Part shown: positions 1 to 64,000 of the stretch, one piece after another | Numbering within the stretch: position 1 is the first letter of the stretch | Layout: each line of letters begins with the position of its first letter | From: Patescibacteria group bacterium | GTDB lineage: Bacteria > Patescibacteriota > Patescibacteriia > UBA9934 > CAMTUG01 | Direction of reading: 5' to 3' | NCBI GenBank assembly: GCA_038065815.1 | Contig: JBBTQF010000012.1 | Coordinates: 1,663-65,662 of the forward strand | DNA length: 64,000 nucleotides | Translations under genes and position numbers: made by a program | The notes under the pieces: generated by a model | Database searches by the model: none | What the model saw: the letters and a program-made list of their open reading frames with translations, nothing else | Told to the model about the DNA's origin: nothing

Positions 1-119
1 TTCCTCGACAACTTCCAACGGTGGCTCTGGCCGTCTCACGAATAACAAAATCAGAATAATCGCAATCAGGATCAAAAGACCGGCGGTAAATACTTTCGCG
101 CGATTGGAAATCGTCATAC
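1..119 (-). CDS. Partial CDS with the N-terminus in the window (MTISNRAKVFTAGLLILIAIILILLFVRRPEPPLEVVEE...). It is a small membrane-anchored protein and its start abuts the stop of the VirB4-like gene.
   Basis: ATG at 117-119 on the minus strand is followed by a hydrophobic TM-like stretch. The ORF continues past the window edge and is directly downstream of the VirB4-like ATPase in the same orientation. Confidence 0.3.
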
Positions 120-2042
120 TTAAGATTCCTCTTTTTTAGAAAGTTCGAGATCTTTCTCAAACTCTTTTTTCGCCGCCTCAATCTCAAGGAGTTGTCGCGG
201 ATCCGTCGTGATAATTTGATCTTCCGCGTAGGAAGCAACAACTTTGATTGCCGCATGATTACGCCCTGCAAAAAAAACGCCCTCGCCAACGTCCGAGCTC
301 AACAACAAATACTTTTCTCCATCTGTAAGATTAAACGTCTTTTGTACGAGATCAATTGACGCAGTAGATTGCTTGAGCAAAAGCAAAAGTTGTGAGTTTG
401 TCACAATCGCCTGTCCATACTGCGAAAGCAAAAAGTCATTGACATCCTGCGTAATCGTGGTGATGCCGAGATAGTATTTGCGACAACGCTTCACGAGCGC
501 AAAAATAAATTTTGCCGAATCGTCATGTTGCATGAGCCACCAAGCCTCGTCAATAATGAGAATACGCTTTTTGCGTTCCGAACGGATGATGTTCCAGATG
601 TAGCTGATGATCGCATAAATCGCCATTGGACGCAGTTCGTCCTCCAAATCGCGCACCGAGAACACGACCAGTTGATTCTTTGTTTCCACCGTCGTCGCCG
701 AATTGAGAAACCCTGAAAATGTCCCTTCGGTGTACTTCATCAGGCGTGCCACGAGCTGTTCGGCCCCTTCCATCCCCTCAAGAACATCTTGCAAATCCTG
801 CAACACCGGCGCCTCAATGCCAGTGAGGTCGCGTGTGTCGGCGGTGATATCATTCTTGGCGTACGTTTCCAAAAGCGCGCGATCGAGAATCGAATCCTCT
901 TCCGGTGTAAATCCAAGTTTGGATTTTTCTCCCATTGGAACTCCAATCATGATCCGCAAGAGCCCCTTGACTGTAATGACGGCATTGCGAATCGTGTCCT
1001 CAATGCTTTCGTCCTGAAGAATCTTATGCGGGAGTTCAAACGGATTAACTTTAGATTCCGACGCGAGGGAAATGTTGACATACGCACCGCCAACCGCGTC
1101 CGACAAATGTTTGTACTCCATTTCAGGATCAATAATCAGCACCTCCGTTCCCATCATGAGCGAACGCAGTACCTCGAGTTTTACGGCATAACTTTTTCCA
1201 GCTCCGGAAGTGGCAAAACAACAGGCGTTGGCGTTTGGCAGAGAAAAACGATCAAACAGAATGAGAGAATTGTTATGGCGATTAATGCCGTACAAAATGC
1301 CGTTGTCGCTCGTAAGATCGGCCGAGATAAATGGGAACGAGCTCGCGATCGGCGAGGTGTTCATGTTAAACGTGATCATCAGCTCATCATTACCAAGTGG
1401 GAGCGTGGAATTGAAGCCTTGCTCGGCCTGATAATATCCGCGCTTGGAATGAATCAGCTTACTGCCAAAAATAGACTCGACCTCGCTTGAAATCTGATCG
1501 AGCTCATCTTTTGACTTCGCATACAAAGTCACGTAAAAGGCGAACTGGAAAAAATGCTCAATACCTTGAGTGAGATTGTCGCGCAGTTGCTCGATGTCCT
1601 TAAGCGCGGTCTCCCGAATTGGATCGCGCGCGGCACCCTTTTCTGCATCTCCCATAATCGTCGCCTCAAGTATACCAACTTTCTTTTTGAGCTGTTTCAA
1701 AATAATCTCGGCCTTGACTGGATAGAAAAACATGGCAATGTCGAGTGTCGCGTTCAAATTGAGAACTGGCGCGGACCAGCCGATGCCAATATAGCGCGGA
1801 TAACTCAAAACAAACACCGTCCGTAAAAAGGCATCTCCGAGTTTAATAAAGTCCGGATTCACCGCAAACGAAGCTGGTGCGATTAAATCCTTAATCGTAA
1901 CGACGCCTTTGCGATAGACTCGCTCTTCCTCAAGCGCCACCCGCTCGGTCGCGGCACGCAACTGTTCCTCGCTAGGTGGTTTGACCACCGCCGGCTGTTT
2001 GACTTCCTTGGAAAAATCTAATTTTTGTATCTCAATCGCCAT
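120..2042 (-). CDS. virB4: VirB4/TrbE/CagE-family type IV secretion or conjugation ATPase (ATPase portion).
   Basis: Walker A is FATSGAGKSY and Walker B is RILIIDEAWW; the DEAW box is characteristic of VirB4/TraC-type ATPases. The 640 aa sit directly downstream of a VirB3-like gene. Confidence 0.7.
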   Translation of the reverse strand: MAIEIQKLDFSKEVKQPAVVKPPSEEQLRAATERVALEEERVYRKGVVTIKDLIAPASFAVNPDFIKLGDAFLRTVFVLSYPRYIGIGWSAPVLNLNATLDIAMFFYPVKAEIILKQLKKKVGILEATIMGDAEKGAARDPIRETALKDIEQLRDNLTQGIEHFFQFAFYVTLYAKSKDELDQISSEVESIFGSKLIHSKRGYYQAEQGFNSTLPLGNDELMITFNMNTSPIASSFPFISADLTSDNGILYGINRHNNSLILFDRFSLPNANACCFATSGAGKSYAVKLEVLRSLMMGTEVLIIDPEMEYKHLSDAVGGAYVNISLASESKVNPFELPHKILQDESIEDTIRNAVITVKGLLRIMIGVPMGEKSKLGFTPEEDSILDRALLETYAKNDITADTRDLTGIEAPVLQDLQDVLEGMEGAEQLVARLMKYTEGTFSGFLNSATTVETKNQLVVFSVRDLEDELRPMAIYAIISYIWNIIRSERKKRILIIDEAWWLMQHDDSAKFIFALVKRCRKYYLGITTITQDVNDFLLSQYGQAIVTNSQLLLLLKQSTASIDLVQKTFNLTDGEKYLLLSSDVGEGVFFAGRNHAAIKVVASYAEDQIITTDPRQLLEIEAAKKEFEKDLELSKKEES

Positions 2043-2050
2043 AAGGTAAA

Positions 2051-2764
2051 TTAGGATGATCCGTAATCGGTAATAATGGTCCCCATATCCTCCACCTGAA
2101 GTTTATTCAAATCGCCTGCGCTTTGCACTTCGGCAACCTCTGGGTTATATACACGGTAGTACATCTCGATCAGGCCTTGAGTATCGAGCCGTTCCGTGTT
2201 GAGACTCATGCTCTCCATCTGACCGCGAATATATTCAACACGCTTTGAGAGTTCGCGCTTGCGTTCCTCATATTGCTTGCCTTTGAGCTTCAGCGTTGAA
2301 ATCGGCGTCAAGGCACTTGTGAGGCGATAGATGAAATTGCGCGTTTTGTTCGTCAACGGATCATACGGGATCACCACGAAAAATCGTTTTGACATAATCT
2401 GCCCGAGCTCCACCAACTGCTTTACAAATGCGACATAATCCTGAATCTGTGCGCGCAGGAGTTCATTTTTTTGAATGCGATATTGTTCCTGCAACGCCCC
2501 GATGTAGGCATCAATGTTCATTTTGCGCGATTGAATCACAACTTGCAATGGATGATCGAGGCCGTTCAAAAACTGCATATACGCCTGAACGAGCGCCTGC
2601 TGTTCATCCTCGGACTTAAGCGCGAAATTGATGCTACCGACCATCAAAACTGCGCGTACCGTGCCATCTTTCAAAATCACCATACCCTCGCGGATTTCGG
2701 CAATATCAAGATAGCGCTGTGTCGCTGGCCCTGGTTTTGGTTTGGCAAGTTTTTTCGACTGCAT
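2051..2764 (-). CDS. VirB4 N-terminal (CagE_TrbE_VirB-like) domain protein. It may be the N-terminal part of a split or frameshifted virB4, or a naturally separate subunit.
   Basis: The 237 aa end 8 nt before the ATG of the ATPase ORF and are in a different frame. Together the two ORFs total about 877 aa, typical for VirB4. The composition resembles N-terminal VirB4 regions; this is pattern-based, not searched. Confidence 0.4.
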   Translation of the reverse strand: MQSKKLAKPKPGPATQRYLDIAEIREGMVILKDGTVRAVLMVGSINFALKSEDEQQALVQAYMQFLNGLDHPLQVVIQSRKMNIDAYIGALQEQYRIQKNELLRAQIQDYVAFVKQLVELGQIMSKRFFVVIPYDPLTNKTRNFIYRLTSALTPISTLKLKGKQYEERKRELSKRVEYIRGQMESMSLNTERLDTQGLIEMYYRVYNPEVAEVQSAGDLNKLQVEDMGTIITDYGSS

Positions 2765-2770
2765 AAGTTG

Positions 2771-3202
2771 CTACTCTTCTGGTTGATACACTCCTCCAGT
2801 ATTCACAATCAGCGATAATTCCTGCAACCGACTGCTTGTCACCGGTTCTCTTGTCGCAACAACCGCGACAGGAGCAACAGCATCGCCTTTCAAGTATGGC
2901 TTAAGCTCCGCGTCTGTAAGCTTTTTGTCCCACACCCGAAGTAATGGTTTGCGAAAAGTCTGAATCATATTTAACACGAAAAAGTGAAACGGCTGGCCGT
3001 TGATACGAATGAAGGCAAATGTGACGCCAATCAGAAAAATTGGCACACCGAACAAGAGAAACTTCCAAAAGGTGAGCAATGAGTACAGAAGCGTATCCGT
3101 CAATCCCATCGCCAGCACAATAAGAAATTGTCGCACCGAAAGTGGTCCGAGAATCTTGTCCTCGATATCAATAAATTGCGGAACCGTGAATTGCTGTACC
3201 AT
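2771..3202 (-). CDS. Small two-TM membrane protein, VirB3/PrgI-like, located upstream of VirB4.
   Basis: The 143 aa contain two hydrophobic helices (LIVLAMGLTDTLLYSLL and LLFGVPIFLIGVTFAFI). A 6-nt gap separates it from the VirB4-N ORF, the canonical VirB3-VirB4 arrangement. Confidence 0.45.
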   Translation of the reverse strand: MVQQFTVPQFIDIEDKILGPLSVRQFLIVLAMGLTDTLLYSLLTFWKFLLFGVPIFLIGVTFAFIRINGQPFHFFVLNMIQTFRKPLLRVWDKKLTDAELKPYLKGDAVAPVAVVATREPVTSSRLQELSLIVNTGGVYQPEE

Positions 3203-3225
3203 GAAGAAAATGTCTATCTATTATA

Positions 3226-4668
3226 TCAGAAATGGAGTCCGGCGTTGAGTTGTATAATCGCCTTGACTTCCTCGACTCCAAGCGCTTCCTTACCTTGATC
3301 CTTCCATAAACGCCCGACCTCCGCAACGGGTTTACCTGTTTTAAGCGCCTCCTGCGAGAGCGAAACGTAAAGTTGATTCAATGGCGAAGCTTTCCATGCG
3401 CGTAGGCCAGCGACCTTTTTTTCATAAGTTTCATTGCCAAGTAGATCAATTTTGTCGCGAATCTTCATTATTGCTTCTTGCGGATCGCTCGCGAGTCGTC
3501 GAAAATCCAGTACCGTCATGCGTTCAAGCTCCTCAACAGGCCCTACAAGCTTGGACGTGTACTTAACGTCCGCCATCTGTGGCCTTGTCCCGACGGCTGT
3601 TGTCAGACTCGCGCTTGAGAGACGTGGTACAACTGGCTGAACATCTAATGGAAGCTTTCCTGTAAGCGCCGTGTAGCGCTTCCCAAGTTCTTCCTCTTCT
3701 TTAGCGGGACGCGACGCCACTTCCATCTCGCGTTTACGTTTCTCTTCAAGATAAAGTCGCTTTTGCTCTACCGCATTTTTCTCAAGCTCAACTTTTTGCG
3801 CGGTGTAGAGTTTCTCAACCTGCAGAGCCACTCGTTCGAGTTCATCGCCAGTCAGCCCAAGTCCTCCAGTGAGCACACTCTGCCCCAGCAGAGTCTTCGT
3901 CTGCGTCGCGTTGCGCAAATCCTTAAGACGAGATTGCGTGATGGTCTGAAGGCGTTTTTCCAAATCTGCAGATTTATTCGTCATCTCTATCAAAGATTTC
4001 TCCTTAACCTTTGTCACGTTTGTCTCATTTTTAACCTCTGTCTCTTTCTTCTTTGTCATCTCCTCCATTATCCCAACCGCCCCAGTCTCGATATCAAACG
4101 ACTTGCGACGCTTATCCAAAATCTCGATTAACTGGTGCGCCTGTGCCTCATCAAGCTCAAGCCCTCCAACTTTCACAGCTCGCCCAAGCGCTGAAATAGT
4201 CTGCACAGCACTGCGCCCACCGCCAACATAAGTCGTCAGCAAAAACTCCAAACGATTTTGCAAAGTCGCATCCGACAAATTTAACTTGGCTTCCTTAAGG
4301 GAGTCTTTGACAAACTGATCTGGAGTGAGTTCTTCTTTCTCAACATGCTTAATCTCTTTGGTCTCTGGGTCTCCGCCGAGCCGTTTGAGCTCCTCGCCAA
4401 CGCCGGGTAAATACGCGTCAAGCGGTAGGAGTCTCTGGGTGATGAGCTCACGAGCAAGATCATCCTTGCCAACTTTTGCCGCAAGCTCTGTAAGTTTCAG
4501 CGTACCGAGTAGCACATCTTCCGCAAGTAAAATCAAATCAAACGACTGATCATCATTCAAACCAAATTTTTTCAGCGCCTCAAGCGCTTCCTGCTCCTTA
4601 TCCGAATCAAACAAAAAATCTTGAACAGCTTGAGGAAGTTTTTGGTAATGTGAAAGACGATCCGTCAT
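3226..4668 (-). CDS. Soluble K/E-rich coiled-coil protein of 480 aa with no recognised domain. It is T4SS-associated by position.
   Basis: This long ORF lies in the operon-like minus-strand run between the VirB6-like and VirB3-like genes. It has heptad-like K/E/L-rich stretches and no TM segment. Confidence 0.5.
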   Translation of the reverse strand: MTDRLSHYQKLPQAVQDFLFDSDKEQEALEALKKFGLNDDQSFDLILLAEDVLLGTLKLTELAAKVGKDDLARELITQRLLPLDAYLPGVGEELKRLGGDPETKEIKHVEKEELTPDQFVKDSLKEAKLNLSDATLQNRLEFLLTTYVGGGRSAVQTISALGRAVKVGGLELDEAQAHQLIEILDKRRKSFDIETGAVGIMEEMTKKKETEVKNETNVTKVKEKSLIEMTNKSADLEKRLQTITQSRLKDLRNATQTKTLLGQSVLTGGLGLTGDELERVALQVEKLYTAQKVELEKNAVEQKRLYLEEKRKREMEVASRPAKEEEELGKRYTALTGKLPLDVQPVVPRLSSASLTTAVGTRPQMADVKYTSKLVGPVEELERMTVLDFRRLASDPQEAIMKIRDKIDLLGNETYEKKVAGLRAWKASPLNQLYVSLSQEALKTGKPVAEVGRLWKDQGKEALGVEEVKAIIQLNAGLHF

Positions 4669-4674
4669 AATAAA

Positions 4675-7518
4675 CTAACGACCAAAGCGCTTCTTGGCGT
4701 GTTCCGCGGCGGCGATTTTTCGAATCATGCTTGCGTCATCTTTGAGCGCTTGATAGTTATTCTTAAGAGCAAGAGTCACTTTATCAAGCGTATTGATGAG
4801 ATTAATTTGCTCCGAAGATTGCGATGGTGCGCGACGGATCTTATCTGCGATTCCTGTAATCTTGGTATCGGAGATCGCCTGTGCCACCGCCTTGCCAATC
4901 GCTCCGGCGGCGTCAGCACCGTCTATCTTGAGAATCATTTCCGGATTCTCCGAAATCATACTCTTAAAGCCAGCCTCGGCTGTCTCATCTGTAAAACGCC
5001 CTGCAGTTGAATCAAAATTAATCGCACGCGGAATGGCTGAACCCATCACCAGACGAGTCTTCATTGTTTCAGCAATTTGACGTGCGACTTGCTTTTCCAT
5101 GGCTTGTTTTTGCAAACCATATTCTGTCGATGTTTCTTTTCCGTCTTCATGTTTCGTCGTGGGTTGTTCAAAAGTCCGACCTTCTTCATCCACAAGATTA
5201 TTATCAACAAAAGTTTTAATACTTTTTCTTGCAAGATCATCGCGCTTATCCAATCTCTCATTCACCGCGCTGGTTAGCGCTGGGTTAGTCGTGGCAAGCG
5301 TGGTAAAACCTTTATTTACTGACGGATCAGTAAATTTGCTGAAAAACTCCTTGTTGCCAAGCATTTCAGGCGCAACGATATTTGATTTCAAATCATTAGC
5401 GCTCAACTTGCTAATTGATTCCGTAAGCCGATCAGTTGCTTCTGCAAGTCGCTGTTGTGCCTGCTCATGATCTAAACCAAGTCCAGCCTCTCCTCCTTCA
5501 ACACGAGTTCTAATTTTAGCTTCCTGCTGTTGAGCTGTTACAACAGATTTATGAGCACTCTGCATATCAGTCTGTCTCTTTTTTATATCTGCTTTTTCAT
5601 TCTCATTCCACAGATCAGACGTCTTCTGACCAGCCTTTCCCGCAAGGATATACTCTTCTCCAGTCCTACCTTCACGAGTCTTCTCATTACGCAGTGACTT
5701 GCGCACTCGAGGATCTGAAAGAGCTTTCTCATCTTCACCCCATGCCCGCATCTTACCTGGCGAAGCCAAAATCGTACGGACACGGTTATCAATCTCTGTC
5801 TGCTGGCGTCCTTCATACTGCTTTTCCGTTTCTCCGGGTTTTCTCTCTTTGGCATAGACAGCCGCCAGAGAAGGCGCCGCGTCAACCGCCCGACTAAATT
5901 TATCTTTGGTGGCATCGTCAAAATCGCCAACCATACCGCTATCGCGAATCTTTCCAGTAAGGTCTGTAAGTTCTTCTGGTTTAAGGGCAACACGCTTTTT
6001 CTCATCCATGACAAGTTTCAACTGAGCCGCCTGTATACGATTCTTTTCCCCATACGGCGTAAGTTTATTGATTTTAGTCCCAGCCAACCCCTTCAACTCT
6101 TCAGTCCCAAGTCCGGTCAAGCCCTTCAGAGCTTCCGCGCGGGACTCCTCTTTCTTGGCCTCCACAGCAGAAACCTGACTTAATCCAAGATCACGCACAG
6201 CACGCCCAGCGATGCCTAAACCGGGAACTTTCGCGACACCAGCCCCAACCTTACCCATAAAGCTACCAACCCCTGCTCGTGCTTTCAGAAAAGGAGCCAT
6301 ACCATAAGCTCGCGCTCCAGCTCGTCCAACTGCTAGACCGGCGCCTGCCGGAACGCCGATACCGATACGGGCAATCTGTCTGGAGAGACCTGGGATGCCG
6401 GCGATACCAGAAGTCATAAACTTGCCTGCACTACCACCGATCGAGCTTGCTGTCTGTTGGGAGATTTCGATTCCTGCAAAAATAAGTGCCAACGAGATTA
6501 TCAGACCCGTGAAGTGTGGCAGATCAAAAATTTTTGTAATAATGCCAACAGACTCACTCTCGCCAGCAGTGCCAAGATCAGTTTCAAAACCCTGCGTCTC
6601 TGCAAGCCCACCTGCTCCGGCGGTAGCCAACGCCAGCCACAAGAAAAAAGTCATGATCGGTCCGATGCTCACAGTGCTAGTAAAACGCTTCCACCAGTCC
6701 GAGTAGTATCCTTCTGCCGGCCCAATGACTCCCTTGGCGCCGCCAAGAAAAAATGCCAGAGGCGACAAAATGATGAGTATCCACAACATGACAATACGGA
6801 AAGCAAAAAGCATGGCCATGGTAAGCACGGTACCGAGTACGATAAACGAAATAACAAGACTCAAAAATGCCGCCCCAAGCAAATCCCACACACCATAACC
6901 GTTCTCTTTTTCAATTCCACGCATCGCCGCGTCCTCGCTAAACGTATACATTTTGTCGAGCCCGAACATGGAGATAAAATTTCCTCCAGCAATATCTTTG
7001 ATTGCGTTCACAAACGTAATCATGAACACTTGTCCGAAATCAATAATGAGACCGGCAATAGTGCGTGAAAAGTTGATGACGACGGCCATCAAAAGCAAAC
7101 GCGGAATTTGTTTCTTCCAATCTGCCCGACCAACGCCGAAAATCGTCTGAAAGGCGATGATGAGCAGTATGATGATAAAAAACATGTTCACAACGTCACG
7201 CACGATTGCCCAACCAAGTCCGACGATCTGCGAGGTTGTGAACTTGTCATAGCGCAAAATCGGTATGATGAGCACCTCAATCACTGCCACCACGACTTTG
7301 ACAACTTGTTGAGAAATCCACGCAAGAATTTGAGCCAGCGTAATGCCAACGCTTTCTGCGATGCTTACATCTGTTTTCTCACCGCCATCTTGGGCAAAGA
7401 CTCCTTGTACAAACAGCACGATAGCAAAAACGCAAAACATTCCGACGATCTGATATTTATGATCTCGGAGCCAATGCGTTGCAAAACGCAGACGATGTTG
7501 CAGCGTGTGCATATGCAC
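4675..7518 (-). CDS. Polytopic membrane protein of about 947 aa with a long charged C-terminal extension. It is VirB6/TrbL-like.
   Basis: An N-terminal signal/TM is followed by about eight hydrophobic helices spanning aa 30-400 and then roughly 550 aa of A/K/E/G-rich hydrophilic sequence. It sits between the M23 hydrolase and the coiled-coil gene with a 6-nt spacing to the latter. Confidence 0.4.
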   Translation of the reverse strand: MHMHTLQHRLRFATHWLRDHKYQIVGMFCVFAIVLFVQGVFAQDGGEKTDVSIAESVGITLAQILAWISQQVVKVVVAVIEVLIIPILRYDKFTTSQIVGLGWAIVRDVVNMFFIIILLIIAFQTIFGVGRADWKKQIPRLLLMAVVINFSRTIAGLIIDFGQVFMITFVNAIKDIAGGNFISMFGLDKMYTFSEDAAMRGIEKENGYGVWDLLGAAFLSLVISFIVLGTVLTMAMLFAFRIVMLWILIILSPLAFFLGGAKGVIGPAEGYYSDWWKRFTSTVSIGPIMTFFLWLALATAGAGGLAETQGFETDLGTAGESESVGIITKIFDLPHFTGLIISLALIFAGIEISQQTASSIGGSAGKFMTSGIAGIPGLSRQIARIGIGVPAGAGLAVGRAGARAYGMAPFLKARAGVGSFMGKVGAGVAKVPGLGIAGRAVRDLGLSQVSAVEAKKEESRAEALKGLTGLGTEELKGLAGTKINKLTPYGEKNRIQAAQLKLVMDEKKRVALKPEELTDLTGKIRDSGMVGDFDDATKDKFSRAVDAAPSLAAVYAKERKPGETEKQYEGRQQTEIDNRVRTILASPGKMRAWGEDEKALSDPRVRKSLRNEKTREGRTGEEYILAGKAGQKTSDLWNENEKADIKKRQTDMQSAHKSVVTAQQQEAKIRTRVEGGEAGLGLDHEQAQQRLAEATDRLTESISKLSANDLKSNIVAPEMLGNKEFFSKFTDPSVNKGFTTLATTNPALTSAVNERLDKRDDLARKSIKTFVDNNLVDEEGRTFEQPTTKHEDGKETSTEYGLQKQAMEKQVARQIAETMKTRLVMGSAIPRAINFDSTAGRFTDETAEAGFKSMISENPEMILKIDGADAAGAIGKAVAQAISDTKITGIADKIRRAPSQSSEQINLINTLDKVTLALKNNYQALKDDASMIRKIAAAEHAKKRFGR

Positions 7519-7613
7519 GCAGATTGTAACACGATTTGAGACGTTTGAACGGGCAGAGGTGGGGATAGAAACTTATAAGAGCGGGGCGGTCAGTGTGACC
7601 GCCCCGCGAAACG

Positions 7614-9380
7614 TTAAGGCACCTCGAAATATGCATCGCCACCGATGGAGCACGGATCGGTCGCCCAAACCGACGCGCTCCACGGGTCGGTATCAACCGT
7701 CACGGAAACACCGTCCACCTCAACCGTGCCACGCATGTCGATCGAGAGGCAATCGTTGTTGTATGCGGCCCAGTAGACGTCACCGCTAGAGCTCGTCTGG
7801 TACCACGCGTTGAGTTTGATCTCCTCGCCACTTTCCGCCTCTACCGACACACACATCGCGGTATCGCCGTTGTCGGCATCGTCCGCAACAGGCGAACCCC
7901 AGTAAGTGAAGGTGTTGCCGTCAAGGTAGAGGTTGCCGTCGTACATGGTGACGCCCGGCAAGTAGCAGACCTCCACGGTCGTGTCCTCGTAGGTCACAAC
8001 CTCGTCCGTCTCACTAGTATCGAGCTCTTCTTCCTCGTCGTCGGGCTCGTCCGACTCCTCCTCATCAGCACTGCCGGTATCGAATTCCTCTTCCTCGTTC
8101 TCCGCTTCTCCACCGGTATCCTCTTTCTCGTTCGGGAGTTCCTCGTCGTCATACGTATCGCCGGTATCGAGCTCGTCGGTGTCGTTGCGCTCATCGTCGT
8201 CATCGTTCTCCGCTCCGCCAATGCCAGCGACGCTACCGCCACAAGTCTCGATCATCTCCGCGTCAATGCAACCGTAGTCCGACGAACAACTACCCATCGG
8301 CAGTCCCGTGTCCGCGATCGTCCCGTCGCCAACCGTGACGATGTAGCGCGAACTGAACCCGAGCCGCAGGAAGATATCCCACGTCTCAATCGGCAGGGCC
8401 ATGCCATCGCTCACGACGTACAGGTCGGAACGGCTCGCCTCTTTCACGATGTCGCCATCGCGGAAGTACGCATTGTCCACGCGCCAGCTGACGTCACTTG
8501 TCTCGTCAATCGCCTCGCCGACGTCCATGCAGTCAAGCTCGTCAGGGGAGATGAGCACGACCTCGCTGAAATCGTAGCCGAGGTCCCAGAATACGTCCTC
8601 GCTCTCGATCCAACGGCGCTCACCGTCCTCCACGAGGTAGACGTTGTTGTCGTCCGGGGTCTTCACGAGCGTACCGTTCGGATGCCAGTTCGTGACTGGC
8701 AAAAGCGACCTGTAGGTTTCACCAGCGCCATCAAGCCCGCAGACGAAATCCTCACTTTCGAGCACGAGCTCGGACTCACCAGTACTCACGTTGTCCACGA
8801 AGTAGCCGACCTCGATCGACTCTCCGTATTCGGCCATGAGGCGTCCGTCGCCCTCGTGCAGACCGATATGCACATGGTCACCACTGCACTTGCCAGTACA
8901 ACCCTCGTAACCGAGAATCTGACCCGCCGCGACCTCAAACCCATCGCTCACGAAGATGTCGGACATGTGCGCGAGAACGACGTAGGTGCCGTCACCGAGC
9001 ACGATGTTGACGTGGTAGCCGAAGTTGAGGCTCGCTGACTCCATGTGGACGTAGGCCGTTCCGCCAATCGGCGCGTACACGATGTCGGACTCACCGTTTG
9101 GGGTGTCGAAGTCCAGATCAAGCTCCGTGCTGTCGCCAGCGTGCGAGTAGGTGTCGAAAGGCCCCTGCGTGCAGAGCGTCTTGTAACCGTCATGAAACGG
9201 CAGGTCAATGACGACTCCATCATAGCCACCCTGATCTGTGGACGAGCCGGGGTTTTCGAGCGACTCGATGAACTCTCTGTAGAGTGGATCCATCATCAAA
9301 CATCCGACCATGCCTGATGCGAAGATGAAGGTGATGATGGGAACTGCGTAGAGACGCAATTGGAACTCTTTGTGACTCAC
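7614..9380 (-). CDS. Membrane-anchored M23 (LytM) family peptidoglycan peptidase with a poly-acidic linker and a C-terminal domain. It is the cell-wall hydrolase of the T4SS-like cluster and a VirB1 analogue.
   Basis: The M23 motifs HxxxD (HAGDSTELDLD) and HxH (GDHVHIGLHEG) are present. An N-terminal signal-anchor is present. An acidic run of about 80 aa reads DDDDERNDTDELDTGDTYDDEELPNEKED...EEEEFDTGSADEEESDEPDDEEEELD. Confidence 0.7.
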   Translation of the reverse strand: MSHKEFQLRLYAVPIITFIFASGMVGCLMMDPLYREFIESLENPGSSTDQGGYDGVVIDLPFHDGYKTLCTQGPFDTYSHAGDSTELDLDFDTPNGESDIVYAPIGGTAYVHMESASLNFGYHVNIVLGDGTYVVLAHMSDIFVSDGFEVAAGQILGYEGCTGKCSGDHVHIGLHEGDGRLMAEYGESIEVGYFVDNVSTGESELVLESEDFVCGLDGAGETYRSLLPVTNWHPNGTLVKTPDDNNVYLVEDGERRWIESEDVFWDLGYDFSEVVLISPDELDCMDVGEAIDETSDVSWRVDNAYFRDGDIVKEASRSDLYVVSDGMALPIETWDIFLRLGFSSRYIVTVGDGTIADTGLPMGSCSSDYGCIDAEMIETCGGSVAGIGGAENDDDDERNDTDELDTGDTYDDEELPNEKEDTGGEAENEEEEFDTGSADEEESDEPDDEEEELDTSETDEVVTYEDTTVEVCYLPGVTMYDGNLYLDGNTFTYWGSPVADDADNGDTAMCVSVEAESGEEIKLNAWYQTSSSGDVYWAAYNNDCLSIDMRGTVEVDGVSVTVDTDPWSASVWATDPCSIGGDAYFEVP

Positions 9381-9734
9381 GTTTTTCTCCGTTTGAGAGC
9401 GGAATGCCCTCCCGCGTCGCGCCAGTACTTTCGCAACGTGCGGAGAGCAGCGATCGGCTCCGAAACTCCGTTCGGATGAGGGAAAGAATCTATGAAAACC
9501 AACTCATCAGTGACGTAAGGTTAAGAGGACGATCGACTGGAGGCTCTTTTGAAGTTTCTCTGCCCGTCGACAGGACTTCATTGCATCCAATCTATCGCAA
9601 AAACAGTGTGATGTCAATCGTTTTTTAGCTAAAATTAGCCAAGATGTTGACAACTTTTTCTGACAAACGCAAATAAAAAATCTCTTTTTAGGCTCAATAA
9701 AGCGCAAAGAACTCTGTCAGAACTCATTGACAAT

Positions 9735-9762
9735 GTGATGGGGGTGATGGGGTCAGGTCCCG
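9735..9762 (+). repeat. REP-like palindromic repeat copy (GTGATGGGGTCAGGTCC).
   Basis: It shares the GGGGTCAGG core with 11 other copies in the window. Confidence 0.5.
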
Positions 9763-9875
9763 CCGTCGCTGAAGCTTTGGCGGGCAGGCGGGCTACGTAC
9801 CTGATCCATATTGCGCGGATCCAAGGTTCGCCTAGTCGTTCCTTGGGTAACGAATGTTTGGTGCTTATCGAAACA

Positions 9876-9900
9876 GGTCAAACGCACTAAAGCACTGAAC
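9876..9900 (-). terminator. Hairpin (GAGGGCGCT-ataca-CGAGCGCCCTC) just downstream of the NUDIX remnant. It is a possible terminator.
   Basis: An 8-9-bp GC stem lies 12 nt after the stop of 9912..10184. No clear T-tract follows. Confidence 0.25.
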
Positions 9901-9911
9901 TCCTGAGGGCG

Positions 9912-10265
9912 CTATACACGAGCGCCCTCTTCTACTTTTTGGTAGACAGATGCAAAATATTTTTTTAGATTATTTTGAGTCAATACGTTCATGACTTCGT
10001 CGATCGGGAACCAGCATATTTTGTCCTCATAATGTTCCGTTCGTGTTTGCGCGTCCATTTTTGCTTCAACAAGGTACATGTTGAGTTCAACGGGCTCCTG
10101 CTTGTCATTTTTATAACTAAATAAAGGCAACACCGTTTTTATTTTTCCCTCTATCCCTGTCTCTTCCAAAAGTTCTCGCTTCATAGCTTCTTCTGTCGTT
10201 TCGCTGGATTCGATTTGCCCCTTGGGAAAACTCCAGTCGTTTTGTTGACGGTCAATGCCCGGGGT
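9912..10265 (-). pseudogene. 5'-truncated NUDIX hydrolase remnant.
   Basis: The Nudix box G-x5-E-x7-REUxEExGU reads GQIESSETTEEAMKRELLEETGI. It is intact only when the frame is extended upstream of the annotated ATG. That open frame hits a TAG at 10266-10268, only about 8 codons before the box, whereas normal NUDIX proteins have 30-40 aa there. A REP copy lies 40 nt further upstream. Confidence 0.45.
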
Positions 10266-10308
10266 CTATGATTTGGTACTTTCTGAACAACTTTTGTGCT
10301 CAAAAAAT

Positions 10309-10335
10309 CACACATCACAGGCCTGACCCTGTCAC
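10309..10335 (-). repeat. REP-like repeat copy (CACATCACAGGCCTGACCCTGTC).
   Basis: It is the reverse-orientation copy of the GGGGTCAGGCCTGTGATGTG family. Confidence 0.5.
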
Positions 10336-10364
10336 TACAATTACCATGTCGGCAATGGTGTCTG

Positions 10365-11201
10365 CTACGAGCGACGCACGGAGCGGGCGACGGCCATGAA
10401 GTCAGCAATTTTTTGCGCGTCATATCGACGGGCGGCGACCACGATATTTGGACCAAGACGTTTGCTCAGGTCGACATCGCCCTCTTTGAAAGCGGTACCG
10501 ACAATTGTCGCGTCAAGGTACGGTGCAAACCGAGTGAAGTTCTCCGCGGTCATGCCGCTTCCCGTGAGCACGGCCGCGTCACCCGCCTCACGCACTGCCT
10601 CCGCACATTGTTCCACTGATGGAGGGTCACCGGTCCACTGCCCCGTGACAATAACACCATCCGCGCCAGACGCAGACGCCTCGCGCACAGACTCAACGAA
10701 TGGTCGCGGCGTGAGCATCGTCGCATGCTTCACCTGTACGTCCGCGAGAATTGCCACGCCCTCCGCGCCAAGCGCCGCGCGGGCGGCGAGCACAGCCGCT
10801 GGGTTGGCATAAAACTTCCCGTAGACCGTCTCGACAGAATCAACAAACACTGGCACGCGCACCATCACGCCGCCAAGCTTTTTGCATGCTTCGAACCCGA
10901 ACGCAAAATCGTTCCAGAGCGGCGTAATGCCCCAGGAGACATGCGTTTCTGGCACCAACACCTCAAGTAACTCCATGAAATGGGCACGCGTCTCTGGACG
11001 CATCTTCTCGTGCTTAGGCTTATCAAAATTGTTTTCAAAAAGAATGGCATCCACGCCGCCTTTCTGAAGGGCGCGTAGGTCCTGTTGCGCGCGCCCAAGG
11101 ACAACCGCCTTATCGCCCTCATAGTCTTCCGTCCCCTCAAGGGGGGAAAAGTGAATCATGCTGATCACCGCTGGCCGTACCTTCAAGGAGAATTTCTTCA
11201 T
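10365..11201 (-). CDS. BtpA/SgcQ-family TIM-barrel protein.
   Basis: The 278 aa start with an IHFSPLEG N-terminus and carry a GGVDAILFENNFDKP motif typical of the BtpA family. The gene is GC-rich, about 63 %. Confidence 0.5.
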   Translation of the reverse strand: MKKFSLKVRPAVISMIHFSPLEGTEDYEGDKAVVLGRAQQDLRALQKGGVDAILFENNFDKPKHEKMRPETRAHFMELLEVLVPETHVSWGITPLWNDFAFGFEACKKLGGVMVRVPVFVDSVETVYGKFYANPAAVLAARAALGAEGVAILADVQVKHATMLTPRPFVESVREASASGADGVIVTGQWTGDPPSVEQCAEAVREAGDAAVLTGSGMTAENFTRFAPYLDATIVGTAFKEGDVDLSKRLGPNIVVAARRYDAQKIADFMAVARSVRRS

Positions 11202-11261
11202 ATGATGACAGTATAGTATGGAAAAGGGCGCTCCGCGAGGGAGCGCCCGATTGAGTGCGGG

Positions 11262-12707
11262 CTACTGGGCGTTGAAGCGTCCGGAGGCCTTGCAAGTGAG
11301 CTGGACCTGGCTGGCGAGGAAAGCGGACACACGGCCTTCACGGAGCGCCTCGAGACAAATCCATGCGCAGTGCGCGAGTTTCTCGGAGTCCGGACCACGG
11401 CCAGCACGGAAACGCGCCAAATCATCGTCCATCATGCCGTTCGTGAGGTAGAGCGCGAGACCAGCGTTCATGGCGAGGTACTCCACGAGCTGACGGTCGC
11501 GGTCATCACAGCCAAGATGGACAGCAATACGATTGGCCTCCATGATCATGGCTTCTTCGTTGGGCACGAAGACGCTCATGGGGTCGCGGAACATAAGGCC
11601 AAAGCTCGCGGGCGTGAGCACCACGTTGGCGAGAAACTCGTCGCGCGCAGTGAAAGACATGAGCGAGGCAAAGGGCGAGAGCTCATCGAGCACGGCGAGG
11701 TCGCGGATGTGGCGGCTGTTGATCGCCTCATGCGCGTCGATGTGCTGGCTGAGGCCGCATACCACCGCGACGTTGCCGACGTTGTAGACGCCGTCCGCGT
11801 GCAGACGAGCGTAGGCGCGAGCAATTGTCTCCGGGTGCATCTTCTCGTTGACGCCGATCACCTTGTCCAAACGCGTGGCCGGGGACACGGGTGGCGTCAT
11901 GGGGCCGATGACGTGGTTGACGGTCTCACGGCGCGGCAGCAGGTGCGACAGGTCATGGATCGTCTTCCATGCGTGGGCGTCCGTGAAGTGGAAGCCGCTC
12001 ATCGCGAGCTCCTCCTGGACATCCCTCTTGGGGATGTCCACGATCACGCCCAGATTCTCGATCGCCTCCGTGGAGCCGACAGCCGAGGTGTTGCTGTACG
12101 AGCCGTGCTTGGCCGTGCGGTGGCCGAGGCTCGCGACCGTGAGGGCCGAGAGCGTGGAGCAGTTGATGGTCTTGCGGCGCACCGGGTCGCCGTTGACCAT
12201 CATCCCGCGGTCGCCACCCATGCCGCAGGTCTCGAGGACGCGTGGGCCGTAGTCCGGGAAGTGGATGATGTCCATCTGCGCGGCGGTCACCATACCAGCG
12301 ACCTCGTCCGGCGTAAGCTCGGCCCATGCCTCCTTCATGGCGAGGCCGGAGAGCATCTCGCGGGCGGCCATGCAGTCGCCGTCAGGACCCAGCGAGGCAT
12401 CCTTGAGGCAGTGGAACCGACGCTCGAGGTGGCCGTTGCTAGCGCGAAGAATGTAGCAGGTGGCAGCGAAGGCCTCCTGGAAGGTGAGGTGGCCACCGAG
12501 GGACGCCTTCACGAGCTGGCTGTAGCCGAACTCGCTCAGACAGCCAATGAGGCTGAGCTGCTTCGCGTTGGGCTGGCAGGGGTCATAGAGCGCCTCGCGC
12601 ATGGGGATCTTGGCCAGATAGCGCGCGCGGGCAGCCGCGAACTCAGGGCCGTGCATCCCCTGAACGAGATTGATCTTGCTGAGGGGCCTGCTGGCATGGT
12701 CGTTCAT
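11262..12707 (-). CDS. TrpD-family (glycosyltransferase family 3; anthranilate PRTase / nucleoside phosphorylase fold) protein with an N-terminal extension of about 130 aa.
   Basis: The motif CGMGGDRG...TINCSTLSALTVASLGHRTAKHGSYSNTSAVGSTEAIENLGV matches the TrpD GTGGD/KHGN region. It is 481 aa, about 65 % GC, with an AGGAGA Shine-Dalgarno 5 nt before the ATG. Confidence 0.6.
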   Translation of the reverse strand: MNDHASRPLSKINLVQGMHGPEFAAARARYLAKIPMREALYDPCQPNAKQLSLIGCLSEFGYSQLVKASLGGHLTFQEAFAATCYILRASNGHLERRFHCLKDASLGPDGDCMAAREMLSGLAMKEAWAELTPDEVAGMVTAAQMDIIHFPDYGPRVLETCGMGGDRGMMVNGDPVRRKTINCSTLSALTVASLGHRTAKHGSYSNTSAVGSTEAIENLGVIVDIPKRDVQEELAMSGFHFTDAHAWKTIHDLSHLLPRRETVNHVIGPMTPPVSPATRLDKVIGVNEKMHPETIARAYARLHADGVYNVGNVAVVCGLSQHIDAHEAINSRHIRDLAVLDELSPFASLMSFTARDEFLANVVLTPASFGLMFRDPMSVFVPNEEAMIMEANRIAVHLGCDDRDRQLVEYLAMNAGLALYLTNGMMDDDLARFRAGRGPDSEKLAHCAWICLEALREGRVSAFLASQVQLTCKASGRFNAQ

Positions 12708-13099
12708 GATGTCTCCTGGGGGCGTGAAAAGGAACGGTCGATCTGAGGCTTCCTAAACATAAAAGCCCCATCATCGCAAGCCTATGGGAATATAGGCTCA
12801 AGAGGACGGAGCTTCTCCGTGGTGCCACCTCTGATTATCCTCACGCGCGCCAAAACGCGCTTTGAGAAACTTTACGCACTCCGTGGATATGCGTTAGCCC
12901 TTGGTTACGGGGGCGTCCGGTCGGCCACAATAGCAGCCGACGTCTCACCGGGTCCAATTTCACGATCGCACCAGACAGGGCTCACACTATCTCCTGTTCG
13001 CTTTGCTGGCTCACGCTCGCTACTAACTCCCGGATCAATGACGTTGTCGATGAGAAGGAACTAAATTAACGATAGCAGGTCGAAAAAATCGTGTCAAAT

Positions 13100-13810
13100 C
13101 TATGCCTTGTTCTCGAGGAATTGGCATGTTTGTTCCAAAGCTACGGCAATAGCGGTTTCTAGACTATCACCAAGAATTATTCTTGCCACTGTGTGCGCAA
13201 AAAATGTGTCGCCTGCTCCAATCGTATCCTTCGTAGAGACAACGCGCGGTGGCTGAAACGACATGTGTCTTCCTTCTGTGTAAGCGTCGACCCCATTAGC
13301 CCCCTTTGTCACCAATAAAATACGCGTTTTTTGATCTTCAACACTTTCAGCTGGAATAAATGAAAGCTCCAGCTCGGTTGCTTTTAAGCACCGCACGTTT
13401 TTTATCCAATCTCCTTCAAATTCCTTCCAGAGTCGTTTCTGACCCGGAATATTTGGTGCACGGACAAAACCTTGAACATCCAGGTACAGCTCGTTGCATG
13501 TTTCAAAAACAGCAACTGGATCCCATTCACGGGACAGTGTTGATATAAGGGCTGATCCGCTTTTGCAGACAGGTACATTTTTATTCTGTGCAACTGGAGT
13601 GACACTACCAATCTCGCCTTGTTCGTTCACTTCGATACATACTTCAACAACTGGACCGACATGACAATGCTCCTCTATGCCCTGCATTTTCATAACGGCA
13701 GAAATAAACGTCGCCGGCCCCCCGATACGTTCGGAGGTTTTCCCCTGTTTATGGTCAATAACAACATCGTGAGCTACTGTTGAATACACGTCAATCGATG
13801 GTTGATTCAT
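13100..13810 (-). CDS. PfkB-family carbohydrate/nucleoside kinase (ribokinase-like), short form.
   Basis: PfkB signature-2 is DTIGAGDTFFAHTV and the length is 236 aa. Confidence 0.6.
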   Translation of the reverse strand: MNQPSIDVYSTVAHDVVIDHKQGKTSERIGGPATFISAVMKMQGIEEHCHVGPVVEVCIEVNEQGEIGSVTPVAQNKNVPVCKSGSALISTLSREWDPVAVFETCNELYLDVQGFVRAPNIPGQKRLWKEFEGDWIKNVRCLKATELELSFIPAESVEDQKTRILLVTKGANGVDAYTEGRHMSFQPPRVVSTKDTIGAGDTFFAHTVARIILGDSLETAIAVALEQTCQFLENKA

Positions 13811-13852
13811 AGGAAGAAATGAAGAGGGGAGCCGAGGGGCTCCCTTTTAAGT

Positions 13853-14662
13853 TCAGAGTTCTCCGCGAAGGATGCGCTCCAAGATGTCAACGACGCCCGT
13901 GGTGTAGTAACCGACGGAAACATAATCGGCACGTCCCTTGTAGTCTGCGTCAGCATTGCCAACCGCCGCATGCGTGACGCCCTTGCCGCAGTAATCGACC
14001 AGCGCATTGCCGATCATGACGATCCGGGAGTCGGGCACATGTATGCGCACGCAGTCCGTGCCCAGTCGCTTGGACGCCTCGGCCGCATGAATGGCGAGCA
14101 CCCCGTGCTGAAAGTTGGTCAGGACCCTGAGCTGGCTACGTTCGGACTTGGACTTGATCCAGGACTCCGCGCGTTCGAGAAGTGTGGTGTCCGGGATCAG
14201 TTCGCCTTTTTCTCCCGTATACCAGCAAAATCCGAGACAACTTGACCGCCGGCGAGTGTTGACCCCGATGATGCGGCGGCCAGTTTCTCCGAACCGTGCG
14301 ACGAGTCGATTTTCGACAACGTCGCCGAGCCAGATGTCTGCCGATTCCGCATCGGCGAGTCCAACCAGATCGTAGCGCAGGTGGTAAAGAAACTTCCGAA
14401 GCTCTTCACCAACTGCATACACAGGTTCTGCGCCCGGGCTGATAGAAACGACGGTGCCGAGCTCGGCAACGGTCGGTCCATCCATTCCAAGTCGTAGCTG
14501 AATGTCTGTGAGCGACCGCAGAGGAGAGTCCGAGTGGAGACCGATGCGGACCCCTTGCTTGCGTGCCCTCTGCACCACTTCGTTGATGCGCGAATCCGTG
14601 GTCTGCTCGGTGCAGACGTCCACCAGTGTTTCGTCTTTGTCGATGAGAACGAGCGTATTCAA
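13853..14662 (-). CDS. HAD-superfamily hydrolase, subfamily IIB (Cof-like phosphatase).
   Basis: HAD motif I is LIDKDETL (DxDxT-like). The C-terminal MIGNALVDY...AVGNA matches the HAD-IIB motif IV region. Confidence 0.5.
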   Translation of the reverse strand: MNTLVLIDKDETLVDVCTEQTTDSRINEVVQRARKQGVRIGLHSDSPLRSLTDIQLRLGMDGPTVAELGTVVSISPGAEPVYAVGEELRKFLYHLRYDLVGLADAESADIWLGDVVENRLVARFGETGRRIIGVNTRRRSSCLGFCWYTGEKGELIPDTTLLERAESWIKSKSERSQLRVLTNFQHGVLAIHAAEASKRLGTDCVRIHVPDSRIVMIGNALVDYCGKGVTHAAVGNADADYKGRADYVSVGYYTTGVVDILERILRGEL

Positions 14663-14718
14663 AGTACCTCTGAATGTGCAAAAGAATCTTAGAACACAAG
14701 AACCGTATTTGTCAAAGA

Positions 14719-15507
14719 CTAGTCCTGCTCCAAAACAGTTTTTCGCACGAGCTCAACTAGGCGCTCATGAAGTACACCATTTGAAGCAATGTGTCCGTGA
14801 ATAGGGCGATCGTAGCGTTGCTCATTTCCATAAACATCCGTCACTCGTCCACCCGCCTCTTCAATGATAATTTTTAACGCGGCACTATCGTGTGGCCTAT
14901 CACCAGGAAAAAGCGTAGCAACAAACTCGCCGCTTGCCACAAGCGCAGCCATGTAGGCAATAGAAGCAACGACCATAATCTTTGCCTGCTCGTTGCGCAA
15001 AAACTCTGTCATTACAGAAAAATTAAATGGTGCGGATTTCCAATAAACGATGCCGAACAACGACTGCTTAAATGTATCGCTCTGAGAAACCTGAATCGTT
15101 TTACCATTCAAAGAAGCACCTTTGCCCTTTTCTGCAACATATATACGATCCATAAACGGATCGTAAATGACACCGAGAACACTTTCACCTTTGTGCGTTA
15201 AGGCAAGTGAAAACGTGCACAACGGAATACCATGAGAAAAAGGTACGGTTCCATCTAGTGGATCACAGACCCATACGAACTCACTCTGCTCACTAAACGC
15301 GTCACCTTCTTCAGCAAGAACACTATGATCTGGAAAAGTGTTCTTTACTGCATCAATAACCATCTGGTTTATCAAAAGGTCTGATTCTGTAAGAGGAGTC
15401 GCATCAGACTTCCACTCTTTCTTCATGCCCAACATAAAGTTGCGCCGAATAACTTCACCGGCGGCGTGGGCGAGATCAACAGCAAATTGTTGATAATCAG
15501 ATGACAT
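14719..15507 (-). CDS. Inositol-monophosphatase family (IMPase/SuhB-like) phosphatase.
   Basis: The WVCDPLDGT motif matches the W-x-DP-x-DGT signature, and the metal-binding EE region is present. The length is 262 aa. Confidence 0.65.
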   Translation of the reverse strand: MSSDYQQFAVDLAHAAGEVIRRNFMLGMKKEWKSDATPLTESDLLINQMVIDAVKNTFPDHSVLAEEGDAFSEQSEFVWVCDPLDGTVPFSHGIPLCTFSLALTHKGESVLGVIYDPFMDRIYVAEKGKGASLNGKTIQVSQSDTFKQSLFGIVYWKSAPFNFSVMTEFLRNEQAKIMVVASIAYMAALVASGEFVATLFPGDRPHDSAALKIIIEEAGGRVTDVYGNEQRYDRPIHGHIASNGVLHERLVELVRKTVLEQD

Positions 15508-15544
15508 ATGTATGCAAATGGGCGGATGAGATCCGCCCGAGAAT

Positions 15545-16453
15545 CTAGGTCAAAAGTTTCATGCAACGACGGGCGTAGAACGCAGACCGCGTAGCGAACA
15601 TTCTCCCTTGTTTTGGATAGGGTTCACGACGGAAACGAGCGGAGAGCGCGCACTGGAGAGACCGACCCAGACTGAAGGCTGCCTCAAGATGTGCAGGCGA
15701 GCCTCCAAGTATCTGAGGCAATTGTTCGACCGCGAAGGTATGGAGGAGACGATACCCGCTGTTTGCCCCGGGTAAACGGTAGGCGTCGCGACATACGCCA
15801 GCGAAACAAGCGAGATCGATCGCAGGACATCCGAGGTTATCTCGAATTGGATCGACTTTTTTCACCCCACCATCCGTGAGAAAAAGATCGTCCGGTTTGA
15901 ACTCGAACGTGGAGAAGCAGGAACACATCCCCCCAAACATCTCGAACTCTGCTGCGCGAAAACGAGATACGAGGTTGGGTGGAATAAGATCTGCAAGGTA
16001 CCCTGCCCACTGTTCAACGACGAGGTCGCGCATGGCGCGAATGGCTGGAACAGGCGACTCTGTACTTAGACTCGCGCGATAGATGGGATCCATCGCAAGA
16101 AGTAGACGAGAGAAGCATTCCACAGGACGAGCCGCCGTCCTTGCGACATCTATGAAGTTCACGCCGCAATCCTCCATCAGGAGACACGGAACGCCCCGCA
16201 CTTGATGAAGGTCGAGCGTATTCGGAAGAAGACCACCAGCACCAATGCGGCGAAGGTTGATGTACCCCTCCCAGTTTGCTTCGACTTCTTTCTGAGCGAG
16301 CTCACCGTAGCCAATCTTTACGACCAGCGAACGACCATCCTGACGAACACGGTAGACCGTCTTGCAATTCTCCACGATGACGATCTGGTCACGAAACTCG
16401 AGATGTAGCGCTTCAGCAACAGAACCAAGAAGTACGTGAAGGTCCATGAGCAC
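15545..16453 (-). CDS. Protein-kinase-like / aminoglycoside-phosphotransferase-like fold protein (putative small-molecule kinase).
   Basis: Among the 302 aa, FEFKPDDLFLTDGG...DPIRDNL resembles the APH catalytic-loop/Brenner region. This is a weak assignment. Confidence 0.3.
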   Translation of the reverse strand: MLMDLHVLLGSVAEALHLEFRDQIVIVENCKTVYRVRQDGRSLVVKIGYGELAQKEVEANWEGYINLRRIGAGGLLPNTLDLHQVRGVPCLLMEDCGVNFIDVARTAARPVECFSRLLLAMDPIYRASLSTESPVPAIRAMRDLVVEQWAGYLADLIPPNLVSRFRAAEFEMFGGMCSCFSTFEFKPDDLFLTDGGVKKVDPIRDNLGCPAIDLACFAGVCRDAYRLPGANSGYRLLHTFAVEQLPQILGGSPAHLEAAFSLGRSLQCALSARFRREPYPKQGRMFATRSAFYARRCMKLLT

Positions 16454-16568
16454 TCCGAATGAACTGCATCTATCGTATCATAACTTTTTTTCTCGTCAAT
16501 GCTCGTCGAACCAAAACCATAGACATTTTTCTACACACCCGCTAGAGTACGTACGTTCCCAGAAACAA

Positions 16569-16595
16569 ATGGGGTCAGGTCTGGGATGTGGGATT
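16569..16595 (+). repeat. REP-like repeat copy (GGGGTCAGGTCTGGGATGTGGGA). It is the left half of an inverted REP doublet.
   Basis: It forms a roughly 22-bp inverted repeat with 16625..16652 across a 32-bp spacer. Confidence 0.55.
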
Positions 16596-16624
16596 TATTG
16601 AGTACAAAAGTTATTCAGAAAATA

Positions 16625-16652
16625 CCACATCACAGGCCTGACCCCATCCGCG
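16625..16652 (-). repeat. REP-like repeat copy (CCACATCACAGGCCTGACCCCATCC). It is the right half of the inverted doublet.
   Basis: See 16569..16595. Confidence 0.55.
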
Positions 16653-16725
16653 CCATCCGCGGCGCGGCGCGGTGTACGGTGTAGATCATCTGCGCGTATT
16701 TTGATACCGTACTAGCATAACATCT

Positions 16726-17388
16726 ATGTATCTAATTGTCCTTTACGGCCCGCCGGCTGTTGGAAAATTCACGGTCGCCCAGCGACTGCAAAAGCAGACA
16801 AATTTTGCGGTTCTGCACAATCATGCGATCGCCGATTTGGCGTCTGCCATTTTTCCGTTTGGGTCAAAAGGATACGGGCCGCTAGCGGAACGCCTACGAC
16901 TGGAATGCATCGACGGCGCTATACGCGCCAAGCTCCCCGGTCTGATCATGACCTTTACATTTGGAGTCGAAACCGCTGGCGGCAAACGTGACGCCAGGGT
17001 ATTGAAAACTATTACGAACCGCGTGAAGAATGCCGGAGGCCGCGTTTCGTTTGTCCGACTTACGTGCGATCACGCGGAACTTTTCAAACGAGTGCGGCAC
17101 GCGGATCGAAAACGATTTCAGAAATTGACGAGCTCGTCTCTTTTGAGACGACTATTAAAGACCTATCATCTCGAAGAAGATATCGCGTTCACCGAGAGTC
17201 TTTCGATTGATACGACGCATCTGTCTCCCGCCCAGACGGCACGGCGGATTATGCAGATTGATCTTTCGTGGCAAAGAACAAGACCGGTCGTTCCCCAAGG
17301 GTATGACAAGGCTAAATCTGTAGACGTACGAAACACTATCAAACCAGCCAGCCGTGGAACGTTGTCCGAGGCCGGTCGAATGCAATAA
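16726..17388 (+). CDS. P-loop NTPase / small-molecule kinase-like protein (AAA_33-like) with a degenerate Walker A (GPPAVGKF).
   Basis: The N-terminus reads LIVLYGPPAVGKFTVAQRL. It is 220 aa and bounded by REP copies on both sides. Confidence 0.4.
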   Translation: MYLIVLYGPPAVGKFTVAQRLQKQTNFAVLHNHAIADLASAIFPFGSKGYGPLAERLRLECIDGAIRAKLPGLIMTFTFGVETAGGKRDARVLKTITNRVKNAGGRVSFVRLTCDHAELFKRVRHADRKRFQKLTSSSLLRRLLKTYHLEEDIAFTESLSIDTTHLSPAQTARRIMQIDLSWQRTRPVVPQGYDKAKSVDVRNTIKPASRGTLSEAGRMQ

Positions 17389-17389
17389 T

Positions 17390-17410
17390 AAAGACCTGAC
17401 CCCATTTGTA
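17390..17410 (-). repeat. Partial REP-like copy (AGACCTGACCCCATTTG).
   Basis: It shares the CCTGACCCCAT core. Confidence 0.35.
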
Positions 17411-17421
17411 CAAAACTGCTT

Positions 17422-17691
17422 CTAGGAACGATAGACATCATGATCACCTACCGTCAACAAGACAGCCTGATCTTTGTTTAGGTACATAAATACAATCCGC
17501 GTCGCGTAGTTCACGGAAAAACTGTATCTCCCCTGCAATCTCCCTTCCAACTTGTGCACGCGTAATCGTTCATGAGTAGCCGGATTTTGAAAATCGGTGA
17601 TTGCCCGCTTTACTTCTTCCTGAAGAAGCGGCGTAAATTTTTTATACGCGCGAACAAACCTTGCCGCGTAAGAAACCTCCAACATAGCCAA
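17422..17691 (-). CDS. Type II toxin, RelE/ParE family.
   Basis: The 89 aa contain HKLEGRLQGRYSFSVNYATRIVFMYLNKDQAVLLTVGDHDVY, which matches the RelE/ParE fold signature region. It directly follows the antitoxin ORF, stop abutting start. Confidence 0.6.
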   Translation of the reverse strand: MAMLEVSYAARFVRAYKKFTPLLQEEVKRAITDFQNPATHERLRVHKLEGRLQGRYSFSVNYATRIVFMYLNKDQAVLLTVGDHDVYRS

Positions 17692-17910
17692 CTATAAACT
17701 AGCCGCTAGGGCATCTAGGTCTCCGCGCAAAATCTTCCCTTCTTTTACCTCTTGCTCAGCGGCCAATACCTCAAACACGGCCTGATCTTCTATGTATTGC
17801 ACAATAGCCTTGCGAACGAATCCCGCTTTGGAATCAGCAATACCGCTTTTGACCATTTGATCAATGCTTAATTCAATTGCGGGGGTTAATGGGACAGACA
17901 ATGTAGACAT
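17692..17910 (-). CDS. Type II antitoxin (ribbon-helix-helix / ParD-like). The likely true start is MSTLSVPL at 17910; the listed ORF extends to 17982.
   Basis: It is a small acidic protein immediately upstream of the RelE/ParE toxin, and its stop abuts the toxin start. An operator palindrome lies in its promoter. Confidence 0.5.
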   Translation of the reverse strand: MSTLSVPLTPAIELSIDQMVKSGIADSKAGFVRKAIVQYIEDQAVFEVLAAEQEVKEGKILRGDLDALAASL

Positions 17911-17952
17911 AATCAGATGAATATATTTCAATATTAAATTATCATACATCTT

Positions 17953-17980
17953 TTGACCTGTCAACTTCAGGTGTCGACAC
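17953..17980 (-). promoter_or_regulatory. Promoter and operator of the TA operon. The palindrome TTGACCTGTCAA overlaps a -35 (TTGACA), there is a 17-nt spacer to the -10 TAATTT, and the 10-bp palindrome GTGTCGACAC lies adjacent.
   Basis: Read on the minus strand it is TTGACAggtcaaaagatgtatgaTAATTT about 25 nt before the antitoxin ATG. Confidence 0.4.
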
Positions 17981-18040
17981 AAGATAACTTTCTTAAAATG
18001 ACATTTTGGCTAAAGTTAGCCACTTCTTTAGACAAATCCA

Positions 18041-18068
18041 TTGACAAAAGGCCTTTTTGTGCTATATT
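18041..18068 (+). promoter_or_regulatory. Sigma70-like promoter TTGACA-16nt-TATATT, about 25 nt upstream of the 18092 ORF.
   Basis: Near-consensus hexamers are seen directly. Confidence 0.4.
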
Positions 18069-18091
18069 ATGTCTCCACCTAGAGGTCAATC

Positions 18092-18367
18092 ATGTCTTAC
18101 ATCCGCCAGAACGTGTCCGGTCTCGTCTACTGCGCCCTTCAGCTCTGGATCAACGTCGTCGGCCTCGGCCAACAGACGTTCAACCTCTTCCAGACGGGCG
18201 ATGTCGGATCGATGTCCCTCAGCTTCTTCCTCCCCTGTAGCATCGCCATCCTGACCCTCAGGATCCGGACCACGCGGGAGAAGCCAGACCTCCTGACGTT
18301 CCTCCCGTCCCTGCCGGCCCTTCTGCTCTACCCCATCCTGGTGCGCCTCATCTTCTACTACAACTAG
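18092..18367 (+). CDS. Small hydrophobic membrane protein of 91 aa, unknown function.
   Basis: It lies downstream of a strong promoter in a GC-rich patch. Two or three predicted TM helices are present. Confidence 0.3.
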   Translation: MSYIRQNVSGLVYCALQLWINVVGLGQQTFNLFQTGDVGSMSLSFFLPCSIAILTLRIRTTREKPDLLTFLPSLPALLLYPILVRLIFYYN

Positions 18368-18425
18368 CCCAGCTTCCGCCCGCTCTCGCAACCGCATCTC
18401 GTCTGAGATGCGGTTCGTGCGTTAA

Positions 18426-18971
18426 AAAGAGCTCGCGGCCGGAATCGCGGGTGGCGTGAAGAGCACAACTTGCGGGATTGGCACCAATAGGGCTGTCTAC
18501 GTAAAAGCAGACGGTTCGCTCTACCCCTGCGCAGATACCGCGGTGCCTCAATTCCGCCTCGGTAACCTGCGCACTGACTCCCTTCGCGAAATTTGGGAAC
18601 ATTCACCTGCCCTGCATGAGCTTCGGTCCCTCAACATCGACACCCTGAACCCACAATGCGCCGCCTGCGATGTCCGCTACCTCTGCGCTGGAAATTGCCG
18701 CGGAGAAAACTACCAGACGACCAAAGACCTGCGAAGCCCACACTTCAAGTGTGCCGAGATCCGCGATTCCATCCTGGAGCTGATGTGGATACTCACGGAA
18801 GCGCCCGACCTCTTCAAGTGCAAATCGAATCTCTGCACGAGACGGTTGCGGGCCCCTACGCCACCTCTGCATGACGTGCGACGCACAAATAGACGCCTAC
18901 CTGCCTGGACTACTCGGTCCGGGCAGTTTCTTTACAATCAAAATCAATCTGGGGCTTGTGAGCCTGTATGA
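18426..18971 (+). pseudogene. Remnant of a radical-SAM maturase; only the C-terminal SPASM/twitch auxiliary Fe-S domain survives.
   Basis: CGIGTNRAVYVKADGSLYPCADTAVPQFRLGNLRTDSLREIWEHSP...CAACDVRYLCAGNCRGENY carries the SPASM Cys pattern. The upstream in-frame stop is at 18423 and no CxxxCxxC radical-SAM core is present. The annotated start is GTG. Confidence 0.45.
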
Positions 18972-19598
18972 ATGAAATTGATAATCTCCCACGACCGATT
19001 CAATGCGAAGCCCAGCCTTACGAAGCCACACTTGCCACATGGGGAGGACAGGATATGGCACGACCAGACCATGACGCTTATCCACCAGTTCCAGTCGTTG
19101 CGCATCGAAGATGTAATTGGATTTTGGATTTTTTTGTAAATAACTCATAAGACTAAAAATGTTGTCTGTGTCCAAAAGAAGGCGGCCGCCGATCTTCATG
19201 TTGCGACTGATAGATAAGAGCGCTTTCTCTGGATCGATGCTCGCCAGGTCGGAAAAAAACCAGTAGGCACGGTCGTATTTTTTTTGAGGACGAGGTTAGT
19301 CACATCCGCCCAGAAGAACGTCGGTTGATGTTTGAGCGTCTTGTCGCTCGATTTTTTTGCCAGGGTGAGAAGATACGGGGAAAAATCAACCCCGTCCACG
19401 GAATATCCACGACGCGCCAGCGCCAGCACGTGGCGTCCTTGGCCGCAAGCGATATCTAATATCGATTGGCGTTTGTTCAACCCAAGTGCTTTACTAAAAA
19501 CGCAGTATCTTTTCCCACGTCTGCTTCTTGCAGAAATCGGGCATGTTCGCGCAAGTATGCCCCGTGCATCCCGTAATAATATTTTGTTCCTTTCGTCA
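18897..19598 (-). pseudogene. Class I SAM-dependent methyltransferase interrupted by two frameshifts.
   Basis: Frame A reads MTKGTKYYYGMHGAYLREHARFLQEADVGKDTAFLVKHLG* from the ATG at 19598. Frame B continues ...NKRQSILDIACGQGRHVLALARRGYSVDGVDF (motif I/post-I). Frame C (18897..19199) carries KIGGRLLLDT (motif III). Confidence 0.45.
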
Positions 19599-19648
19599 TA
19601 TCGGATGCGGGCTTTCGGGAGATAGTATAACACGGCTTTAGGCAGAAA

Positions 19649-19670
19649 TCGGGTCAGGCCGGGAATCCAA
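19649..19670 (+). repeat. REP-like copy (GGGTCAGGCCGGGAATCC).
   Basis: It shares the core. Confidence 0.45.
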
Positions 19671-19693
19671 ATTCCTGATTCCAATGCCTGATT

Positions 19694-19714
19694 CCAGACC
19701 TGACCCAATCCCTT
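19694..19714 (-). repeat. REP-like copy (AGACCTGACCCAATCCC).
   Basis: It shares the core. Confidence 0.45.
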
Positions 19715-19728
19715 ACAACGCACAATAA

Positions 19729-19775
19729 ACGGCCTGACCCCATTACTCCGACCCCATTACTCCCATCATCACAAC
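19729..19775 (-). repeat. REP-like copy with a duplicated tail (GGCCTGACCCCATTACTCCGACCCCATTACTCCCATCATCAC).
   Basis: It shares the core plus a CCCCATYAYTC sub-repeat also seen at 23941-23970. Confidence 0.45.
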
Positions 19776-20548
19776 GTGGACAAACACCATTCCTCCAATT
19801 GCGTGCGCGGAGTTGCGAGCAGTGCTTGTAAATCTAGTCCTCGAGTCGCCACAATTGATTCAATGATAGACAGGGCTATGAAATATCCCGCGCGATAGCG
19901 ATAAATATCGTCCGGATCGTTGGCAAAAAATAAGTCTAGCGCGAGTCCGTCAATGTCATTCCAGTGTTCGCGCATGAAGGTACGAAGAGCCGGCTGCTCC
20001 TGTACACAGGCATTCATCCAAACCATGCATTCTGCTTCGGGAATATAATCCGCCCAAAGAGCATCCTCGGCAGAAAAGCTCATCAGCGTTTTTGTCACAT
20101 ACAGAGCAACCCCCTCTGTCATCAGCTGCCTGCCGAGATGATTTTTCTCTTCGTGTGTGTGGAAAAAATATTCAGGGCGTGAGAGATAGTGAAGACCATG
20201 CACAATTTCGTGCGTTAAAAAAACGCCTACCTGCCGCTCGGTGGAGTAGGCCTCAAGCGGAATCCACACCAATGCGCGGTCGTCCTCAATAATGGCATGT
20301 CCGTTACTCGTTCCCTGACCGATCATCAAAACGAGGTCAATTTTATCAAGAGCAAAACCGTTTTCGGAAAAAGCTCTCTGTATATAAGGAAGGCGCGAGG
20401 ATATAAGAACGCGTGACTGTTGTATACGCTCCGTCTCATACGCAGGAATCTCACGCGTCTTTCGTTTGCCCCAATAGGAAAAGTAGTGCTCGAAAAGTTG
20501 AGTTCGGACAGGAGACGGCTGCTGATGCGTAAAATCAATAATGCGCAT
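19769..20548 (-). CDS. Putative zinc metallopeptidase (HExxH).
   Basis: THEIVHGLH within the 259 aa. Confidence 0.4.
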   Translation of the reverse strand: MRIIDFTHQQPSPVRTQLFEHYFSYWGKRKTREIPAYETERIQQSRVLISSRLPYIQRAFSENGFALDKIDLVLMIGQGTSNGHAIIEDDRALVWIPLEAYSTERQVGVFLTHEIVHGLHYLSRPEYFFHTHEEKNHLGRQLMTEGVALYVTKTLMSFSAEDALWADYIPEAECMVWMNACVQEQPALRTFMREHWNDIDGLALDLFFANDPDDIYRYRAGYFIALSIIESIVATRGLDLQALLATPRTQLEEWCLSTL

Positions 20549-20604
20549 AAAGGATGAGCCCGGCCCGCGCGTAACGCGGACCGGGCATGAGGTGGGTCGC
20601 TACT

Positions 20605-21270
20605 TCACGCCACCCGGCGGTTCGCCAGGTCGTCGGTGAGGGACCCGAAGTTGTTGAAGCTGTACCACAGCTCGGTCGAGATGAGCGCCGAGGCAAGGAA
20701 CAGGGCGTGGAAGTTGTGCCAGCCGGTGTAGAGCTTGGCGAACGCGGGGCGGATGTTGCCCACGCGGTTTTCCTCGAGCACCCGATGCACCTGGCCGGGG
20801 AGGGCCACGACGATCTCGATCTGCGTGATGAGGCGCTCGGTGTCGGACCTGAGCATCGCGATGCGCTCGTCGAACGTGTCGAGCATGCGGTAGAAGCCAC
20901 CGGAGCACATGATCTCCTGCGCCTCGTTCCACCTGATCTGGTCGACGCGCTGGCTCGTGACGAGGGAGTCGCCGACCGCCGCCAGGTCCACCGTCTTGAG
21001 CGACGGCAGATCCTCGTAGCCGTTCTCGTCCATCTGGCCGCGCAGGTCGGCGACACAGGCGGACATGCTGTTGAGCTCGTCGATGGAGGCGCGCAGGTTC
21101 TCGATGATGGGCGCCGTGTCACCGGTCTCACCGTCGAGCTCGCACAGGATGACGTCCTCCAGTCTCACGTTGGCCGTCTCCAGCCGCACGGTCGCGAGCG
21201 ACAGGAAGCGCGAGAGACGCGTCGAGTTCTTCAGGTAGCTACTACACGGTTGGTGATTTTTACCACCCAT
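20605..21270 (-). CDS. Hypothetical protein in a GC-rich island with a C-terminal hydrophobic helix.
   Basis: The 221 aa have a sensible amino-acid composition and an AAGGA Shine-Dalgarno 9 nt upstream. The overlapping plus-strand ORF 20587..21348 is Arg/Val/Gly-rich antisense-like. Confidence 0.3.
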   Translation of the reverse strand: MGGKNHQPCSSYLKNSTRLSRFLSLATVRLETANVRLEDVILCELDGETGDTAPIIENLRASIDELNSMSACVADLRGQMDENGYEDLPSLKTVDLAAVGDSLVTSQRVDQIRWNEAQEIMCSGGFYRMLDTFDERIAMLRSDTERLITQIEIVVALPGQVHRVLEENRVGNIRPAFAKLYTGWHNFHALFLASALISTELWYSFNNFGSLTDDLANRRVA

Positions 21271-21502
21271 GGCGGTTTATCCTTTTCCCCGATTGGGGAC
21301 GTTATGCACGAGAATGTACCCTTTCATTTTCACACACGTTTCCAATAGATGTCAACGACAAAGAAATGGGGGTGAGGCACGGATAACGGGTTTCGGGTAA
21401 CTCGAATAACCGCCGTCCTCGAGGTACGGGCGGGGGCTTGATTCTATTGGTCCATCCCATGCCTCGGGGACGGGATTGGGCAGTGCAAGTGATTCCCGAT
21501 TC

Positions 21503-21525
21503 CCGGCCTGACCCCATCTGCACTA
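21503..21525 (-). repeat. REP-like copy (GGCCTGACCCCATCTGCAC).
   Basis: It shares the core. Confidence 0.45.
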
Positions 21526-21530
21526 AAACC

Positions 21531-21556
21531 CAAGACCTGATCCCATTCCCGCACCA
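21531..21556 (-). repeat. REP-like copy (AGACCTGATCCCATTCCCGCAC).
   Basis: It shares the core. Confidence 0.4.
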
Positions 21557-21786
21557 GATTCAACGATCTGGGCGAACTCGTAGAAGCCAACCACACCCAG
21601 ATGCGGTACTATAATCATCGATGGATCCACTCGAGCCTCAAAATGCCGCCAGTAGCCTTCCGAACCAGGCACGAAAATAAAACAACGGCCATGATGGCCG
21701 CCTAACTCAACTCATTCATCGTCGGTTTAAGGAAACAAAAGTGTCTAAAAAATGAGGGCCATACCACTCCGCCTTCGTCGTGTTGA

Positions 21787-23004
21787 TTGTTGCAAAACCT
21801 TGTGAACCAAACTGTCGTTAAAAAGAACATTTTAAACTACTATCTTGCGCACGTGTTTAGTGGTGTATCTTTTATTTTACCAATTACCGTTCTTTACTAC
21901 TCTTCTTTTGGGTTGTCTTTTCTCGCCATTGGTTCGTTGGAATCTATTTTCCTTCTTGTCGGTTTGGTCTTCGAAATACCTACAGGCGTTATTGCGGATC
22001 TTATTGGTCGCAGGCGAATGAGCGGATTGGGTATGCTTTTGATCGCCTTTGGAATGCTCGTTGTTGGTCTTGGTAGCACTTATCTGGCTTTTGTTGTTGG
22101 ACAACTTCTTTTTGGAATTGGAGCAGCAATGCGATCCGGTGCCGACGCGGCACTTATGTATGATTCTTTGGACGCTCATAATCAGGCCGATCGCTACGGT
22201 CGTGTTGAAGGTCGCAGTTTTGCTTTATTTAGTATCTTTGGGGCCATAGCCGCTCCAATAGGGGCTTGGCTTTTTGTTATTAACCGTCGACTACCATTTT
22301 TTTTGGACGCCATTTTTATTACTATTGCCGCTCTATTTTATGGGCTAATGGTGGAGGTGAGGCGGCTGAAGTTAGAACAGCGGCCCAAACCTTTTAAGCA
22401 AATTTTTCTGGAGGGCATCAAAGATATTATTACTAAACCGATTGTCGGATGGTACATTGCGACGACAGTCTTTCTCTCATTGATTGCTGCTGTCTTTGTC
22501 AGTCTCATCAACCAGCCACTATTGGTTGCTAGCGGGCTTTCCGTTCAAGAAATTGGGTACCTCTTTGTTCCTGTCTTGATACTACAGGCCATTGTGTCCG
22601 TTTTCGCTGAGAAGGTAGAGAAGCGATTAAAGGAGCGGCTGTGTCTTTTTATTATCATTCTTCTTCCTGGGATTTCTTTATTGCTGATGGGGACAAAAGT
22701 TGCTTTGCTCATTTTTCTCGGTCTTCTTCTTTTTAGCGGCAACAAGGGTTTCCACTATCCTATTATGAAACAATTTCTTCAACACCGTCTTAATACAGGC
22801 ACTCGAGCCACAACGTTGTCAATACAAAACTTTATTGATAGTCTCGCTGGGATTATTTTCTTGCCGGTGTTTGGATTTTTGCTTGATTCGGCCTCGATTG
22901 TGACAAGTACTCGTTGGATCGGTGTAGGCGCACTAATTGTTGGACTGTTTCTTTTATTATCTCGAAAATGGAGTCAGATCACTGGTATTTTTAGAAGGAT
23001 CTAA
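21787..23004 (+). CDS. MFS-family transporter.
   Basis: The 405 aa contain about 12 TM segments and the MFS motif GVIADLIGRRRMSGLG between TM2 and TM3. Confidence 0.65.
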   Translation: MLQNLVNQTVVKKNILNYYLAHVFSGVSFILPITVLYYSSFGLSFLAIGSLESIFLLVGLVFEIPTGVIADLIGRRRMSGLGMLLIAFGMLVVGLGSTYLAFVVGQLLFGIGAAMRSGADAALMYDSLDAHNQADRYGRVEGRSFALFSIFGAIAAPIGAWLFVINRRLPFFLDAIFITIAALFYGLMVEVRRLKLEQRPKPFKQIFLEGIKDIITKPIVGWYIATTVFLSLIAAVFVSLINQPLLVASGLSVQEIGYLFVPVLILQAIVSVFAEKVEKRLKERLCLFIIILLPGISLLLMGTKVALLIFLGLLLFSGNKGFHYPIMKQFLQHRLNTGTRATTLSIQNFIDSLAGIIFLPVFGFLLDSASIVTSTRWIGVGALIVGLFLLLSRKWSQITGIFRRI

Positions 23005-23032
23005 GCGCCGACGCACTTAGATCCTTATTTCG
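22997..23032 (+). terminator. Rho-independent terminator of the MFS gene (GGATCTAAG-cgccgacgca-CTTAGATCC then TTATTT).
   Basis: The 9-bp stem includes the stop codon and is followed by a T-rich run. Confidence 0.5.
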
Positions 23033-23036
23033 AACC

Positions 23037-23970
23037 GGATGGGGTCAGGCCTGTGATCTGTGATGAGATAGCTTGGCTATGCGACAAACAGTAGTTCCTG
23101 CCAAGCCCAAAAACTTTGCTACTGCTTTCCCGGAATACTCAAAATAATTAAGTGCCAGCGCGATCGCCGCATCACGCTCCTGTTGAGTCGCAACTCCATC
23201 AAACAAAACTTTCAATGTTGGCCTACCGTCCATCCTTTGTGCGGCAACAATCTCATCTGCTGAGACACTCATATCAACTCGATCGCGCACTTCATGAATG
23301 AACTGCTCCGATCCTAAAATTCCACCCTTGCCAACAGCATCAAAAGGCGACGTACGCCCGATGCCGTCTTGAATAAAACTTCGATATGCTTTCTCCCTGC
23401 CTTGTTTACGATTGCTAAAATGTCCCAATGCATCCTTCTTCGCCAACCAATCTGGCGCCACCTCCAGACCAGCCAAGGCTCGATAGCTGCTCCATTGATA
23501 ATCCGACGGGTCATCAACCATTTTTGCCCGCACAGGATTAAGCACCACATAACGAATAACCTCGAGAAGATATTCCTGCTCCTCAACCAAAAAAGCCTTA
23601 AATCGCCCTTGAAATAAGTGGCCGACGTGTTTGTGTTTGGCGTTGTACCATTGCGTGTAAGTCGCGTTAAGATTTTGCATTCCTTTGGACAACGTGGGAT
23701 CGATCGTCTCAATAACAAAATGATAGTGATTGCCCATCAAACAATAACTGTAGCAACGCCAATTAAACTTTTTCAGTACTGACGAAAAAATGAAAAGAAA
23801 CTGTTCGCGATCTTGATCGGAAAGAAAAATTGAACTCCTTGCGTTGCCGCGAGTAGTGATGTGATAAAAAGCACCTGGAAATTCGATGCGTAGAGGGCGC
23901 ATTAATGTATGGTATCACACATCACAGACCTGACCCCATCATTCTCATCCCACCGACCCCATCCCTGTGG
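23037..23970 (-). mobile_element. REP-RAYT-REP unit: a REP-associated tyrosine transposase gene flanked by inverted REP copies.
   Basis: The forward REP is 23041-23067 (GGGGTCAGGCCTGTGATCTGTGATGAG) and the reverse REP is 23916-23970. The Y1 HuH transposase lies between them. Its stop codon TGA is supplied by the REP itself. Confidence 0.65.
23045..23902 (-). CDS. rayT: REP-associated tyrosine transposase (RAYT; IS200/IS605-like Y1 HuH transposase, PF01797-like).
   Basis: The N-terminal FYHITTRGN, the HuH motif GNHYHFVIE, and the catalytic-Tyr region YVVLNPVRAKMV...YQWSSYRA match the widespread MARPLRIEYPGAVYHVTSRGN...DNHYHLL...NPVRAGMV transposase family. Confidence 0.7.
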   Translation of the reverse strand: MRPLRIEFPGAFYHITTRGNARSSIFLSDQDREQFLFIFSSVLKKFNWRCYSYCLMGNHYHFVIETIDPTLSKGMQNLNATYTQWYNAKHKHVGHLFQGRFKAFLVEEQEYLLEVIRYVVLNPVRAKMVDDPSDYQWSSYRALAGLEVAPDWLAKKDALGHFSNRKQGREKAYRSFIQDGIGRTSPFDAVGKGGILGSEQFIHEVRDRVDMSVSADEIVAAQRMDGRPTLKVLFDGVATQQERDAAIALALNYFEYSGKAVAKFLGLAGTTVCRIAKLSHHRSQA

Positions 23971-24068
23971 ATAAACTGCTATTGACGAAGGGGGATTGAT
24001 TTATTTGATGAAATATGGTACGTTCAAATCGAGGCAATCAACCAATGCTGGCCTCCACAGCATCAATC

Positions 24069-24087
24069 TTCCGGAAACCTTCCGGAA
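24069..24087 (+). promoter_or_regulatory. Tandem self-complementary octamers TTCCGGAA-acc-TTCCGGAA immediately upstream of the Shine-Dalgarno (AGAGGTGA) of the lipoprotein gene. It is an operator-like site.
   Basis: Seen directly at 24069-24076 and 24080-24087. Confidence 0.35.
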
Positions 24088-24098
24088 AGAGGTGAGTC

Positions 24099-24740
24099 AT
24101 GAGCAACCTGCTCCTCGCCCTGCTGATCTTCGGATGCCAGGGCCCCATCAACGGCTCGGAGAACCCGGGCGATACCAACCCGTCCGACGCGGACACCGAC
24201 GCCGACGCGGATGCGGACGAGACGGAAGTCACGTTCACGTCCACGGTCACCTACGCGCAGCGCGTCGACGAAGAGATTGTCGTCAGCGTAGTGGAGACCG
24301 ACGGAATCGGCTTCAACGTGCTCGATGGCGACGACACGGACGACGATGTCCTGTGGAACGCACAGACGGTCTACACCGACATGATCGTGCTCGACGAATC
24401 CTGGGCGCGGGTCGACCACACGGACAGCTACGGCGTGCACTGGGTGAGCGATCTGGTGGACGTCAACAGCGCCGCGGTGCAGCTCAAGCCCTGCGTGGAC
24501 CTCACCGGCACGTGGAACTGCTACAACCCCGAACGGCCCGAAGGCGCCGACGACGAAGAGTTCGAGATGAGCTCCTGCACCGCGAACACGACGATGGACG
24601 AAGACGTGAAGACGGACGGATACCACTTCACTTCGGAAGACAACGACGGGTTCATGTCGCAGGACGGCAAGATGCTCGACCTCAACGCATACGGCGACAC
24701 AGGCAACCTGCTCGGCCAGATGATCTGCGACAAGCAGTAG
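24099..24740 (+). CDS. Acidic lipoprotein (lipobox LIFGC) in a GC-rich patch.
   Basis: MSNLLLALLIFGCQG carries the signal and lipobox, a strong Shine-Dalgarno is present, and a DADTDADADADETE acidic run follows. The overlapping Arg-rich ORFs are rejected. Confidence 0.5.
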   Translation: MSNLLLALLIFGCQGPINGSENPGDTNPSDADTDADADADETEVTFTSTVTYAQRVDEEIVVSVVETDGIGFNVLDGDDTDDDVLWNAQTVYTDMIVLDESWARVDHTDSYGVHWVSDLVDVNSAAVQLKPCVDLTGTWNCYNPERPEGADDEEFEMSSCTANTTMDEDVKTDGYHFTSEDNDGFMSQDGKMLDLNAYGDTGNLLGQMICDKQ

Positions 24741-24871
24741 TCAGGCCTACCGAGCGCACCTTCAACGACATCTCAATCGCGCTTCACCCACCGCTCCAAG
24801 GTTCACCTTGGAGCGGTTTCGCGTCTAAAGACATAGGCGGGGCATGGTAACCCCGCCTATCTGCTTTCGAT

Positions 24872-27800
24872 CTACGGCTCCACTCGGATTACCCCTTCGT
24901 AATATACCCACGGATCGTCCTCGGCAAACGAATCAAAATCCATATTACCGTCTGGTCGTTCAAGTTCACATTCATTATCCGCACTACTCGTATCCATATC
25001 TTCCATAGATCCATAGCAACTATCCCCATTACCAGGATTGGTTTCCGTATCCGGACACTCCCCCGTACACCACCCCCAATTATCACGCACGTGAATGCGA
25101 GGGCGGTAGACGCAGGCGGTGCCGTCAGCACATGGGGTTGAGTCTGGCAGACCATCACCGTCTTCATCTAGATTGTCGCAAGTCTCAAGTGTTACTACGA
25201 AACTCTCCGTGCAGGTATAGACATGGGAATAATTGTAGTAAGCGGATGTACAGGCGTCTGCCTCTTCGCCCCAATTCTCCGGACTCTCACCACAAAACTC
25301 TTCATTGTATTCATCCAACCCTCGAGCATTCTTGTAATAGTTGTTACTGCTTGTACTGCCAAACTGATCCGATCCGTCATCTTCATCTTGCCAGTCAATG
25401 ATCATACGGCGAATCGGCATCTGGTTGGCGTTAGCCTCCACGTAGAACTTGATGTCAGCTAGGAACTGCCCACTTGTTCCTGTGAGATTCTCATCATCAT
25501 AGCCATTGATAGAGAAAGAGTCGTTGGAGCCTTCTTGGCAGAGGTCGTCTACACAAGTGGAGCCGATGGAACGGACGATGGGGGCGGATGGGGTCGTCTC
25601 ATCTTGGTAGCTATCGCCAGTTGCTGTTACGTCAGAATAATGATCGGCCGGCGACAAATCTGCAGAACCGCTAGAACTGGTGTTAGAGCTTGATATCTCA
25701 ACTCCATCTCCATAACCCCCCGTTCCATCTCCACCATCCTTATCCCATGAGAAAAGCGTCAAAGTTTTGGCAAAGATTTGGCTTATGCCAGTCAAAAAGT
25801 CATTTAAATTTATTACTGCACTATCATACATATTATATGCACGAGCCTCCGGGTCGCTTGAGTCACCCAGCCCATCTTCGTAATAAGGTGCAAAACCATA
25901 ATATGAAGAAGAGTCGCATGTCCCATCAGCCTCTGTAAGGTAACTTGCTGTGCCAGACTCACTCACCACACAGGACAATATGCGAGCTGGAGCGGGATCA
26001 TTCCAGTCTGTCTCATTCAGCTCATCTGGAGACCATGCCGCGCCGAACGGAGCGCGGGCTGTTTTATTTGTATACTCGAATCTATCGTCCACAGCGCTGA
26101 TCTGATATGTCTCATACAACAAACGATTCGTCCACGCACGATTCCCTTCCGTAGACGCAACATTTACAAGCGTGGTACAGGCTGGATATACCCCTTGATC
26201 AAAATACAAACCCGACCAATATTTTGGACACGTAGTCCATGACCACGTTGGGCAATTGTTAAAATAAGAATCGAAATTTACATCAAAAATTGCATCGGTT
26301 CCCCCGGCTTCCATAGCCGCATAATCAAATCCCATGATCTTGCAATCCGCATAATACTCAAGCAGATTAGCAAATTCATCCGTACCGGACATCATCTTGT
26401 AAACACGATTTCCATCGGAACTTAATGGGCTGAAATACCCAGCTTCATAATCAACATCACTCTTTTTTAACGCATAAACACCCTCACCGCCGTCAATATC
26501 GTCCAAGATTCCCATGTCTTCCAGCGCCTGCGGATCATAACACGGCTCACCAAAATAATCACTCTCTTTATCCGTGTGAAACGGAACATATCCGCGTGTG
26601 GCGGTTTCATTATATAAATCCCTAACGTCATCATCATCTTCTCCACCGAGCTGTTCCGGATCTCCCGGGACACAAATATACGGATGATCGTTATAATCTG
26701 ACGTTGCTCCTCTGTCATTTTGACATTCGGCAAAATAGTTGTCACCATCTTCCGCGCTGTCCGTATCACCGGTATCGGGATCGGCATCGGTATAGATACA
26801 GCGCCCGAGAACGGCGTAATCACCTTTCGGGCAGACCGCGTTACCGTCACCGCGCAAAAGATCTTTCCAAGAGAAAACTCTATCGCCGTCGTCGTTCTCC
26901 TCTAGAGACCAGCAATCATGCGATGATTCATGCTCCGCACATGCAATACCACTCGTGCCACTCGTTTCCTCAATACTAAAATCTGAAACCGGGACATCAA
27001 CATAATAATCACTTTCTCCGCAATAGTACGTATTCGTCAGCGGATACCCCGCCTCCTCATACTTACCATAGATGTCGCTTGCGCCTGAAAGTTGATCAAG
27101 AGGCAACCAAGTTAGGCAGGCATCACTGTTAGAGTCCCCATTGACTTGCGTGCGTGCGTCGCGTTCAAGACAGTACCCTTGCCAACCCACAAGAGCCTGT
27201 TGGCCAGTAATAAATTGGCATGATCCTCCCGCTTCTTCACAGGTGGTATCCATGACATTGTAAATCGTGTTGTCAACCGCGCTGTCTATGCAAACAGCGC
27301 CGTCATACGTTCCGCCACTGCACACGCGACTGGCCGCATTTTCCGCGCCTTCGTCATAATAACGCGTAAGCGAACCATAGCTCACTTTGTCATACGAACA
27401 ATCACACTCCTCGCCTGCGACGCACAATGTTACGCGCTCAAACGTGGACTTTCGCTCGTAGGCTTTTGAGGAGTTTACCGTAGGGTCTTCCGAATCAATA
27501 CCAATCGCAGAATCACTGCTCTTCGTATTCGTATCCGTACGTTCCTTCGGGCCCAGAGCAGAATTCGCCCACGTCTCCACCACGCTATTTCCAAACGGCG
27601 CGTTAGCCTCCGGCCACCCACGGCAGTCGAGCTCTTCTCCTTCTGCCGGCTCAAATGTCTCGGCTTCACCGCTACCATCATCATCCTTTGGATCGAGCAA
27701 GCACTTGTCGTTATAACAGGCACCTGTCTGCGTTGAGGCTGACTGAACGCACGAAGCCGTGCCAATGCCAGAACACTTTAGAGTGTCGCCTTCACACGCT

Positions 27801-30800
27801 GTGCTCGTCAGATTTTGACAGACCCCGTCAATGCATGACGTGGCGCTTGTCTGGCCTGAACAATCTACGTCTGTCACGCACTTAACACTGCTTGATGGCT
27901 CATACGCACAATAACCTGTCGCGCAGAACTCACTACTGTCACACTCATCATCACTGCCACACGCGGAACCCGTGTCGCTACAAAAACCAATAGAGCAGGA
28001 CTCGCCGTCCTCCGTGCCGTCACACGCGCCAGCATAGTACACAAGACGATAATCTTCACCTGCAGATTGACATGAATAAGCGGCTCCAATATCTCCACAC
28101 TCCTCCTCTCCTTCCGTTGTGTCGCAACTCAAATAACTTCCGTCCTCATACGGTTCGTATATCTCATCAGTAGCTCCGTTTACGCACCATTTCGACGGAT
28201 TGATGTTGACTTGCGAAAGAAACTGCGCCGGAATCTGGTTTGGAATTGAGTAGCCGGCGTACTCATAACCGTACCAACCAACATCACGCGATGAATAAAG
28301 GTCAGCGGTCAGAATGTCCGGCGTCTTATCCTGCGACCAGCTTGAGCAGAAACTCGAGTCCGAAAAAGCCGAATACTCGTTACATGCGTCCACGCTGTCA
28401 CAGCTAATTTCGTATGAATTCGTGGACGTGTCCCAAACCGTTCGTGTCGAGTCGCATGCAAGCCATTCGGCGCAAGCGCGATCAAGATTTACCTTCTGCA
28501 CCATGTTCGTGTCATCCTCAAGCGCCGTCGCGTCGGACTCGCATGAACCAGAAACCAAATCACCGCCATCGCTCTCAACATCAGGACAATCCGCATCAAT
28601 CAGACACGAACCGGTGTACGTTGTTCCAGTATTATTATCGTATGGGTGCAGTAGCGCCGTATCATAACCGCAACGTTGCGTACACAAATCCACTTCAGTT
28701 CCGTCCGCCAGCACAACCTCGCCGTCATCTGGACAGGAGAGCGGATCAACCAAATCATAACTATCCGCACCAGCGTCAAACTTTGGCGCGTGCACACTGC
28801 GAATGTAGCTTGCGCTGGCATTATATGTGAGCTCGCCTTGAACGATGTCGTTAAAGAGCACACAGCCACGCTTCTGACTCACCATGCCGTTGCACTGTTT
28901 AGAAGTCGAGAGATTGGAATCATCGAGGAGCTCATCATTGATGAAGAAATACGACTCGCCTTCGTCCTGCCCGTAGAGTTCATCGCCGGTGTCGGCTGGG
29001 TCAATAAACTCGGTACAGAAATCATACTGTGCAGAGCATGTCCCACCCCAGCCATCGTAAGCGCTGTCGCCATTCCGCCAAATACTGCTTGCTGTACCGC
29101 CGGAAAGATAAGTGCCTGTATCAATTTCACACTCATCAGTTTCCTCATCAGTTGAACTTGTGCAATCCGAGTCCGTCTCACAGTCGGCACCTGACACGGT
29201 GCAAGTGCCGGTCCCATAACAGAACTCTGACGTGCCCGTACGGAACCAGCCGGAATAAGACGTGCCGTTCAAGCTCACGCTCGTTTTATACTCACAAGTT
29301 TTGTCGTTTGGATTTTTGAAAAAATACGTTGAGCCGTCAGTCGTATCCCACGCCTCGCAAAACAACGCTTCGGCCTGACAGAGTTGATCATCATACTCAT
29401 CAGGCTGGTTGAGCAGATAAGTTGACTCCCACGACGCCACAACTGTCTGATCCATACTGAACGTCGGCGCACCAGTCTCCACACAACCCATAACCGAACT
29501 CTCACATTCAAACTCGCTATTCGCGACAAAGTATACTTTCTCATCTGCATTCACCACTTGCGTCTCCGGACCAAAAACGATGCTCATATCGGCGTCGTCT
29601 GGCGCAAGCGGATTACCGTCTTCATCACGAGGCTCCCCGCCCTCCCAATCAAATAAACAATCCTTTGAGCCGGCCGTAATCGTACAAACGGTCTCCCCTT
29701 CAATCTCACAAACCACTGACGAGCTCGCCTGATCTGGTACGCCATCGCCGTCATCGTCCGCGTTGTCACAACGCACGTTATAGGAGACACCATAAGCCGA
29801 CTCCGAAGCTTGCGTATCAAAGAACCCCGCGCACCCCACCAACTCTTCCGAGCAGAGTCTGGTGAACGATTTCAAATCAGCAATATCTCCATTGGAGTCC
29901 GTGTATTCCTGACAGCCAAGATAATACAGCGGAGATTCCGCGCCATCTGCGGTCTCGTCGCACGTAGACGGCGTCACCCATGAGTCCCTAATGACTGTAA
30001 TATTCTCCTCGGTCTGGCGCAGAGTGATATTGTCAATGTAGAAATCATCACCGGACGCGTCGCCAGCAAAGGCAAGCACGGCCGTCTCGTCAAAATCCGT
30101 ATCCGTGGTGTCGAGCGGGCCGACTGTGAACTCTTCCCAGTTGGTTGAGAGATCAACACTCTCAAACGCCTGCACTGTCCCACTGCCACCGTCGTAAACA
30201 AACTTTGGTGTAATGCTGGTGCTGTTGTCCGATGCTTTTGCCCAAAAGTTGAGCACATACACCTTATCTTCGGCGAGCGCATCAGCGAGCGTTCCACAAT
30301 CATCCTCGTCCTTTTCAACCGTGCACTCAAACCCAAGTGTGCTGTCCGAGGCTTCACAGCCGTCCTCTGTTACACAAGTTGAACCGTAATCAATGTAAGC
30401 AGTGAACAACGCACCGCCAGCAATGGTCGTCACAATGTGAATCGAACGGCCATCTGTTGCAACAGACTCGTTGCTCACTTCGGCCGTGGCTCCGTCCAAA
30501 TCGTACTCATCAATATCTTCGTCTTCGACGTCATCATCGTAGACAATTGAAGAGTTACGACCGGCACCACCAGTGTATTCACGACAACCGTTTTGCGAAC
30601 TCGGACAGGAATCAGACTCATCCGTATATCCGTAAAAACGGCAATTGCCAGTTGTGGAGTCGAAGTACCCGCGTGCCGATTCACAACTTATTTCGCGCTC
30701 GCTTGAGTCTACGCCAGAAATCTCGGTTTTACGATAAGCTATACAAGAATCAGTAACGCTCACAGTATCGTCAAAACGACGATAAGAGATGTCTCCACCT

Positions 30801-33800
30801 TCATCGTAGAACTCACGGCAGTCTGGCTCATCAAAAATGTCATCATGCTCGTCGCAGGCAGAATCCGTATCCGCCGAGCCGTCGCTGTCCGCGTCCACGT
30901 CAGAGCAATATATGCCATCACTCTTCGTTTCCCAACTCGTACACGGCGCACCATCCAAATCACTCTTGAGCAAATTCCATGACTGCAGTTTGAAGCCTTC
31001 CAAATCCGATCCTTCCCACGTATAGTAAACCGCTTCATTCGTAGTCTGACTGCCTGTCACGCAGGCGCGCAAATAAGTGTAGTACTCCTGACTTTCATCC
31101 GACAGATTAGTAAACTCATCACAACCAACGTACTGCTCACTGCACGAGATGGCAGTATCCGAAATAAAATACACCGGAAATTCGCCGTCAGGTTCGTAAA
31201 GCGTCGGCTCCTGCTTGTAAGTGTCATAGCCCACGCACTCGGACGGACATTCATCAAGATCGCCTGTGATTCCAGGCACCGATGGATTGCCGTTCACTGG
31301 AGTATAAAGCAGACAACCAGCATCTTGCGCCGTACACATCTGCGAATAACTATCGCACTCCTCCGGATCGTCAGCAGAACCTTCACAACCAAGATACGAT
31401 GGCGGGAGTTTATAATAAACAAGCTGTAAATCATCAATAGCACTTCCGTAACCCTCACGGAAGTTGTCAACATCCTCATCTGCTTCAAGTTGTACCGCAT
31501 CCACGAGCAAGTCACCTCCAAAATCAAGGGAGGCTACGCGCACGCCAATCGTAGGATCGTCAAGTGTTGGCGAGGTGAATGTACAGGTGAAGCGTTCATA
31601 CTCATCAGAGTCAGGCGTGACCGACATCTGCAAAGATTCTGGTTTAGCATTCCCATCAAGACTTACAAGCTCGCAATTATCACTGTCATAACTTGTGCCG
31701 ATCAGATTAACTTCTTCAGAACCATCGCTTGAGTCTGTCACCAGATAGACAGTGAGCTCATTACTGTCACTTGAGCTCGGTTGGGCCGCATAAAACGAAA
31801 GCGTATAAAACATCGAGGCTTGGATCGAGATGTTGCGCTGGTAGATAAAGTTGCCAGACCCGGGATTCACGGCCGAGTCGCCAGAAATCGAATAGTCGCC
31901 ACTGATATCGTAGCCCGGCGTGCCGGTTGAAAGCCAGAAATCCGGTTGATCATCGCTGTTATCATCATCCTCAAAACTTGGATTGATGATGAGGTTAAGC
32001 TCGGTGTCATCATCGTCAATGACAAAACGACGGCAACCAGCATCCGAGCTGTCGCAATCTTCTACTTCACTGTTGAAATAGACACGCTCCGCGTATGTAA
32101 ACTCTGCGTCGTCATCTGTCGGAACATCAGTGATCGTCGGCCAATCAAACACGCCATCACTATCCTCTTCTTTGGTCGTTTCATACCACAGACAGCCGGC
32201 GTTATTACTATCGCACACTGACTCATCAACGGTATTAAACAGCAAATCCGAATCATCGCCATCTTCGCTAGTAAAACTTAAACACGTTCCATACTGCTCC
32301 GGACAATCTTGCCCACGGAACTGATATACGTTCTTCTCTTGCGTGCAATAACCATACCCTCCAACACATGCCCCACTCGCGTCTTCCTGAATACAGCTTG
32401 GCGCGTCAACACATTCGTCTTGACGATCTGCTCCGCTAATGGAAACGAGCTGGCCGGCCACTTGAGCCTCACATTGTGTTGAAGGATATTTCAGCACCCA
32501 GTTTGGATCAATGAGATGGCAATAAGGATATTCGGTATCGCGTTCGCCGTCCGCATTGCAGTTATCAAACGCAGAGACAACGTCCTGCAGTGTATCAGGG
32601 TCGCTACTTTGGAGATCTGCGGCTATCTCCCAACCTATCGGAATGATACGCGCCTTACGCAGTTTCACGAGGTTGCTGTAACAGTAGCCGTAAGAGTAAC
32701 AATCGCGGTCCAGATTGCGCGAATCACTGCTCGAAATGAGTGGCCGGTCTCCGTTGATGTAGCCTTCTTCAATCGCTTCCTGCACAGTGAAAGGACTGCC
32801 TGCGTCAGCGCTTCCGACAGCCGTTGCAAAACTGTCGTCCATCGTACAGTTATTCAAGCTGATAGCGTTGGTGGTTGGACACAAAATAAACTCACTCACG
32901 GCGTTATACGTATCAAGGCTGATAGGTGTTGTCGTATAAATCGTTTTGTAAAAATCTTCCGCGCCTTCAACTCCACCGCGTGTACCAACCGAGCCGACAT
33001 CAAATGAATCGGACACGCTGTCCACTGTCACGTCGTATAGTCCAGTAAACACATTATCGAGAAATGTACTCACGAATGTGTTGGCAAAGACACTTAAGGC
33101 CGATAAGCCTAAATTCTGCCAAATTTCAGGATTGTTGACGAGTAGAGCCCAATAATCTTTGGCATTTTCCTTCGGATCAAGATAAAGCTGTTTTTTCCCA
33201 GACTCAAGAGCAATGACTGTCGCAGGGGTTTTAATATTTCCAGAAATAAAATCCGCAACATCCTTATATCCCTGCTTTGCTAAAAGCTCGGCAAGCTTAA
33301 CTTTTTCCTTTTTATTAACATTCTCAAACACTTGACTGTAGATGGTCATTGAGGCAGTCAATTCTGTCTCGCGCGGATTAATCGCATCAGCAAAATATCC
33401 AAGAACGTATTTAGTCGGATCCTCGTCAAACGCATTATATTCATTCACGATCCCCGTATACGCATTTGTCCAGTTGGTCAAGGCCTTCTGAAAATCACAC
33501 CTCGGTTTCGGCTTAAATACTTGACTCAAACCGAGCTGAAGGTTGATTCTACCAAGCGCGGAAGGAGCGCACAGATCAAAATGCAATCCAGCAATATTAG
33601 CCCCCTCGCTCAATGCGGCAATGGCCTCCCCAACGATGTCGTACACAATTGAGTTGCTAAAATCCTCGAGCGAGCGCAACTCTAAAAGCGGTTCCCCTCC
33701 GGCTGCCCCAGTGGCAAGACGCACGGCAAATTCATACGAAACGCGGTTAAGAGAATACTGCAAAAGATTCCAGATGATCATGCCAAAAGCGACCTGAAAC

Positions 33801-33979
33801 GGTTTTTTGTATGCCTCTACCTCTACCTCTTTAATTACCCCCGGTATGTCCTCCACAATAATCGTCGTTATCCCCGGCGCCACCGCAAATACCTTCATTG
33901 GTGTCCCAACAAAAAGAAAAGAAAAGGACACGAGCAGTCCCAAAAAAACAAGTTTAATTCGAATCTTGTGAGGCAACAT
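24872..33979 (-). CDS. Giant (about 3035-3050 aa) secreted Cys-, Asp-, Ser/Thr-, Gly-rich surface protein with an N-terminal signal and a presumed extracellular multi-domain body.
   Basis: It is a single uninterrupted 9.1-kb ORF. The signal/TM is MLPHKIRIKLVFLGLLVSFSFLFVG; the listed ORF starts 15 codons earlier at 34024. The body has pervasive Cys with Asp-rich DxDxDG-like calcium-binding-like motifs, for example DGDGVPD and DEDGDGLPD. GC content is genome-like. Confidence 0.7.
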   Translation of the reverse strand: MLPHKIRIKLVFLGLLVSFSFLFVGTPMKVFAVAPGITTIIVEDIPGVIKEVEVEAYKKPFQVAFGMIIWNLLQYSLNRVSYEFAVRLATGAAGGEPLLELRSLEDFSNSIVYDIVGEAIAALSEGANIAGLHFDLCAPSALGRINLQLGLSQVFKPKPRCDFQKALTNWTNAYTGIVNEYNAFDEDPTKYVLGYFADAINPRETELTASMTIYSQVFENVNKKEKVKLAELLAKQGYKDVADFISGNIKTPATVIALESGKKQLYLDPKENAKDYWALLVNNPEIWQNLGLSALSVFANTFVSTFLDNVFTGLYDVTVDSVSDSFDVGSVGTRGGVEGAEDFYKTIYTTTPISLDTYNAVSEFILCPTTNAISLNNCTMDDSFATAVGSADAGSPFTVQEAIEEGYINGDRPLISSSDSRNLDRDCYSYGYCYSNLVKLRKARIIPIGWEIAADLQSSDPDTLQDVVSAFDNCNADGERDTEYPYCHLIDPNWVLKYPSTQCEAQVAGQLVSISGADRQDECVDAPSCIQEDASGACVGGYGYCTQEKNVYQFRGQDCPEQYGTCLSFTSEDGDDSDLLFNTVDESVCDSNNAGCLWYETTKEEDSDGVFDWPTITDVPTDDDAEFTYAERVYFNSEVEDCDSSDAGCRRFVIDDDDTELNLIINPSFEDDDNSDDQPDFWLSTGTPGYDISGDYSISGDSAVNPGSGNFIYQRNISIQASMFYTLSFYAAQPSSSDSNELTVYLVTDSSDGSEEVNLIGTSYDSDNCELVSLDGNAKPESLQMSVTPDSDEYERFTCTFTSPTLDDPTIGVRVASLDFGGDLLVDAVQLEADEDVDNFREGYGSAIDDLQLVYYKLPPSYLGCEGSADDPEECDSYSQMCTAQDAGCLLYTPVNGNPSVPGITGDLDECPSECVGYDTYKQEPTLYEPDGEFPVYFISDTAISCSEQYVGCDEFTNLSDESQEYYTYLRACVTGSQTTNEAVYYTWEGSDLEGFKLQSWNLLKSDLDGAPCTSWETKSDGIYCSDVDADSDGSADTDSACDEHDDIFDEPDCREFYDEGGDISYRRFDDTVSVTDSCIAYRKTEISGVDSSEREISCESARGYFDSTTGNCRFYGYTDESDSCPSSQNGCREYTGGAGRNSSIVYDDDVEDEDIDEYDLDGATAEVSNESVATDGRSIHIVTTIAGGALFTAYIDYGSTCVTEDGCEASDSTLGFECTVEKDEDDCGTLADALAEDKVYVLNFWAKASDNSTSITPKFVYDGGSGTVQAFESVDLSTNWEEFTVGPLDTTDTDFDETAVLAFAGDASGDDFYIDNITLRQTEENITVIRDSWVTPSTCDETADGAESPLYYLGCQEYTDSNGDIADLKSFTRLCSEELVGCAGFFDTQASESAYGVSYNVRCDNADDDGDGVPDQASSSVVCEIEGETVCTITAGSKDCLFDWEGGEPRDEDGNPLAPDDADMSIVFGPETQVVNADEKVYFVANSEFECESSVMGCVETGAPTFSMDQTVVASWESTYLLNQPDEYDDQLCQAEALFCEAWDTTDGSTYFFKNPNDKTCEYKTSVSLNGTSYSGWFRTGTSEFCYGTGTCTVSGADCETDSDCTSSTDEETDECEIDTGTYLSGGTASSIWRNGDSAYDGWGGTCSAQYDFCTEFIDPADTGDELYGQDEGESYFFINDELLDDSNLSTSKQCNGMVSQKRGCVLFNDIVQGELTYNASASYIRSVHAPKFDAGADSYDLVDPLSCPDDGEVVLADGTEVDLCTQRCGYDTALLHPYDNNTGTTYTGSCLIDADCPDVESDGGDLVSGSCESDATALEDDTNMVQKVNLDRACAEWLACDSTRTVWDTSTNSYEISCDSVDACNEYSAFSDSSFCSSWSQDKTPDILTADLYSSRDVGWYGYEYAGYSIPNQIPAQFLSQVNINPSKWCVNGATDEIYEPYEDGSYLSCDTTEGEEECGDIGAAYSCQSAGEDYRLVYYAGACDGTEDGESCSIGFCSDTGSACGSDDECDSSEFCATGYCAYEPSSSVKCVTDVDCSGQTSATSCIDGVCQNLTSTACEGDTLKCSGIGTASCVQSASTQTGACYNDKCLLDPKDDDGSGEAETFEPAEGEELDCRGWPEANAPFGNSVVETWANSALGPKERTDTNTKSSDSAIGIDSEDPTVNSSKAYERKSTFERVTLCVAGEECDCSYDKVSYGSLTRYYDEGAENAASRVCSGGTYDGAVCIDSAVDNTIYNVMDTTCEEAGGSCQFITGQQALVGWQGYCLERDARTQVNGDSNSDACLTWLPLDQLSGASDIYGKYEEAGYPLTNTYYCGESDYYVDVPVSDFSIEETSGTSGIACAEHESSHDCWSLEENDDGDRVFSWKDLLRGDGNAVCPKGDYAVLGRCIYTDADPDTGDTDSAEDGDNYFAECQNDRGATSDYNDHPYICVPGDPEQLGGEDDDDVRDLYNETATRGYVPFHTDKESDYFGEPCYDPQALEDMGILDDIDGGEGVYALKKSDVDYEAGYFSPLSSDGNRVYKMMSGTDEFANLLEYYADCKIMGFDYAAMEAGGTDAIFDVNFDSYFNNCPTWSWTTCPKYWSGLYFDQGVYPACTTLVNVASTEGNRAWTNRLLYETYQISAVDDRFEYTNKTARAPFGAAWSPDELNETDWNDPAPARILSCVVSESGTASYLTEADGTCDSSSYYGFAPYYEDGLGDSSDPEARAYNMYDSAVINLNDFLTGISQIFAKTLTLFSWDKDGGDGTGGYGDGVEISSSNTSSSGSADLSPADHYSDVTATGDSYQDETTPSAPIVRSIGSTCVDDLCQEGSNDSFSINGYDDENLTGTSGQFLADIKFYVEANANQMPIRRMIIDWQDEDDGSDQFGSTSSNNYYKNARGLDEYNEEFCGESPENWGEEADACTSAYYNYSHVYTCTESFVVTLETCDNLDEDGDGLPDSTPCADGTACVYRPRIHVRDNWGWCTGECPDTETNPGNGDSCYGSMEDMDTSSADNECELERPDGNMDFDSFAEDDPWVYYEGVIRVEP

Positions 33980-34607
33980 ACTCGGCAAGGACTTGGTTAT
34001 ACAATTCAATAAGCTCATCATCACTATAGTTCGCCAACATATCAGACGTCACCCCATTTTGTGAGAGCAATTCGCGCAATGACGCTGGATCCATGTTCTC
34101 AATAAGCGCTTGAACGCTAGCTGGGTCGCTTCCGGACTCGATGAGTTGCTGAAGAAAGGCGGAGTTGTCCTCTGGCGCTTCAATCGAGGAGGCAACTTCT
34201 TCACCGATATCAACGGAGATCTCGTTGGTTCTGGAACATTCACTGTCAATCGGACAGTTTGGATCGTTTCCAGAATTGAGCTCCTGCGCATCGTCATAAC
34301 CGTCAGAGTCAGAGTCAGAGAGATACGGCGAGGTGCCGTAGACTTCCTGCTCATCATAATCGTTGAGTCCATCACTGTCCGTATCGCGCACCTTCATTGC
34401 ATTCTTCTCTGCCTCTTCTTGCTGTACAACAAACGATTCGTCATCTGTCAGCGTCAGCTGGAAAGGCAGTGATAAATTTTTTCCAATGTAGCGCGTGCCT
34501 AGTGTGATGCCTCCGATGCCCGCAATGATAAGCAACAACAAAGCCGCCCTTTCTGGACCAGAAAATGGCGAGCGAGGTTCACTCGGAATAACCGGCTGAT
34601 TTTGCAT
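33954..34607 (-). CDS. Membrane-anchored protein with thrombospondin-type-3-like Asp-rich calcium-binding repeats.
   Basis: There is an N-terminal TM (AALLLLIIAGIGGITLG). DTDSDGLNDYDE and SDSDSDGYDDAQE fit DxDxDGxxDxxD. Its 3' end overlaps the giant gene start by about 26-70 nt. Confidence 0.5.
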   Translation of the reverse strand: MQNQPVIPSEPRSPFSGPERAALLLLIIAGIGGITLGTRYIGKNLSLPFQLTLTDDESFVVQQEEAEKNAMKVRDTDSDGLNDYDEQEVYGTSPYLSDSDSDGYDDAQELNSGNDPNCPIDSECSRTNEISVDIGEEVASSIEAPEDNSAFLQQLIESGSDPASVQALIENMDPASLRELLSQNGVTSDMLANYSDDELIELYNQVLAEYVASQDSN

Positions 34608-34684
34608 AAATCAGTCGCAATTATTATAACAAAAATAGACAGTAGACAGTAGATGGTGAAAAGGATTACGGGGGATAACATCTC

Positions 34685-35542
34685 TCATATGGAGAGTCTG
34701 CTATCTACGAGTCGCTCCCAAAGCTCTATCCATTGATCAACAGAAAGCTCTTGCGCACGAGCTTTGTCGTTCAATCCGATATCACAAAGAGTCATTTTCA
34801 CACGCTCTGTACCATATTTTTTCCCCAAATTGCCTTGCAACTGCTTGCGTCGCGATACAAAGCCGAGCTTTGCAAGCTGTATCACTTGCTCTACATTGTT
34901 CCTATTTGTCACAGATCTCTTATCCATTCTTAATGACCTATCCAACTGCACCACGGTTGAATCCACTTTTGGCATTGGATGAAACGCGCCCGGAAAAACG
35001 TTACATACGCGCTTCACGTCCGCATACAACTGACAAGCCACGGAAAGCACACTCATATCACCAGGTTTGGCGAGGATTCTGTCCGCGACTTCGCGCTGAA
35101 CCATCACGACCATGCGAGTCGGAGAATGTTCGTCCGCGAGAAACTTTTCCAGCACGGCAGAGGCGATGTTGTAGGGAAGATTTGAGACGAGTTTATAATT
35201 TGGTAATTTGATAATTGGGTAATTGAGCAACTTGGCCGTAGAAAATTTCAAAACATCACCAAAAAGGAGATGAGCGCGATTGCCAAATTTTTCTTTGAGA
35301 TCAGGGATTAAATCCCTGTCGGCTTCAATAGCAATGACGCTGGCTCCAGCATCAACAAGAGCTTGGGTGAGGATGCCGTGACCCGGGCCGATCTCGAGAA
35401 TTGTCTCTCGTGGAGTGATTTCAGCCGCCGTGATAATTTTTTTTATCACGCTTTTATCATGCAAAAAATGCTGACCAAAAGATTTTTTTGCAAACATACG
35501 CTCTATATTTTTATTGATCCTCGACGCAACACCTCCACACAA
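34685..35542 (-). CDS. rsmA: 16S rRNA (adenine1518/1519-N6)-dimethyltransferase RsmA/KsgA.
   Basis: FGQHFLHD...ILEIGPGHGILTQAL is a classic KsgA N-terminus and SAM motif. The start is likely the internal MFAKKSFGQHF at about 35497. Confidence 0.8.
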   Translation of the reverse strand: MCGGVASRINKNIERMFAKKSFGQHFLHDKSVIKKIITAAEITPRETILEIGPGHGILTQALVDAGASVIAIEADRDLIPDLKEKFGNRAHLLFGDVLKFSTAKLLNYPIIKLPNYKLVSNLPYNIASAVLEKFLADEHSPTRMVVMVQREVADRILAKPGDMSVLSVACQLYADVKRVCNVFPGAFHPMPKVDSTVVQLDRSLRMDKRSVTNRNNVEQVIQLAKLGFVSRRKQLQGNLGKKYGTERVKMTLCDIGLNDKARAQELSVDQWIELWERLVDSRLSI

Positions 35543-36111
35543 TCACCAATAACCCGAGCAAGGGTTGACGGCTTGCGTTTTGGAAGCGTGCCTGCATTAA
35601 GGATGTAAATTCGGGCCGTCTCCCGATGACGGCCACCGTCATCGGAAGACAACCCGAATCGTGGGAGGTCTAGAATACGAAATGCTGGAGGTTCACCAGA
35701 ACGATTCGCCGAGGTCGCGATGATAGGTCGGCCTAACCCTCGCGCGAGAGCTCTAGCTGTGGGATCGCTCGAGACACGTAAAGCCACAGTACTGTCCTGC
35801 AAGACACTCTTCGCAAGTGGTAATCGCACTAATTTAGTCTCGCCTATTGGAAGCACGAGCGTCAACGGCCCAGGCCAATGCTTTTTTGCAAGCGCGAGCG
35901 CGGTTGGCGAAAACACGGCATAGCGTCTCGCCATCGCCAGCGAGCTCACAATGAGCGGTGTCCCCTTCTTATTTGAGCGCCCTTTCATCTCAAAAACACG
36001 GCGCACCGCTTTGGCATTCGTCGCGTCACAACCAATCCCATAGCTCGTCTCGGTTGGAAAAACAACGACTCCCCCAGATTTCAAAACTCTAACTGCACTT
36101 TTTATTTTCAT
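35503..36111 (-). CDS. tsaC: L-threonylcarbamoyladenylate synthase, YrdC/TsaC (Sua5) family.
   Basis: VVVFPTETSYGIGCDATNAKAVRRVFEMKGRSNKKGTPLIV is the YrdC-domain signature. The length is 202 aa. Confidence 0.7.
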   Translation of the reverse strand: MKIKSAVRVLKSGGVVVFPTETSYGIGCDATNAKAVRRVFEMKGRSNKKGTPLIVSSLAMARRYAVFSPTALALAKKHWPGPLTLVLPIGETKLVRLPLAKSVLQDSTVALRVSSDPTARALARGLGRPIIATSANRSGEPPAFRILDLPRFGLSSDDGGRHRETARIYILNAGTLPKRKPSTLARVIGDCVEVLRRGSIKI

Positions 36112-37042
36112 ACATACGAAGCCACTCCACCGTTCTCTTCAGTCCTTCGTCAAGTGGCACTTTCGCTGCCCAACCAAGAACTTTTCGAGCCAAACGCACA
36201 TCGAGCACCGAGCGCATGATCTCGCCTGGATTGGCCGCCATATGCTTTTCAAGAGCTTCACTCGCGGTCATCTTTTTGAGTTTACGAAATAGCACGTTGA
36301 CGTCCGTCTCTTTGCCGGTACCAATGTTAAAAATCCCGCTCAAGGATTTATCCATCGCCAACACAGCCGCTCGCACGCAATCCTCAACGTAGACAAAATC
36401 GCGCGTCTGTTTTCCAGAGCCAAAAATCTTAGCAGGCTTCCCCGTCAACATAGCCTGGGCAAAAATCGAGACAACCCCTCCTTCCCCACCGCCATCCTGT
36501 CGTGGTCCATAAACGTTCGCGTAACGCAACGCCACAAATGGAATACCATAAACCTCGCGACTAAAATTGAAATAGAGTTCTCCGGCGCGTTTTGCAACGC
36601 CGTATGGCGAGACAGGCTCATCAACAACTTCTTCAGACCACGGGGCTTTGTGTTTGTGTGAATCCGCGTACATTGCCCCGCCAGTTGAGGCGAAGACAAA
36701 TTTTTTCACGCCGGCTTTTTGTCCTGCTTCAATAAGGGCGAGCGTCCCGAGCACATTGACCTCGGCGTCATAAATTGGATTCTTAAGCGATTCGCGCACA
36801 TTTTTGAGCGCGGCATAATGGAAAATAATGTCCGGCTGAATTTTCTTCACGACAGCAGTGAGCTTCGGACTTGTTATTGACATCTGAATAAACTCCGCGT
36901 TCGGATTCACAAACGCTTTTTTGCCGTACGATAAATCATCGAGCACCACTACTTTGATACGACGCCGAATTAGCGCGTCAACAAGGTGTGAGCCGATAAA
37001 TCCCGCGCCACCGGTCACCAATGCTTTTTTATACATTGCCAT
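36089..37042 (-). CDS. NAD-dependent epimerase/dehydratase (UDP-glucose 4-epimerase-like).
   Basis: The Rossmann motif is VTGGAGFIGSHLV and the catalytic YxxxK region is present (YGVAKRAGE). The length is 317 aa. Confidence 0.7.
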   Translation of the reverse strand: MAMYKKALVTGGAGFIGSHLVDALIRRRIKVVVLDDLSYGKKAFVNPNAEFIQMSITSPKLTAVVKKIQPDIIFHYAALKNVRESLKNPIYDAEVNVLGTLALIEAGQKAGVKKFVFASTGGAMYADSHKHKAPWSEEVVDEPVSPYGVAKRAGELYFNFSREVYGIPFVALRYANVYGPRQDGGGEGGVVSIFAQAMLTGKPAKIFGSGKQTRDFVYVEDCVRAAVLAMDKSLSGIFNIGTGKETDVNVLFRKLKKMTASEALEKHMAANPGEIMRSVLDVRLARKVLGWAAKVPLDEGLKRTVEWLRMYENKKCS

Positions 37043-37043
37043 A

Positions 37044-38139
37044 TTATAATTTTTTTACGCTCCAGCGCAGATACGCCTCCACAAATCCATCGAGCTCACC
37101 ATTGAGCACGGCTTGCGCATCTGCTGTCTCGAAATCTGTACGATGATCCTTCACGAGTTTGTAAGGATGCAATACATACGATCGCGCTTGATTTCCCCAC
37201 TCCGCGCTGGTGTACTCTCCGCGCAACGCCTGTTTCTCTTTTCGTTGTTCCTGAAGCGCCAACTGATGCAGTTTGGATTTGAGCACCTTGAGCGCTGTCT
37301 CCTTATTTTGCAACTGCGAACGCTCGTTCTGGCAACTCACCGTGATACCGGTTGGAATGTGCACAACACGCACGGCTGAATACGTCGTCTGCACGCTCTG
37401 CCCTCCATGTCCGCCAGCGAGAAATGTATCAATGCGCAAATCCTTCGGATCAATCTCCATCTCTTTAAGATTTTCAAACTCTGGCAGAACCTCGACAAGC
37501 GCAAAAGTAGTATGACGCATCTTCTCTGCATCGAAAGGCGAAATGCGCACAAGCCGATGCACACCAGCCTCTGATTTTAAATAACCAAAGGCATAACGTC
37601 CAACGACTCGTAGCATCACACTCTTGATCCCCGCCTCCTCCCCGCGTGATTCAGAAAGCACATCAATACGCATCCCTTTTCGCTCCACGTAACGCATGTA
37701 CATACGTAGGAGCATTTCTGTCCAATCGTTTGCCTCTGTTCCGCCACTACCAGCATGAATCGCGATAATCGCGTTACTCGGATCATGCTCACCAGAAAAT
37801 AATGTTTGAAACTCAAGCCTAGAGAATCGTTCTACAAGATCGCGCGTTTTTCCTTCAATCTCTTCTTTGAGACTCGAATCGTCCAATCGTTCTAGCTCCA
37901 TGAGCTCTTCGAGCTCCTTATGAAGCGTCTCCCATGTCTCAATCTCACGACGAAGATCCGCAGTCTGCTGACTCACATCCGCAGCCCTGCGCGTATCTAC
38001 CCAAAAATCCGCCATCGCCATTGTCGCTTCGAGCTCTATGAGCTCGGCCTTTTTCTTTGGAAGGTCAAAGCAACCCCCACGTTTGGTGGAGGCGATGTTG
38101 GAGTGTCGTTAAGGTATTAGAGCTTAATCTCTCGAGCAT
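37044..38139 (-). CDS. prfB: Peptide chain release factor 2 with a programmed +1 ribosomal frameshift.
   Basis: The main ORF (37044..38021) carries the GGQ motif (AGGHGGQSVQTT) and the RF2 SPF motif (RISPFDAEKMRHTTFA). Upstream, the short frame-0 ORF MLERLSSNTLTTLQHRLHQTWGLL ends in CTT TGA C (38065-38070). It is preceded by an internal Shine-Dalgarno GGGGG (38074-38078), 3 nt away. A +1 shift at CTT-T joins it to the main frame. The ATG is at 38137-38139. Confidence 0.8.
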
Positions 38140-38464
38140 ACTTTCCAAAGAACGGCATTTCCCAATACTTGCCTGCAAGGGCGTTCATAATACCGAGGAT
38201 CGCCAGAATAAGTAGCGTAATCCATAAAATCAACATCACCAACCAGCCGAGGATTGGAATGAGGCCGAGAATGAAGCTCGCAAACCACAAAAGTACCGAG
38301 GCGATGGTGAGCACAAGGCCTTGCTTGCCGTGAAATTGGGCGAATTTAGAGTCTTTACGCATCGTTAGTGGTAATAGACAGAGAATAAACAGATAGCCGA
38401 CGGCGGCAATGATGCGGTTGTATCGAATGTCTGGGTCGTGAAATTTTTGTGGTTGCATAAGCAA
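38117..38464 (-). CDS. Small multi-TM membrane protein, DUF4870-like.
   Basis: The 115 aa contain an FHGKQGL motif and three hydrophobic helices. It overlaps the prfB leader ORF by 23 nt. Confidence 0.45.
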   Translation of the reverse strand: MLMQPQKFHDPDIRYNRIIAAVGYLFILCLLPLTMRKDSKFAQFHGKQGLVLTIASVLLWFASFILGLIPILGWLVMLILWITLLILAILGIMNALAGKYWEMPFFGKYAREIKL

Positions 38465-38467
38465 AAG

Positions 38468-38497
38468 GCGGGGGAAACCCCGCCTTTAGGATAGCAT
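38468..38497 (-). terminator. Rho-independent terminator of groEL (AAAGGCGGGG-gaaa-CCCCGCCTTT followed by TTTTGC on the minus strand).
   Basis: A perfect 10-bp GC-rich stem lies directly after the groEL stop and is followed by a T-tract on the coding strand. Confidence 0.6.
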
Positions 38498-40132
<1,635 letters not shown>

Positions 40133-40155
40133 TCATTAAGTCGTAGAGTCCGGAG

Positions 40156-40443
40156 CTACTCGATAATTGCGACGACATCGTCCATGCGAATCACGAGATA
40201 TTCTTGGTCGTCAACTTTGATTTCATCAGGCGCATATTTCTTAAACACGACCTTATCCCCGATCTTCACCTCCATGCTAGAGCGTGAGCCATTATCAAGC
40301 ACCTTGCCCGGACCAACAGCGATCACCTCACCGCGCTCCTGACGTTCCTTATCAACGGTATCAGGCAAAATAATCCCCGATTTTGTCACCTCTTCTTTGG
40401 AAAGACCACGGACAATTACATGATCACCTAGCGGTTTCAACAT
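40156..40443 (-). CDS. groES: Co-chaperonin GroES.
   Basis: The 95 aa begin MLKPLGDHVIVR and carry a GxxxxxGxxxL mobile loop. It lies immediately upstream of groEL. Confidence 0.9.
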   Translation of the reverse strand: MLKPLGDHVIVRGLSKEEVTKSGIILPDTVDKERQERGEVIAVGPGKVLDNGSRSSMEVKIGDKVVFKKYAPDEIKVDDQEYLVIRMDDVVAIIE

Positions 40444-40502
40444 AACTATAAAATAATGAGTTAGGTACCCTATTTAGACATAATTAAGCATAGTTCGTCA
40501 AG

Positions 40503-40665
40503 GGGGTCTGTCGCCAAATGTGCTTTTGATACGAAACTTCAGATGTTCGAGACAGAATTGCTGAATAAACTTTGCGGTTTAACTATAGTTAAGCCAAAAA
40601 GTTTTGAAGCGATTATGGCCGGACAGATGAGGTTGTAGTCAAAATGACATTTGGCGACAGACCCC
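40503..40665. repeat. An 18-bp perfect inverted repeat (GGGGTCTGTCGCCAAATG / CATTTGGCGACAGACCCC) flanks a 127-bp spacer. The spacer contains the perfect 14-bp palindrome TTAACTATAGTTAA (40579-40592). The element sits in the groES upstream region.
   Basis: Seen directly. No CIRCE (TTAGCACTC-N9-GAGTGCTAA) is present. Confidence 0.5.
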
Positions 40666-40685
40666 AAGGGTAGAAAAACGACAAG

Positions 40686-40722
40686 ACACGAGGGAGTGCC
40701 TCGTGTCGTGGTTAGATCGAAA
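40686..40722 (-). terminator. Terminator of the 40730..41113 gene (GACACGAGG-gagtg-CCTCGTGTC followed by GTCGTTTTTCT on the minus strand).
   Basis: A perfect 9-bp stem lies next to the stop and is followed by a T-run. Confidence 0.5.
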
Positions 40723-40729
40723 AGAATGA

Positions 40730-41113
40730 TCATTGATGATGGATGCAGAGGAGGATGTCGGCCACCTCGCAGGATGACGTCATTGCGATTCGGATTTTAT
40801 CCGACCCCGCGTAGACGACGAGCGGAAGGAAGTCCTTGTCGAAGAGACCAGCACACGGCACTACCTTCACGCCCCTCATGTCGTGACTCATACGGGCAAA
40901 AACACGCTCCAGCAGTTTGCACGACTCGCCAGCGCTGTCAGTGTAGATCTCTTCACGGACACGAGTGAATCGTTCCGCGAGTTCCGTGATTACCGAAGAA
41001 GCGTTGTGGCGGATGAAGATACGAAAGACGTCCACTTTGGTTTTCATGGTGCCTCCAAGGACGAGACGGTTATATCGTAAAACACCCGCGTAGTCAAGAG
41101 TGTGTGTGATCAT
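40730..41113 (-). CDS. Hypothetical protein of 127 aa.
   Basis: It is an ORF with its own terminator. No motif is recognised. Confidence 0.35.
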   Translation of the reverse strand: MITHTLDYAGVLRYNRLVLGGTMKTKVDVFRIFIRHNASSVITELAERFTRVREEIYTDSAGESCKLLERVFARMSHDMRGVKVVPCAGLFDKDFLPLVVYAGSDKIRIAMTSSCEVADILLCIHHQ

Positions 41114-42353
41114 CAGAAAGCCGTAGTGTCATTGCCATAGAAAAGGCAAGAAGAGCAAGGCCACTCCAAGAACTCCATAAATAGTGATCGAGCATGGCAA
41201 CAACCAGTAGAATGGTTCCAAAACCGATGGCTGTAATCGCGCGTACCGAGCCACGACGAATTGCTGTGTAATTAATTTTATCTATACTCCATGCCCACGC
41301 AAACAAGACAAGAGCTACAACAAAACCGACTTCGACAAGAATGAGTAGCAGGCTGTTGTGAATTGGCTGATAACTCCACTCTGGTTTGCCGGGATTGAGC
41401 TGTTCAAGCGCGAGCGGATAACCACCGACACCTATGCCAGTGAACGGTTGCTGAAGAAACACATCTGGAAACTGTTGATACTCACTCGTGCGCTCTGCGA
41501 GAGAGCGGGCCTCAAGACGAAGTTCGGGCGAAAAGCGAGAAAAAACAGGATCTGCAAAGACGCCGACGAATATAGCAAGCAACAACAACGTGAGCGAAAG
41601 AAATGGGAGTCCTGCCACAGCACGCACGCGATTTTTCCAGAGTAGCAGTGAGCCAGAGACAAGCAGAGCAAGAAAAAACGCGAGCCACGCGGAGCGAGAA
41701 AAAGAAATAACAAGAGCAAAAGAAAAAATGGAGAGCAGAGAGAGAAAAATTATTTTGTAGTGGCGAGGTCTCCTAGACTGTCGCGAAAGAAGCGCCAAGA
41801 TGCAGAACAGCGCGGTGGCGACGTACCCGCCAAACACGTTCGGATGATCAAACGTGCCATACGCACGCAACCAACGACTGGCTGTGCCTTCGATGACTGA
41901 TGTCCCAAGCATGTTTACGTCATGCTCCGCAAGACCAAACCAGCTCGATGAAAACGCGTCGCCAGTCAACACCTGATAAATCCCGATCCCGATTGGAATT
42001 AAAAGACCGAGACAGAAAGTGTGAAGCACTCTCAACGGCTGTACACGTTGATCAAGCAGGAGTAAAAAAAACAACGCCGCGAATAACAAATGCAACCACA
42101 GAAAAAAGGAAAGCTCGCGGTTTATTGCAAAGACGACGGACACGAGACTCGCAAGAAGTACAAAACCGAGCCAGCGCGCGGGAATTTGATGTTCCTTACG
42201 AATATGGAGCCTCAACCCAAAGAAAAATGTAACTAAAATCAACAACTCAACAGTATAAATACTAGTCACGCCATCATCAAAAATGTAGCGCGTCTGCCAC
42301 GGAAGCAAAAAAAGAATGAGTAAGACTAGACGCTCAAACATATCGCTTTCCAA
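41094..42353 (-). CDS. O-antigen-ligase / Wzy_C-like polytopic membrane protein.
   Basis: The 419 aa have about 10 TM helices with a larger periplasmic loop, an arrangement typical of the WaaL/O-antigen polymerase family. Confidence 0.45.
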   Translation of the reverse strand: MESDMFERLVLLILFLLPWQTRYIFDDGVTSIYTVELLILVTFFFGLRLHIRKEHQIPARWLGFVLLASLVSVVFAINRELSFFLWLHLLFAALFFLLLLDQRVQPLRVLHTFCLGLLIPIGIGIYQVLTGDAFSSSWFGLAEHDVNMLGTSVIEGTASRWLRAYGTFDHPNVFGGYVATALFCILALLSRQSRRPRHYKIIFLSLLSIFSFALVISFSRSAWLAFFLALLVSGSLLLWKNRVRAVAGLPFLSLTLLLLAIFVGVFADPVFSRFSPELRLEARSLAERTSEYQQFPDVFLQQPFTGIGVGGYPLALEQLNPGKPEWSYQPIHNSLLLILVEVGFVVALVLFAWAWSIDKINYTAIRRGSVRAITAIGFGTILLVVAMLDHYLWSSWSGLALLAFSMAMTLRLSDDHTHS

Positions 42354-43270
42354 CGACGCAAAAACTCTTCACGCCGATCGTTAGGATGAAACTTGAGCAT
42401 ATCGTCTGTCACGATGACGCGAGTGTCGAGATTTGCCACAGATTGAAGTTCTGATGGAAGACGGCGACGCTGAAGGATACGCGCGAGAGATTCAAAAATG
42501 TTCCTCCCAACGCGCTTACCAATGGCGTGACAGTTAGTTGGTTTATAAACGCGCCGAGCAGAGGCAAGACGCACGCCGAAACTGTTCGGAAATAATCCGT
42601 TCACCCATCCATTCTCGTGCACAAAATACTCAAAAAGACCATGATCAAACAACGGAACGCAGGAACGAATCCATTGAGCAAGATATAAATCACTTTTATG
42701 CAAACGGAGTGAGGAAAAATCGCGATGTGTCTCGCTTACAAAAAAACTAAAACAGAAAGGATCAATCACCCCAGTCGCGGGACGGCGACCAAACAACGCA
42801 AAAGGTGCGATCGTCAGAAGCCGTGTCAGCCACAAGGTGCCAGCACGCGTTATCACAAATAGATCAATGTCGCTCTCCGATTTAGTATTCGACCACGCCA
42901 ACGTGTTGCAGGCGATGACCGCCCGAATACTTGGAATGCGAGATAGATAGATAAGCGCGCGTTGCAAACAATGATATTTTCTACTCGCAAAAATGAAGCG
43001 CCTATGACGCAAAGCGGTCAGCTCTCTCACATTACTCAAGATAAAAAATCCGCCTTCTCGTTCGACTCGCTGAAAAAGCCAATCGCTCGTTTCAAGAACT
43101 TCTGTGACCTGTTCCAGCCGATACGGAGTCAAAGGTTCAATGAGCCATTTCCAAATCTCAAAGGATGTGACTGGAAACTCAAAAAGCGAAAACCAAGCAA
43201 CGGTTCGGAAAATCGCGCGTTCAAGATCCGTTTGGTTGAGCCTTAACTCGACCATACCCTTTGAACACAA
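42326..43270 (-). CDS. Hypothetical protein of 314 aa, possibly a nucleotidyltransferase-fold protein.
   Basis: SDIDLFVITRAG resembles a pol-beta NTase DxD segment. This is weak. Confidence 0.3.
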   Translation of the reverse strand: MCSKGMVELRLNQTDLERAIFRTVAWFSLFEFPVTSFEIWKWLIEPLTPYRLEQVTEVLETSDWLFQRVEREGGFFILSNVRELTALRHRRFIFASRKYHCLQRALIYLSRIPSIRAVIACNTLAWSNTKSESDIDLFVITRAGTLWLTRLLTIAPFALFGRRPATGVIDPFCFSFFVSETHRDFSSLRLHKSDLYLAQWIRSCVPLFDHGLFEYFVHENGWVNGLFPNSFGVRLASARRVYKPTNCHAIGKRVGRNIFESLARILQRRRLPSELQSVANLDTRVIVTDDMLKFHPNDRREEFLRRWKAICLSV

Positions 43271-43961
43271 TCATCTGTTGACCAATGGAAAACAGATTCG
43301 ACATAAGCCAGTATAATGCCAGACCGCCTGGCAACGAAGCACCAATAAGCACAGTGAGCACAGGCATAAAATATGTCATGGAACGATTCATCGCCACCAT
43401 CATTTCTTCGTCCTTTGAGCCGGTACTGCCCTCAACTGGTTTTGGTGGCTTCTGACGTGGCAACATCTTCGCCTGCACAAACTGCACAGCACCTGCAAGC
43501 ACGGCAAGCAGAATGCTCGGAGTCGTGAGATTAAACGTGTTCAAAAACATGCCGTCTATATGACCCGGATTTTGCACAAAATTGTAGAGCACGTCAAAAT
43601 TTGCTGTTCCTAATCCGTCCATCAACACTTTATACAGCACAATCAGAATCGGCAGTTGAACAATTAACGGCAAACACGACGCCAGCGGATTCACCTTCTC
43701 CTGCTTGTACAACTCCATCATCGCCTTTGCCTGTTCCTGTTTGTCAGTGTATTTCGCCTTGAGTTCCTTAATCTTCGGTTGTAGTTGTTGCATTGCGCGT
43801 TGCGACACAAGTGTCTTGTGCGAAAGTGGCGCAAGCAAAAATTTGAGTATGATCGTCAAAACGATGATCGCAAATCCAATGTCATTGCCCGGAAGCACAT
43901 CATACAACCAGACAAGCAGGTTAAACATTGGCTGATAGAGAATCGTGAAAAAAGGCGACAT
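43221..43961 (-). CDS. yidC: Membrane protein insertase YidC/Oxa1 (short, Gram-positive/CPR-type).
   Basis: The 246 aa have five TM segments and the conserved region LLAPLSHKTLVSQRAMQQLQPKIKELKAKY...ELYKQEKVNPLASCLPLIVQLPI. Confidence 0.75.
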   Translation of the reverse strand: MSPFFTILYQPMFNLLVWLYDVLPGNDIGFAIIVLTIILKFLLAPLSHKTLVSQRAMQQLQPKIKELKAKYTDKQEQAKAMMELYKQEKVNPLASCLPLIVQLPILIVLYKVLMDGLGTANFDVLYNFVQNPGHIDGMFLNTFNLTTPSILLAVLAGAVQFVQAKMLPRQKPPKPVEGSTGSKDEEMMVAMNRSMTYFMPVLTVLIGASLPGGLALYWLMSNLFSIGQQMIVFKGYGRVKAQPNGS

Positions 43962-43967
43962 AGCGAA

Positions 43968-45167
43968 TTACTCTTGCATTTGAGTTACCTCAATATTTTC
44001 TTCCGCGACTTTTTCCTCACCAGCAATATTAATTTTCCACTCTGTGAGTTTTGCCGCGAGGCGCACGTTCTGTCCACCGCGACCAATAGCAAGAGAAAGT
44101 TGATCTGCCACCACTTTCACCGTCGCTGTTTTCTCTTCTGAATTGAGTTCAACTGCAAGCACTTTCGCCGGCGAAAGTGCTGCCATAATGAACGCCTTCG
44201 AATCTTCATTCCACTCAATGATGTCAACTTTTTCTCCGCCAAGCTCGGCGATGATCGTCTGAATGCGCGTGCCACGCTGGCCGATGCAGGCGCCAACCGG
44301 ATCAATGGCGTCATCAGACGTCCATACGGCGACTTTCGAGCGAGAACCGGCTTCGCGGGCAATGCCTTTGACTACCACGCTTCCATCACCAATTTCAGGT
44401 ATCTCCATCTCGAACAGACGGCGAACAAACTCTTCGCTGGCGCGTGTGACAAGCAACTCCGGTCCGCGTGCTCCAAGCTCCACCTCGCGCAAAAGAACTT
44501 TGATGCGATCGCCGGTGTTATAACGCTCGGTCGGCACTTGGTCTTCGGATCTCATCACGCCTGTCGCGCGACCAATATCCACGAGCACGATATGCCCTTC
44601 GCGTCGCTGTACCGTGCCGTTCAAAATCTGCCCCTTCTCATCCTTGAATTCCTTAAAGATAATTTCACGTTCGGCCTCACGCAACTTCTGCGTGACCACC
44701 TGCTTGGCGGTCTGTGCGGCCATGCGACCAAACGCGCCCGGCACGACGAGCTCCATACGAATCACCTTACCAAGCTCTGTCTCATCATCAATCAATCGGG
44801 CCTGCAAAAGCATAATTTCTGTTTTTGGATTGAAACGCTTCTGCTCTTCCTCCGACTTTGGCTGTAATTCAGCAGGCACTTCGGCACCGGGCGACAATGC
44901 CGCGAGCGCCTCTTTGCGAGTTACCTCTTCCTGATGCTGACGCTCAAGTTCTTCATCGGAGATATCTTCGACAACAATCTTCACATCAAAAGCGCGAATC
45001 TTTCCAGACTCGGGATCAAATTCCGTTTCGACGTTCTGATTTTTCTCGCCAAAATCTTTACGATAAGCGGCGGCGAGCGCGGCCTCAATTGTCTTAAGCA
45101 CGTCGTCGTACGCAAGACCTTTTTCGTCGCAAATCTGCCGGATCGCTTGTTCAATGAGACTGGACAT
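43968..45167 (-). CDS. nusA: Transcription termination/antitermination factor NusA.
   Basis: The 399 aa have an N-terminal domain, S1 and tandem KH domains, ending GQRGTRIQTIIAELGGEKVDII...GRGGQNVRLAAKLTEWKIN. Confidence 0.85.
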   Translation of the reverse strand: MSSLIEQAIRQICDEKGLAYDDVLKTIEAALAAAYRKDFGEKNQNVETEFDPESGKIRAFDVKIVVEDISDEELERQHQEEVTRKEALAALSPGAEVPAELQPKSEEEQKRFNPKTEIMLLQARLIDDETELGKVIRMELVVPGAFGRMAAQTAKQVVTQKLREAEREIIFKEFKDEKGQILNGTVQRREGHIVLVDIGRATGVMRSEDQVPTERYNTGDRIKVLLREVELGARGPELLVTRASEEFVRRLFEMEIPEIGDGSVVVKGIAREAGSRSKVAVWTSDDAIDPVGACIGQRGTRIQTIIAELGGEKVDIIEWNEDSKAFIMAALSPAKVLAVELNSEEKTATVKVVADQLSLAIGRGGQNVRLAAKLTEWKINIAGEEKVAEENIEVTQMQE

Positions 45168-45251
45168 AATAACTTCTTAACAAATTGAACCCGTCTAGCC
45201 TGACGAGTTCTGTCTATGGAAGGATACCACAAGCCGTAATGACGCGCAACC

Positions 45252-45611
45252 TCATACGCCTTTAAGGTGGACTAAATTATACTGCTCTCCCGGCAATGTA
45301 GAGATGGCAATGACATCAAAGCGATAAAGTCGCTCGCTCCAATTGCGCTCTTCCAAAAAACATTCGGCGCTAGCCTCCAAGTGTCGGAGTTTCTGTGGCG
45401 TCACGGAATCTTCTGGATAACCACTACCCAGCGATTGTCGCGTCTTTACCTCAACAAAAACTACCTCGCCCTCTGTTCTGTCCAAACACACCAGATCAAT
45501 CTCTCCAAATGGCGAGCGCCACTGCGTATCAAGGATGTCGTACCCGAGTGAAGCAAGAAATCGAGCTGCTTCCTCTTCGCCTTGATTTCCAAACCTTCGC
45601 CGCTCGTCCAT
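45252..45611 (-). CDS. yraN: YraN/UPF0102-family endonuclease-like protein.
   Basis: EEAARFLASLGYDILDTQWRSPFGEIDLVCLD...VVFVEVKTR is the YraN signature. The probable start is MDERRRFG at 45611; the listed ORF extends to 45686. Confidence 0.6.
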   Translation of the reverse strand: MDERRRFGNQGEEEAARFLASLGYDILDTQWRSPFGEIDLVCLDRTEGEVVFVEVKTRQSLGSGYPEDSVTPQKLRHLEASAECFLEERNWSERLYRFDVIAISTLPGEQYNLVHLKGV

Positions 45612-45612
45612 A

Positions 45613-46029
45613 TTATTTCTTTGGCTTTGGCAGATATTTTTCACGAATAGCCCGTTCGGCCATGTTGGCGCGCTCCGCTGGCACAATTTTTTTCACCCAA
45701 CGCACGATAAAACCGAGCCAAACAAGGAAACCAGCCCCCAACAGCAAAAACCACAATCGCATACCAAGAAATGGAATCTGTTGATAGGTGAAAAAAAAGA
45801 AAACTAATCCAGCAATCCCCATTGTAACGCATAACTGTCCGATACGACGGAACAGACCGAGAGTGAAGCGGTCCTCGGTACGACGAGTGGCAACGACGCG
45901 AACGATCACTCCAAACGTAAAGAGGATAGCAAACAACGCGAACAAGAGCCTTGAACTGCCAGCAAGAAGCGGGCTGGGGTCGCGGTCAAACCAGAACGAG
46001 GATGAGATCAATGGGCGAATGTCGAACAT
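45613..46029 (-). CDS. Hypothetical membrane protein of 138 aa with three or four TM segments.
   Basis: It is a hydrophobic ORF whose stop overlaps the yraN start. Confidence 0.4.
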   Translation of the reverse strand: MFDIRPLISSSFWFDRDPSPLLAGSSRLLFALFAILFTFGVIVRVVATRRTEDRFTLGLFRRIGQLCVTMGIAGLVFFFFTYQQIPFLGMRLWFLLLGAGFLVWLGFIVRWVKKIVPAERANMAERAIREKYLPKPKK

Positions 46030-46036
46030 AAAAAAA

Positions 46037-46582
46037 TTATTTGCGAAAAACTAAACCCCAATGATACTGCCCTGCCTTGAACGAATGGTCAAGTTGAAAG
46101 CCGAATCGAGTGAAAAGATCACCCACGAGCTCCTTACCAACACGCTGATCAATTGGAGGACCAATTGGTGTCTTGCTGGTCAACCAATCCACGACGACAA
46201 GCGCCCCATCACTCTTGAGCGTGCGCTTTATCTCCTTAACGAGCAGTTCACGATTTTTTACAAGATAAAAATTGTTGACGAGGAGGATCGTATCCAAACT
46301 AGCGTCAGTAACACGCACACCGCCAATGCGTTCAATGTCGCCCCATAAAGGCTCAATGTTGGTAAAGCCATTCAGGCTGGCGTAACTTCGTATGGAGGTG
46401 ATGACTTGTTTTTGAATATCAACCGCATACACGCGCCCCTTCGGCCCGACAGCCGTAGCGGCAGGAAAAACAAAATGGCCACCGGGGCCACAACCAAAAT
46501 CTGCGACAACAAATCCTTCGCGCAAATGCGCCTCTCGCAAAATGCATCGAGCGTCTAACAACATCGAGGATGAGAACACCAT
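46037..46582 (-). CDS. Class I SAM-dependent methyltransferase.
   Basis: Motif I is VVADFGCGPGGH and the acidic post-I residue is YAVDI. The length is 181 aa. Confidence 0.6.
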   Translation of the reverse strand: MVFSSSMLLDARCILREAHLREGFVVADFGCGPGGHFVFPAATAVGPKGRVYAVDIQKQVITSIRSYASLNGFTNIEPLWGDIERIGGVRVTDASLDTILLVNNFYLVKNRELLVKEIKRTLKSDGALVVVDWLTSKTPIGPPIDQRVGKELVGDLFTRFGFQLDHSFKAGQYHWGLVFRK

Positions 46583-46596
46583 AGAGACCTCTGTAG

Positions 46597-46851
46597 TTAT
46601 TCAAGCGAGGAAAACATAGGGCCAAACACGCTGATTACCATTCCCTGAAGAATATTAGTCGCAATGAATACGCCAAGAAAACATAAAGCGACTCCAATGA
46701 GTTTGTAAAACAGGCGACTACCACCCTCAAAACCTAAATGTTGCTCTGCAAATGTGCTACGGCCAAAAAAACTCAAATAAGCCTCCGTCTTCCACACCAT
46801 GTGAAATCCAACAGCTGTAATAAGAAGACCTAAAATAATGCGACCGACCAT
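46597..46851 (-). CDS. Small membrane protein of 84 aa.
   Basis: It has two hydrophobic helices and is weakly supported. Confidence 0.3.
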   Translation of the reverse strand: MVGRIILGLLITAVGFHMVWKTEAYLSFFGRSTFAEQHLGFEGGSRLFYKLIGVALCFLGVFIATNILQGMVISVFGPMFSSLE

Positions 46852-46877
46852 ACCGCCTCAAGTATACCAAAAATGAT

Positions 46878-46954
46878 TGGTGGGCGCTGTAGGGCTCGAA
46901 CCTACGACCTTCGCGGTGTAAACGCGACGCTCTAACCAACTGAGCTAAGCGCCC
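46878..46954 (-). tRNA. tRNA-Val (anticodon TAC), CCA encoded.
   Basis: The reverse complement reads GGGCGCTTAGCTCAGTTGGTTAGAGCGTCGCGTTTACACCGCGAAGGTCGTAGGTTCGAGCCCTACAGCGCCCACCA. This shows a 7-bp acceptor stem, GTTCGAG T-loop, and anticodon loop TTTACAC. Confidence 0.85.
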
Positions 46955-47015
46955 TGACAGCAGTAGCGTACAGGGGCTTGTCAGAGGCGTCAAAATGATT
47001 TAGCATCATCCACAC

Positions 47016-47099
47016 GCGGACGTGGTGAAATGGTAGACACGCTGGCTCGAGGGGCCAGTGCCGCAAGGCGTGGAGGTTCGAGTCCTCTCGTCCGCACCA
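47016..47099 (+). tRNA. tRNA-Leu (anticodon GAG) with a long variable arm, CCA encoded.
   Basis: The sequence is GCGGACGTGGTGAAATGGTAGACACGCTGGCTCGAGGGGCCAGTGCCGCAAGGCGTGGAGGTTCGAGTCCTCTCGTCCGCACCA. It has a 3-bp D-stem and a 13-nt variable arm typical of Leu, and the anticodon loop reads TCGAGGG. Confidence 0.75.
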
Positions 47100-47134
47100 A
47101 AACATTGATTCCAATTTGGAATCAATGTTTTTTT

Positions 47135-47665
47135 CTAGAACGGTAATCGGTCTTGGTACGCCTCCCACAAGCTCAAAAATGGTAGGGAAAATTTAGCTGG
47201 ATCGCTCTTTATAAGATGCTCAACCTCTTTTCGCGTAAGCTCAACTAGCTCATCTTGCTCCTGCGGATTTTGCATGACAGGCTCTTTATGGGTGCAATAA
47301 AAAACGGCGACTAGTCGCCGTACTTCGTCCTCGTAACACTCCATCTTTTCGCCGAGCATAGCGAGGTCGGCGTAGTCTATGAACAACTCGGTCGCGAGCA
47401 CCCGCCGAGCCGCGACTTCCAACGGCTCACGATGGCGCACGATAGTTGCGGCTGTGGCCCCAAGCCGACCAGCATACAATTTTTTTTGTTTTGCGGCCTG
47501 CGGAATACGACACAACACGAGCTTTTTATCTTTAGAAAAAACGAGTACGTATACACCATGCAAAAAGTCCATGCGCTTGTCAACGTCCTTACGCTTCTTT
47601 GTGCCAACGACCTCCCCTCGCTCGTTGAGGAGCTCCACATAAAACTCTTCATGAGACGACAACAT
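47135..47665 (-). CDS. NUDIX-family hydrolase (degenerate Nudix box).
   Basis: GRLGATAATIVRHREPLEVAARRVLATELFI approximates Gx5Ex7REUxEExGU. The length is 176 aa. Confidence 0.4.
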   Translation of the reverse strand: MLSSHEEFYVELLNERGEVVGTKKRKDVDKRMDFLHGVYVLVFSKDKKLVLCRIPQAAKQKKLYAGRLGATAATIVRHREPLEVAARRVLATELFIDYADLAMLGEKMECYEDEVRRLVAVFYCTHKEPVMQNPQEQDELVELTRKEVEHLIKSDPAKFSLPFLSLWEAYQDRLPF

Positions 47666-47720
47666 ATGAGACTAGTATACCAGAACGAGACAATACACGA
47701 CAGGCCACTAAGTGGCAGGC

Positions 47721-48470
47721 CTAAAATTTTCGCGCTCGCCCGGTGATGACTTTCAGCGTTCCCTCTTCCACGCCGATCTGAAATTGATCCGCTCGCATCT
47801 CCTCTCCATCACACAAAACGCGGATTGGGTGCTTGGATTGCAAAAAGGCAGTATGGATTGGCAGACGCGTCTGACAACTCTGCTTTCGACGAAAAAAAGA
47901 TCTACGTCCGTCAGTACGGATAACAGCGTCAAGCGTGCCGTCTTGTGGGTTGCCGACCTCCTCCTGTTCGATGGCATCAAATGTTGTAAAGTTGTGAATC
48001 TCCATCGTACCGCGATCTGTGAGCGTCACCCGATAACGCCCATCGCAGAAGAGTTCGGCTTCAGGCGTGAGCACACGCAGTCCGGCCACAAAGCGCTTGC
48101 CATTTAAAAGACCAACATCAACTTGCTGAATAACCCGCGCCGAGAGCACATCACAAGAGGCCACTCCGCTTGATACGCCAATCATCCGAGCAAATGCGCT
48201 TTCGCCACCAACTGGAATCATCCCAAGCGGTAAGCCGACCTCAACAACTGCATCAAGCACTTTACGCACGGTGTGATCATTCCCGACCACAACGACCGTC
48301 GAGACGCCACGACGCGCCTCATCACGAATCTGCTCGTCGGCACGCTTAAACAATGCGAGGCGGATGATTTTGCCGGTGATGCCAAGATCGGTCAAACGAT
48401 TTTCTATTGACGCCACCTCGCGCTCGTGTCGCTTCTCCTGAACAAATTCGTCGTAGATATAAAGATACAT
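47721..48470 (-). CDS. Diacylglycerol-kinase catalytic-domain lipid kinase (YegS/BmrU-like).
   Basis: The DAGK_cat arrangement is present (VVVVGNDHTVRKVL) with a C-terminal beta-sandwich, and the length is 249 aa. Confidence 0.55.
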   Translation of the reverse strand: MYLYIYDEFVQEKRHEREVASIENRLTDLGITGKIIRLALFKRADEQIRDEARRGVSTVVVVGNDHTVRKVLDAVVEVGLPLGMIPVGGESAFARMIGVSSGVASCDVLSARVIQQVDVGLLNGKRFVAGLRVLTPEAELFCDGRYRVTLTDRGTMEIHNFTTFDAIEQEEVGNPQDGTLDAVIRTDGRRSFFRRKQSCQTRLPIHTAFLQSKHPIRVLCDGEEMRADQFQIGVEEGTLKVITGRARKF

Positions 48471-48481
48471 TATTTCATCCG

Positions 48482-48853
48482 CTACTCGTTGACCTTCTTT
48501 CCTCCAACTTTCTCCCCCATACTCACTCGCCCATTAATCATGGCGCCCGCTGCAACCGAGAGCACTTGCGCTTCAATGTCTCCCATCACCCGCGACGACT
48601 CGACAAGCTCAAGACGGTCGGCCACACGCATATTCCCGCCAATCTCGCCTGCGACCATCGCGTTTTGCGCGGACACGTCGGCATGAATGCGCGCTGATGG
48701 CCCTACGTGTAAATCTCCGGCCACGACGACCGATCCTGTAACTTCCCCCTCAATAATCACGTTTCCATTGCTGGTGAATTCCCCATCAACTTTCACTCCT
48801 TGTGCGATCACCGTTTCACCGCCTGGTGAGGCACCCGCTTCGCGTTTGAACAT
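48482..48853 (-). CDS. Bactofilin (DUF583) cytoskeletal protein.
   Basis: Repetitive beta-helical G/V/I-rich turns (IIEGEVTGSVVVAGDLHVGPSARIHADVSAQNAMVAGEIGGNMRV) are present and the length is 123 aa. Confidence 0.6.
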   Translation of the reverse strand: MFKREAGASPGGETVIAQGVKVDGEFTSNGNVIIEGEVTGSVVVAGDLHVGPSARIHADVSAQNAMVAGEIGGNMRVADRLELVESSRVMGDIEAQVLSVAAGAMINGRVSMGEKVGGKKVNE

Positions 48854-48907
48854 AAGCTCGTGGATAATAGACGATAGATAGAAGTTATGGATTAGACAAC
48901 AGGTCTA

Positions 48908-50647
48908 TTACATCTCGCGGACCGATTCAATCCCAAGGACAGAAAGAGCTTTGATGAGCGTCCGATGCGTCGCCTCACACAAAGCGAGACGCGCCTCGCG
49001 CACGGCACCTGTCGCCTTGAGGACAGGAACATCTTGATAAAAATCAGCAAAGGACTTGGCCAGATCAAAGGCATATTGGGCAATCGCCGAAATCTGATAC
49101 GTCCGAACGACACGCTGTAAGACGTCTGGATACTCGGCAATTTTGCGCAAAAGTTCAGCTTCTTTGGTTTTTCCGAAAGGTGTTTCGTGAGCCCCAGACT
49201 TATCCACACCTTTTTTAGCACCCCTCTTACGGAGGATACTCTGAATCCGCGCCATGGTATAGAGCACATAAGGGCCGGTAAATCCATCAAATGCTAACGC
49301 CTGTTTCGTCTCAAAAATGACAATTTTATCGAGGTCCTGTTTGAGAATGTAAAACTTTAGTGCCGCAAAGGCAATGTGATGAGCGATCTCGTCTACTTTT
49401 TTGTCACTCCAGTCTGAATGACGGGCGCGCGTCTCTTGACGCGCCGACTGCATGACCTTATCACGCAAATCTTCGTAGCGAATCACGTTCCCTTTGCGCG
49501 ATGACATAACACCATCTGGCAGAGTGACAATCTCGTAGGAGAGGTGTTGCAATGTGCGGTTGAATCCCATGCGCTTAAGCGTCGCAAACAGTTGCTTCAT
49601 AGCCAACGACTGGCGCACATCAACAACGTATAAACTCAAATCCGCGCGATAGTCTTCTTCTTTTTGAAACGCAAGGGCCAAATCTTTTGCGTTATACAAA
49701 AGCGTTCCGTCAGTGCGCTCAAGCAAATTCACACCAAGCTTTTCTTCTTCAAGAGGCACAATCACGGCGCCATCACTGCGCTTTGCAATTCCTCTACGCA
49801 TTAAATCCTCAACAATAGCCTTTGAGCTTTTCACGAGATCACTTTCAAAATACCACTGCTCAATGGTTAGGCCGAGATCCTTAAACACTCCGCGAATCAT
49901 CGTCATGGACCAGCCGCGCGTTTTCTTCCAAAGCATGCGCCAGCCACGGTGACCATTTTCAAGGCTCTGAAAAATCTTCTGAATATCCACCTTCTCTTCT
50001 GGATTGGCATCGAGCCACTGCGTCGCCTCGGTGTACACCTTGGCGAGAAAAATATTTTCCTCCCCCTTTTCCGGCTTCTCGCCCGGATGAAACTTTTGAA
50101 TACCCCACAAACATTTGGCAACGTGCGCGCCAAGATCATTGATGTAGGACGTCGGAATCACACGCGCTCCATGCGCACGCAACAATTCAACAACCACTTG
50201 ACCGACAAGGGCGTTGCGCAAATGGCCGACGTGTACTTCCTTGTGAGTGTTTGGTTGGGCGTACTCGACCATGATTGTTTTAGCAGTAAGCGTTGAGCTC
50301 GTGCCGTATGTCTCTTGCCTTGCCTCATCAATGACACGCTCTGCAAGCGCTGGTGTGCTCAAACGAAAATTAATGTATGGACCGTTGGCATCCACGGATG
50401 CAATCATCCCTTGCGGTTTGATTTTAGGAGCGATCTCGCTGGTAATCTCAACCGGCGAGCGCTTAAAACCTTTGGCCAAGCCAAAACACGGGAAGGCGAT
50501 GTCCCCGTGACTGGCAATCTTTGGCGCTTCAAGCTCATCAAGCGTGGGAGAATATGTTTTCCCAAGCGCGGTTTTGAGCGCGAGCAATACCTCTTGTCGT
50601 GCTTGTTGAAGGGCGTACATAGGACGATTAAGAGATGAGCCTGACAA
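48908..50647 (-). CDS. argS: Arginyl-tRNA synthetase.
   Basis: The HIGH motif is HVGH and ArgRS N-terminal, catalytic and DALR anticodon-binding regions are present. The length is 579 aa. Confidence 0.9.
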   Translation of the reverse strand: MSGSSLNRPMYALQQARQEVLLALKTALGKTYSPTLDELEAPKIASHGDIAFPCFGLAKGFKRSPVEITSEIAPKIKPQGMIASVDANGPYINFRLSTPALAERVIDEARQETYGTSSTLTAKTIMVEYAQPNTHKEVHVGHLRNALVGQVVVELLRAHGARVIPTSYINDLGAHVAKCLWGIQKFHPGEKPEKGEENIFLAKVYTEATQWLDANPEEKVDIQKIFQSLENGHRGWRMLWKKTRGWSMTMIRGVFKDLGLTIEQWYFESDLVKSSKAIVEDLMRRGIAKRSDGAVIVPLEEEKLGVNLLERTDGTLLYNAKDLALAFQKEEDYRADLSLYVVDVRQSLAMKQLFATLKRMGFNRTLQHLSYEIVTLPDGVMSSRKGNVIRYEDLRDKVMQSARQETRARHSDWSDKKVDEIAHHIAFAALKFYILKQDLDKIVIFETKQALAFDGFTGPYVLYTMARIQSILRKRGAKKGVDKSGAHETPFGKTKEAELLRKIAEYPDVLQRVVRTYQISAIAQYAFDLAKSFADFYQDVPVLKATGAVREARLALCEATHRTLIKALSVLGIESVREM

Positions 50648-51815
50648 AATGACGCTTGCCTTTTTGGATAACGGAACCAGAACGAACCTCGCGTTTTACG
50701 TCTTTGACAACCTTGCCATCCACTTTCACACCGCCTTCCTCAAGCACTCGACGCGCCTCGGACTTCGAGGCAACCAGCTTTGCAAGAACAAGCGCACCAA
50801 CAAGTGACACGGGACCTTTCACGCGCACCTCCCGCATCTCCTCTGGCGCTTCGTGTTCTCGAAACATTTTGTTGAACGCCTCAACCGCTTGATCTGCGAC
50901 CTTTGCGGAATGATACATGCGCACAATCTCACGCGCCAAACGAATTTTAATATCGCGAGGATTTGTACCTGATTTCATCGCTCCTTCCATCTTTGAAATC
51001 TCCGCCATTGGCACACGCGTAAAATATGTAAAATATTTTACAATCAACTCGTCCGAGATTGACATAATTTTTCCAAACATCTCACTAGGCGCGTCAGTAA
51101 AATTAATCGTGTTACCCCAGCTTGAACTCATCTTGCGACCGTCGGTTCCATCAATGAGAGGATTCATGATGATATTTTGAGAATTCTGATGAAAATGCGG
51201 TTGCATTTCGCGTCCAGCCAACAAATTAAAACGTTGATCAGTCCCTCCAAGCTCGACGTCAGCCTTCACCGCAACCGAATCATACCCCTGCATGAGAGGA
51301 TAAAGCACCTCTCGCAGAGACACGCGCGTACCGGCATCTAGACGACGTCGAATATTCTCACGAGCAATAAACTCCGCCAACGAAAAAAAGTCTGCTTGTT
51401 CCGCAACATCAACGTAATTTAATTTTTTTAACCATTCAGAATTGAAACGGATTTCCGCTTTTTTAATATCAAGTATCTTTTCCGCTTGCGTCACGTAATG
51501 CTTTAAATTGATTTTTACCGTTTTCGGATCAAGCATCGGACGTTCAGATTCTTTATCTGATGTGTCCCCAATCACTCCTGTAAAATCTCCAACAATGAAG
51601 ACGACCTTGTGACCGAGCTCTTGAAAATCACGTAGCTTTAGCAAAGGCACGGATCGGCCTAAGTGCAAATTCGGACTTGTCGGATCAATGCCGAGCTTGA
51701 CGCGCAAAACAGCTCCCGAAAGCATCCGCTCTCGTAACTGATTTTTAACAATGACTTCATCAACACCGCGTGACAAAACTTCGTCAATGGCTTTTGGATT
51801 CGTGTTCACTTTCAT
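50628..51815 (-). CDS. tyrS: Tyrosyl-tRNA synthetase (with a C-terminal S4 domain).
   Basis: The class I motifs are LHLGR (HIGH-like) and KMSSS. The C-terminal S4-like RVLEEGGVKVDG stretch is present and the length is 395 aa. Confidence 0.85.
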   Translation of the reverse strand: MKVNTNPKAIDEVLSRGVDEVIVKNQLRERMLSGAVLRVKLGIDPTSPNLHLGRSVPLLKLRDFQELGHKVVFIVGDFTGVIGDTSDKESERPMLDPKTVKINLKHYVTQAEKILDIKKAEIRFNSEWLKKLNYVDVAEQADFFSLAEFIARENIRRRLDAGTRVSLREVLYPLMQGYDSVAVKADVELGGTDQRFNLLAGREMQPHFHQNSQNIIMNPLIDGTDGRKMSSSWGNTINFTDAPSEMFGKIMSISDELIVKYFTYFTRVPMAEISKMEGAMKSGTNPRDIKIRLAREIVRMYHSAKVADQAVEAFNKMFREHEAPEEMREVRVKGPVSLVGALVLAKLVASKSEARRVLEEGGVKVDGKVVKDVKREVRSGSVIQKGKRHFVRLIS

Positions 51816-51833
51816 ACATAAGTTATCTTACCG

Positions 51834-54602
51834 CTATTTCTTGAGCACGGCGAGTTGAGACTGTAGGGCGCGAGATCGCTCATGTGCCTCGCTCAAATTC
51901 GTCCGCATTTTTTTAACAACATTCGCTGGAGCTTTTGATGTGAACTCCGCGTTGTCGAGTTTCGCAGAGAGTGTGCTGGCATAGTCTTGAGCTCCTTGAA
52001 GCTCCTTCGTGAGACGCATCCTTTCTTTTTCAAGATCAAGCAGACCGGCGAGTGAGAGAAAGATAGAGGCCTCGCCGAGCACGGCCGAAGCGCTCTGCAC
52101 AGGAGCGGTGCCGTTCGCTGTCACTGTGAGACTCCCCACGCGCGCCAGATGCTTGATGAGCTCGGCTTGTTCATCAATAAATGTCGCACGTTTTCCACTG
52201 ACAATGGTAACACTAACCATCTTCGCAGGCTCCACGTTATACTGCGAACGCAAATTGCGAATAGCCCCGACCACATCTTGCACCAGAGTAAACTCACCAG
52301 CCACGCGTGGATCCATGTTCCCTCCGGATTTAGGCCACTCCGCAATCATCAAGAAATCTTTCGACAGCCCCATCTCTTTCCAAATCACCTCCGTCACAAA
52401 GGGCATGAACGGATGCCAGAGTTTGAGCAAAGTCGACAAGACGTGCAATAAAACGCGATCAGTGTTTTCCGACTTCTGCAACTTGGAGATCTCCAAATAC
52501 CAATCTGCAAACTCGCTCCATGTAAAGTCTCGCAACAGCTCACCGGCGGCCGAGAACTCATAGCGCTCAAGGTGCGCCGTGACCCGATCGGTGACCTCGG
52601 CGAGGCGACCGAGTATCCATCGGTCGGCAAGGGTCACCGCACAGACCCCACCCCAACCCTCCCCTTGGGTAAGGGGAGGGAGATGAGCACTCGAGAGAAC
52701 AAACCGCGCAATGTTCCAAAGTTTATTTGTAAAGTTGCGATAACCGGCAATTTTTTCTTCCGAAAGTTTTGAGTCATTCCCCGGCGTCCCACCAATAACA
52801 AGCGACAGACGCGTCGCATCCGCGCCAAACTTACCAATCATGTCCAATGGATCAATAATGTTGTCGAGCGACTTACTCATCTTGCGCCCCTTTTCATCGC
52901 GAACGAGGCCATGCAAATAGACCTGCTTAAATGGAATCTCCCCAACCGCATACGTTGTCATCAAAATCATGCGCGCCACCCAGAAAAACAAAATATCGTA
53001 GCCTGTCTCGAGAACCGAAGTCGGATGAAATTGCTCAAAATCACTAGGCTTGCCCTCCGAAGCCTTGGCGGAGGAGGGCCACCCAAGCGTCGAGATCGTC
53101 CACAACCCCGAGCTAAACCACGTGTCGAGCGTGTCCGGGTCCTGCTCCCACCCATCTCCCTCTAGCGCTTCTACACTCACAGAAATTTCCTCCCCGCGAT
53201 ACCACACCGGCACGCGATGGCCAAACCAAATCTGACGACTGATGTTCCAATCACGCAAATTATCAATCCAGTGAAAATACGTTTTCTCAAATCGCTCCGG
53301 AATAATCTCAATCTGCTTTGAGCGCACGACGTGTTGCATGATCTCCTTCAGCGAGATCATCTGCCCATCATTGATTCCATCAATCGGCGCGTGCGAGCTC
53401 GCACGAAAGGCAAACGGTTTGTTGACGTCAATAAACCATTGCAACTTTGGCAGTGGCTCAACCGGTGATTCACACCGGTAGCAGACAGAGAGATTATGCG
53501 TGTAATTCTCGTCAACGTGATCCACGAGACCCTTCTTCTGCAACTGCTCGACGATTGCCGTGCGTGCATCATGCGCGTCCTGTCCGGCAAATGAACCTGC
53601 CGCATTGGTGAGCTTCCCATCCTCACCAATAATTTGGACAACCTCGAATCCATATTTCTTCGCAAGATCAAAATCAACAAAACTGTGTGCAGGAGTGATC
53701 GTCATGGCACCAGAACCCATATCCATATCCGCAACTTCATCAGCAACTACTTTTGCTTTCACCAATCCATCAATCCACTCAACCTCCATCTCTTTTCCAA
53801 CAAGCTCTTTGTACCGCGCATCATTCGGATGAACAACTATTACCTTGTCAGCGAATTTAGTTTCAGGACGCGCGGTCCCAATCACAACTGGACCATATTT
53901 GAAATAATAAAACTTCGTCTTCTGCTCAATGTATTCCACTTCGTCGTCCGCGAGTGTGGATTTGCATCTCGGACACCAATTCACCATCCTGTCACCGCGA
54001 TAGATGAGACCGTCGTCATACATCATCTTAAACGCCGTGCGCACGGCAGTAGAACGAGCCGAATCAAGTGTGTACGCCTCACGCGACCAATCAAGTGACG
54101 CTCCCATCTTCTTACACTGTTTAACAATGACATCGTGCGACTCGGTCGCAAACGTTTTCACGCGCTCCAAAAACGCTCCGCGTCCAAGCTCTGCTCGAGG
54201 GTCCTTCATACCACCCGCAATGAGAAGTTTCTCAACTTTTGTCTGCGTGGCAATGGCCGCGTGATCTGTCCCTGGAAGCCAAAGCGTTTTCTTGCCACGC
54301 ATGCGGGCAAAACGAACCATAATATCCTCGATCGCCAGCATCACCGCGTGTCCCATGTGCAGGGTGCCAGTCACGTTGGGTGGTGGCAAAACAATAGAAA
54401 ACATCTCTTTGCGCTCATCTGGCAAGTTGTCCGGATTAAAAAACCCGCTCTGCTCCCATGCGGCGTAGACGGCGTCTTCGTGCGCCTTTGGATCGTAGGC
54501 TTTGGGAATCTCGTGATCGGCCATAATGGGATAAGTGTACGGAAATAAAGGGTATTTGGCAATTAGAGATCTTCGTTTAAAATTTTCGTTGTAGATGTCC
54601 AA
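51834..54602 (-). CDS. valS: Valyl-tRNA synthetase.
   Basis: The HIGH motif is PNVTGTLHMGHA, KMSKS is present, and there is a C-terminal coiled coil. The length is 922 aa. The start is possibly the internal MADHEIPKAYDP at about 54524. Confidence 0.9.
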   Translation of the reverse strand: MDIYNENFKRRSLIAKYPLFPYTYPIMADHEIPKAYDPKAHEDAVYAAWEQSGFFNPDNLPDERKEMFSIVLPPPNVTGTLHMGHAVMLAIEDIMVRFARMRGKKTLWLPGTDHAAIATQTKVEKLLIAGGMKDPRAELGRGAFLERVKTFATESHDVIVKQCKKMGASLDWSREAYTLDSARSTAVRTAFKMMYDDGLIYRGDRMVNWCPRCKSTLADDEVEYIEQKTKFYYFKYGPVVIGTARPETKFADKVIVVHPNDARYKELVGKEMEVEWIDGLVKAKVVADEVADMDMGSGAMTITPAHSFVDFDLAKKYGFEVVQIIGEDGKLTNAAGSFAGQDAHDARTAIVEQLQKKGLVDHVDENYTHNLSVCYRCESPVEPLPKLQWFIDVNKPFAFRASSHAPIDGINDGQMISLKEIMQHVVRSKQIEIIPERFEKTYFHWIDNLRDWNISRQIWFGHRVPVWYRGEEISVSVEALEGDGWEQDPDTLDTWFSSGLWTISTLGWPSSAKASEGKPSDFEQFHPTSVLETGYDILFFWVARMILMTTYAVGEIPFKQVYLHGLVRDEKGRKMSKSLDNIIDPLDMIGKFGADATRLSLVIGGTPGNDSKLSEEKIAGYRNFTNKLWNIARFVLSSAHLPPLTQGEGWGGVCAVTLADRWILGRLAEVTDRVTAHLERYEFSAAGELLRDFTWSEFADWYLEISKLQKSENTDRVLLHVLSTLLKLWHPFMPFVTEVIWKEMGLSKDFLMIAEWPKSGGNMDPRVAGEFTLVQDVVGAIRNLRSQYNVEPAKMVSVTIVSGKRATFIDEQAELIKHLARVGSLTVTANGTAPVQSASAVLGEASIFLSLAGLLDLEKERMRLTKELQGAQDYASTLSAKLDNAEFTSKAPANVVKKMRTNLSEAHERSRALQSQLAVLKK

Positions 54603-54650
54603 AAACGAAACGCCGCTCTGGTGGACCCAGAGCGGACGCTGTAAAAGGAG

Positions 54651-56204
54651 CTATTCACGGTTGCAACGGGCGAATGCCGAATCACAGACGATTACGACCG
54701 GCTTGTCTTTGACCTCGATCTGCCTGATCACTGTGACTGGATCGGGCGTATCCTGAAACGTTGCAGTAACGCGATAGAAACCTGGAGGAATGCTAGTCGG
54801 AAGTGTGAATGACCCGTTGTCTCCGATCAGACGAACCTGCGTGGCGTCGCCCCTCACTGTCGCGCGAGTCTCAAGTTGTTCAACGGCCACGGATGGCTGG
54901 ACAGCCTTGACACGTGGCTCTACTTTCGTCGCTTTCGTTTTCGGGTCGTTCTTGCCAACCACCTTACCCCTATCCTTCTCACTGGAAAGACCGATGACTG
55001 ACGTGACTGGTTCATCAACTGGTGAAGCGGTAGGTTCAGCGACCGACTCGATCCTCGAAGAAGTGATGGCTTCTGGATACGCTTGCCATGCTTGTACAGG
55101 AGGAGACCTAGGATCACGCATCCAGAAGCCATACACTAAGAGAGAGATAACAAGGGTCACGGTGCCAACAATGGCGATCATGCCACCGTGTGGCAAGCGT
55201 TCCCTGCGTGGCTCGACCGCAACACTCACGACGACAGGAGGTGCAACTTCATGTTCAGAACTCACTTGTCCGTCAGCATTAGAAGATGACGAACTGAAGT
55301 CAAACCGTGTTCCAATAACTTCACCCTCGATTTCAGGAACCATGGTGTGAAATGAAACACGCCGTGTCTCACTTTCTTCACTGACCGTTGGCAGTTGGTT
55401 CAAAACGCTTTCGATGGCCTCAATCATCTCCATAGCACTCGCATACCGATTCTGTGGCTGATGCGCCGTCGCCTTGCAAATGATCGGACGCAGTACGTCA
55501 GGGATAGGATCCATGATGTCCGGGTCTTCATGGAGTGTCGAGTAGAAAAATGGCGCGGTTGGCTTGACGATCCCAGCGATCAGTGCATGAAGCATCACAC
55601 CAGTCGCGTACAGATCCGCCCGCAAGTCTGTACGAACAGAGCTCCAGTGTTGCTCCGGTGCCATGTACCAGAACGTACCGATTATGCCCCCTGTCTGTGT
55701 GAAACCGTGACTCTCACCACTCGCGCGAGCGATCCCGAAATCACAAATCTTCGGAACCCCATCAGCGCCGAGCAGGACGTTGTCTGGCTTCACATCACGA
55801 TGCACGATTCCATTGTTGTGTGCACACTCGAGGCCACGTAGGACGTCCATCACGATACTCGCGGCTTCCCTACTCGGAATATACGCCTTTCGACGTTGAA
55901 GATCGCGCAGAGAACCGCCAGACACGAAGTCCATGATGATGTAAATCTGTCCTTCATGCTCGTCTAGGTCATGTACAGCTACGATGTTGCCGTGTTGTGC
56001 ACGCTCCATCGCGACGGCTTCTTTCTTAAGACGTTGACGCAACGCCTCTTTCCCACTCATTTGCCACTTGAGAACCTTCAAGGCGTACTGACGCCCGAGA
56101 CTCGTATGCTCAACAAGATAGACATACGCCATGCCTCCCTCGCCGAGCAATCTAATGATGCGATATCGTCGTGCGAACAGATCGCCAGACTTCAGCTGTA
56201 ACAT
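54651..56204 (-). CDS. Hanks-type Ser/Thr protein kinase with a single TM and an extracellular C-terminal domain.
   Basis: LGEGGMAYVY...ALKVL, HRDVKPDNVLL and DFGIA are present. A TM helix (MIAIVGTVTLVISLLVYGFW) follows. The probable start is MLQLKSG at 56204, overlapping the upstream stop as TAATG; the listed ORF extends to 56441. Confidence 0.8.
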   Translation of the reverse strand: MLQLKSGDLFARRYRIIRLLGEGGMAYVYLVEHTSLGRQYALKVLKWQMSGKEALRQRLKKEAVAMERAQHGNIVAVHDLDEHEGQIYIIMDFVSGGSLRDLQRRKAYIPSREAASIVMDVLRGLECAHNNGIVHRDVKPDNVLLGADGVPKICDFGIARASGESHGFTQTGGIIGTFWYMAPEQHWSSVRTDLRADLYATGVMLHALIAGIVKPTAPFFYSTLHEDPDIMDPIPDVLRPIICKATAHQPQNRYASAMEMIEAIESVLNQLPTVSEESETRRVSFHTMVPEIEGEVIGTRFDFSSSSSNADGQVSSEHEVAPPVVVSVAVEPRRERLPHGGMIAIVGTVTLVISLLVYGFWMRDPRSPPVQAWQAYPEAITSSRIESVAEPTASPVDEPVTSVIGLSSEKDRGKVVGKNDPKTKATKVEPRVKAVQPSVAVEQLETRATVRGDATQVRLIGDNGSFTLPTSIPPGFYRVTATFQDTPDPVTVIRQIEVKDKPVVIVCDSAFARCNRE

Positions 56205-57115
56205 TAGCGTCCACCTTTGTGGTTGGGAATTACCACGGTGAATGTGATGATGCCGAGCGTAGCCGTGAGCGCAGAACTTGCGACCCACGCCACACCGAGC
56301 GTGTTCGTCGTATCCCGCAGTGCAGAAAGCTCGTCGTCGGAAATAGGATTTTCGGTATTCTCGAAACGTTCTTTCTCGATCATACCCACAGTGTACAACC
56401 CGCCAGAGATCAACAGGCTCGTACCGGTCGCGATGAGCCACGGCGTCGGAGAGCCCTGGAAGATCCCCCTGGGCACAGGGACGACTAGCTCCATGTTGTA
56501 CGCCGTCAGATCGAACTTCGGCAGTAGATCAAGCGGACGCACGAATGAAGACTCGACAACGACACCGTGCGCATTCATGATCTGAATGATCGCGCTCGCG
56601 CTCGACAGCCGTGTGTCAGTGCGTACGCCGTCAACCGTTGCCCAACCGCCGATCGGTGCGAGCACGACCTGAAGTTCGCCTGACAGCTCTACGACTTTCG
56701 CCTTTTCGTACAGCCGTGCGACAGGATGATCTGCCGGCACGATCCCTTCCGGGAACTCGTAGTGAGGTTCGAGCTTGTTGCTCACATGGAATTCGCTCTG
56801 CACGAGATCACGATCCCTTGCGACGAAAGCGACAAGTGCGAGCAAGCGGTGGAACCGAGCCGCATCGCTCATGGCGATCTGCTCATTGAGGCAGTTGATC
56901 TGACCGATCGCCGTGTCACGAGATGACGCGATCCCATCACGATCCATCTGAACGAAGGCGGTCTCGCCCGCCGTGATAGTGGCGAGCAGATCAGTAACCG
57001 CAACGGCCTGTGGACAGGTCTCCTCGGCAGGCGGAGCCGTTGGCTCATCAGCCTGCGCAGGTTGCGGAAGACCCAGCAAAAAAAGGACTGAAAGAATACG
57101 TGGCATGTGGTACAA
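56204..57115 (-). CDS. Secreted or membrane-anchored protein of 303 aa (signal peptide, extracellular domain, C-terminal TM), translationally coupled to the kinase.
   Basis: The signal peptide is MPRILSVLFLLGLPQPAQA, the C-terminal TM is TLGIITFTVVI, and the stop/start overlap with the kinase gene reads TAATG. Confidence 0.45.
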   Translation of the reverse strand: MYHMPRILSVLFLLGLPQPAQADEPTAPPAEETCPQAVAVTDLLATITAGETAFVQMDRDGIASSRDTAIGQINCLNEQIAMSDAARFHRLLALVAFVARDRDLVQSEFHVSNKLEPHYEFPEGIVPADHPVARLYEKAKVVELSGELQVVLAPIGGWATVDGVRTDTRLSSASAIIQIMNAHGVVVESSFVRPLDLLPKFDLTAYNMELVVPVPRGIFQGSPTPWLIATGTSLLISGGLYTVGMIEKERFENTENPISDDELSALRDTTNTLGVAWVASSALTATLGIITFTVVIPNHKGGR

Positions 57116-57219
57116 GCCTCCATCGCAATCTCACCATTTTTTTCCGTCAGAGTCAATCGGTTCAGCCGACCCAATTGACAAAACCCTCAAAAAAAGGGAA
57201 AAAGGAGGTGAGGTGACCA

Positions 57220-59406
57220 ATGACCGCTACTTCCCTCTTGCTCCTTACACTTTCGGGTTGTGAGTTTCTGCCTTTCATTAGCGATGCGGGCTTCACAGAT
57301 CGCTTTGACCTGGACCGAGATGGTGCCCCGCGACCTGACGACTGCGACGACCAAGACGCGGCTGTGAGCCCGAGCGCGGATGAAATCTGCGACGGCACAG
57401 ACAACGATTGCGACGGAGACGTTGATGAAAACGACTCCGTTGACGCTACGTCATGGTACGCGGACAGCGACAGCGACGGCTACGGGTTCGGGGTCGCCAT
57501 CGTACAATGCGACGACATCGCTGGCTACGCGACAACCGATGGCGACTGCGACGATCAAGACGCGGACATCAATCCAGACGCGTCCGAAGTCTGCGACGAG
57601 ACCGACAATGACTGCGACGATGAGGCAGACAACGATCCGATTGATGGGACGCTCTGGTACCCCGATGCTGACGATGACTCATTCGGAGATGCGTCGGGAG
57701 TTGTGAATGTCTGTACGCAACCTGACGGCTACGTGAGTGACGCGACAGACTGTGACGATCAGAATCCGGCCGTGAACCCAAACGCGATCGAACTCTGTGA
57801 AGACGAGGTTGACAACAACTGCAATGGTGAGACGGATGAAGACGCATCCTACACCACGCAGTACGCCGATGCTGACGACGACGAGTACGGCGATGTGAAC
57901 AATCAAGTCGTTGCCTGTAACATCATCGATGGCTATGTGAGCGATGCGACGGATTGCGATGACAACGACGCGAATGTGAACCCAGGCGTGACCGAAGTCT
58001 GCAACAACGGTGTTGATGACAACTGCGATGGAGGCGCAGGTGACTGCGTGTTCGAAGGCGAAATCGTCGCTTCAGACGCGATCGCTATTCTCGCTGGAGA
58101 GTCGTCAGAAGATAGGGCTGGCGTAAGCGTGGCGGGTGTTGGCGATATAGACGGTGATGGATATGACGACGTGCTGGTCGGTGCGAACATGAACGATCGT
58201 GCTGCACAACAAGCCGGAATCGTCTACCTCGTCCGCGGACCGATCACTATGGAGAGTAACCTTTCCGACGCATACGCAACCTTCATCGGAGTTTCAACAA
58301 ATGACTACTCTGGCACTAGCGTTGCAAGCGCTGGTGATCTAAACAACGACGGATATACGGACTTCATCATCGGCGCACCATCCAGCTCCCTCAATGGGAG
58401 TCAATCAGGCGCTGTTTACATAGTCAATGGGCCAGTGAGTGGAACTCAAAGTCTAAGCGATGCCGATCGTATACTTACTGGTCATGCGGAGTCCGATTTT
58501 ACTGGCTATAGCATTGCCGGTATTGGAGACCTGAACAGCGACGGCTACGATGATGTACTCATCGGTGCCTATATGGGCGATACTACCGCAACGGACGCAG
58601 GCGTGATCTACGTTGACTTTGGGCCTGGTGCGACCGTGACGGAAGATCTAACAACATCTGGCGGACTCATCCTCAACGGCGAGCAAGCAAGCGACTTGGC
58701 CGGCATCAGTGTCGCAAGCGCCGGGGATATCAACACCGACGGCGTACCCGACATCCTAGTCGGGGCAAGTAGTAACGATTACGCAGGATCTGGAGCCGGA
58801 GCGGCCTATCTGCTCTACGGTCCGCGATCAGGTGGAATAACCATCTCGCTCGCTGATGCAGATATGAAACTCACAGGAGAAGATGCTGGTGATTCATTCG
58901 GCCGCGCGACGAGCGGTGCTGGAGACATAAACAATGATGGCTACGACGACTTCCTTGTTGGTGCTCCAAATGAAAGTAGTGCTGGTGATAGTTTTGGTGC
59001 CGCGTACCTAATAGTGAACGCCACATACGGTACAGAAAATATCGCAACAAACGGACAAAAATTCATCGGTGAAAATGGTGGAGATTTAGCAGGAACGAGT
59101 CTCTCTGGCGCAGGTGACATCGACCTGGACGGCAATGATGATCTGCTCATCGGTGCTTATGGAAGTGATGGGTACGGTCTAGACGTAGGCACGGTCTACT
59201 GCATCTTTGGACCTGTTACTGCCGTCAGTAATCAACTTTCAAGCAGTAGAACAATCATGTACGGAGAAGCCGTGAGTGACTATTTCGGCGTTGGGATAGC
59301 TCCTGCAGGCGACACGAACGCGGACGGCTTCACTGACATCATCATTGGCGCTCACTATAACGATAACACCGGCTCCGCCTACATCTTCAGCTGGCTCGAA
59401 CTCTAG
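57220..59406 (+). CDS. Surface lipoprotein with about six Cys/Asp-rich metal-binding-like repeats followed by an FG-GAP (integrin-alpha-like) beta-propeller.
   Basis: The lipobox is LLLTLSGC. The repeats follow CDDQDAxxxPxAxExCDGxDNDCDGxxDE, and the FG-GAP-like units follow GDxNxDGYDDxLxGA. Confidence 0.65.
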   Translation: MTATSLLLLTLSGCEFLPFISDAGFTDRFDLDRDGAPRPDDCDDQDAAVSPSADEICDGTDNDCDGDVDENDSVDATSWYADSDSDGYGFGVAIVQCDDIAGYATTDGDCDDQDADINPDASEVCDETDNDCDDEADNDPIDGTLWYPDADDDSFGDASGVVNVCTQPDGYVSDATDCDDQNPAVNPNAIELCEDEVDNNCNGETDEDASYTTQYADADDDEYGDVNNQVVACNIIDGYVSDATDCDDNDANVNPGVTEVCNNGVDDNCDGGAGDCVFEGEIVASDAIAILAGESSEDRAGVSVAGVGDIDGDGYDDVLVGANMNDRAAQQAGIVYLVRGPITMESNLSDAYATFIGVSTNDYSGTSVASAGDLNNDGYTDFIIGAPSSSLNGSQSGAVYIVNGPVSGTQSLSDADRILTGHAESDFTGYSIAGIGDLNSDGYDDVLIGAYMGDTTATDAGVIYVDFGPGATVTEDLTTSGGLILNGEQASDLAGISVASAGDINTDGVPDILVGASSNDYAGSGAGAAYLLYGPRSGGITISLADADMKLTGEDAGDSFGRATSGAGDINNDGYDDFLVGAPNESSAGDSFGAAYLIVNATYGTENIATNGQKFIGENGGDLAGTSLSGAGDIDLDGNDDLLIGAYGSDGYGLDVGTVYCIFGPVTAVSNQLSSSRTIMYGEAVSDYFGVGIAPAGDTNADGFTDIIIGAHYNDNTGSAYIFSWLEL

Positions 59407-59422
59407 CAAGACAAAACAACTG

Positions 59423-59445
59423 GCCCTCGTCGTACGGACGGGGGC
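59423..59445 (+). terminator. Hairpin GCCCTCGTC-gtacg-GACGGGGGC downstream of the FG-GAP gene. It is a terminator candidate that abuts the next start codon.
   Basis: It has a 9-bp stem with one G-T pair and is followed by TTGATGATTTTAATC. Confidence 0.35.
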
Positions 59446-59448
59446 TTG

Positions 59449-60609
59449 ATGATTTTAATCGCAACGTGTACACTCCCATATTCCATTATGTCGCTTACAG
59501 AAACCGCGCAAATCCAACAGATCATCACGCGAAGCCAACATCCGTTGGTCGTTGTTGCAAAACACGGAGGGATTGACGCGTTTGCCTCTGCGATTGGCAT
59601 GAAATTTGCGCTCGCAAAGATGAACAAGCCTGTAACTGTTGTGAGTTCCGCACCAGTCCCAAAGGCACTCGGTCGCATTGTGATCGGCGATCATGTACGA
59701 TCCGATCTCCCAAACATGCGAACGCTCGTCGTTGAACTAGACACGAGAGCGGTGCAAGCGACAGAAATCAAAAGGGAGGATGCGGACGGCCGCATCCGTT
59801 TTTTATTCACGCCAAATGTTGGAACGTGGAGCGAACAGGATATCAATGTCTCAACATCACCGTATCCGTATGACCTTGTAATATGCATTGGAGCAAGTGA
59901 TCTTGCGGGATGCGGAGAGATTCATACTGCCCATGCAGATTTTTTGTACCGCACACCTATCATTAATATTGATCACTCAACAACAAACGAACATTTTGGT
60001 CAGATGAACATCGTTGATTTGACAGCGACCTCTTGCGCGGAAGTTTGTCATAATTTGGTGAATGAGCTGTACTCGGAAATTATGGACGAGGAAATTGCAA
60101 CTCTTTTTTTAACAGGGATGATTGCAAAGACGAAGAGTTTTAAGGCGCGCAATGTCACACCAAAAACCTTAAACACTGTGAGCGCGCTGATCGAGAAAGG
60201 AGCGCGACGAGAAGAGATAATTACAAACCTTTATCGCGTACGTTCTGTCTCGACATTACGTCTCTGGGGCCGTGCGCTTGCTAGATTGAAGCATAATGTA
60301 GAATGCAATTTAGTCTGGACGCTTTTGTCTCAACAAGATTTTTTGCACGCTGGAGCTCAAGATGATGACCTGCTTGAGGTCGTTGATGAACTCATCTTTT
60401 CATCACCAGATGCAGAGATGGCCTTACTGCTATATGAAGATCATGATCGCAATATCAGATGCATTCTGCGCGTAAATCCTCCACATCACGCCACTCAACT
60501 TTTGAAATCTTTTTCTCCTTCAGGCACACACGAAGAGGCTCATGTCCGTCTGCAGAACATGAGCCTCGTGGAAGCTGAACGAATAATCCTTGACGCGTTT
60601 ACTCAGTGA
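59449..60609 (+). CDS. DHH/DHHA1-family phosphoesterase (NrnA-like nanoRNase / pAp phosphatase).
   Basis: It has the DHH-family layout with a C-terminal DHHA1-like region. The listed ORF starts at TTG 59446, and ATG 59449 is preferred. Confidence 0.6.
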   Translation: MILIATCTLPYSIMSLTETAQIQQIITRSQHPLVVVAKHGGIDAFASAIGMKFALAKMNKPVTVVSSAPVPKALGRIVIGDHVRSDLPNMRTLVVELDTRAVQATEIKREDADGRIRFLFTPNVGTWSEQDINVSTSPYPYDLVICIGASDLAGCGEIHTAHADFLYRTPIINIDHSTTNEHFGQMNIVDLTATSCAEVCHNLVNELYSEIMDEEIATLFLTGMIAKTKSFKARNVTPKTLNTVSALIEKGARREEIITNLYRVRSVSTLRLWGRALARLKHNVECNLVWTLLSQQDFLHAGAQDDDLLEVVDELIFSSPDAEMALLLYEDHDRNIRCILRVNPPHHATQLLKSFSPSGTHEEAHVRLQNMSLVEAERIILDAFTQ

Positions 60610-63088
60610 CCTCTTCATCAACCGTAACTTCCCCATCCTCCACTTCCGTTGCGGACTCCTCTCCTTCCTCAACTGGAGGCGGAATCGTTGTGGTGGATTG
60701 TCCTGACTTTAGGCGAGAGAGTCGCTCGATAACGAACTCATTTTCTGGGTTCAGATCAGCGACTTTTTGAATCTGTTCAATGGCGGCTGTGGAGTTTCCA
60801 CTGATCTCATACATGGAAGCAAGGTACCAACGAGCATTGGAGTAGTTTGAATTTAACCCGACCAAACGCTCCAGTTCCGCCTGCGCCAAGCTGTATTTCT
60901 GTTGACGGATGTACAACTGGGAAAGCTGAAAACCGATGCCAATGTCGAGTGGGGCGTAATCGCGTAGAGCGACCATGCGAGCAACTGCGTCATCAAGACG
61001 GCCTTGTCGCTCAAATACTGCCGCAAGATAATAGTGAGCTGGCGCGTAATTTTGTTTATAAATGATTGCTTTGTTAAACGCCTCTTCTGCAAGTGTAAGA
61101 TATTTCTTCTCCGACTCAACGGCTTGAGTCGCAAGCTCGGCATTTTCAGAACTCTTCAAGTCACTCGCGCGATCAGCTGTAACAAGATAGATACGTCCAA
61201 GGTCTGTATAGTGCTTTGGATTCGTTGGCTCCAATTCTCCTGCGCGGATAAAGGAAGCCGCGGCCAGATCTTCAGCTCCATTCACAAGTGGCATGAGTTC
61301 TCGATAGACCATCCCTCGCACAGACCAGTTATCAACGTTATATGGCTCGAGTGCGGTTGTTCGTGCCGCCGCATTGATGCTTGCGTTAACAAGAGCTTGA
61401 ATGAGCTGTGTCTGTTCCGGTGTTGCAGGAACGCCTGTCGCATTGATCTCCTGATAGACGTCTCGCACGCGCAGAAGAAGCGCGGAGCTCAAGTTTCGAT
61501 AGTAGACATCGCTCAACTGATTAAATGATGTCGCGGTCGCCAGTTTATTTACCACCTCCTCTGCAGAGGCTCCACTCCTATCCATGCGAACAGCTTGAGC
61601 AAATGCGACTTCTGAAGCATAGCGCTGACCTGTCACAAAGAGTCCACCAACAACGGCAACGGCCACAAGGATAAATCCAAATGATGTTGCAAGGCCAAGT
61701 TTTGGAGAACGTCCGAAATCTGTCTCCTTTACACGAACCATCACCTGACTTGCGATCAAACCAGAGAAGAGCCAGAACAAGAAGCTCAATGTCATGTTTG
61801 ATGTGTACAAAAATTGCAAAAGTAGAATGGTAGCCCACGCACAAAAGACGACATACGTCACACGCCACTCTTCATGATCTCGCTCACGCAACAAGCGACT
61901 CAAGGCCATAAGGGCGACCCAAGCGACAAAGGCAAGCCATCCAACTAACCCAAGAACGCCCATGGTCGTGAGAATTGTCAACGCATGCGACTTGGCACGG
62001 TCAAAATTCGTATTCCAGAAATCTGTCTGGCTCACGGCAGTGTCCTTAAACTCTGCGTAATCAAATGCGTACGTACCCGGACCAGAACCGACCAAGATCG
62101 AACCGATATTGCGCCCAAGAGTTTCTTTTGCAATAGAAAGACTCGCTCCAAACGACGGAGATACGACCGCTGGAAAATCCCAACGCAATGGCGATGGAAC
62201 GAACAGAAACAGAACACTCACAACCAACAAGAACAATGGGAGCGAGAAACGCGTTGTCCCCGGGAAATCTTTTTGTTGGATGAAAGCGAAAGCTGAAAGA
62301 AGAAGGATACCGAAGATCGTCACAATCCACATCACCCAATAATCTATCGCCACAAGCGCAAGGATCGTCAGAATAACCTGAACGATCATAAGGATGCGCA
62401 TCGTCTTGCCCCTACCACCATCTGGCATGATCGCGTCCTTCCCCGGACGGGTAACCAACCAGAGACCGAGACCAAGAATCATGACAACGACCATGTATGC
62501 AACAAAGCTGTTCATCGTGCCAACAAGGTTGAATCCACTAAACTTCGCGAATGAAAACGGTAGGATTCCGATCCCAATGAAACTCAAGATTGTGATGATG
62601 CCAGAGAGAACGGATGAAAGGACGGTTGCGAAAAAGAGATTACGTTGGGTAGATGTCTCGCTCATCGTATTCATGACAACGAAGAACAATACGAGGAACG
62701 TGGTAAGCGTCAAGAAGCTGGTATATTCCTGTGATGCTTGTCCAACCCATGATTGATAGCCAGACAGCGAAAGAATCGAAGAGGCCAGAACTATCAAAAA
62801 CCAGACACCTGGTACGACGTTTAACCAACCAGTACGAAACGACAACCTCTTCTCAATCACCATTGCGCCAAGCCATGCGACCAAACCTACTAACGTGAGC
62901 AGTACAAGCACTGTCTGTTTATTTATCTCTAGGTAGTTGGACGTGAATGGCAAAAAGAAGACCGGCAACAGAAATGTAAGCAAATACAGCGACCAACGAG
63001 TGATCACTTGATACATTCCGACATTCGTAAACGGCACTTTTCTCCTCCGTTGGGCCACACCGAGCCCGGAACTTGTAAGTGGTTCCAT
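60599..63088 (-). CDS. Large membrane protein: an O-antigen-ligase-like polytopic domain plus C-terminal TPR repeats.
   Basis: Among the 829 aa, more than 12 TM helices occupy the N-terminal 480 aa. TPR-like repeats follow (YYLAAVFERQGRLDDAVARMVALRDYAP...). Confidence 0.55.
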   Translation of the reverse strand: MEPLTSSGLGVAQRRRKVPFTNVGMYQVITRWSLYLLTFLLPVFFLPFTSNYLEINKQTVLVLLTLVGLVAWLGAMVIEKRLSFRTGWLNVVPGVWFLIVLASSILSLSGYQSWVGQASQEYTSFLTLTTFLVLFFVVMNTMSETSTQRNLFFATVLSSVLSGIITILSFIGIGILPFSFAKFSGFNLVGTMNSFVAYMVVVMILGLGLWLVTRPGKDAIMPDGGRGKTMRILMIVQVILTILALVAIDYWVMWIVTIFGILLLSAFAFIQQKDFPGTTRFSLPLFLLVVSVLFLFVPSPLRWDFPAVVSPSFGASLSIAKETLGRNIGSILVGSGPGTYAFDYAEFKDTAVSQTDFWNTNFDRAKSHALTILTTMGVLGLVGWLAFVAWVALMALSRLLRERDHEEWRVTYVVFCAWATILLLQFLYTSNMTLSFLFWLFSGLIASQVMVRVKETDFGRSPKLGLATSFGFILVAVAVVGGLFVTGQRYASEVAFAQAVRMDRSGASAEEVVNKLATATSFNQLSDVYYRNLSSALLLRVRDVYQEINATGVPATPEQTQLIQALVNASINAAARTTALEPYNVDNWSVRGMVYRELMPLVNGAEDLAAASFIRAGELEPTNPKHYTDLGRIYLVTADRASDLKSSENAELATQAVESEKKYLTLAEEAFNKAIIYKQNYAPAHYYLAAVFERQGRLDDAVARMVALRDYAPLDIGIGFQLSQLYIRQQKYSLAQAELERLVGLNSNYSNARWYLASMYEISGNSTAAIEQIQKVADLNPENEFVIERLSRLKSGQSTTTIPPPVEEGEESATEVEDGEVTVDEEVTE

Positions 63089-63172
63089 AACAGTACGGTT
63101 GATTAAGATGGGTTAAAGTTAGAGGCAGTTTAGCAAATATTTGCCAAATGGACTGTGGATAAGATGTTGACG

Positions 63173-63688
63173 CTACTCCCCAGATTTATACTGTGCAATC
63201 GCCTGTACAACCTTGGAATCAGGCTTCATCTCCTCAATAAACAGTATGTGATCCTTGTTGATGTCCATATAGTCCTGCGGACCATGGGCCTCGTTACCAA
63301 GTTTCACGAGCGACGTACCGGCTCCGGCCGATGTATCCTGCGGATTTTGTCGTGTGTCCAGATAAAAGACGTCAGTTAAGCGATAAAAATCGCCGTCTCG
63401 ATCATCGAGTAGGCCAAAATAGACCTGGCTATTATCAAGGAAAACTGCGTAATAGGTTCCCTCTACAACTGGAATTGACTCACCCGTCGTCCCTTGCAGA
63501 TCTCCAAGTAGATCATCGGGGCTCTCAAAGAGATACGTTTTCCCAAAATAAATGGCGGCGGCTATAAGAGCGAGAACAAAGAGAATAAGGAAAAATTTGC
63601 CAACTCGACTCTTTTTTGGTGGTATCGGCATTGGCTCATCAGGCCGACCAAACGGCATCGGACGACGAATCTTTGATTCGATGGACAT
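63173..63688 (-). CDS. Hypothetical N-terminally membrane-anchored protein of 171 aa.
   Basis: The TM is FFLILFVLALIAAAIYF and no motif is recognised. Confidence 0.4.
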   Translation of the reverse strand: MSIESKIRRPMPFGRPDEPMPIPPKKSRVGKFFLILFVLALIAAAIYFGKTYLFESPDDLLGDLQGTTGESIPVVEGTYYAVFLDNSQVYFGLLDDRDGDFYRLTDVFYLDTRQNPQDTSAGAGTSLVKLGNEAHGPQDYMDINKDHILFIEEMKPDSKVVQAIAQYKSGE

Positions 63689-63758
63689 ACTTTAAACATT
63701 TGAAATTAAGAGCAGAGAACACTTTATGATGTTCATTTTACACCAGCTCACCAAAAAC

Positions 63759-63795
63759 CAAAACCCCGCCATCGGGCGGGGTTTTGGTTCCCTAT
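63759..63795. terminator. Bidirectional rho-independent terminator (AAAACCCCGCC-atcg-GGCGGGGTTTT).
   Basis: A perfect 11-bp stem is flanked by T-runs on both strands, directly after the stop (63805-63807) of the partial minus-strand gene. Confidence 0.6.
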
Positions 63796-63804
63796 TCTGT
63801 GGGA

Positions 63805-64000
63805 TTACTCGCTAACTGGCGCGCTATCGGCTGGAGCCTCAACGGCCGGCTCCTCGGCTACTGGCTCTTCGGCTACTGGTTCCTCGGCTGGAGCCTCAAC
63901 TACTGGCTCTTCGGCTACTGGTTCCTCGGCTGGAGCCTCAACTGCTGGCTCTTCGGCTACTGGTTCCTCGGCTGGAGCTTCAACGGCCGGCTCCTCGACT
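63805..64000 (-). CDS. Partial CDS (C-terminal end in window) encoding a Glu/Pro/Val/Ala-rich tandem repeat (...EEPVAEEPVAVEAPAEEPVA...EAPADSAPVSE*).
   Basis: A 15/12-nt DNA tandem repeat (GGCTACTGGTTCCTC / GGCTGGAGCCTCAAC units) translates on the minus strand into (EEPVA)n. The stop is TAA at 63805-63807 and the gene continues beyond the window. Confidence 0.4.
   Translation of the reverse strand, partial: VEEPAVEAPAEEPVAEEPAVEAPAEEPVAEEPVVEAPAEEPVAEEPVAEEPAVEAPADSAPVSE

What the first reader, a model, noticed from the sequence alone, without database searches (positions are those of the whole stretch)
10365..17388. An island of phosphotransfer and nucleoside-type enzymes suggesting an uncharacterised small-molecule pathway.
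The co-oriented genes are an APH-like kinase, an IMPase-family phosphatase, a HAD-IIB phosphatase and a PfkB kinase. A 390-nt gap follows, then a TrpD-family phosphoribosyltransferase/nucleoside-phosphorylase-like enzyme with a 130-aa N-terminal extension and a BtpA/SgcQ TIM barrel. A P-loop kinase lies across a REP doublet. This mix of kinases, phosphatases, a PRTase-like enzyme and a TIM barrel is not a textbook operon. It resembles salvage or modification of a phosphorylated sugar, cyclitol or nucleoside. The TrpD-like and BtpA genes have foreign GC.
Basis: inference. Interest (0 to 1): 0.6.

Follow-up and report, generated by a model that had tools for sequence, protein, structure and literature searches.

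The report
Tryptophan-sensing switch controlling TrpD-like/BtpA operon
The "390-nt gap" is a riboswitch that senses uncharged tryptophan tRNA and controls a two-gene operon (a divergent TrpD-type phosphoribosyltransferase plus a BtpA barrel enzyme), which appears to be the ultra-small bacteria's own version of two early tryptophan-synthesis steps and gives the long-unexplained BtpA family a testable function.

Summary
The genes are present as described, in a Patescibacteria (CPR) MAG, but they are not one pathway island. The 392-nt "gap" is a T-box leader (Rfam E 3e-16) with a UGG (Trp) specifier, a UGGC bulge matching the G73 discriminator of tRNA-Trp, and an intrinsic terminator. It controls the operon TrpD-like → BtpA.

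Across 66 dereplicated related loci, BtpA follows the TrpD-like gene in 47/57. A T-box motif precedes it in 32/60. trpS lies nearby in 31/45, and a tRNA-Trp gene in 16/32.

In locus L086 the pair is merged with bona fide trpC-trpB-trpA. That locus has no trpF, canonical trpD or trpE/G.

The TrpD-like protein keeps every PRPP/Mg motif of anthranilate phosphoribosyltransferase, but its acceptor pocket is remodelled. BtpA is a phosphate-binding TIM barrel with an enzyme-like set of invariant residues.

Best reading: a Trp-starvation-induced TrpD/TrpF-equivalent module converting scavenged anthranilate + PRPP to CdRP.

The short PfkB, HAD-IIB and APH-like genes recur as accessories whose role is unresolved. 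The IMPase and P-loop genes are unlinked neighbours.

No paper describing this was found in five full-text searches.

The parts
13069..13097 (-). Promoter-like site (TTGACA-17 nt-TATCGT with an extended TG) immediately after the PfkB stop codon. Presumed start of the T-box transcript.
   Evidence: Consensus scan; sequence. It is a pattern match only, not evidence of function.
12755..13047 (-). tRNA-Trp-sensing T-box leader. Stem I has an AGUA/GAA S-turn. The specifier UGG is at 12956-12954, followed by A12953 and the closing helix CCCGG. The T-box motif AGAGGUGGCACCACGG is at 12832-12817, with the UGGC bulge at 12827-12824. The terminator AGCUCCGUC...GAUGGGGCU + UUUUAUGUUU lies at about 12813-12755.
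   Evidence: Rfam RF00230, 73.9 bits, E 3e-16 (E 4e-14 over the whole window), full model 1-219. Orthologous leader L006 scores 94.3, above the gathering score of 93. Specifier reading.
11262..12707 (-). TrpD-like phosphoribosyltransferase, 481 aa (RBS AGGAGA at 12717-12712). It has the AnPRT fold with ~60 extra N-terminal residues and an insertion of ~30 aa. PRPP/Mg motifs are kept: GMGGD 162-166, N182xST, K200HG, G211S, D341E342. The acceptor pocket is remodelled: S203, S254, H251, D252, H255, E261, N264, H265.
   Evidence: Pfam and NCBIfam. Family alignment A1. AF2 model with pLDDT 92.7. The top 50 Foldseek PDB hits are all AnPRT. Residue mapping to S. solfataricus AnPRT. Family is separated from canonical TrpD.
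11226..11248 (-). GC-rich hairpin followed by a T-run between the TrpD-like stop and the BtpA start. A sister copy lies at 9907-9927, downstream of BtpA.
   Evidence: 2 matches against 0.01 expected. Function not tested.
10365..11201 (-). BtpA/SgcQ-family (βα)8 barrel, 278 aa (the public gene call starts at 11159, giving 264 aa). Invariant residues: H17, E56, N57, N97, D98, R115, D154, K158, H159, D181, G214-S-G216, K239.
13100..13810 (-). Short PfkB-family kinase, 236 aa, with the DTIGAGD motif and no lid. It is a recurrent accessory of the module and sits inside the T-box operon in some genomes.
   Evidence: best PDB hit is the 273-aa myo-inositol 3-kinase TK2285, E 1e-7. Occurs in 14/45 loci. 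In-operon in L024, L028 and L060.
13853..14662 (-). HAD-IIB (Cof-type) phosphatase, 269 aa. Recurrent accessory, usually paired with the APH-like gene.
   Evidence: Occurs in 7/45 loci. L007 has the same HAD-IIB-PfkB-[T-box-TrpD-like-BtpA] order as the window.
14719..15507 (-). IMPase-family phosphatase, 262 aa (best NCBIfam match is HisN, at 153 bits against a cut-off of 275). A neighbour only; not linked to the module elsewhere.
   Evidence: Occurs in 0/45 related loci.
15545..16453 (-). 302-aa protein of a small family with kinase-like motifs (VVKIG; FKPDDLF; DP..N.G.P.IDLA). Occasional accessory.
   Evidence: No profile hit. Homologues in L016, L023 and several metagenome loci, 6/45 in all.
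16569..16647 (.). Imperfect palindrome (36-nt arms) made of a repeated 21-mer. It separates the divergent APH-like and P-loop genes.
   Evidence: third copy at 23917-23937.
16726..17388 (+). P-loop NTPase, 220 aa, with weak AAA_18/AAA_33 matches. It is divergently transcribed and is not part of the module.
   Evidence: Occurs in 0/45 related loci.

Best explanation
Window 13097→10365 (minus strand) is one regulatory and metabolic unit. It comprises a promoter, a transcription-attenuating T-box riboswitch and a two-gene operon.

The T-box reads the anticodon (specifier UGG) and the free 3' end (UGGC bulge) of uncharged tRNA-Trp. When tryptophan is scarce, the leader lets RNA polymerase read through into the operon.

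Gene 1 is a divergent member of the anthranilate-phosphoribosyltransferase (TrpD) fold. It most likely transfers the 5-phosphoribosyl group of Mg-PRPP to a scavenged aromatic amine, with anthranilate the default candidate.

Gene 2, BtpA, is a phosphate-binding TIM barrel. It most likely performs the next step, an Amadori-type isomerisation of the N-(5-phosphoribosyl)amine to the 1-deoxyribulose-5-phosphate form (CdRP). That would make it a non-orthologous stand-in for TrpF.

The product would feed trpC-trpB-trpA, which in CPR genomes form a separate minimal operon that also carries a Trp T-box.

Status of each step:
- Shown: T-box identity and Trp specificity; conservation of the gene pair; its synteny with trpS and tRNA-Trp; its fusion with trpCBA in one locus; retention of the PRPP/Mg motifs.
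- Inferred: the acceptor substrate, the BtpA reaction, and the presence of trpCBA elsewhere in this particular genome.

The upstream short PfkB kinase, HAD-IIB phosphatase and APH-like protein are recurrent but optional accessories. Their role is unresolved: it could be ribose/PRPP supply, or handling of dephosphorylated intermediates. The IMPase and the P-loop protein are bystanders.
For: T-box identity and specificity:
- Rfam E 3e-16, full-length match, and the only T-box in the 64 kb.
- Orthologue L006 scores above the gathering threshold.
- The T-box 12-mer lies ≤1 kb upstream on the same strand in 32/60 dereplicated loci, against roughly 2 expected by chance (my estimate from the motif's information content, not a tool result).
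- UGG followed by a purine directly before the closing helix is the only triplet shared by the leaders read by eye. A UGG-purine falls in the expected zone in 34/35 leaders. L086 and L105 show the canonical GAA-UGG-A register.
- The bulge UGGC/UGGU fits the G73 of the neighbouring tRNA-Trp genes.

Genomic linkage:
- BtpA lies downstream in 47/57 loci.
- TrpRS, confirmed by TIGR00233 at 254 bits against a cut-off of 177, is present in 31/45 loci.
- A tRNA-Trp gene lies in 16/32 loci.
- TrpD-like::HAD and BtpA::HAD fusions exist.

Link to the trp pathway:
- L086 reads T-box → LMW-phosphatase → TrpD-like → TrpC (283 bits, cut-off 260) → TrpB (627, cut-off 392) → TrpA (294, cut-off 102) → BtpA → HAD. 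No PRAI match, canonical TrpD or TrpE/G was found among the ORFs scanned in the 21 kb.
- In L105 both trpCBA and an operon ending in BtpA-HAD carry Trp T-boxes.
- CPR trpC loci without canonical trpD/E/G also show no PRAI gene (L102, L103, L105-L107). The one locus with PRAI (L104) has the full canonical set.

Proteins:
- The top 50 structural matches are all AnPRT, with TM 0.75-0.85.
- GTGGD, NxST, KHG, GS and DE motifs are invariant.
Against: - The two residues that hold the anthranilate carboxylate in known AnPRTs (N109 and R164 of the S. solfataricus enzyme) are invariant Ser here. The pocket has gained His, Asp and Glu residues, so the acceptor may not be anthranilate.
- Only 1-2 of 66 dereplicated loci have trpC/B/A within 10 kb. 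The Hainich groundwater study found trpA/trpB in only 15-18% of 0.2-µm-fraction Patescibacteria MAGs and in none of the 0.1-µm-fraction MAGs (PMC8672522). Family members occur in both fractions.
- No trp gene other than this pair was found in the 64-kb window. This rests on a whole-window tblastn with a TrpA-like query, trpS and seven non-trp neighbour proteins and on Pfam/NCBIfam scans of nine of the window's ORFs. trpB, trpC, trpE, trpF and trpG were not searched for explicitly.
- Ten loci lack BtpA, and six of these carry a nucleoside hydrolase instead.
- The HAD, LMW and IMPase-type phosphatases and the kinases have no role in the textbook pathway.
- As far as I know, BtpA also occurs in organisms that have TrpF, such as cyanobacteria (not tested here). 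Its nearest non-CPR relatives sit in a nucleoside-utilisation operon. The family's chemistry is therefore broader than PRA isomerisation.
Confidence: 0.55

Rival explanations
1. Nucleotide or nucleoside ribose salvage resembling the archaeal pentose-bisphosphate pathways. The TrpD-like protein would act as an NMP/nucleoside (pyro)phosphorylase. The short PfkB would be a ribose-1-phosphate or nucleoside kinase. BtpA would isomerise ribose-1,5-bisphosphate. HAD would dephosphorylate the product so that it enters central carbon metabolism.
For: - The accessory set is typical of nucleotide metabolism: a HAD-IA closest to pyrimidine 5'-nucleotidase, IU-nucleoside hydrolase, LOG/SLOG and NUDIX.
- The nearest non-CPR BtpAs lie in a conserved operon: nucleoside ABC transporter, isochorismatase, PfkB, uridine-phosphorylase-like, BtpA, Fe-ADH, TrpA-like. 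This parallels the haloarchaeal route of phosphorylase, PfkB kinase, isomerase, HAD phosphatase, aldolase and glycolaldehyde reductase (PMC9700705).
- From my own knowledge, the archaeal AMP phosphorylase also carries an N-terminal extension. This was not checked here.
Against: - It gives no reason for a Trp-specific T-box, for trpS/tRNA-Trp synteny, or for insertion into trpC-B-A.
- The Mg-PRPP 'DE' motif is invariant.
- All of the top 50 structural hits are AnPRTs, not NP-II phosphorylases.
- No PYNP_C domain is present.
- No R15P isomerase or RuBisCO turned up in the parts of the loci that were scanned, though neither was searched for explicitly.
Confidence: 0.12
2. The module runs in the releasing direction. 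It would free tryptophan, or an indole or anthranilate precursor, from a ribosylated or Amadori-type conjugate. A PfkB kinase would phosphorylate the conjugate, and BtpA and the TrpD-like enzyme would then take it apart. In some genomes HAD plus nucleoside hydrolase would provide an alternative route.
For: - T-box logic only requires that the products raise Trp supply.
- BtpA is replaced by a nucleoside hydrolase in 6 of the 10 BtpA-less loci.
- A BtpA-adjacent PfkB outside CPR resembles fructoselysine-6-kinase, at 129 bits.
- Deacylases (AstE/AspA-like, M20) recur nearby, and M20 is in-operon in L024 and L105.
Against: - No such natural conjugate is known to me.
- On general chemical grounds, the Amadori step is effectively irreversible.
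- It does not explain why the pair sits with trpC, which needs CdRP as input.
Confidence: 0.08
3. The TrpD-like enzyme phosphoribosylates a different, non-anthranilate acceptor. Together with BtpA and a phosphatase, it would make a Trp-related but non-proteinogenic product. Alternatively, it could act on tRNA-Trp itself. In either case its Trp-regulon membership would be regulatory rather than biosynthetic.
For: - The acceptor pocket is remodelled, with invariant S203, S254, H251, D252, H255 and E261.
- Phosphatase fusions suggest the phosphate is removed from the product.
- Most loci have no trpCBA nearby.
- From my own knowledge, the TrpD paralogue TrpD2/YbiB binds nucleic acids. This was not checked here.
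Against: - The L086 and L105 operon structure places the pair with trpC/B/A under the same T-box type.
- No RNA-binding features were tested or seen.
Confidence: 0.12
4. One reading: all seven genes form one island for salvage or modification of a phosphorylated sugar, cyclitol or nucleoside, unrelated to any amino acid.
For: - Six of the genes are co-oriented.
- The best PDB hit of the short PfkB is a myo-inositol 3-kinase, and an IMPase gene lies next to it.
Against: - The IMPase and P-loop genes occur in 0/45 related loci.
- A promoter-like site, the T-box and a terminator split the cluster.
- The PfkB-inositol kinase similarity is weak (35 bits).
- All of the tryptophan links listed for the best explanation count against it.
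Confidence: 0.04

Closest known systems
Anthranilate phosphoribosyltransferase (TrpD, EC 2.4.2.18; e.g. PDB 1ZYK, 1ZVW, 5NOE)
   Same: It has the same two-domain fold (TM 0.75-0.85 over the target). It keeps the GTGGD PRPP loop, the NxST, KHG and GS motifs and the DE Mg2+ motif. It occupies the first position of a trp gene string in L086.
   Different: It is 19-25% identical and about 135 aa longer. It scores 96 bits against the 199-bit cut-off of TIGR01245, and no Glycos_trans_3N Pfam match is found. The anthranilate-binding N109 and R164 are replaced by Ser, and there is a new invariant His/Asp/Glu cluster. Some members are fused to a HAD phosphatase.
Phosphoribosylanthranilate isomerase TrpF (also PriA and HisA)
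   Same: It is a (βα)8 barrel with a C-terminal β7/β8 phosphate-binding site and polar residues at the ends of β1 and β5/β6. In L086 it occupies the only vacant enzymatic slot between TrpD and TrpC.
   Different: There is no detectable sequence homology to PRAI. The catalytic residues differ (His17, Asp154, Lys158, His159 in place of Cys/Asp). BtpA is 60-70 residues longer. The activity is untested.
Trp-specific T-box leaders of Firmicutes (RF00230; trpS and trp operons)
   Same: It has a specifier loop with an S-turn and UGG plus a purine, the T-box sequence with a UGGN bulge, and a terminator/antiterminator design. It controls tryptophan-supply genes.
   Different: The host is a Patescibacterium. 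The regulated genes are a TrpD-like/BtpA pair. Many orthologous leaders in Parcubacteria-type genomes have a drastically shortened Stem I. The window copy scores below Rfam's gathering threshold.
Partial or 'recapture' trp operons of obligate parasites (Chlamydiaceae; recalled from my own knowledge, not read here)
   Same: A reduced-genome symbiont keeps only the part of the pathway that converts a scavenged intermediate into Trp.
   Different: Chlamydiae use canonical TrpD/F/C/B/A and protein repressors. Here two steps appear to be taken by non-canonical proteins and control is by T-box.
BtpA of Synechocystis (photosystem I biogenesis factor) and SgcQ of E. coli
   Same: Same Pfam family, PF03437.
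   Different: The CPR clade forms its own subgroup (>150 bits against about 120-135 bits for the others). The host is non-photosynthetic and the context is metabolic. To my knowledge no enzymatic activity has been reported for the family.
Non-carboxylating pentose-bisphosphate pathway of haloarchaea (PMC9700705)
   Same: The same enzyme classes co-occur: a ribosyl-cleaving or ribosyl-transferring enzyme, a PfkB kinase and a HAD phosphatase.
   Different: There is no eIF2B-type isomerase and no FucA aldolase. The first enzyme is PRPP-type rather than a phosphorylase, and regulation is by tRNA-Trp.

Membership tests
T-box leader (RF00230) | Covariance-model match over the whole leader | tested here: met
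   73.9 bits, E 3e-16, model positions 1-219 of 219. This is below the curated gathering score of 93, but orthologue L006 scores 94.3.
T-box leader (RF00230) | Specifier loop with an S-turn (AGUA/GAA) and a codon followed by a purine next to the closing helix | tested here: met
   Window reads GAAAU-UGG-A-CCCGG. The same UGG-R occurs in the orthologous leaders read, and L086 and L105 read GAA-UGG-A.
T-box leader (RF00230) | Conserved T-box sequence with a UGGN bulge complementary to the NCCA end of the tRNA | tested here: met
   AGAGGUGGCACCACGG, with bulge UGGC. The neighbouring tRNA-Trp genes have G73.
T-box leader (RF00230) | Mutually exclusive terminator and antiterminator; tRNA-dependent read-through | tested here: inconclusive
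   A terminator helix plus U-tract can be read from the sequence. The alternative pairing and the response to tRNA need experiments.
Anthranilate phosphoribosyltransferase (TrpD) | Glycos_transf_3 α/β domain and the overall AnPRT fold | tested here: met
   PF00591, 77.5 bits. The top 50 Foldseek hits are all AnPRT.
Anthranilate phosphoribosyltransferase (TrpD) | PRPP/Mg2+ binding motifs (GTGGD, NxST, KHG, GS, DE) | tested here: met
   All are invariant in 25 family members.
Anthranilate phosphoribosyltransferase (TrpD) | Anthranilate-binding Asn109 and Arg164 (S. solfataricus numbering) | tested here: not met
   They align to invariant S203 and S254.
Anthranilate phosphoribosyltransferase (TrpD) | Equivalog score of TIGR01245 | tested here: not met
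   95.9 bits against a cut-off of 199. Canonical TrpDs score ≤100 bits against the family profile, whereas members score ≥200.
Anthranilate phosphoribosyltransferase (TrpD) | Catalysis of anthranilate + PRPP → PRA | not testable with these tools
   Needs an enzyme assay or ΔtrpD complementation.
NP-II nucleoside/AMP phosphorylases | Closest fold and sequence to TP/PyNP/AMPpase, with a C-terminal PYNP_C domain | tested here: not met
   No phosphorylase appears among the top 50 structural hits or in the PDB sequence hits, and there is no PYNP_C Pfam match.
BtpA/SgcQ (PF03437) | Pfam gathering score | tested here: met
   146.9 bits against a cut-off of 30. TIGR00259 gives 145.2, just under its cut-off of 153.4.
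Phosphoribosylanthranilate isomerase (functional class) | PRAI sequence family (PF00697) | tested here: not met
   No PRAI hit for BtpA at E ≤ 1. It is proposed only as a functional analogue.
Phosphoribosylanthranilate isomerase (functional class) | PRA → CdRP activity | not testable with these tools
   Inferred from the missing-step argument in L086.
PfkB carbohydrate kinases | Pfam score, the GG and DTxGAGD motifs, and a ~300-aa size with a lid | tested here: inconclusive
   PF00294 gives 40.5 bits (cut-off 25.8), and IGGPA and DTIGAGD are present. However, the protein is 236 aa and only profile positions 217-282 align.
APH/choline-kinase-like phosphotransferases (PF01636) | Profile match and an HxDxxxxN catalytic loop | tested here: not met
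   No hit for the window protein even at E ≤ 10. One homologue hits at E 0.053. The loop reads FKPDDLF.
Inositol monophosphatase family | Pfam PF00459 | tested here: met
   172 bits. No equivalog cut-off is reached.
HAD-IIB (Cof-type) | Hydrolase_3 / TIGR01484 | tested here: inconclusive
   Hydrolase_3 gives 28.1 bits (cut-off 20.9), but TIGR01484 gives 18.7 (cut-off 41.8). The L016 homologue scores 90 bits.

The most novel reading that the evidence does not exclude
BtpA would be a new class of Amadori isomerase that replaces TrpF. The divergent TrpD-like enzyme plus the recurrent kinases and phosphatases (short PfkB, HAD, LMW-PTP) would make, dephosphorylate and re-phosphorylate a ribulosamine intermediate. 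CdR/CdRP or a non-anthranilate analogue would then serve as a transportable currency of a tryptophan pathway split between ultra-small symbionts (CPR and DPANN) and their hosts, all governed by tRNA-Trp T-boxes.
Probability: 0.15. Interest if true: 0.85.

Novelty: new variant of a known kind. Interest (0 to 1): 0.66.

Why it matters
- BtpA (PF03437) has, to my knowledge, had no known biochemistry since it was named. It occurs in cyanobacteria, archaea, Firmicutes and CPR. A concrete and cheaply testable activity, PRA-type isomerisation, would be a real advance.
- CPR and DPANN organisms are generally described as amino-acid auxotrophs. A T-box-governed route that tops up tryptophan from a scavenged precursor would change metabolic reconstructions of these lineages, and would suggest what they take from their hosts.
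- The TrpD-like family shows a remodelled acceptor pocket on an otherwise intact PRPP site.
- The finding also extends the T-box regulon to new genes and to a phylum where many leaders have a minimal Stem I.

Tried and rejected
- I first favoured a pentose-bisphosphate-like nucleoside salvage, on the basis of the accessory enzymes and the non-CPR BtpA operon. I demoted it once the T-box, trpS/tRNA-Trp synteny and the L086 trp operon appeared.
- The inositol/cyclitol idea (PfkB best hit TK2285 plus the IMPase) was dropped because the IMPase is absent from all related loci.
- An unknown 396-aa protein upstream of BtpA in L041 was tested as a hidden TrpD relative by hhalign. The result was negative, with probability 0.2%.
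- Profile search of the APH-like family against the PDB gave only spurious TPR-repeat hits.
- An automated 'codon + purine + 5-bp helix' test for the specifier was too permissive to discriminate: UGG appeared in 29/35 leaders, but other triplets appeared in about 20/35. The specifier call therefore rests on positional reading of the leaders.
- Rfam found no T-box in L005, L009, L011, L016, L018, L020, L023, L026, L028, L031, L034 or L036.
- tblastn found no trpS and no match to a TrpA-like query or seven non-trp neighbour proteins (decarboxylase, deacylase, CM-methyltransferase, hydrolase, HAD-IA, TDO-like, aminotransferase) in the window. trpB and trpC were not queried against the window.
- Five full-text literature searches found no description of this module.

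Full report
**Source and anatomy**

The window is contig CAYHTD010000001.1 of a Patescibacteria MAG (GCA_964359465.1). The same sequence occurs in Hainich groundwater assemblies.

On the minus strand they are:
- a 302-aa protein (16453-15545);
- an IMPase (15507-14719);
- a HAD-IIB phosphatase (14662-13853);
- a short PfkB kinase (13810-13100);
- a 481-aa TrpD-like protein (12707-11262);
- BtpA (11201-10365).

A P-loop protein lies on the plus strand (16726-17388).

Profile searches confirm IMPase, PfkB, TrpD-family and BtpA, and marginally HAD-IIB. The 'APH-like' label has no profile support, and the P-loop match is sub-threshold.

**The gap is a T-box**

Rfam at a permissive threshold finds a full-length T-box leader at 13047-12799 on the coding strand (73.9 bits, E 3e-16). 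It is still the only such hit when the whole 64 kb is scanned (E 4e-14).

Several features can be read directly from the sequence:
- a σ70-like promoter abutting the PfkB stop codon;
- Stem I with the AGUA/GAA S-turn;
- the loop GAAAU-UGG-A closed by CCGGG/CCCGG;
- the T-box sequence AGAGGUGGCACCACGG;
- a terminator helix followed by UUUUAUGUUU;
- an AGGAGA ribosome-binding site 5 nt before the ATG at 12707.

**Conservation of the leader and its specificity**

A genome scan and a metagenome scan with the TrpD-like profile gave 34 + 55 loci, which reduce to 66 after dereplication at 95%.

- The T-box 12-mer lies within 1 kb upstream on the same strand in 32 of the 60 loci that have enough upstream sequence.
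- Rfam independently confirms leaders in L006 (94.3 bits, above the gathering score), L004, L027 and L013.
- In the leaders read by eye, the only triplet conserved next to the purine and closing helix is UGG.
- A UGG-purine falls in the expected zone in 34/35 leaders.
- L086 and L105 show the textbook register GAA-UGG-A.
- The bulge reads UGGC or UGGU, matching the G73 discriminator of the adjacent tRNA-Trp genes.

A tRNA-Trp(CCA) gene lies inside 16 of 32 genome loci. trpS, confirmed above the TIGR00233 cut-off, lies in 31 of 45 loci of at least 8 kb.

**The conserved unit**

BtpA lies just downstream of the TrpD-like gene in 47/57 loci, and on the same strand in 43. The minimal operon is T-box → TrpD-like → BtpA.

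Recurrent extras (n = 45 loci of at least 8 kb):

| Gene | Loci |
|---|---|
| Small HAD-IA phosphatase | 18 |
| Short PfkB | 14 |
| HAD-IIB | 7 |
| APH-like protein | 6 |
| LMW-PTP-type phosphatase between T-box and TrpD-like | 5 |
| IU-nucleoside hydrolase | 5 |

- The HAD-IA count includes TrpD-like::HAD and BtpA::HAD fusions.
- The short PfkB sits inside the operon in L024, L028 and L060.
- The nucleoside hydrolase occurs mostly where BtpA is missing.
- The window's IMPase and P-loop genes never recur (0/45).
- L007 has the window's order, HAD-IIB-PfkB-[T-box-TrpD-like-BtpA].
- L023 carries an archaeal SRP RNA, so the module also exists in a DPANN archaeon. That locus has no T-box.

**The link to tryptophan synthesis**

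L086 reads as follows:
- T-box;
- LMW phosphatase;
- TrpD-like, with the full family signature;
- a small Cys-rich ORF and a terminator;
- TrpC;
- TrpB;
- TrpA;
- BtpA;
- HAD-IA.

TrpC, TrpB and TrpA all score above their equivalog cut-offs. trpS lies opposite. No PRAI match, canonical TrpD or TrpE/G was found among the ORFs scanned in the 21 kb.

Looking outward from CPR trpC genes gives the following neighbourhoods:

| Locus | Gene order |
|---|---|
| L103 | T-box-EamA-small ORF-trpCBA |
| L105 | T-box-small ORF-trpCBA, followed by a second Trp T-box operon ending in M20-BtpA-HAD |
| L102 | trpC-HAD-PfkB-trpB-trpA |
| L106, L107 | trpCBA only |
| L104 | full canonical trpE, G, D, F, C, B, A |

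PRAI appears only where canonical trpD/E/G are also present. The simplest reading is that CPR carry a minimal trpCBA module, and that the TrpD-like/BtpA module supplies its substrate CdRP. The TrpD-like enzyme would stand for TrpD and BtpA for TrpF.

**The proteins**

TrpD-like:
- The model is confident (pLDDT 92.7).
- Its 50 best PDB matches are all AnPRTs.
- Mapping to the S. solfataricus enzyme shows that every PRPP/Mg contact is kept: GTGGD→GMGGD, N89/S91/T92, K106/H107, G117/S118 and D223/E224.
- The acceptor residues are changed: N109→S203, R164→S254, A161→H251, N162→D252, K165→H255, R170→E261, F173→N264 and N174→H265. All of these are invariant.
- The family comprises about 72 clusters at 50% identity with E ≤ 1e-30. 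Members score ≥200 bits, whereas canonical TrpDs score ≤100 bits.

BtpA:
- The model (pLDDT 94.6) is a (βα)8 barrel.
- It has the invariant residues H17, E56/N57, N97/D98, R115, D154/K158/H159 and D181, plus a β7 GSG/β8 phosphate site.
- Its weak secondary Pfam affinities are chiefly to Trp_syntA, NMO, PcrB and His_biosynth.

**What remains open**

- The remodelled pocket means that anthranilate is not proven as the acceptor.
- Most loci have no trpCBA nearby. A published survey found trpA/B in only a minority of groundwater Patescibacteria.
- The phosphatases and kinases have no textbook role. They may feed ribose or PRPP, pull the reaction by removing PPi, or handle dephosphorylated intermediates. 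None of these could be tested.
- The nearest non-CPR BtpAs sit in a conserved nucleoside-utilisation operon with a uridine-phosphorylase-like enzyme, a PfkB, an Fe-ADH and a TrpA-like barrel. The family's chemistry is therefore probably 'isomerise or cleave a 1-substituted ribose-5-phosphate' rather than PRA alone.

**Other checks**

- GC: the TrpD-like gene is 0.642 against a gene mean of 0.503 ± 0.054, but four other genes are at least 0.585, so the window is mosaic throughout.
- The 'REP doublet' is a real repeated 21-mer, with three copies against 0 expected.
- Two similar GC hairpins bracket BtpA.

**Verdict**

The interpretation as one generic phosphosugar, cyclitol or nucleoside island is not. 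The core is a tRNA-Trp-controlled, non-canonical TrpD/TrpF-like module. Five full-text searches found no description of it.

Noticed in passing
L013, L014, L017, L019, L021, L024, L025, L027, L103 (leaders upstream of the TrpD-like gene or of EamA-trpCBA): In Parcubacteria-type genomes the Trp T-box leaders have a drastically shortened Stem I: a mini-hairpin, then U-UGG-G. They lack the distal platform that normally contacts the tRNA elbow, and they score only 35-41 bits, or nothing, with Rfam.
   Followed up: partly
L037-L040, L044-L046: The nearest non-CPR BtpA genes sit in a conserved operon: Bmp/ABC nucleoside transporter, RutB-like isochorismatase, PfkB, uridine-phosphorylase-like, BtpA, Fe-ADH, TrpA-like barrel. 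It looks like an undescribed nucleoside catabolic route.
   Followed up: partly
L102:8001-12679: A Kaiserbacteria trp operon reads trpC-HAD-PfkB-trpB-trpA. A phosphatase and a PfkB kinase are embedded in a minimal trp operon, and they are only distantly related to those of the window.
   Followed up: partly
L086:~11400-11640; L105:7234-7491; L107:291-530: A conserved ~80-aa protein with four Cys (…LHRCPGC…C…C.ERSPLT…) precedes trpC in several CPR loci. It has no family match.
   Followed up: no
L086:9340-9861 and homologues in L048, L052, L054, L061, L066, L089, L096: A low-molecular-weight phosphatase (PF01451, 51 bits) is inserted between the Trp T-box and the TrpD-like gene.
   Followed up: partly
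L023 (= L063): This locus carries an archaeal SRP RNA (109.5 bits). A DPANN archaeon therefore has trpS-decarboxylase-AstE-like-TrpD-like-HAD-BtpA::HAD-APH-like-HAD-IIB-APH-like, which suggests transfer of the module between CPR and DPANN.
   Followed up: partly
L006, L008, L049-L051 (next to BtpA); L103, L106 (next to trpCBA): An EamA/DMT transporter gene recurs beside both Trp modules, and in L103 it lies behind the T-box. It is a candidate importer of the scavenged precursor.
   Followed up: no
L005:5146-6033 and L053: A tryptophan-2,3-dioxygenase-like gene (PF03301, 69 bits) lies between trpS/tRNA-Trp and the TrpD-like/BtpA pair.
   Followed up: no
window 16571-16591, 16625-16645, 23917-23937: A 21-nt element (GGGGTCAGGTCTGGGATGTGG) occurs three times, two of them forming the palindrome between the APH-like and P-loop genes. 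None are expected by chance.
   Followed up: partly
window 9907-9927 and 11226-11248: Two similar GC-rich hairpins (GGGCGCT…AGCGCCC) bracket BtpA and the NUDIX remnant. One sits between the TrpD-like gene and BtpA and is followed by a T-run, so it may be an internal attenuator or an RNA-stabilising element.
   Followed up: no
window 9912-10184 (and ORF 10181-10456): The NUDIX ORF covers only the C-terminal half of the domain (profile positions 49-123). The upstream part seems to lie in another frame, so this is probably a frameshifted or truncated gene.
   Followed up: no
window 17422-17982: Two small adjacent minus-strand ORFs (89 and 96 aa) look like a toxin-antitoxin pair. I judged this by eye from the sequence.
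   Followed up: no
window 120-9380 and 24872-34024: Type-IV-secretion-like genes (PrgI, TraC-like, VirB4/TraG-type ATPase) and an M23 peptidase lie next to the module. A 3050-aa ORF lies further on.
   Followed up: no
L008:8172-9578, L021:3751-4707, L017:8120-9253 and homologues: Three genes recur around the module without an obvious role: an MfnA-like PLP decarboxylase (9/45 loci), an AstE/AspA-like deacylase (10/45) and a chorismate-mutase-domain::methyltransferase fusion (13/45).
   Followed up: partly

Follow-up and report, generated by a model that had tools for sequence, protein, structure and literature searches.

Large extracellular proteins rich in Cys have been described in prokaryotes with very small genomes. 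CPR Peribacteria encode such proteins with signal peptides, and attachment was proposed as their role (Anantharaman et al. 2016, PMC4736985). Large Cys-rich extracellular proteins, also with a proposed role in attachment, occur in the DPANN episymbiont Ca. Huberiarchaeum (Probst et al. 2018, PMC6792436), and one DPANN Cys-rich protein was predicted to be calcium-binding and membrane-anchored (PMC6792436). The giant protein analyzed here shares with these proteins its large size, an origin in a very small-genome, presumably symbiotic organism, a signal peptide, the richness in Cys and the lack of functional annotation; for all of them rigidity and attachment are proposed functions. The likeness is one of description, and the giant protein differs: it belongs to one collinear family of ~3000 aa, contains 4.4% Cys and has a partner and a chromosomal position that are both fixed.

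Two other groups of surface proteins invite comparison. PrgB-type adhesins of Gram-positive conjugative T4SS are likewise large, located at the surface and encoded close to a T4SS of the monoderm type, and the giant protein could similarly supply the cell–cell contact that pilus-less T4SS need. However, it has no sequence or domain similarity to them, lacks LPXTG, is 2–3 times larger and putatively disulfide-rich, and its gene lies outside the T4SS operon. With the RTX-, Bap- and SiiE-type giant adhesins and the RHS/YD proteins it has in common size, acidity and an extracellular destination, but tandem repeats (in DNA or protein), GGxGxD nonapeptides, YD repeats, an Ig-like repeat array and a T1SS signal are all missing from it.

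The window, that is, the whole stretch of 64,000 nucleotides analyzed, devotes 9 kb to one exported protein in a tiny-genome Patescibacteria (CPR) bacterium. Its features are listed in Table 1.

Table 1. Features of the giant gene locus and its surroundings in the window (aa, residues of the giant protein)
Feature	Position	Strand	Remarks
Monoderm-type T4SS cluster	120..9380	−	conserved neighbour; module membership unproven
VirB4, CD1110 family (T4SS cluster)	2051–2764 and 120–2042	−	split in two
PrgI/VirB3-like (T4SS cluster)	2771–3202	−	
480-aa protein (T4SS cluster)	3226–4668	−	
947-aa protein (T4SS cluster)	4675–7518	−	
M23 peptidase (T4SS cluster)	7614–9380	−	
Acidic lipoprotein-like ORF	24099..24740	+	lipobox-like LLIFGC at start
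Giant gene	24872..33979	−	3035 aa; stop codon 24872–24874
C-terminal Cys-rich beta region, aa ~2800–3050	24875..25624	−	conserved
Hypervariable acidic indel-rich region, aa ~2340–2800	25625..27007	−	
Cys-hairpin-rich core, aa ~544–2040	27905..32395	−	recurring motif, Cys positions conserved
Second CBM4/9-like jelly-roll domain, aa ~1165–1335	30020..30532	−	
First CBM4/9/16-like jelly-roll domain, aa ~675–865	31430..32002	−	
Family signature domain, aa 375–515	32480..32902	−	small alpha/beta; most conserved motifs of the family
N-terminal region, aa 65–365	32930..33832	−	~300 aa, Cys-poor, long helices predicted
Signal peptide (predicted), aa 16–47	33884..33979	−	basic n-region, 16-residue hydrophobic core, c-region ..P..VFA|V
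Partner gene	33954..34607	−	217 aa, single-pass membrane protein; stop codon 33954–33956
KsgA (rRNA adenine dimethylase)	34685..35542	−	promoter-distal end of GroEL-RF1-epimerase-Sua5-KsgA, upstream of the pair

The giant ORF (24872..34024, minus strand) is uninterrupted and has 3050 codons counted from the first GTG (34024); residue numbers throughout follow this numbering. The gene probably starts at ATG 33979, giving 3035 aa. This is the start in the public gene model P0001 (3035 aa, 100% identical), and it yields a canonical signal peptide, MLPHKIRIK-LVFLGLLVSFSFLFVG-TPMKVFA|VAPG. At least two K/R were present within the first 25 residues in 110 of 117 giant-family homologues, and 88 of the 117 had a P-x(1-5)-[AVST]-x-A motif at aa 16–75, compared with 31 among 117 control windows. 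Judged by these n/h/c features and motif counts, the protein is likely exported through a Sec-type signal peptide, which is then presumably cleaved off. The initial annotation of a giant Cys/Asp-rich, signal-peptide-bearing single ORF in a small-genome bacterium was borne out: the protein contains 133 Cys (4.4%), 353 Asp (11.6%), 10% Ser, 7.6% Thr and 8.2% Gly, with a net charge of −433, a pI of 4.05 and a mass of 330 kDa. The only hydrophobic segment is N-terminal; the giant protein has no C-terminal TM segment, and none of the 117 family members has an LPXTG motif.

The search for homologues revealed collinear proteins of ~3000 aa in at least 580 species genomes, including Uhrbacteria, Falkowbacteria and Magasanikbacteria. 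Nearly all of 121 homologues measured 2500–3400 aa and were collinear, the median length of the family was 3019 aa over more than 100 independent assemblies, and no paralogue was found among the best 80 loci. The family seems confined to one large Patescibacteria (CPR) branch. The locus had been taken for a curiosity; it belongs to a collinear family that spans a clade and keeps a fixed place among housekeeping genes, which suits a core structure of the envelope better than an adhesin that evolves fast. Such constancy (collinearity, median length, no paralogue, housekeeping genes around it) is unusual for an adhesin and counts against a fibre adhesin. There is next to no chance that the gene is an artefact or decaying, be it through a chimeric join in the assembly, repeat collapse or chance read-through of a pseudogene. 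Nothing was found in favour of this; the organism is known from metagenome assemblies alone. Against it, the identical protein occurs in two contigs/sources, and the full-length homologues share conserved Cys columns. The ORF contains neither direct nor tandem DNA repeats; this, together with the collinear homologues from more than 100 assemblies, excludes the repeat collapse raised in the initial annotation, as well as a chimeric ORF.

The partner consists of a TM helix (~aa 20–40), two TSP3-type repeats with the motifs DTDSDGLNDYDE and SDSDSDGYDDAQE, an acidic linker and a C-terminal helical region, with a conserved DPNCPxxxxC pair. It scored 16.5 bits against Pfam TSP3_bac, under the gathering score of 25; Pfam PF18884 is present in many orthologues. 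Both TSP3 motifs were retained in about 60 of 78 loci, and the TM helix is conserved too. In the window the giant gene overlaps the partner by 26 nt from ATG 33979 or by 71 nt from GTG 34024. In 80 of 85 loci the gene next upstream of the giant one is a partner orthologue, with a median gap of ~50 nt (tblastn), often overlapping or 1–4 nt. The membrane-anchored, TSP3-like partner overlapping the giant start, as first read from the window, was confirmed. Myxococcus CglD (a gliding-motility adhesion lipoprotein) and MtsD (cell–cell cohesion) have similar DxDxDGxxDxxE loops, repeats that bind Ca2+ in envelope proteins belonging to adhesion complexes. The match of the partner to these families was weak (NCBIfam E about 1e-3, far under the family cut-offs), and at only 217 aa, with two repeats and a TM anchor, it lacks VWA and their other domains. 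Membership in the CglD/MtsD families was rejected on these scores; the repeat type alone is shared.

Of the 132 Cys positions compared in 114 homologues, 76 were kept in at least 80% of the sequences and 106 in at least 50%. The Cys count was even in 73% of 117 members (median 130), and several homologues had lost a Cys pair jointly with its loop. C-x5-C and C-x6-C occurred 13 and 16 times, respectively, versus 5.8 ± 2.2 expected, and CxxC was absent from the giant protein. The Cys pattern suggests that the body of the protein may be braced by some 65 conserved disulfides, for the most part short C-x5-6-C hairpins. Many of these organisms inhabit anoxic groundwater, an observation that speaks against a disulfide-braced fibre. 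The idea that scattered DxDxDG motifs stabilize the giant protein with calcium was not supported: it has only three Dx[DN]x[DN]G motifs, versus 0.72 expected by composition (17 of 500 shuffles reach three), and they were kept in only 6–12 of 114 homologues. Judging from the motifs, calcium binding is credible for the partner only.

The giant protein is a fixed mosaic of unique sequence, not a repeat array; besides the domains described below it has further Cys modules between the duplicated CBM units and the hypervariable stretch. Its N-terminal region is moderately conserved, and the AF2 tile gave helices H30–70, 84–109, 143–164, 187–214 and 264–292 (tile numbering) with pLDDT of only 40–60. 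The signature domain carries the motifs YCYSNLVKLRKARIIPIGWE.AA and CHLIDPNWVLKYP, with N451, R456, G464 and E466 among its invariant residues and D506 nearly invariant. It is found in only ~1100 clusters, with one single architecture, and structure comparison found no structural neighbour. The initial annotation of a protein with no recognisable domain was nearly right, including the lack of an enzymatic motif, except that Pfam CBM_4_9 matches aa 677–774, barely over threshold. Tile-wise HMM and structure scans, which it had proposed, yielded two CBM-type folds. CBM_4_9 was matched in the second CBM tile in 27 of 38 family members, a profile comparison with PDB matched this tile to 1gui (CBM4; E 4.2e-6), and hhalign aligned the two CBM tiles with a probability of 97.5% (E 6e-12). 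Enzymes, toxins and phage fibres have CBM folds as well, which weighs against a fibre adhesin. The search for internal repeats, also proposed, found none in the DNA and a single ancient duplication in the protein, whose unit is a CBM plus Cys hairpins (aa ~704–973 vs ~1167–1481). In the core, [YF][YF]-x8-10-C-x5-6-G-C-x2-[YFW] recurs ~12 times, and aa 935–1150 gave a beta-rich model with pLDDT ~90.

The 114-sequence alignment showed a top-residue frequency of 0.6–0.7 at aa 400–600, versus a mean of 0.09–0.34 in the hypervariable region (0.09–0.20 in eight of its nine blocks of 50 residues), where the gap fraction was 0.18–0.67. The C-terminal region has the consensus motifs FYA.AD.NQMPIR..VDWGDG, YKNH.G and CVF.PRV.V.DNWGWC, no Pfam match in 38 members, no PDB match and no detected relationship to other tiles of the protein; by eye only, its WxxGDG looks PKD-like, which Pfam does not confirm. 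RTX and RHS signatures, whose presence would have made this a known family, were not found in the giant protein. Since ~2600 of the 3050 residues have no known match, any function could hide there.

Our leading reading, held tentatively and at a little under even chances, is that the pair forms a partner-tethered, disulfide-braced, glycan-binding surface fibre for cell–cell or host contact. The partner would insert in the membrane by one N-terminal helix and display two TSP3 Ca2+-binding loops and a small disulfide outside the cell. The giant gene would be translationally coupled to it, and the product would be exported by Sec and its signal peptide cleaved. The giant protein itself lacks any anchor to wall or membrane, and we infer from gene linkage that the partner may hold it at the surface. 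The CBM modules and the variable C-terminal part of this rigid extracellular fibre would bind glycans on the envelope of another cell, a host or partner bacterium, and the fibre would give cell–cell contact, possibly for the neighbouring T4SS. The conservation polarity, with the N-terminal two thirds conserved and aa 2340–2800 hypervariable, fits a cell-proximal base and a distal, diversifying part. Surface attachment, the role for which the locus had been put forward, stays the most plausible, and the two CBM-type lectin folds add support.

The giant protein might instead serve specifically the T4SS next to it, as its contact adhesin or as an adaptor outside the cell, with a PrgB-like role in forming a mating pair or host contact for DNA or protein transfer; we regard this as unlikely. 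The proximity first noted is real and conserved: of 39 loci in which 8 kb or more of downstream sequence is available, 32, distant family members included, carry homologues of the T4SS genes (M23 hydrolase, PrgI, CD1110 VirB4 and two unannotated proteins) on the strand of the giant gene and no more than 10 kb downstream of it, the M23 gene at a median of 4.2 kb in related loci. A survey of Patescibacteria T4SS also agrees, as it found no PrgB-like adhesin, described monoderm T4SS as dependent on surface adhesins and placed KsgA commonly near virB4 (PMC12102498). But the giant gene and the cluster do not form an operon: relatives have one to three unrelated genes between them, often on the opposite strand, the window has a ~15-kb insert there, and 7 of the 39 loci have no T4SS cluster nearby. 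T4SS are reported in many Patescibacteria classes (PMC12102498) while the signature domain is restricted to its ~1100 clusters, so most T4SS work without the giant. The family has no PrgB-type domain, and shared ancestry could explain the proximity, gene order being generally conserved in these genomes.

A core envelope scaffold is unlikely but carries some weight. Here the pair would be a structural element of the cell's envelope, for instance a coat resembling an S-layer, a strut across the wall or a surface organiser, with CBM modules that bind the bacterium's own wall polysaccharide, not a host. The pair is collinear, apparently single-copy and vertically inherited, with length and Cys skeleton tightly kept, and sits in the fixed run GroEL-RF1-epimerase-Sua5-KsgA-partner-giant (73 of 85 loci have KsgA upstream in the same orientation, at a median distance of 774 nt). 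The sugar epimerase and a Wzy-type polymerase belong to this run, and the acidic pI is typical of S-layer proteins. Given the collinearity, constant length and housekeeping setting, a structural or machine component fits as well as or better than an adhesin. S-layer proteins, though, usually fall far short of this Cys-rich 330-kDa protein in size and contain little or no Cys. Pfam detected neither SLH nor any other domain known to anchor S-layers in it or its homologues, S-layers are more widespread in the phylum, and an external, changing ligand explains the hypervariable region more easily. We give little credence to a secreted enzyme or toxin, polysaccharide-degrading, wall-lytic or membrane-damaging, in which the N-terminal helical, signature or C-terminal domain is active and the CBMs target substrate or prey. 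CBM4/9/16/22 modules usually come attached to glycoside hydrolases, the top structural neighbours included the receptor-binding domains of Cry, Vip and binary toxins, the signature domain has the invariant polar residues N451, R456 and E466 and the nearly invariant D506, and the N-terminus is long and helical. Yet no recognisable glycoside hydrolase is attached here, and Pfam, NCBIfam and PDB profiles revealed no catalytic family, either in any of the tiles or in 38–63 homologues. The toxin matches cover the jelly roll only; with no structural neighbour for the signature domain, a hydrolase or pore-former fold is unsupported, and 330 kDa of disulfide-braced modules would be an odd format for an enzyme.

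The ORF for the putative acidic lipoprotein of foreign GC, which the initial annotation had joined to the locus, exists, with a GC of 0.625 versus 0.492 for the giant gene. It lies outside the module: of 85 related loci, 1 has a relative.

The giant gene proved to be one uninterrupted ORF, as the initial annotation had it, encoding a protein with a signal peptide and a high content of Cys (133 residues, 4.4%) and Asp (11.6%); Ser accounted for 10%, the net charge was -433, the pI 4.05, and the mass 330 kDa. Neither direct nor tandem DNA-level repeats were found within the ORF, so the observation stands and the objection raised beforehand, an assembly collapse of repeats, does not apply. The public gene model P0001 (identical protein, 3035 aa, labelled "MAG Patescibacteria group bacterium") starts at the ATG at 33979. 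From this start, the protein begins with a Sec signal peptide composed of a basic MLPHKIRIK, a 16-residue hydrophobic core, and TPMKVFA/VAPG (the slash marks the predicted cleavage point). A motif-level analysis recovered the basic n-region, the hydrophobic h-region, and the AxA-type c-region, and the c-region motif occurred in 88 of 117 family members versus 31 of 117 control windows, which suggests that the signal peptide is cleaved. No second hydrophobic segment was found in the protein beyond the N-terminal one. In a scan for promoters and terminators, the counts did not exceed those expected from shuffling.

Features of the giant locus and of other ORFs in the window (aa positions follow the 3050-codon numbering of the giant protein)
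Feature	Position	Strand	Description
Partner gene	33954..34607	-	217 aa, one TM helix, two TSP3-like motifs; directly upstream of the giant gene
Giant ORF	24872..34024	-	Uninterrupted, 3050 codons counted from the first GTG
Signal peptide	aa 16-47
Cys-poor region	aa 65-365		Long predicted helices; low confidence, pLDDT 40-60
Signature domain	aa 375-515		Most conserved block; motifs YCYSNLVKLRKARIIPIGWE.AA; CHLIDPNWVLKYP
Second jelly roll	aa ~1165-1335		CBM_4_9 match in 27/38 members, best E 8e-7
Hypervariable region	aa 2340-2800		Indel-rich
C-terminal region	last ~250 aa		Conserved; no Pfam or PDB match
Glycos_transf_3 ORF	11262-12707	-	481 aa
ORF overlapping it	11370-12746	+	458 aa
Acidic lipobox-like ORF	24099..24740	+	Convergent with the giant gene; GC 0.625 versus 0.49 in the giant gene and neighbours

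The protein search revealed 121 homologues, all unnamed and nearly all of 2500-3400 aa, which aligned end to end at 25-55% identity. Those with labels came from Candidatus Uhrbacteria, Falkowbacteria, Magasanikbacteria, or the "Patescibacteria/Parcubacteria group"; we take the three named lineages to belong to the GTDB class ABY1. At least 580 stretches encoding the family were found in a scan of one genome per species, and the view of the locus as a curiosity gave way to that of a conserved family. The window and each locus in 80 genomes had a single copy of the gene, and the members of the family were collinear and of constant length (median 3019 aa). The protein was a "hypothetical protein" in every database source, and a literature search on Uhrbacteria and Patescibacteria with the terms cysteine-rich, giant protein, and thrombospondin returned no description of it. 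The "gigantic proteins" of the Lipocone paper belong to Omnitrophota and have no relation to this family. Many third-party-assembled MAG records with this Patescibacteria-specific gene pair and a typical CPR gene order were titled "uncultured Gammaproteobacteria bacterium" (among them the loci L009, L020, L025, L027, L030, and L033) and one "Candidatus Kapaibacterium sp."; such titles have the look of placeholders or of taxonomic misassignments.

When 114 full-length members were aligned, at least 80% of them shared 76 of the 132 query Cys, and at least 50% shared 106; overall, conservation was most frequent at C, G, P, Y, L, D, F, and W. The median Cys count was 130, and 73% of the members had an even number. 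The spacings C-x5-C (13 times) and C-x6-C (16 times) exceeded the expected 5.8 ± 2.2, whereas CxxC and CxC were depleted. Several homologues lacked one Cys pair (DC...C[HK]LIDP) together with its loop. From this conservation, the even counts, the spacing, and the joint loss of pairs, we infer a conserved disulfide skeleton; the depletion of CxxC and CxC, the even counts, and the joint losses led us to reject a metal-cluster reading. The initial annotation had also called the protein calcium-stabilised. This was not supported for the giant protein, since it has only three DxDxDG motifs, a number near chance, each kept in 6-12 of 114 homologues, and Ca binding by these motifs was rejected as a family feature.

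Calcium-binding loops are instead predicted in the TSP3-like repeats of the partner, whose stop codon lies 26 nt within the giant gene. By tblastn, a partner homologue was present directly upstream of the giant gene in 80 of the 85 related loci, with a median gap of about 50 nt; the gap to the giant reading frame was often 1-4 nt, or the two overlapped. Nearly all of the 78 extracted partners had an N-terminal TM helix, and most had two DxDxD[GN]xx[DN] motifs, which are strongly conserved; the conserved core of the partner is DTDxDGLxDYDE..Y.TSPYL.DSDSDG..D..E..SG.DPNCP.G..C. Many orthologues carried a precomputed PF18884 match and were named TSP3 repeat-containing proteins. Of the TSP3-like membrane partner proposed earlier, the TM helix, the two motifs, and the overlap with the giant gene were confirmed; the window copy itself fell below the Pfam TSP3_bac threshold (16.5 bits versus a gathering score of 25).

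The signature domain of the giant protein, modelled alone with 61 sequences, gave a confident structure (pLDDT 89, pTM 0.80) for which no structural neighbour was found in the PDB, and this makes it a candidate new fold. Its profile retrieved 1183 matches from 1.84 billion representative proteins, 1115 of them at E ≤ 1e-10. Among the 150 matches listed, nearly all began at about residue 280-440 of proteins that were mostly about 3000 aa long, and no other architecture was seen among them, which makes this domain the signature of the family; the shorter proteins among those listed look like contig fragments. A phage origin was rejected, as an IMG/VR scan for the domain revealed no viral relatives.

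Whole-protein and tile-wise searches of Pfam, NCBIfam, and the PDB, by sequence and by profile, found nothing further beyond CBM_4_9 and a sub-threshold match to a phage "GTA spike fibre" on the same jelly roll. The first copy scored 29.3 bits (Pfam gathering score 25.9) and the second 13.8 bits in the window's own protein; the profile of the second jelly roll matched CBM4 1gui in the PDB (E 4e-6). In the modelled part of the protein, up to aa 1160, the CBM beta-jelly-roll fold could be superposed on solved CBMs. With hhalign, aa ~704-973 aligned to aa ~1167-1481 (probability 97.5%, E 6e-12), pointing to an ancient internal duplication of a unit of CBM plus Cys hairpins. The motif [YF][YF]-x8-10-C-x5-6-GC-x2-[YFW] was repeated about 12 times across aa 544-2040. 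The C-terminal third showed no relation to other tiles in hhalign. A PKD-like reading of its VDWGDG motif, noticed by eye, was rejected because 38 homologues gave no Pfam PKD match.

Upstream of the pair, on the same strand, the run GroEL-RF1-epimerase-Sua5-KsgA is conserved. The full run in the window (34685-45167, -) encodes NusA, YidC, an unannotated 314-aa protein, a Wzy_C O-antigen-ligase-like protein, GroEL, RF1, an NAD-dependent sugar epimerase, Sua5/YrdC, and KsgA, in an order kept in most related loci. A published T4SS survey places KsgA near virB4 across Patescibacteria (PMC12102498). Downstream of the giant gene, 32 of the 39 loci with enough sequence had a monoderm-type T4SS cluster that shared its strand and lay no more than 10 kb away; across related loci, the M23 gene was at a median distance of 4.2 kb from the giant gene. 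The cluster encodes an M23 hydrolase, two unannotated proteins, PrgI, and VirB4 of the CD1110 family. It lies about 15.5 kb from the giant gene in the window (120-9380) and 2.8 kb away in L008, the closest relative with flanks. The proximity remarked on earlier is conserved, but the arrangement is non-operonic and other genes intervene. In the window, VirB4 (350.7 bits, cut-off 325) was divided between two adjacent ORFs on the minus strand, a 237-aa N-terminal TraC-like piece (2051-2764) and, 8 nt on, a 640-aa P-loop piece (120-2042). This split may be natural in the lineage and not a frameshift, since the related locus L005 likewise has a separate TraC-like ORF of 226 aa.

The giant protein is an exported, anchorless, disulfide-patterned mosaic of 330 kDa with two lectin-type folds; strict linkage and translational coupling join its gene to that of a membrane-anchored TSP3 partner. 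Our preferred reading, held tentatively and at a little under an even chance, is that of a tethered fibre that would bind glycans and serve in contact between cells or with a host. The partner would tether the giant protein at the cell surface, plausibly through its Ca2+ loops or C-terminal helices, and the CBMs and the variable C-terminal part would contact glycans on another cell. A structural envelope scaffold would fit the constancy of the family and its housekeeping gene position. S-layer proteins, however, have a known anchoring module (SLH, CWB2, or similar) and self-assemble into a lattice, and Pfam gave no SLH or CWB match in the giant protein; a Cys content of 4.4% is atypical for S-layer proteins, the hypervariable stretch also speaks against a scaffold, and we consider this role unlikely. 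A dedicated T4SS adhesin or adaptor would agree with the conserved T4SS neighbourhood and with the published absence of a PrgB-like adhesin in Patescibacteria (PMC12102498). Against this role, T4SS are much more widespread than the giant family. PrgB-like adhesins, moreover, have an LPXTG sortase signal and PrgB-type adhesin or Ig-like domains, none of which was found in the giant protein (LPXTG in 0 of 117 members), and their genes lie within the T4SS operon, whereas the giant gene is set apart from the T4SS genes by others. We regard this role as quite improbable.

An enzyme or toxin hidden in the uncharacterised regions is very unlikely in our estimation, and an artefact hardly deserves consideration. 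Clear homology to a known family such as RTX or RHS, which the initial annotation would have taken as a refutation, was not found in our searches. RTX adhesins and toxins have tandem GGxGxDxUx nonapeptides (HemolysinCabind) and are exported by a T1SS through an uncleaved C-terminal signal, without an N-terminal signal peptide; the giant protein has a conserved N-terminal Sec signal, no such Pfam match at E ≤ 1, and no GG.G.D motif, and no T1SS genes were found in the conserved neighbourhood. The YD/Rhs repeat shell of RHS proteins was likewise absent (no Pfam or NCBIfam match to RHS_repeat or RHS core, no YDxxG[RNQ] motif).

By description, the giant protein can be set beside the large Cys-rich proteins of CPR and DPANN (more than about 1000 aa, signal peptide, high Cys, unannotated), a class that has no homology definition. 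Of the described proteins, the nearest in kind are the "large, very cysteine-rich extracellular proteins" of CPR Peribacteria, for which a role in attachment was proposed (PMC4736985), and similar proteins of a DPANN episymbiont (PMC6792436). Those proteins occur in multiple copies, are smaller and more Cys-rich, and vary between strains, whereas the giant family has a single copy at a fixed position, is collinear, and is linked to its partner. It is set apart by the signature domain with its candidate new fold and by a previously undescribed two-gene organisation.

For a bacterial genome of about 1 Mb, a 9-kb gene is costly, and that it has been retained in hundreds of species with its length, domain order, and about 65 predicted disulfides preserved implies an important function. 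Patescibacteria account for much of bacterial diversity and are presumed to live in attachment to other cells; to our knowledge, almost nothing is established about the contact mechanism of lineages outside Saccharibacteria. With its signature domain, two lectin-like modules, and partner anchor, the family gives proteomics, cryo-ET, and binding studies a concrete target that is widely conserved. A link to the adjacent T4SS would fill a gap noted in the literature, where the Patescibacteria T4SS has no known adhesin. There is a small chance that the pair forms a hitherto unrecognised, lineage-defining surface organelle of one major Patescibacteria branch, a disulfide-braced fibre of about 330 kDa with a new-fold domain acting as host bridge and as the missing T4SS adhesin or adaptor; if so, it would be the structure for episymbiont docking and for DNA and protein exchange.

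The acidic lipoprotein of the initial annotation exists as an acidic ORF of elevated GC, with a 12-bp imperfect repeat (24184-24219) underlying a DADTDADADAD tract, and no Pfam or NCBIfam match. Its membership in the module was rejected, since a relative was found in only one of the 85 loci (L008), in the same convergent position. Between this ORF and the T4SS cluster lies a segment of about 14.7 kb (9381-24098) with patchy GC (0.43-0.63 per kb) that looks like an inserted island. It encodes an IS200-like Y1 transposase (23045-23902), an MFS transporter, methyltransferase and SPASM proteins, an inositol monophosphatase, a HAD hydrolase, a PfkB kinase, a Glycos_transf_3 protein, and BtpA. In 12 other loci, IS200-like genes were also found close to the giant gene (9 downstream, 3 upstream), a hint that insertions may recur at this site. 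Two long ORFs on opposite strands overlap almost completely at 11262-12746, the highest-GC stretch of the window (0.60-0.63), and the one on the plus strand probably arises merely from the high GC content. Another Cys-rich protein of exported type (728 aa; 57220-59406, +) had four MopE-type "putative metal-binding" motifs and seven FG-GAP (integrin-alpha-like) repeats; Cys-rich surface proteins of Peribacteria have been annotated in the same manner (PMC4736985).

Follow-up and report, generated by a model that had tools for sequence, protein, structure and literature searches.

Correia elements of Neisseria and the ERIC sequences of enterobacteria are intergenic repeats of 100-160 nt that fold into a single long hairpin. 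Many of them are found between a terminator and a promoter, and co-transcription occurs in both orientations; Correia elements duplicate TA, ERIC has no clear duplication, and both occur in tens to hundreds of copies per genome. Rickettsia palindromic elements (RPEs) can sit in frame within protein-coding genes. Hallmarks of the Tn3 family are a box A with the sequence 5′-GGGGT and 5-bp staggered insertion (PMC9579193). In TIMEs, which are miniature elements derived from Tn3, the inverted repeats (IRs) are conserved, the core less so and the size highly so, and stable stem-loops form; their copy number is low, usually one per genome, and many copies have no direct repeats (PMC4133298). When present, their duplications are of 5 or 6 bp and lie in A+T-rich DNA (PMC4133298; PMC13367494).

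We analyzed a 64,000-nt stretch of contig JBBTQF010000012.1 (assembly GCA_038065815.1) from a Patescibacteria group bacterium, here called the window. An inverted repeat upstream of its groES gene is intergenic and forms a hairpin over its whole length, as Correia elements and ERIC do, with a sequence unrelated to theirs. One member of the family to which it belongs lies in frame inside a Wzy_C ORF, in the manner of RPEs, but the window copy lies between genes, the two kinds are not related in sequence, and RPEs have neither these terminal repeats nor a 5-bp duplication. An inverted repeat upstream of groES also recalls CIRCE, the HrcA operator; the element differs from it in being 161 nt long, mobile and located upstream of the −35, and the CIRCE consensus is absent. 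We consider it very probable that this is a 161-nt hairpin miniature inverted-repeat transposable element (MITE) inserted at the groES promoter, that it belongs to a Patescibacteria-wide family, and that its mobilizer is most likely Tn3-like.

The inverted repeat upstream of groES

The features of the locus, in window coordinates, are these.

38498-40123, minus strand: groEL, 541 aa (PF00118)
40156-40443, minus strand: groES, 95 aa (PF00166)
40472-40480, minus strand: putative extended −10-like block TGTCTAAAT, 18 nt past the −35
40496-40501, minus strand: putative groES −35 hexamer TTGACG, conserved in relatives L058, L059, L060 and L061; its TTG comes from the duplicated pentamer
40499-40503, no strand: left copy of the duplicated target CAAGG, which reads CCTTG on the strand of groES; 7 members have perfect 5-bp repeats at the same GGG...CCC boundary
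40504-40664, plus strand (family polarity follows the window plus strand): 161-nt hairpin, in all probability a MITE, delimited by fold, family alignment, HMM and absence from relatives
40504-40529, plus strand: left terminal inverted repeat GGGTCTGTCGCCAAATGTGCTTTTGA, from arm pairing; kept in about 20 copies
40579-40592, no strand: apex palindrome TTAACTATAGTTAA, of which the family keeps the pairing only
40639-40664, plus strand: right terminal inverted repeat TCAAAATGACATTTGGCGACAGACCC, from arm pairing and family alignment
40665-40669, no strand: right target-site duplication CAAGG, a 5-bp direct repeat with 40499-40503
40681-40707, minus strand: intrinsic-terminator-like hairpin and T-run of the upstream small ORF; relatives have a homologous hairpin
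40730-41113, minus strand: upstream hypothetical ORF, 105-127 aa, syntenic in relatives and matching no family

Along the minus strand, the small ORF (41113-40730) is followed by the terminator-like hairpin (40707-40681), the element, 59 nt and the groES start, which agrees with the position between a terminator and groES given in the first-pass annotation. The 18-bp perfect inverted repeats described there are exact: GGGGTCTGTCGCCAAATG lies at 40503-40520 and its reverse complement at 40648-40665. Only these two matches to the 18-mer occur in the 64-kb window at up to 3 mismatches, where shuffled sequences lead one to expect 0.05. The complementary arms reach 27 nt at 93%, and the perfect terminal repeat is 19 bp. 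Upon folding, the 163 nt form one imperfect rod-like hairpin with the 14-bp internal palindrome, also correctly noted, at its tip. A 181-nt stretch folds as a single strong hairpin on both strands, at −88.2 kcal/mol on the plus strand (z = −12.1) and −66.2 kcal/mol on the minus strand (z = −9.2). Of the proposed 3-bp target duplication AAG, the flanking letters stand at both ends, but they are the core of a 5-bp repeat, CAAGG. With the CAAGG direct repeats set as flanks, the element proper spans 40504-40664, has the termini GGGTCTGTCGCCRAATG and is without coding capacity.

No second copy was found in the 64-kb window, either with the 18-mer at up to 3 mismatches or by a family profile search. 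In an Rfam search of the whole window at gathering thresholds only two tRNAs passed, with nothing on the element; in a permissive search of 40380-40800, the best match on the element was to a plant miRNA model and scored 22.7 bits, where the threshold is 195. Elsewhere in the window, a perfect palindrome of 16+16 nt (AAAACATTGATTCCAAtTTGGAATCAATGTTTT, 47099-47131) lies 3 nt past a tRNA gene (47016-47096, plus strand), between two divergent tRNA genes.

Empty sites and the groES promoter

An identical GroES protein is encoded on Hainich groundwater contigs and in the MAG GCA_964359465.1, annotated as Patescibacteria group bacterium. Four of the contigs with identical GroES carry the element, and four others start inside it, three at 31 nt (L005, L007, L008) and one at 56 nt (L004) from its end. 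Assemblies are broken inside the element in L004, L005, L007, L008, L025, L029 and L053; these breaks suggest branching assembly graphs, as expected of a repeat.

We then compared relatives whose GroES is 98% (L058, L059), 87% (L060) or 83% (L061-L064) identical to that of the window. The window and these relatives share the gene order Wzy_C, a small ORF of about 105 aa, groES, groEL, MamF-like and prfB, with a spacer between the small ORF and groES of 120-146 nt in the relatives versus 286 nt in the window. Relatives L058-L062 are without the element, which in a multiple alignment is a single clean gap for L058-L061; L063, with a short hairpin of its own at this spot, aligns partly across the region. 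When the element and one pentamer are removed, the remaining 130 nt of the window spacer can be aligned over their full length to the 127-nt L061 spacer, with a gapless junction, from the terminator hairpin on one side to TTGACG...TATGTCTAAATAGG on the other. Together, the empty sites and the gapless junction indicate that the element is an insertion in the window's lineage. A recent event is suggested by the perfect duplication and by ends that match perfectly over 19 bp.

Two further observations concern this gene neighborhood. In L063 (2880-2930) and also in L064, the hairpin at the same terminator-to-promoter spot is a perfect one of 37 nt, GGGGTCAGGTCTTGTAtctggTACAAGACCTGACCCC, whose termini start GGGGTC as in the MITE; a CIRCE-like site with 3 mismatches then follows at L063:2975. 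The window's prfB-type release factor ORF (37044-38021, with PCRF and RF-1 domains) is called at only 325 aa, and the sequence for its N terminus may be in a different frame, as with the programmed RF2 frameshift.

The multiple alignment places TTGACG at the same position in the window and in L058, L059, L060 and L061, and the block TATGTCTAAATAGG is identical in the window and L061. We infer that TTGACG (40501-40496) is the groES −35 and that a TG-extended −10-like CTAAAT (40477-40472) comes 18 nt later; a consensus promoter scan reported no full promoter in the groES upstream region. The duplicated pentamer CCTTG overlaps the first three bases of this hexamer, so that its groES-proximal copy restores an intact −35 beside the element end and the core promoter would be preserved. 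As far as the sequence can tell, only what lies upstream of the putative −35 was altered. We propose that a DDE-type transposase acting in trans made a 5-bp staggered cut in the spacer between the small-ORF terminator and the groES promoter, that the cut pentamer CCTTG overlapped the start of the −35, and that the duplication rebuilt TTGACG. Such an insertion would have been roughly neutral for groES expression.

The absence of CIRCE, as first annotated, holds throughout the 64-kb window for the pattern TTAGCACTC-N9-GAGTGCTAA at up to 3 mismatches. The same pattern recognized a perfect CIRCE in another contig, L020, and found none in L058-L062; L063 has its 3-mismatch site. Since element-free relatives also have no intact CIRCE, its absence is a property of the clade and is unrelated to the element. 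In L020, a family member (1121-1352) lies 22 nt upstream of the perfect CIRCE TTAGCACTCttgacaagcGAGTGCTAA, with TTGACA in the spacer, and of the start of hrcA (TIGR00331, E = 1.7e-37). Some Patescibacteria thus keep HrcA/CIRCE, and this is a second insertion of the MITE family at a heat-shock promoter.

A dispersed family with 5-bp target duplications

Other copies were sought by exact word scans with the 18-mer, over one genome per species and over metagenomes. About 20 independent copies were found in unrelated contexts in public genomes and metagenomes; all have the termini GGGTCTGTCGCCRAATG, and most are 158-164 nt long. A full-length copy in a Magasanikbacteria MAG (L012), upstream of murC, is 80.7% identical over 176 nt, and in a Patescibacteria MAG (L015) two copies lie 2.4 kb from each other; their termini are the same, but their interiors differ. 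The metagenome scan produced 40 loci, which, with up to 3 mismatches accepted in the second arm, yielded about 18 further independent paired elements. Length variants measure 57-84 nt (deletion forms), 132 nt and 209 nt, and three more copies are cut by contig ends. The family has hosts in several lineages of Patescibacteria, sampled in groundwater, sediment and other metagenomes; a scan of viral contigs for the 18-mer gave 0 matches. The first-pass annotation had reasoned that a structure without other copies and without a palindrome conserved in relatives would be due to chance. Copies exist, and the palindrome is conserved as pairing and not as sequence. A search of our literature library found nothing on the element sequences or on MITEs in Patescibacteria; the family is new, and new for its host group, and the class of element is ordinary.

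Neighboring genes, which include murC, Wzy_C and hrcA, differ between sites. In an all-against-all clustering of ORFs no gene family recurred except in duplicate assemblies of one organism, and both orientations relative to the flanking genes occur. These data bear on the second reading offered in the annotation, a large stem-loop and operator of groESL. As a cis-regulatory operator or leader, the element would replace CIRCE/HrcA, with a repressor on the apex palindrome, and its position directly upstream of groES, the central perfect 14-bp palindrome and the missing CIRCE fit this idea. However, the element lies upstream of the conserved −35 and not between promoter and start codon, close relatives keep the same promoter blocks without it, and members adjoin many unrelated genes in both orientations. 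The apex palindrome, moreover, has a different sequence in every subfamily, pairing alone being kept, and is therefore not a protein operator. We regard this reading as extremely improbable and favor the MITE reading, also given in the annotation, which is supported by the empty sites, the roughly 20 copies with the same termini and the target duplications.

The duplications were counted in 21 copies at the boundary GGG...CCC. Perfect 5-bp direct repeats flank seven of them: CAAGG in the window, CAATG in L012, CTAAA in L036, TATAG in L043, AAAAG in L040, and, at the two members of L045, which are 1.6 kb apart, TTTAA (copy 1) and CTAAG (copy 2). The imperfect copies match at 4/5 positions (one copy), 3/5 (one copy) or at most 2/5 (12 copies). 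This bimodal distribution suggests that the copies without repeats may have arisen by rearrangement rather than by slow decay. The flanks follow a Y-W-A-W-R pattern; position 1 is often C and position 5 often G, so that most copies read GGGGT...ACCCC. We also considered GGGG ends with a 3-bp duplication, and found that both extra positions match in all seven intact cases as well. A GGG boundary with a 5-bp duplication accounts for the odd terminal bases of L036, L043, L045 and L040. The 3-bp model was rejected because it needs several coincident terminal-base "mutations" that match the distal flank. Of the features that characterize MITEs, these were found here: terminal repeats, a duplication of fixed length, a precise empty site, small size, and dispersed copies without transposase.

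Several individual copies are unusual. A 162-nt member (L022:809-970, also L042:2945-3106) lies in frame within a 550-aa Wzy_C (O-antigen ligase-like) ORF, to which it adds 54 residues (GSVAEYRF...SIRRQTP); the segment is a gap in five other Wzy_C proteins. Paired copies occur in L045 (1464-1626 and 3161-3235) and L015 (2374-2505 and 4866-4945), 1.6-2.4 kb apart, with genes of unknown function between them, and the 75-nt copy of L045 corresponds to the 163-nt type with a clean internal deletion. A composite transposon was rejected for these pairs: a separate duplication flanks each L045 copy, and no matching repeats occur at the outer sides of the L015 pair. The L015 interiors (2400-2480 and 4890-4925) hold a different palindrome, GTCATTCCTGCG(C/A)AAGCAGGAATGAC, apparently an independent short repeat that has nested within the MITE ends or fused with them. 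The right flank of the window copy (40665-40688, CAAGGGTAGAAAAACGACAAGAC) is about 85% identical to that of L015 copy 1 (2505-2529, CAAGGGGAGGAAAACCGACAAAAC) and has the same pentamer CAAGG. Both flanks are terminator T-tails on the opposite strand, and their likeness could reflect target preference, chance or co-transfer.

Solitary 18-mer matches in L010, L013, L014, L017, L019, L023, L024, L035, L041, L051 and L054 are best taken as chance. Most of them lie within long ORFs of G+C-rich contigs, and in none does family similarity go past about 20 nt. In a Vogelbacteria MAG (L011:1671-1689), a PIF1-like helicase takes its final codons and stop (…LWGSVAK*) from a solitary end, and in a Saccharibacteria MAG (L016:969-986) a 310-aa ORF does likewise; these two may be half-element remnants.

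Hairpin maintenance, strand polarity and the mobilizing enzyme

The long copies form four subfamilies, whose interiors are about 55-60% alike in global alignment. Interior arms are 76% complementary within elements versus 56% between subfamilies. Pairing holds in 96.9% of cells for the subfamily that includes the window copy, and double changes occur in 18 of 65 pairs, against a mean of 7.2 in shuffled controls (0/500 shuffles reach 18) and 0-4 in slid controls. All of the distinct long copies (16/16) fold better on the strand that matches the window plus strand, by 4-27 kcal/mol, and the family HMM scores the window copy at 123 bits on the plus strand versus 50 bits on the minus strand. A strand-neutral mismatch count gave 45 G-T versus 21 A-C, with a nominal p of 0.004 that is suggestive only, the copies being related. 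Judging from these comparisons, the element is polar, and its palindrome is being actively kept up.

Template-switch correction of quasi-palindromes, a requirement of transposition and selection on a transcript are all possible causes of hairpin upkeep. The first of these is a known mutational mechanism by which arms can co-evolve without selection. We suggest that such correction, a need of transposition, or both would maintain the hairpin, which is simpler than a host regulatory role. Members of the family share termini conserved over about 19-27 bp and a conserved length near 161 nt, and their interiors diverge but remain hairpins.

One-sided folding in 16/16 copies, an orientation-specific HMM, strong covariation and constant length are also what a free-standing gene for a structured small RNA, a 6S-type rod or similar read from the window plus strand, would present. 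Yet the element has no Rfam match, 6S RNA included, and no promoter or terminator travels along with it. Target duplications of 5 bp flank the element, close relatives do not have it, one member lies in frame within an ORF, and deletion forms of 57-84 nt exist. A terminal stem that is nearly invariant over 19 bp is typical of ends bound by a transposase, not of RNA helices. We judge a small RNA gene to be very unlikely.

The MITE may instead have been co-opted by its host, with its hairpin working at the level of RNA or DNA: it could, for instance, serve as an additional terminator or an insulator between the upstream ORF and groES, be cut by RNase III, or modify the DNA upstream of the promoter. 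Similar roles have been discussed for TIMEs, ERIC and Correia elements (PMC4133298). A maintained hairpin with strand polarity between terminator and promoter would suit them, and 2 of about 20 insertions, those of the window and L020, lie upstream of heat-shock operons. Against this, relatives function without the element, both orientations relative to neighbors occur, and arm co-evolution through template-switch correction can proceed without selection; co-option is in our opinion unlikely.

A more general proposal is that one folded strand, of DNA or RNA, is the functional form and that the family is more than junk DNA. It arises from interiors that are only about 55-60% identical and yet keep a constant 161 nt, about 76% arm complementarity and a uniform strand polarity, and the excess of G-T over A-C mismatches likewise leaves room for such a function. 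The folded strand could be the substrate of an undescribed Patescibacteria transposase that acts on hairpins and makes 5-bp duplications, or a domesticated RNA hairpin serving as a portable terminator, insulator or processing site in reduced genomes. We hold this proposal to be doubtful and continue with the plain MITE reading.

The outer 18 nt of the element are identical at 14/18 positions to the sequence that we take to be the 38-nt Tn3 IR, which sits beside blaTEM in >5000 plasmids; with GGGG fixed, 0.0002 of shuffles were as good. Identity to the IS101 IRL is 13/18. Past about 18 nt the likeness to Tn3-family IRs is lost, and aligning the inner 20 nt requires gaps. The element resembles TIMEs in having no transposase, a 5-bp duplication in A+T-rich targets and GGGGT ends in most copies, and the family does so in its conserved repeats, divergent core, constant size, long stem-loop, low number of copies per genome and many copies without duplication. 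It differs in size (161 nt versus 209-288 nt), in that only about 18 nt of its end resemble Tn3 or IS101 IRs, the inner half being unlike, in a duplication that abuts GGG and not GGGG, and in its hosts, Patescibacteria chromosomes here versus proteobacterial plasmids for TIMEs.

Other known systems were considered and rejected. Integron attC sites have the core sites R″ and R′ of the form RYYYAAC and GTTRRRY; the ends here read GGGTCTG...CAGACCC, and the copies are solitary and intergenic, with neither array nor integrase. REP/RAYT and IS200/IS605-derived palindromes make no target duplication and are recognized as single-strand hairpins by a Y1 transposase; a REP/RAYT, PATE or IS200/IS605-derived palindrome was rejected given the 5-bp duplications, with no Y1 transposase gene seen among the neighbors. 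The absence of any Rfam match removed 6S RNA.

We searched for a transposase by all-against-all clustering of neighboring ORFs, by listing ORFs of at least 450 aa in the family loci, and, in the window, with Pfam on eight ORFs of 550-947 aa. No Tn3-family or other transposase was found near any copy, at the solitary 18-mer loci or among these window ORFs, and exact 18-mer scans found no autonomous element with matching ends in 47 scan-derived loci or the window. A plasmid BLAST with a 43-nt end gave chance-level matches only (E = 7). Among plasmids, a Bradyrhizobium match was rejected as an element end, being an unannotated stretch whose reading frames have no Tn3-type transposase. A literature search on Tn3 in CPR returned nothing relevant.

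Two regions of the window stood out among its large ORFs. The 3050-aa ORF (24872-34024) has a counterpart at the equivalent position of L001 with only a faint CBM_4_9 match. A cluster at 120-9380 encodes a TraG/VirB4-like ATPase (120-2042), a 947-aa ORF without Pfam match (4675-7518) and an M23 peptidase protein (7614-9380), and may be of secretion or conjugation type.

We infer a Tn3-like enzyme from just the 5-bp duplication and the end similarity, no transposase partner having been found. A non-Tn3 transposase that makes 5-bp duplications, or an undescribed CPR transposase, could move the MITE instead: no Tn3-family gene occurs in the loci examined, the IR likeness is limited to 18 nt, and the duplication abuts GGG. 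We view this as a real but less likely possibility. Against it, GGGGT...ACCCC reads as a Tn3 box A in most copies, 14/18 positions agree with the Tn3 IR, and the population features are TIME-like. By sequence, membership among the TIMEs is plausible and a Tn3-family-like mobilizing enzyme most likely.

For the host, these results mean that groES has no new heat-shock operator here, which removes a tempting false lead, and the insertion together with the conserved TTGACG marks the putative position of the groES −35. A MITE family is now defined by a clear signature: its members have GGGTCTGTCGCCRAATG ends, measure about 161 nt and are flanked by duplications of 5 bp. The family breaks assemblies and can pass for a structured RNA in covariation screens. 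It points to a transposase, possibly Tn3-like, that is active in the small genomes of Patescibacteria.
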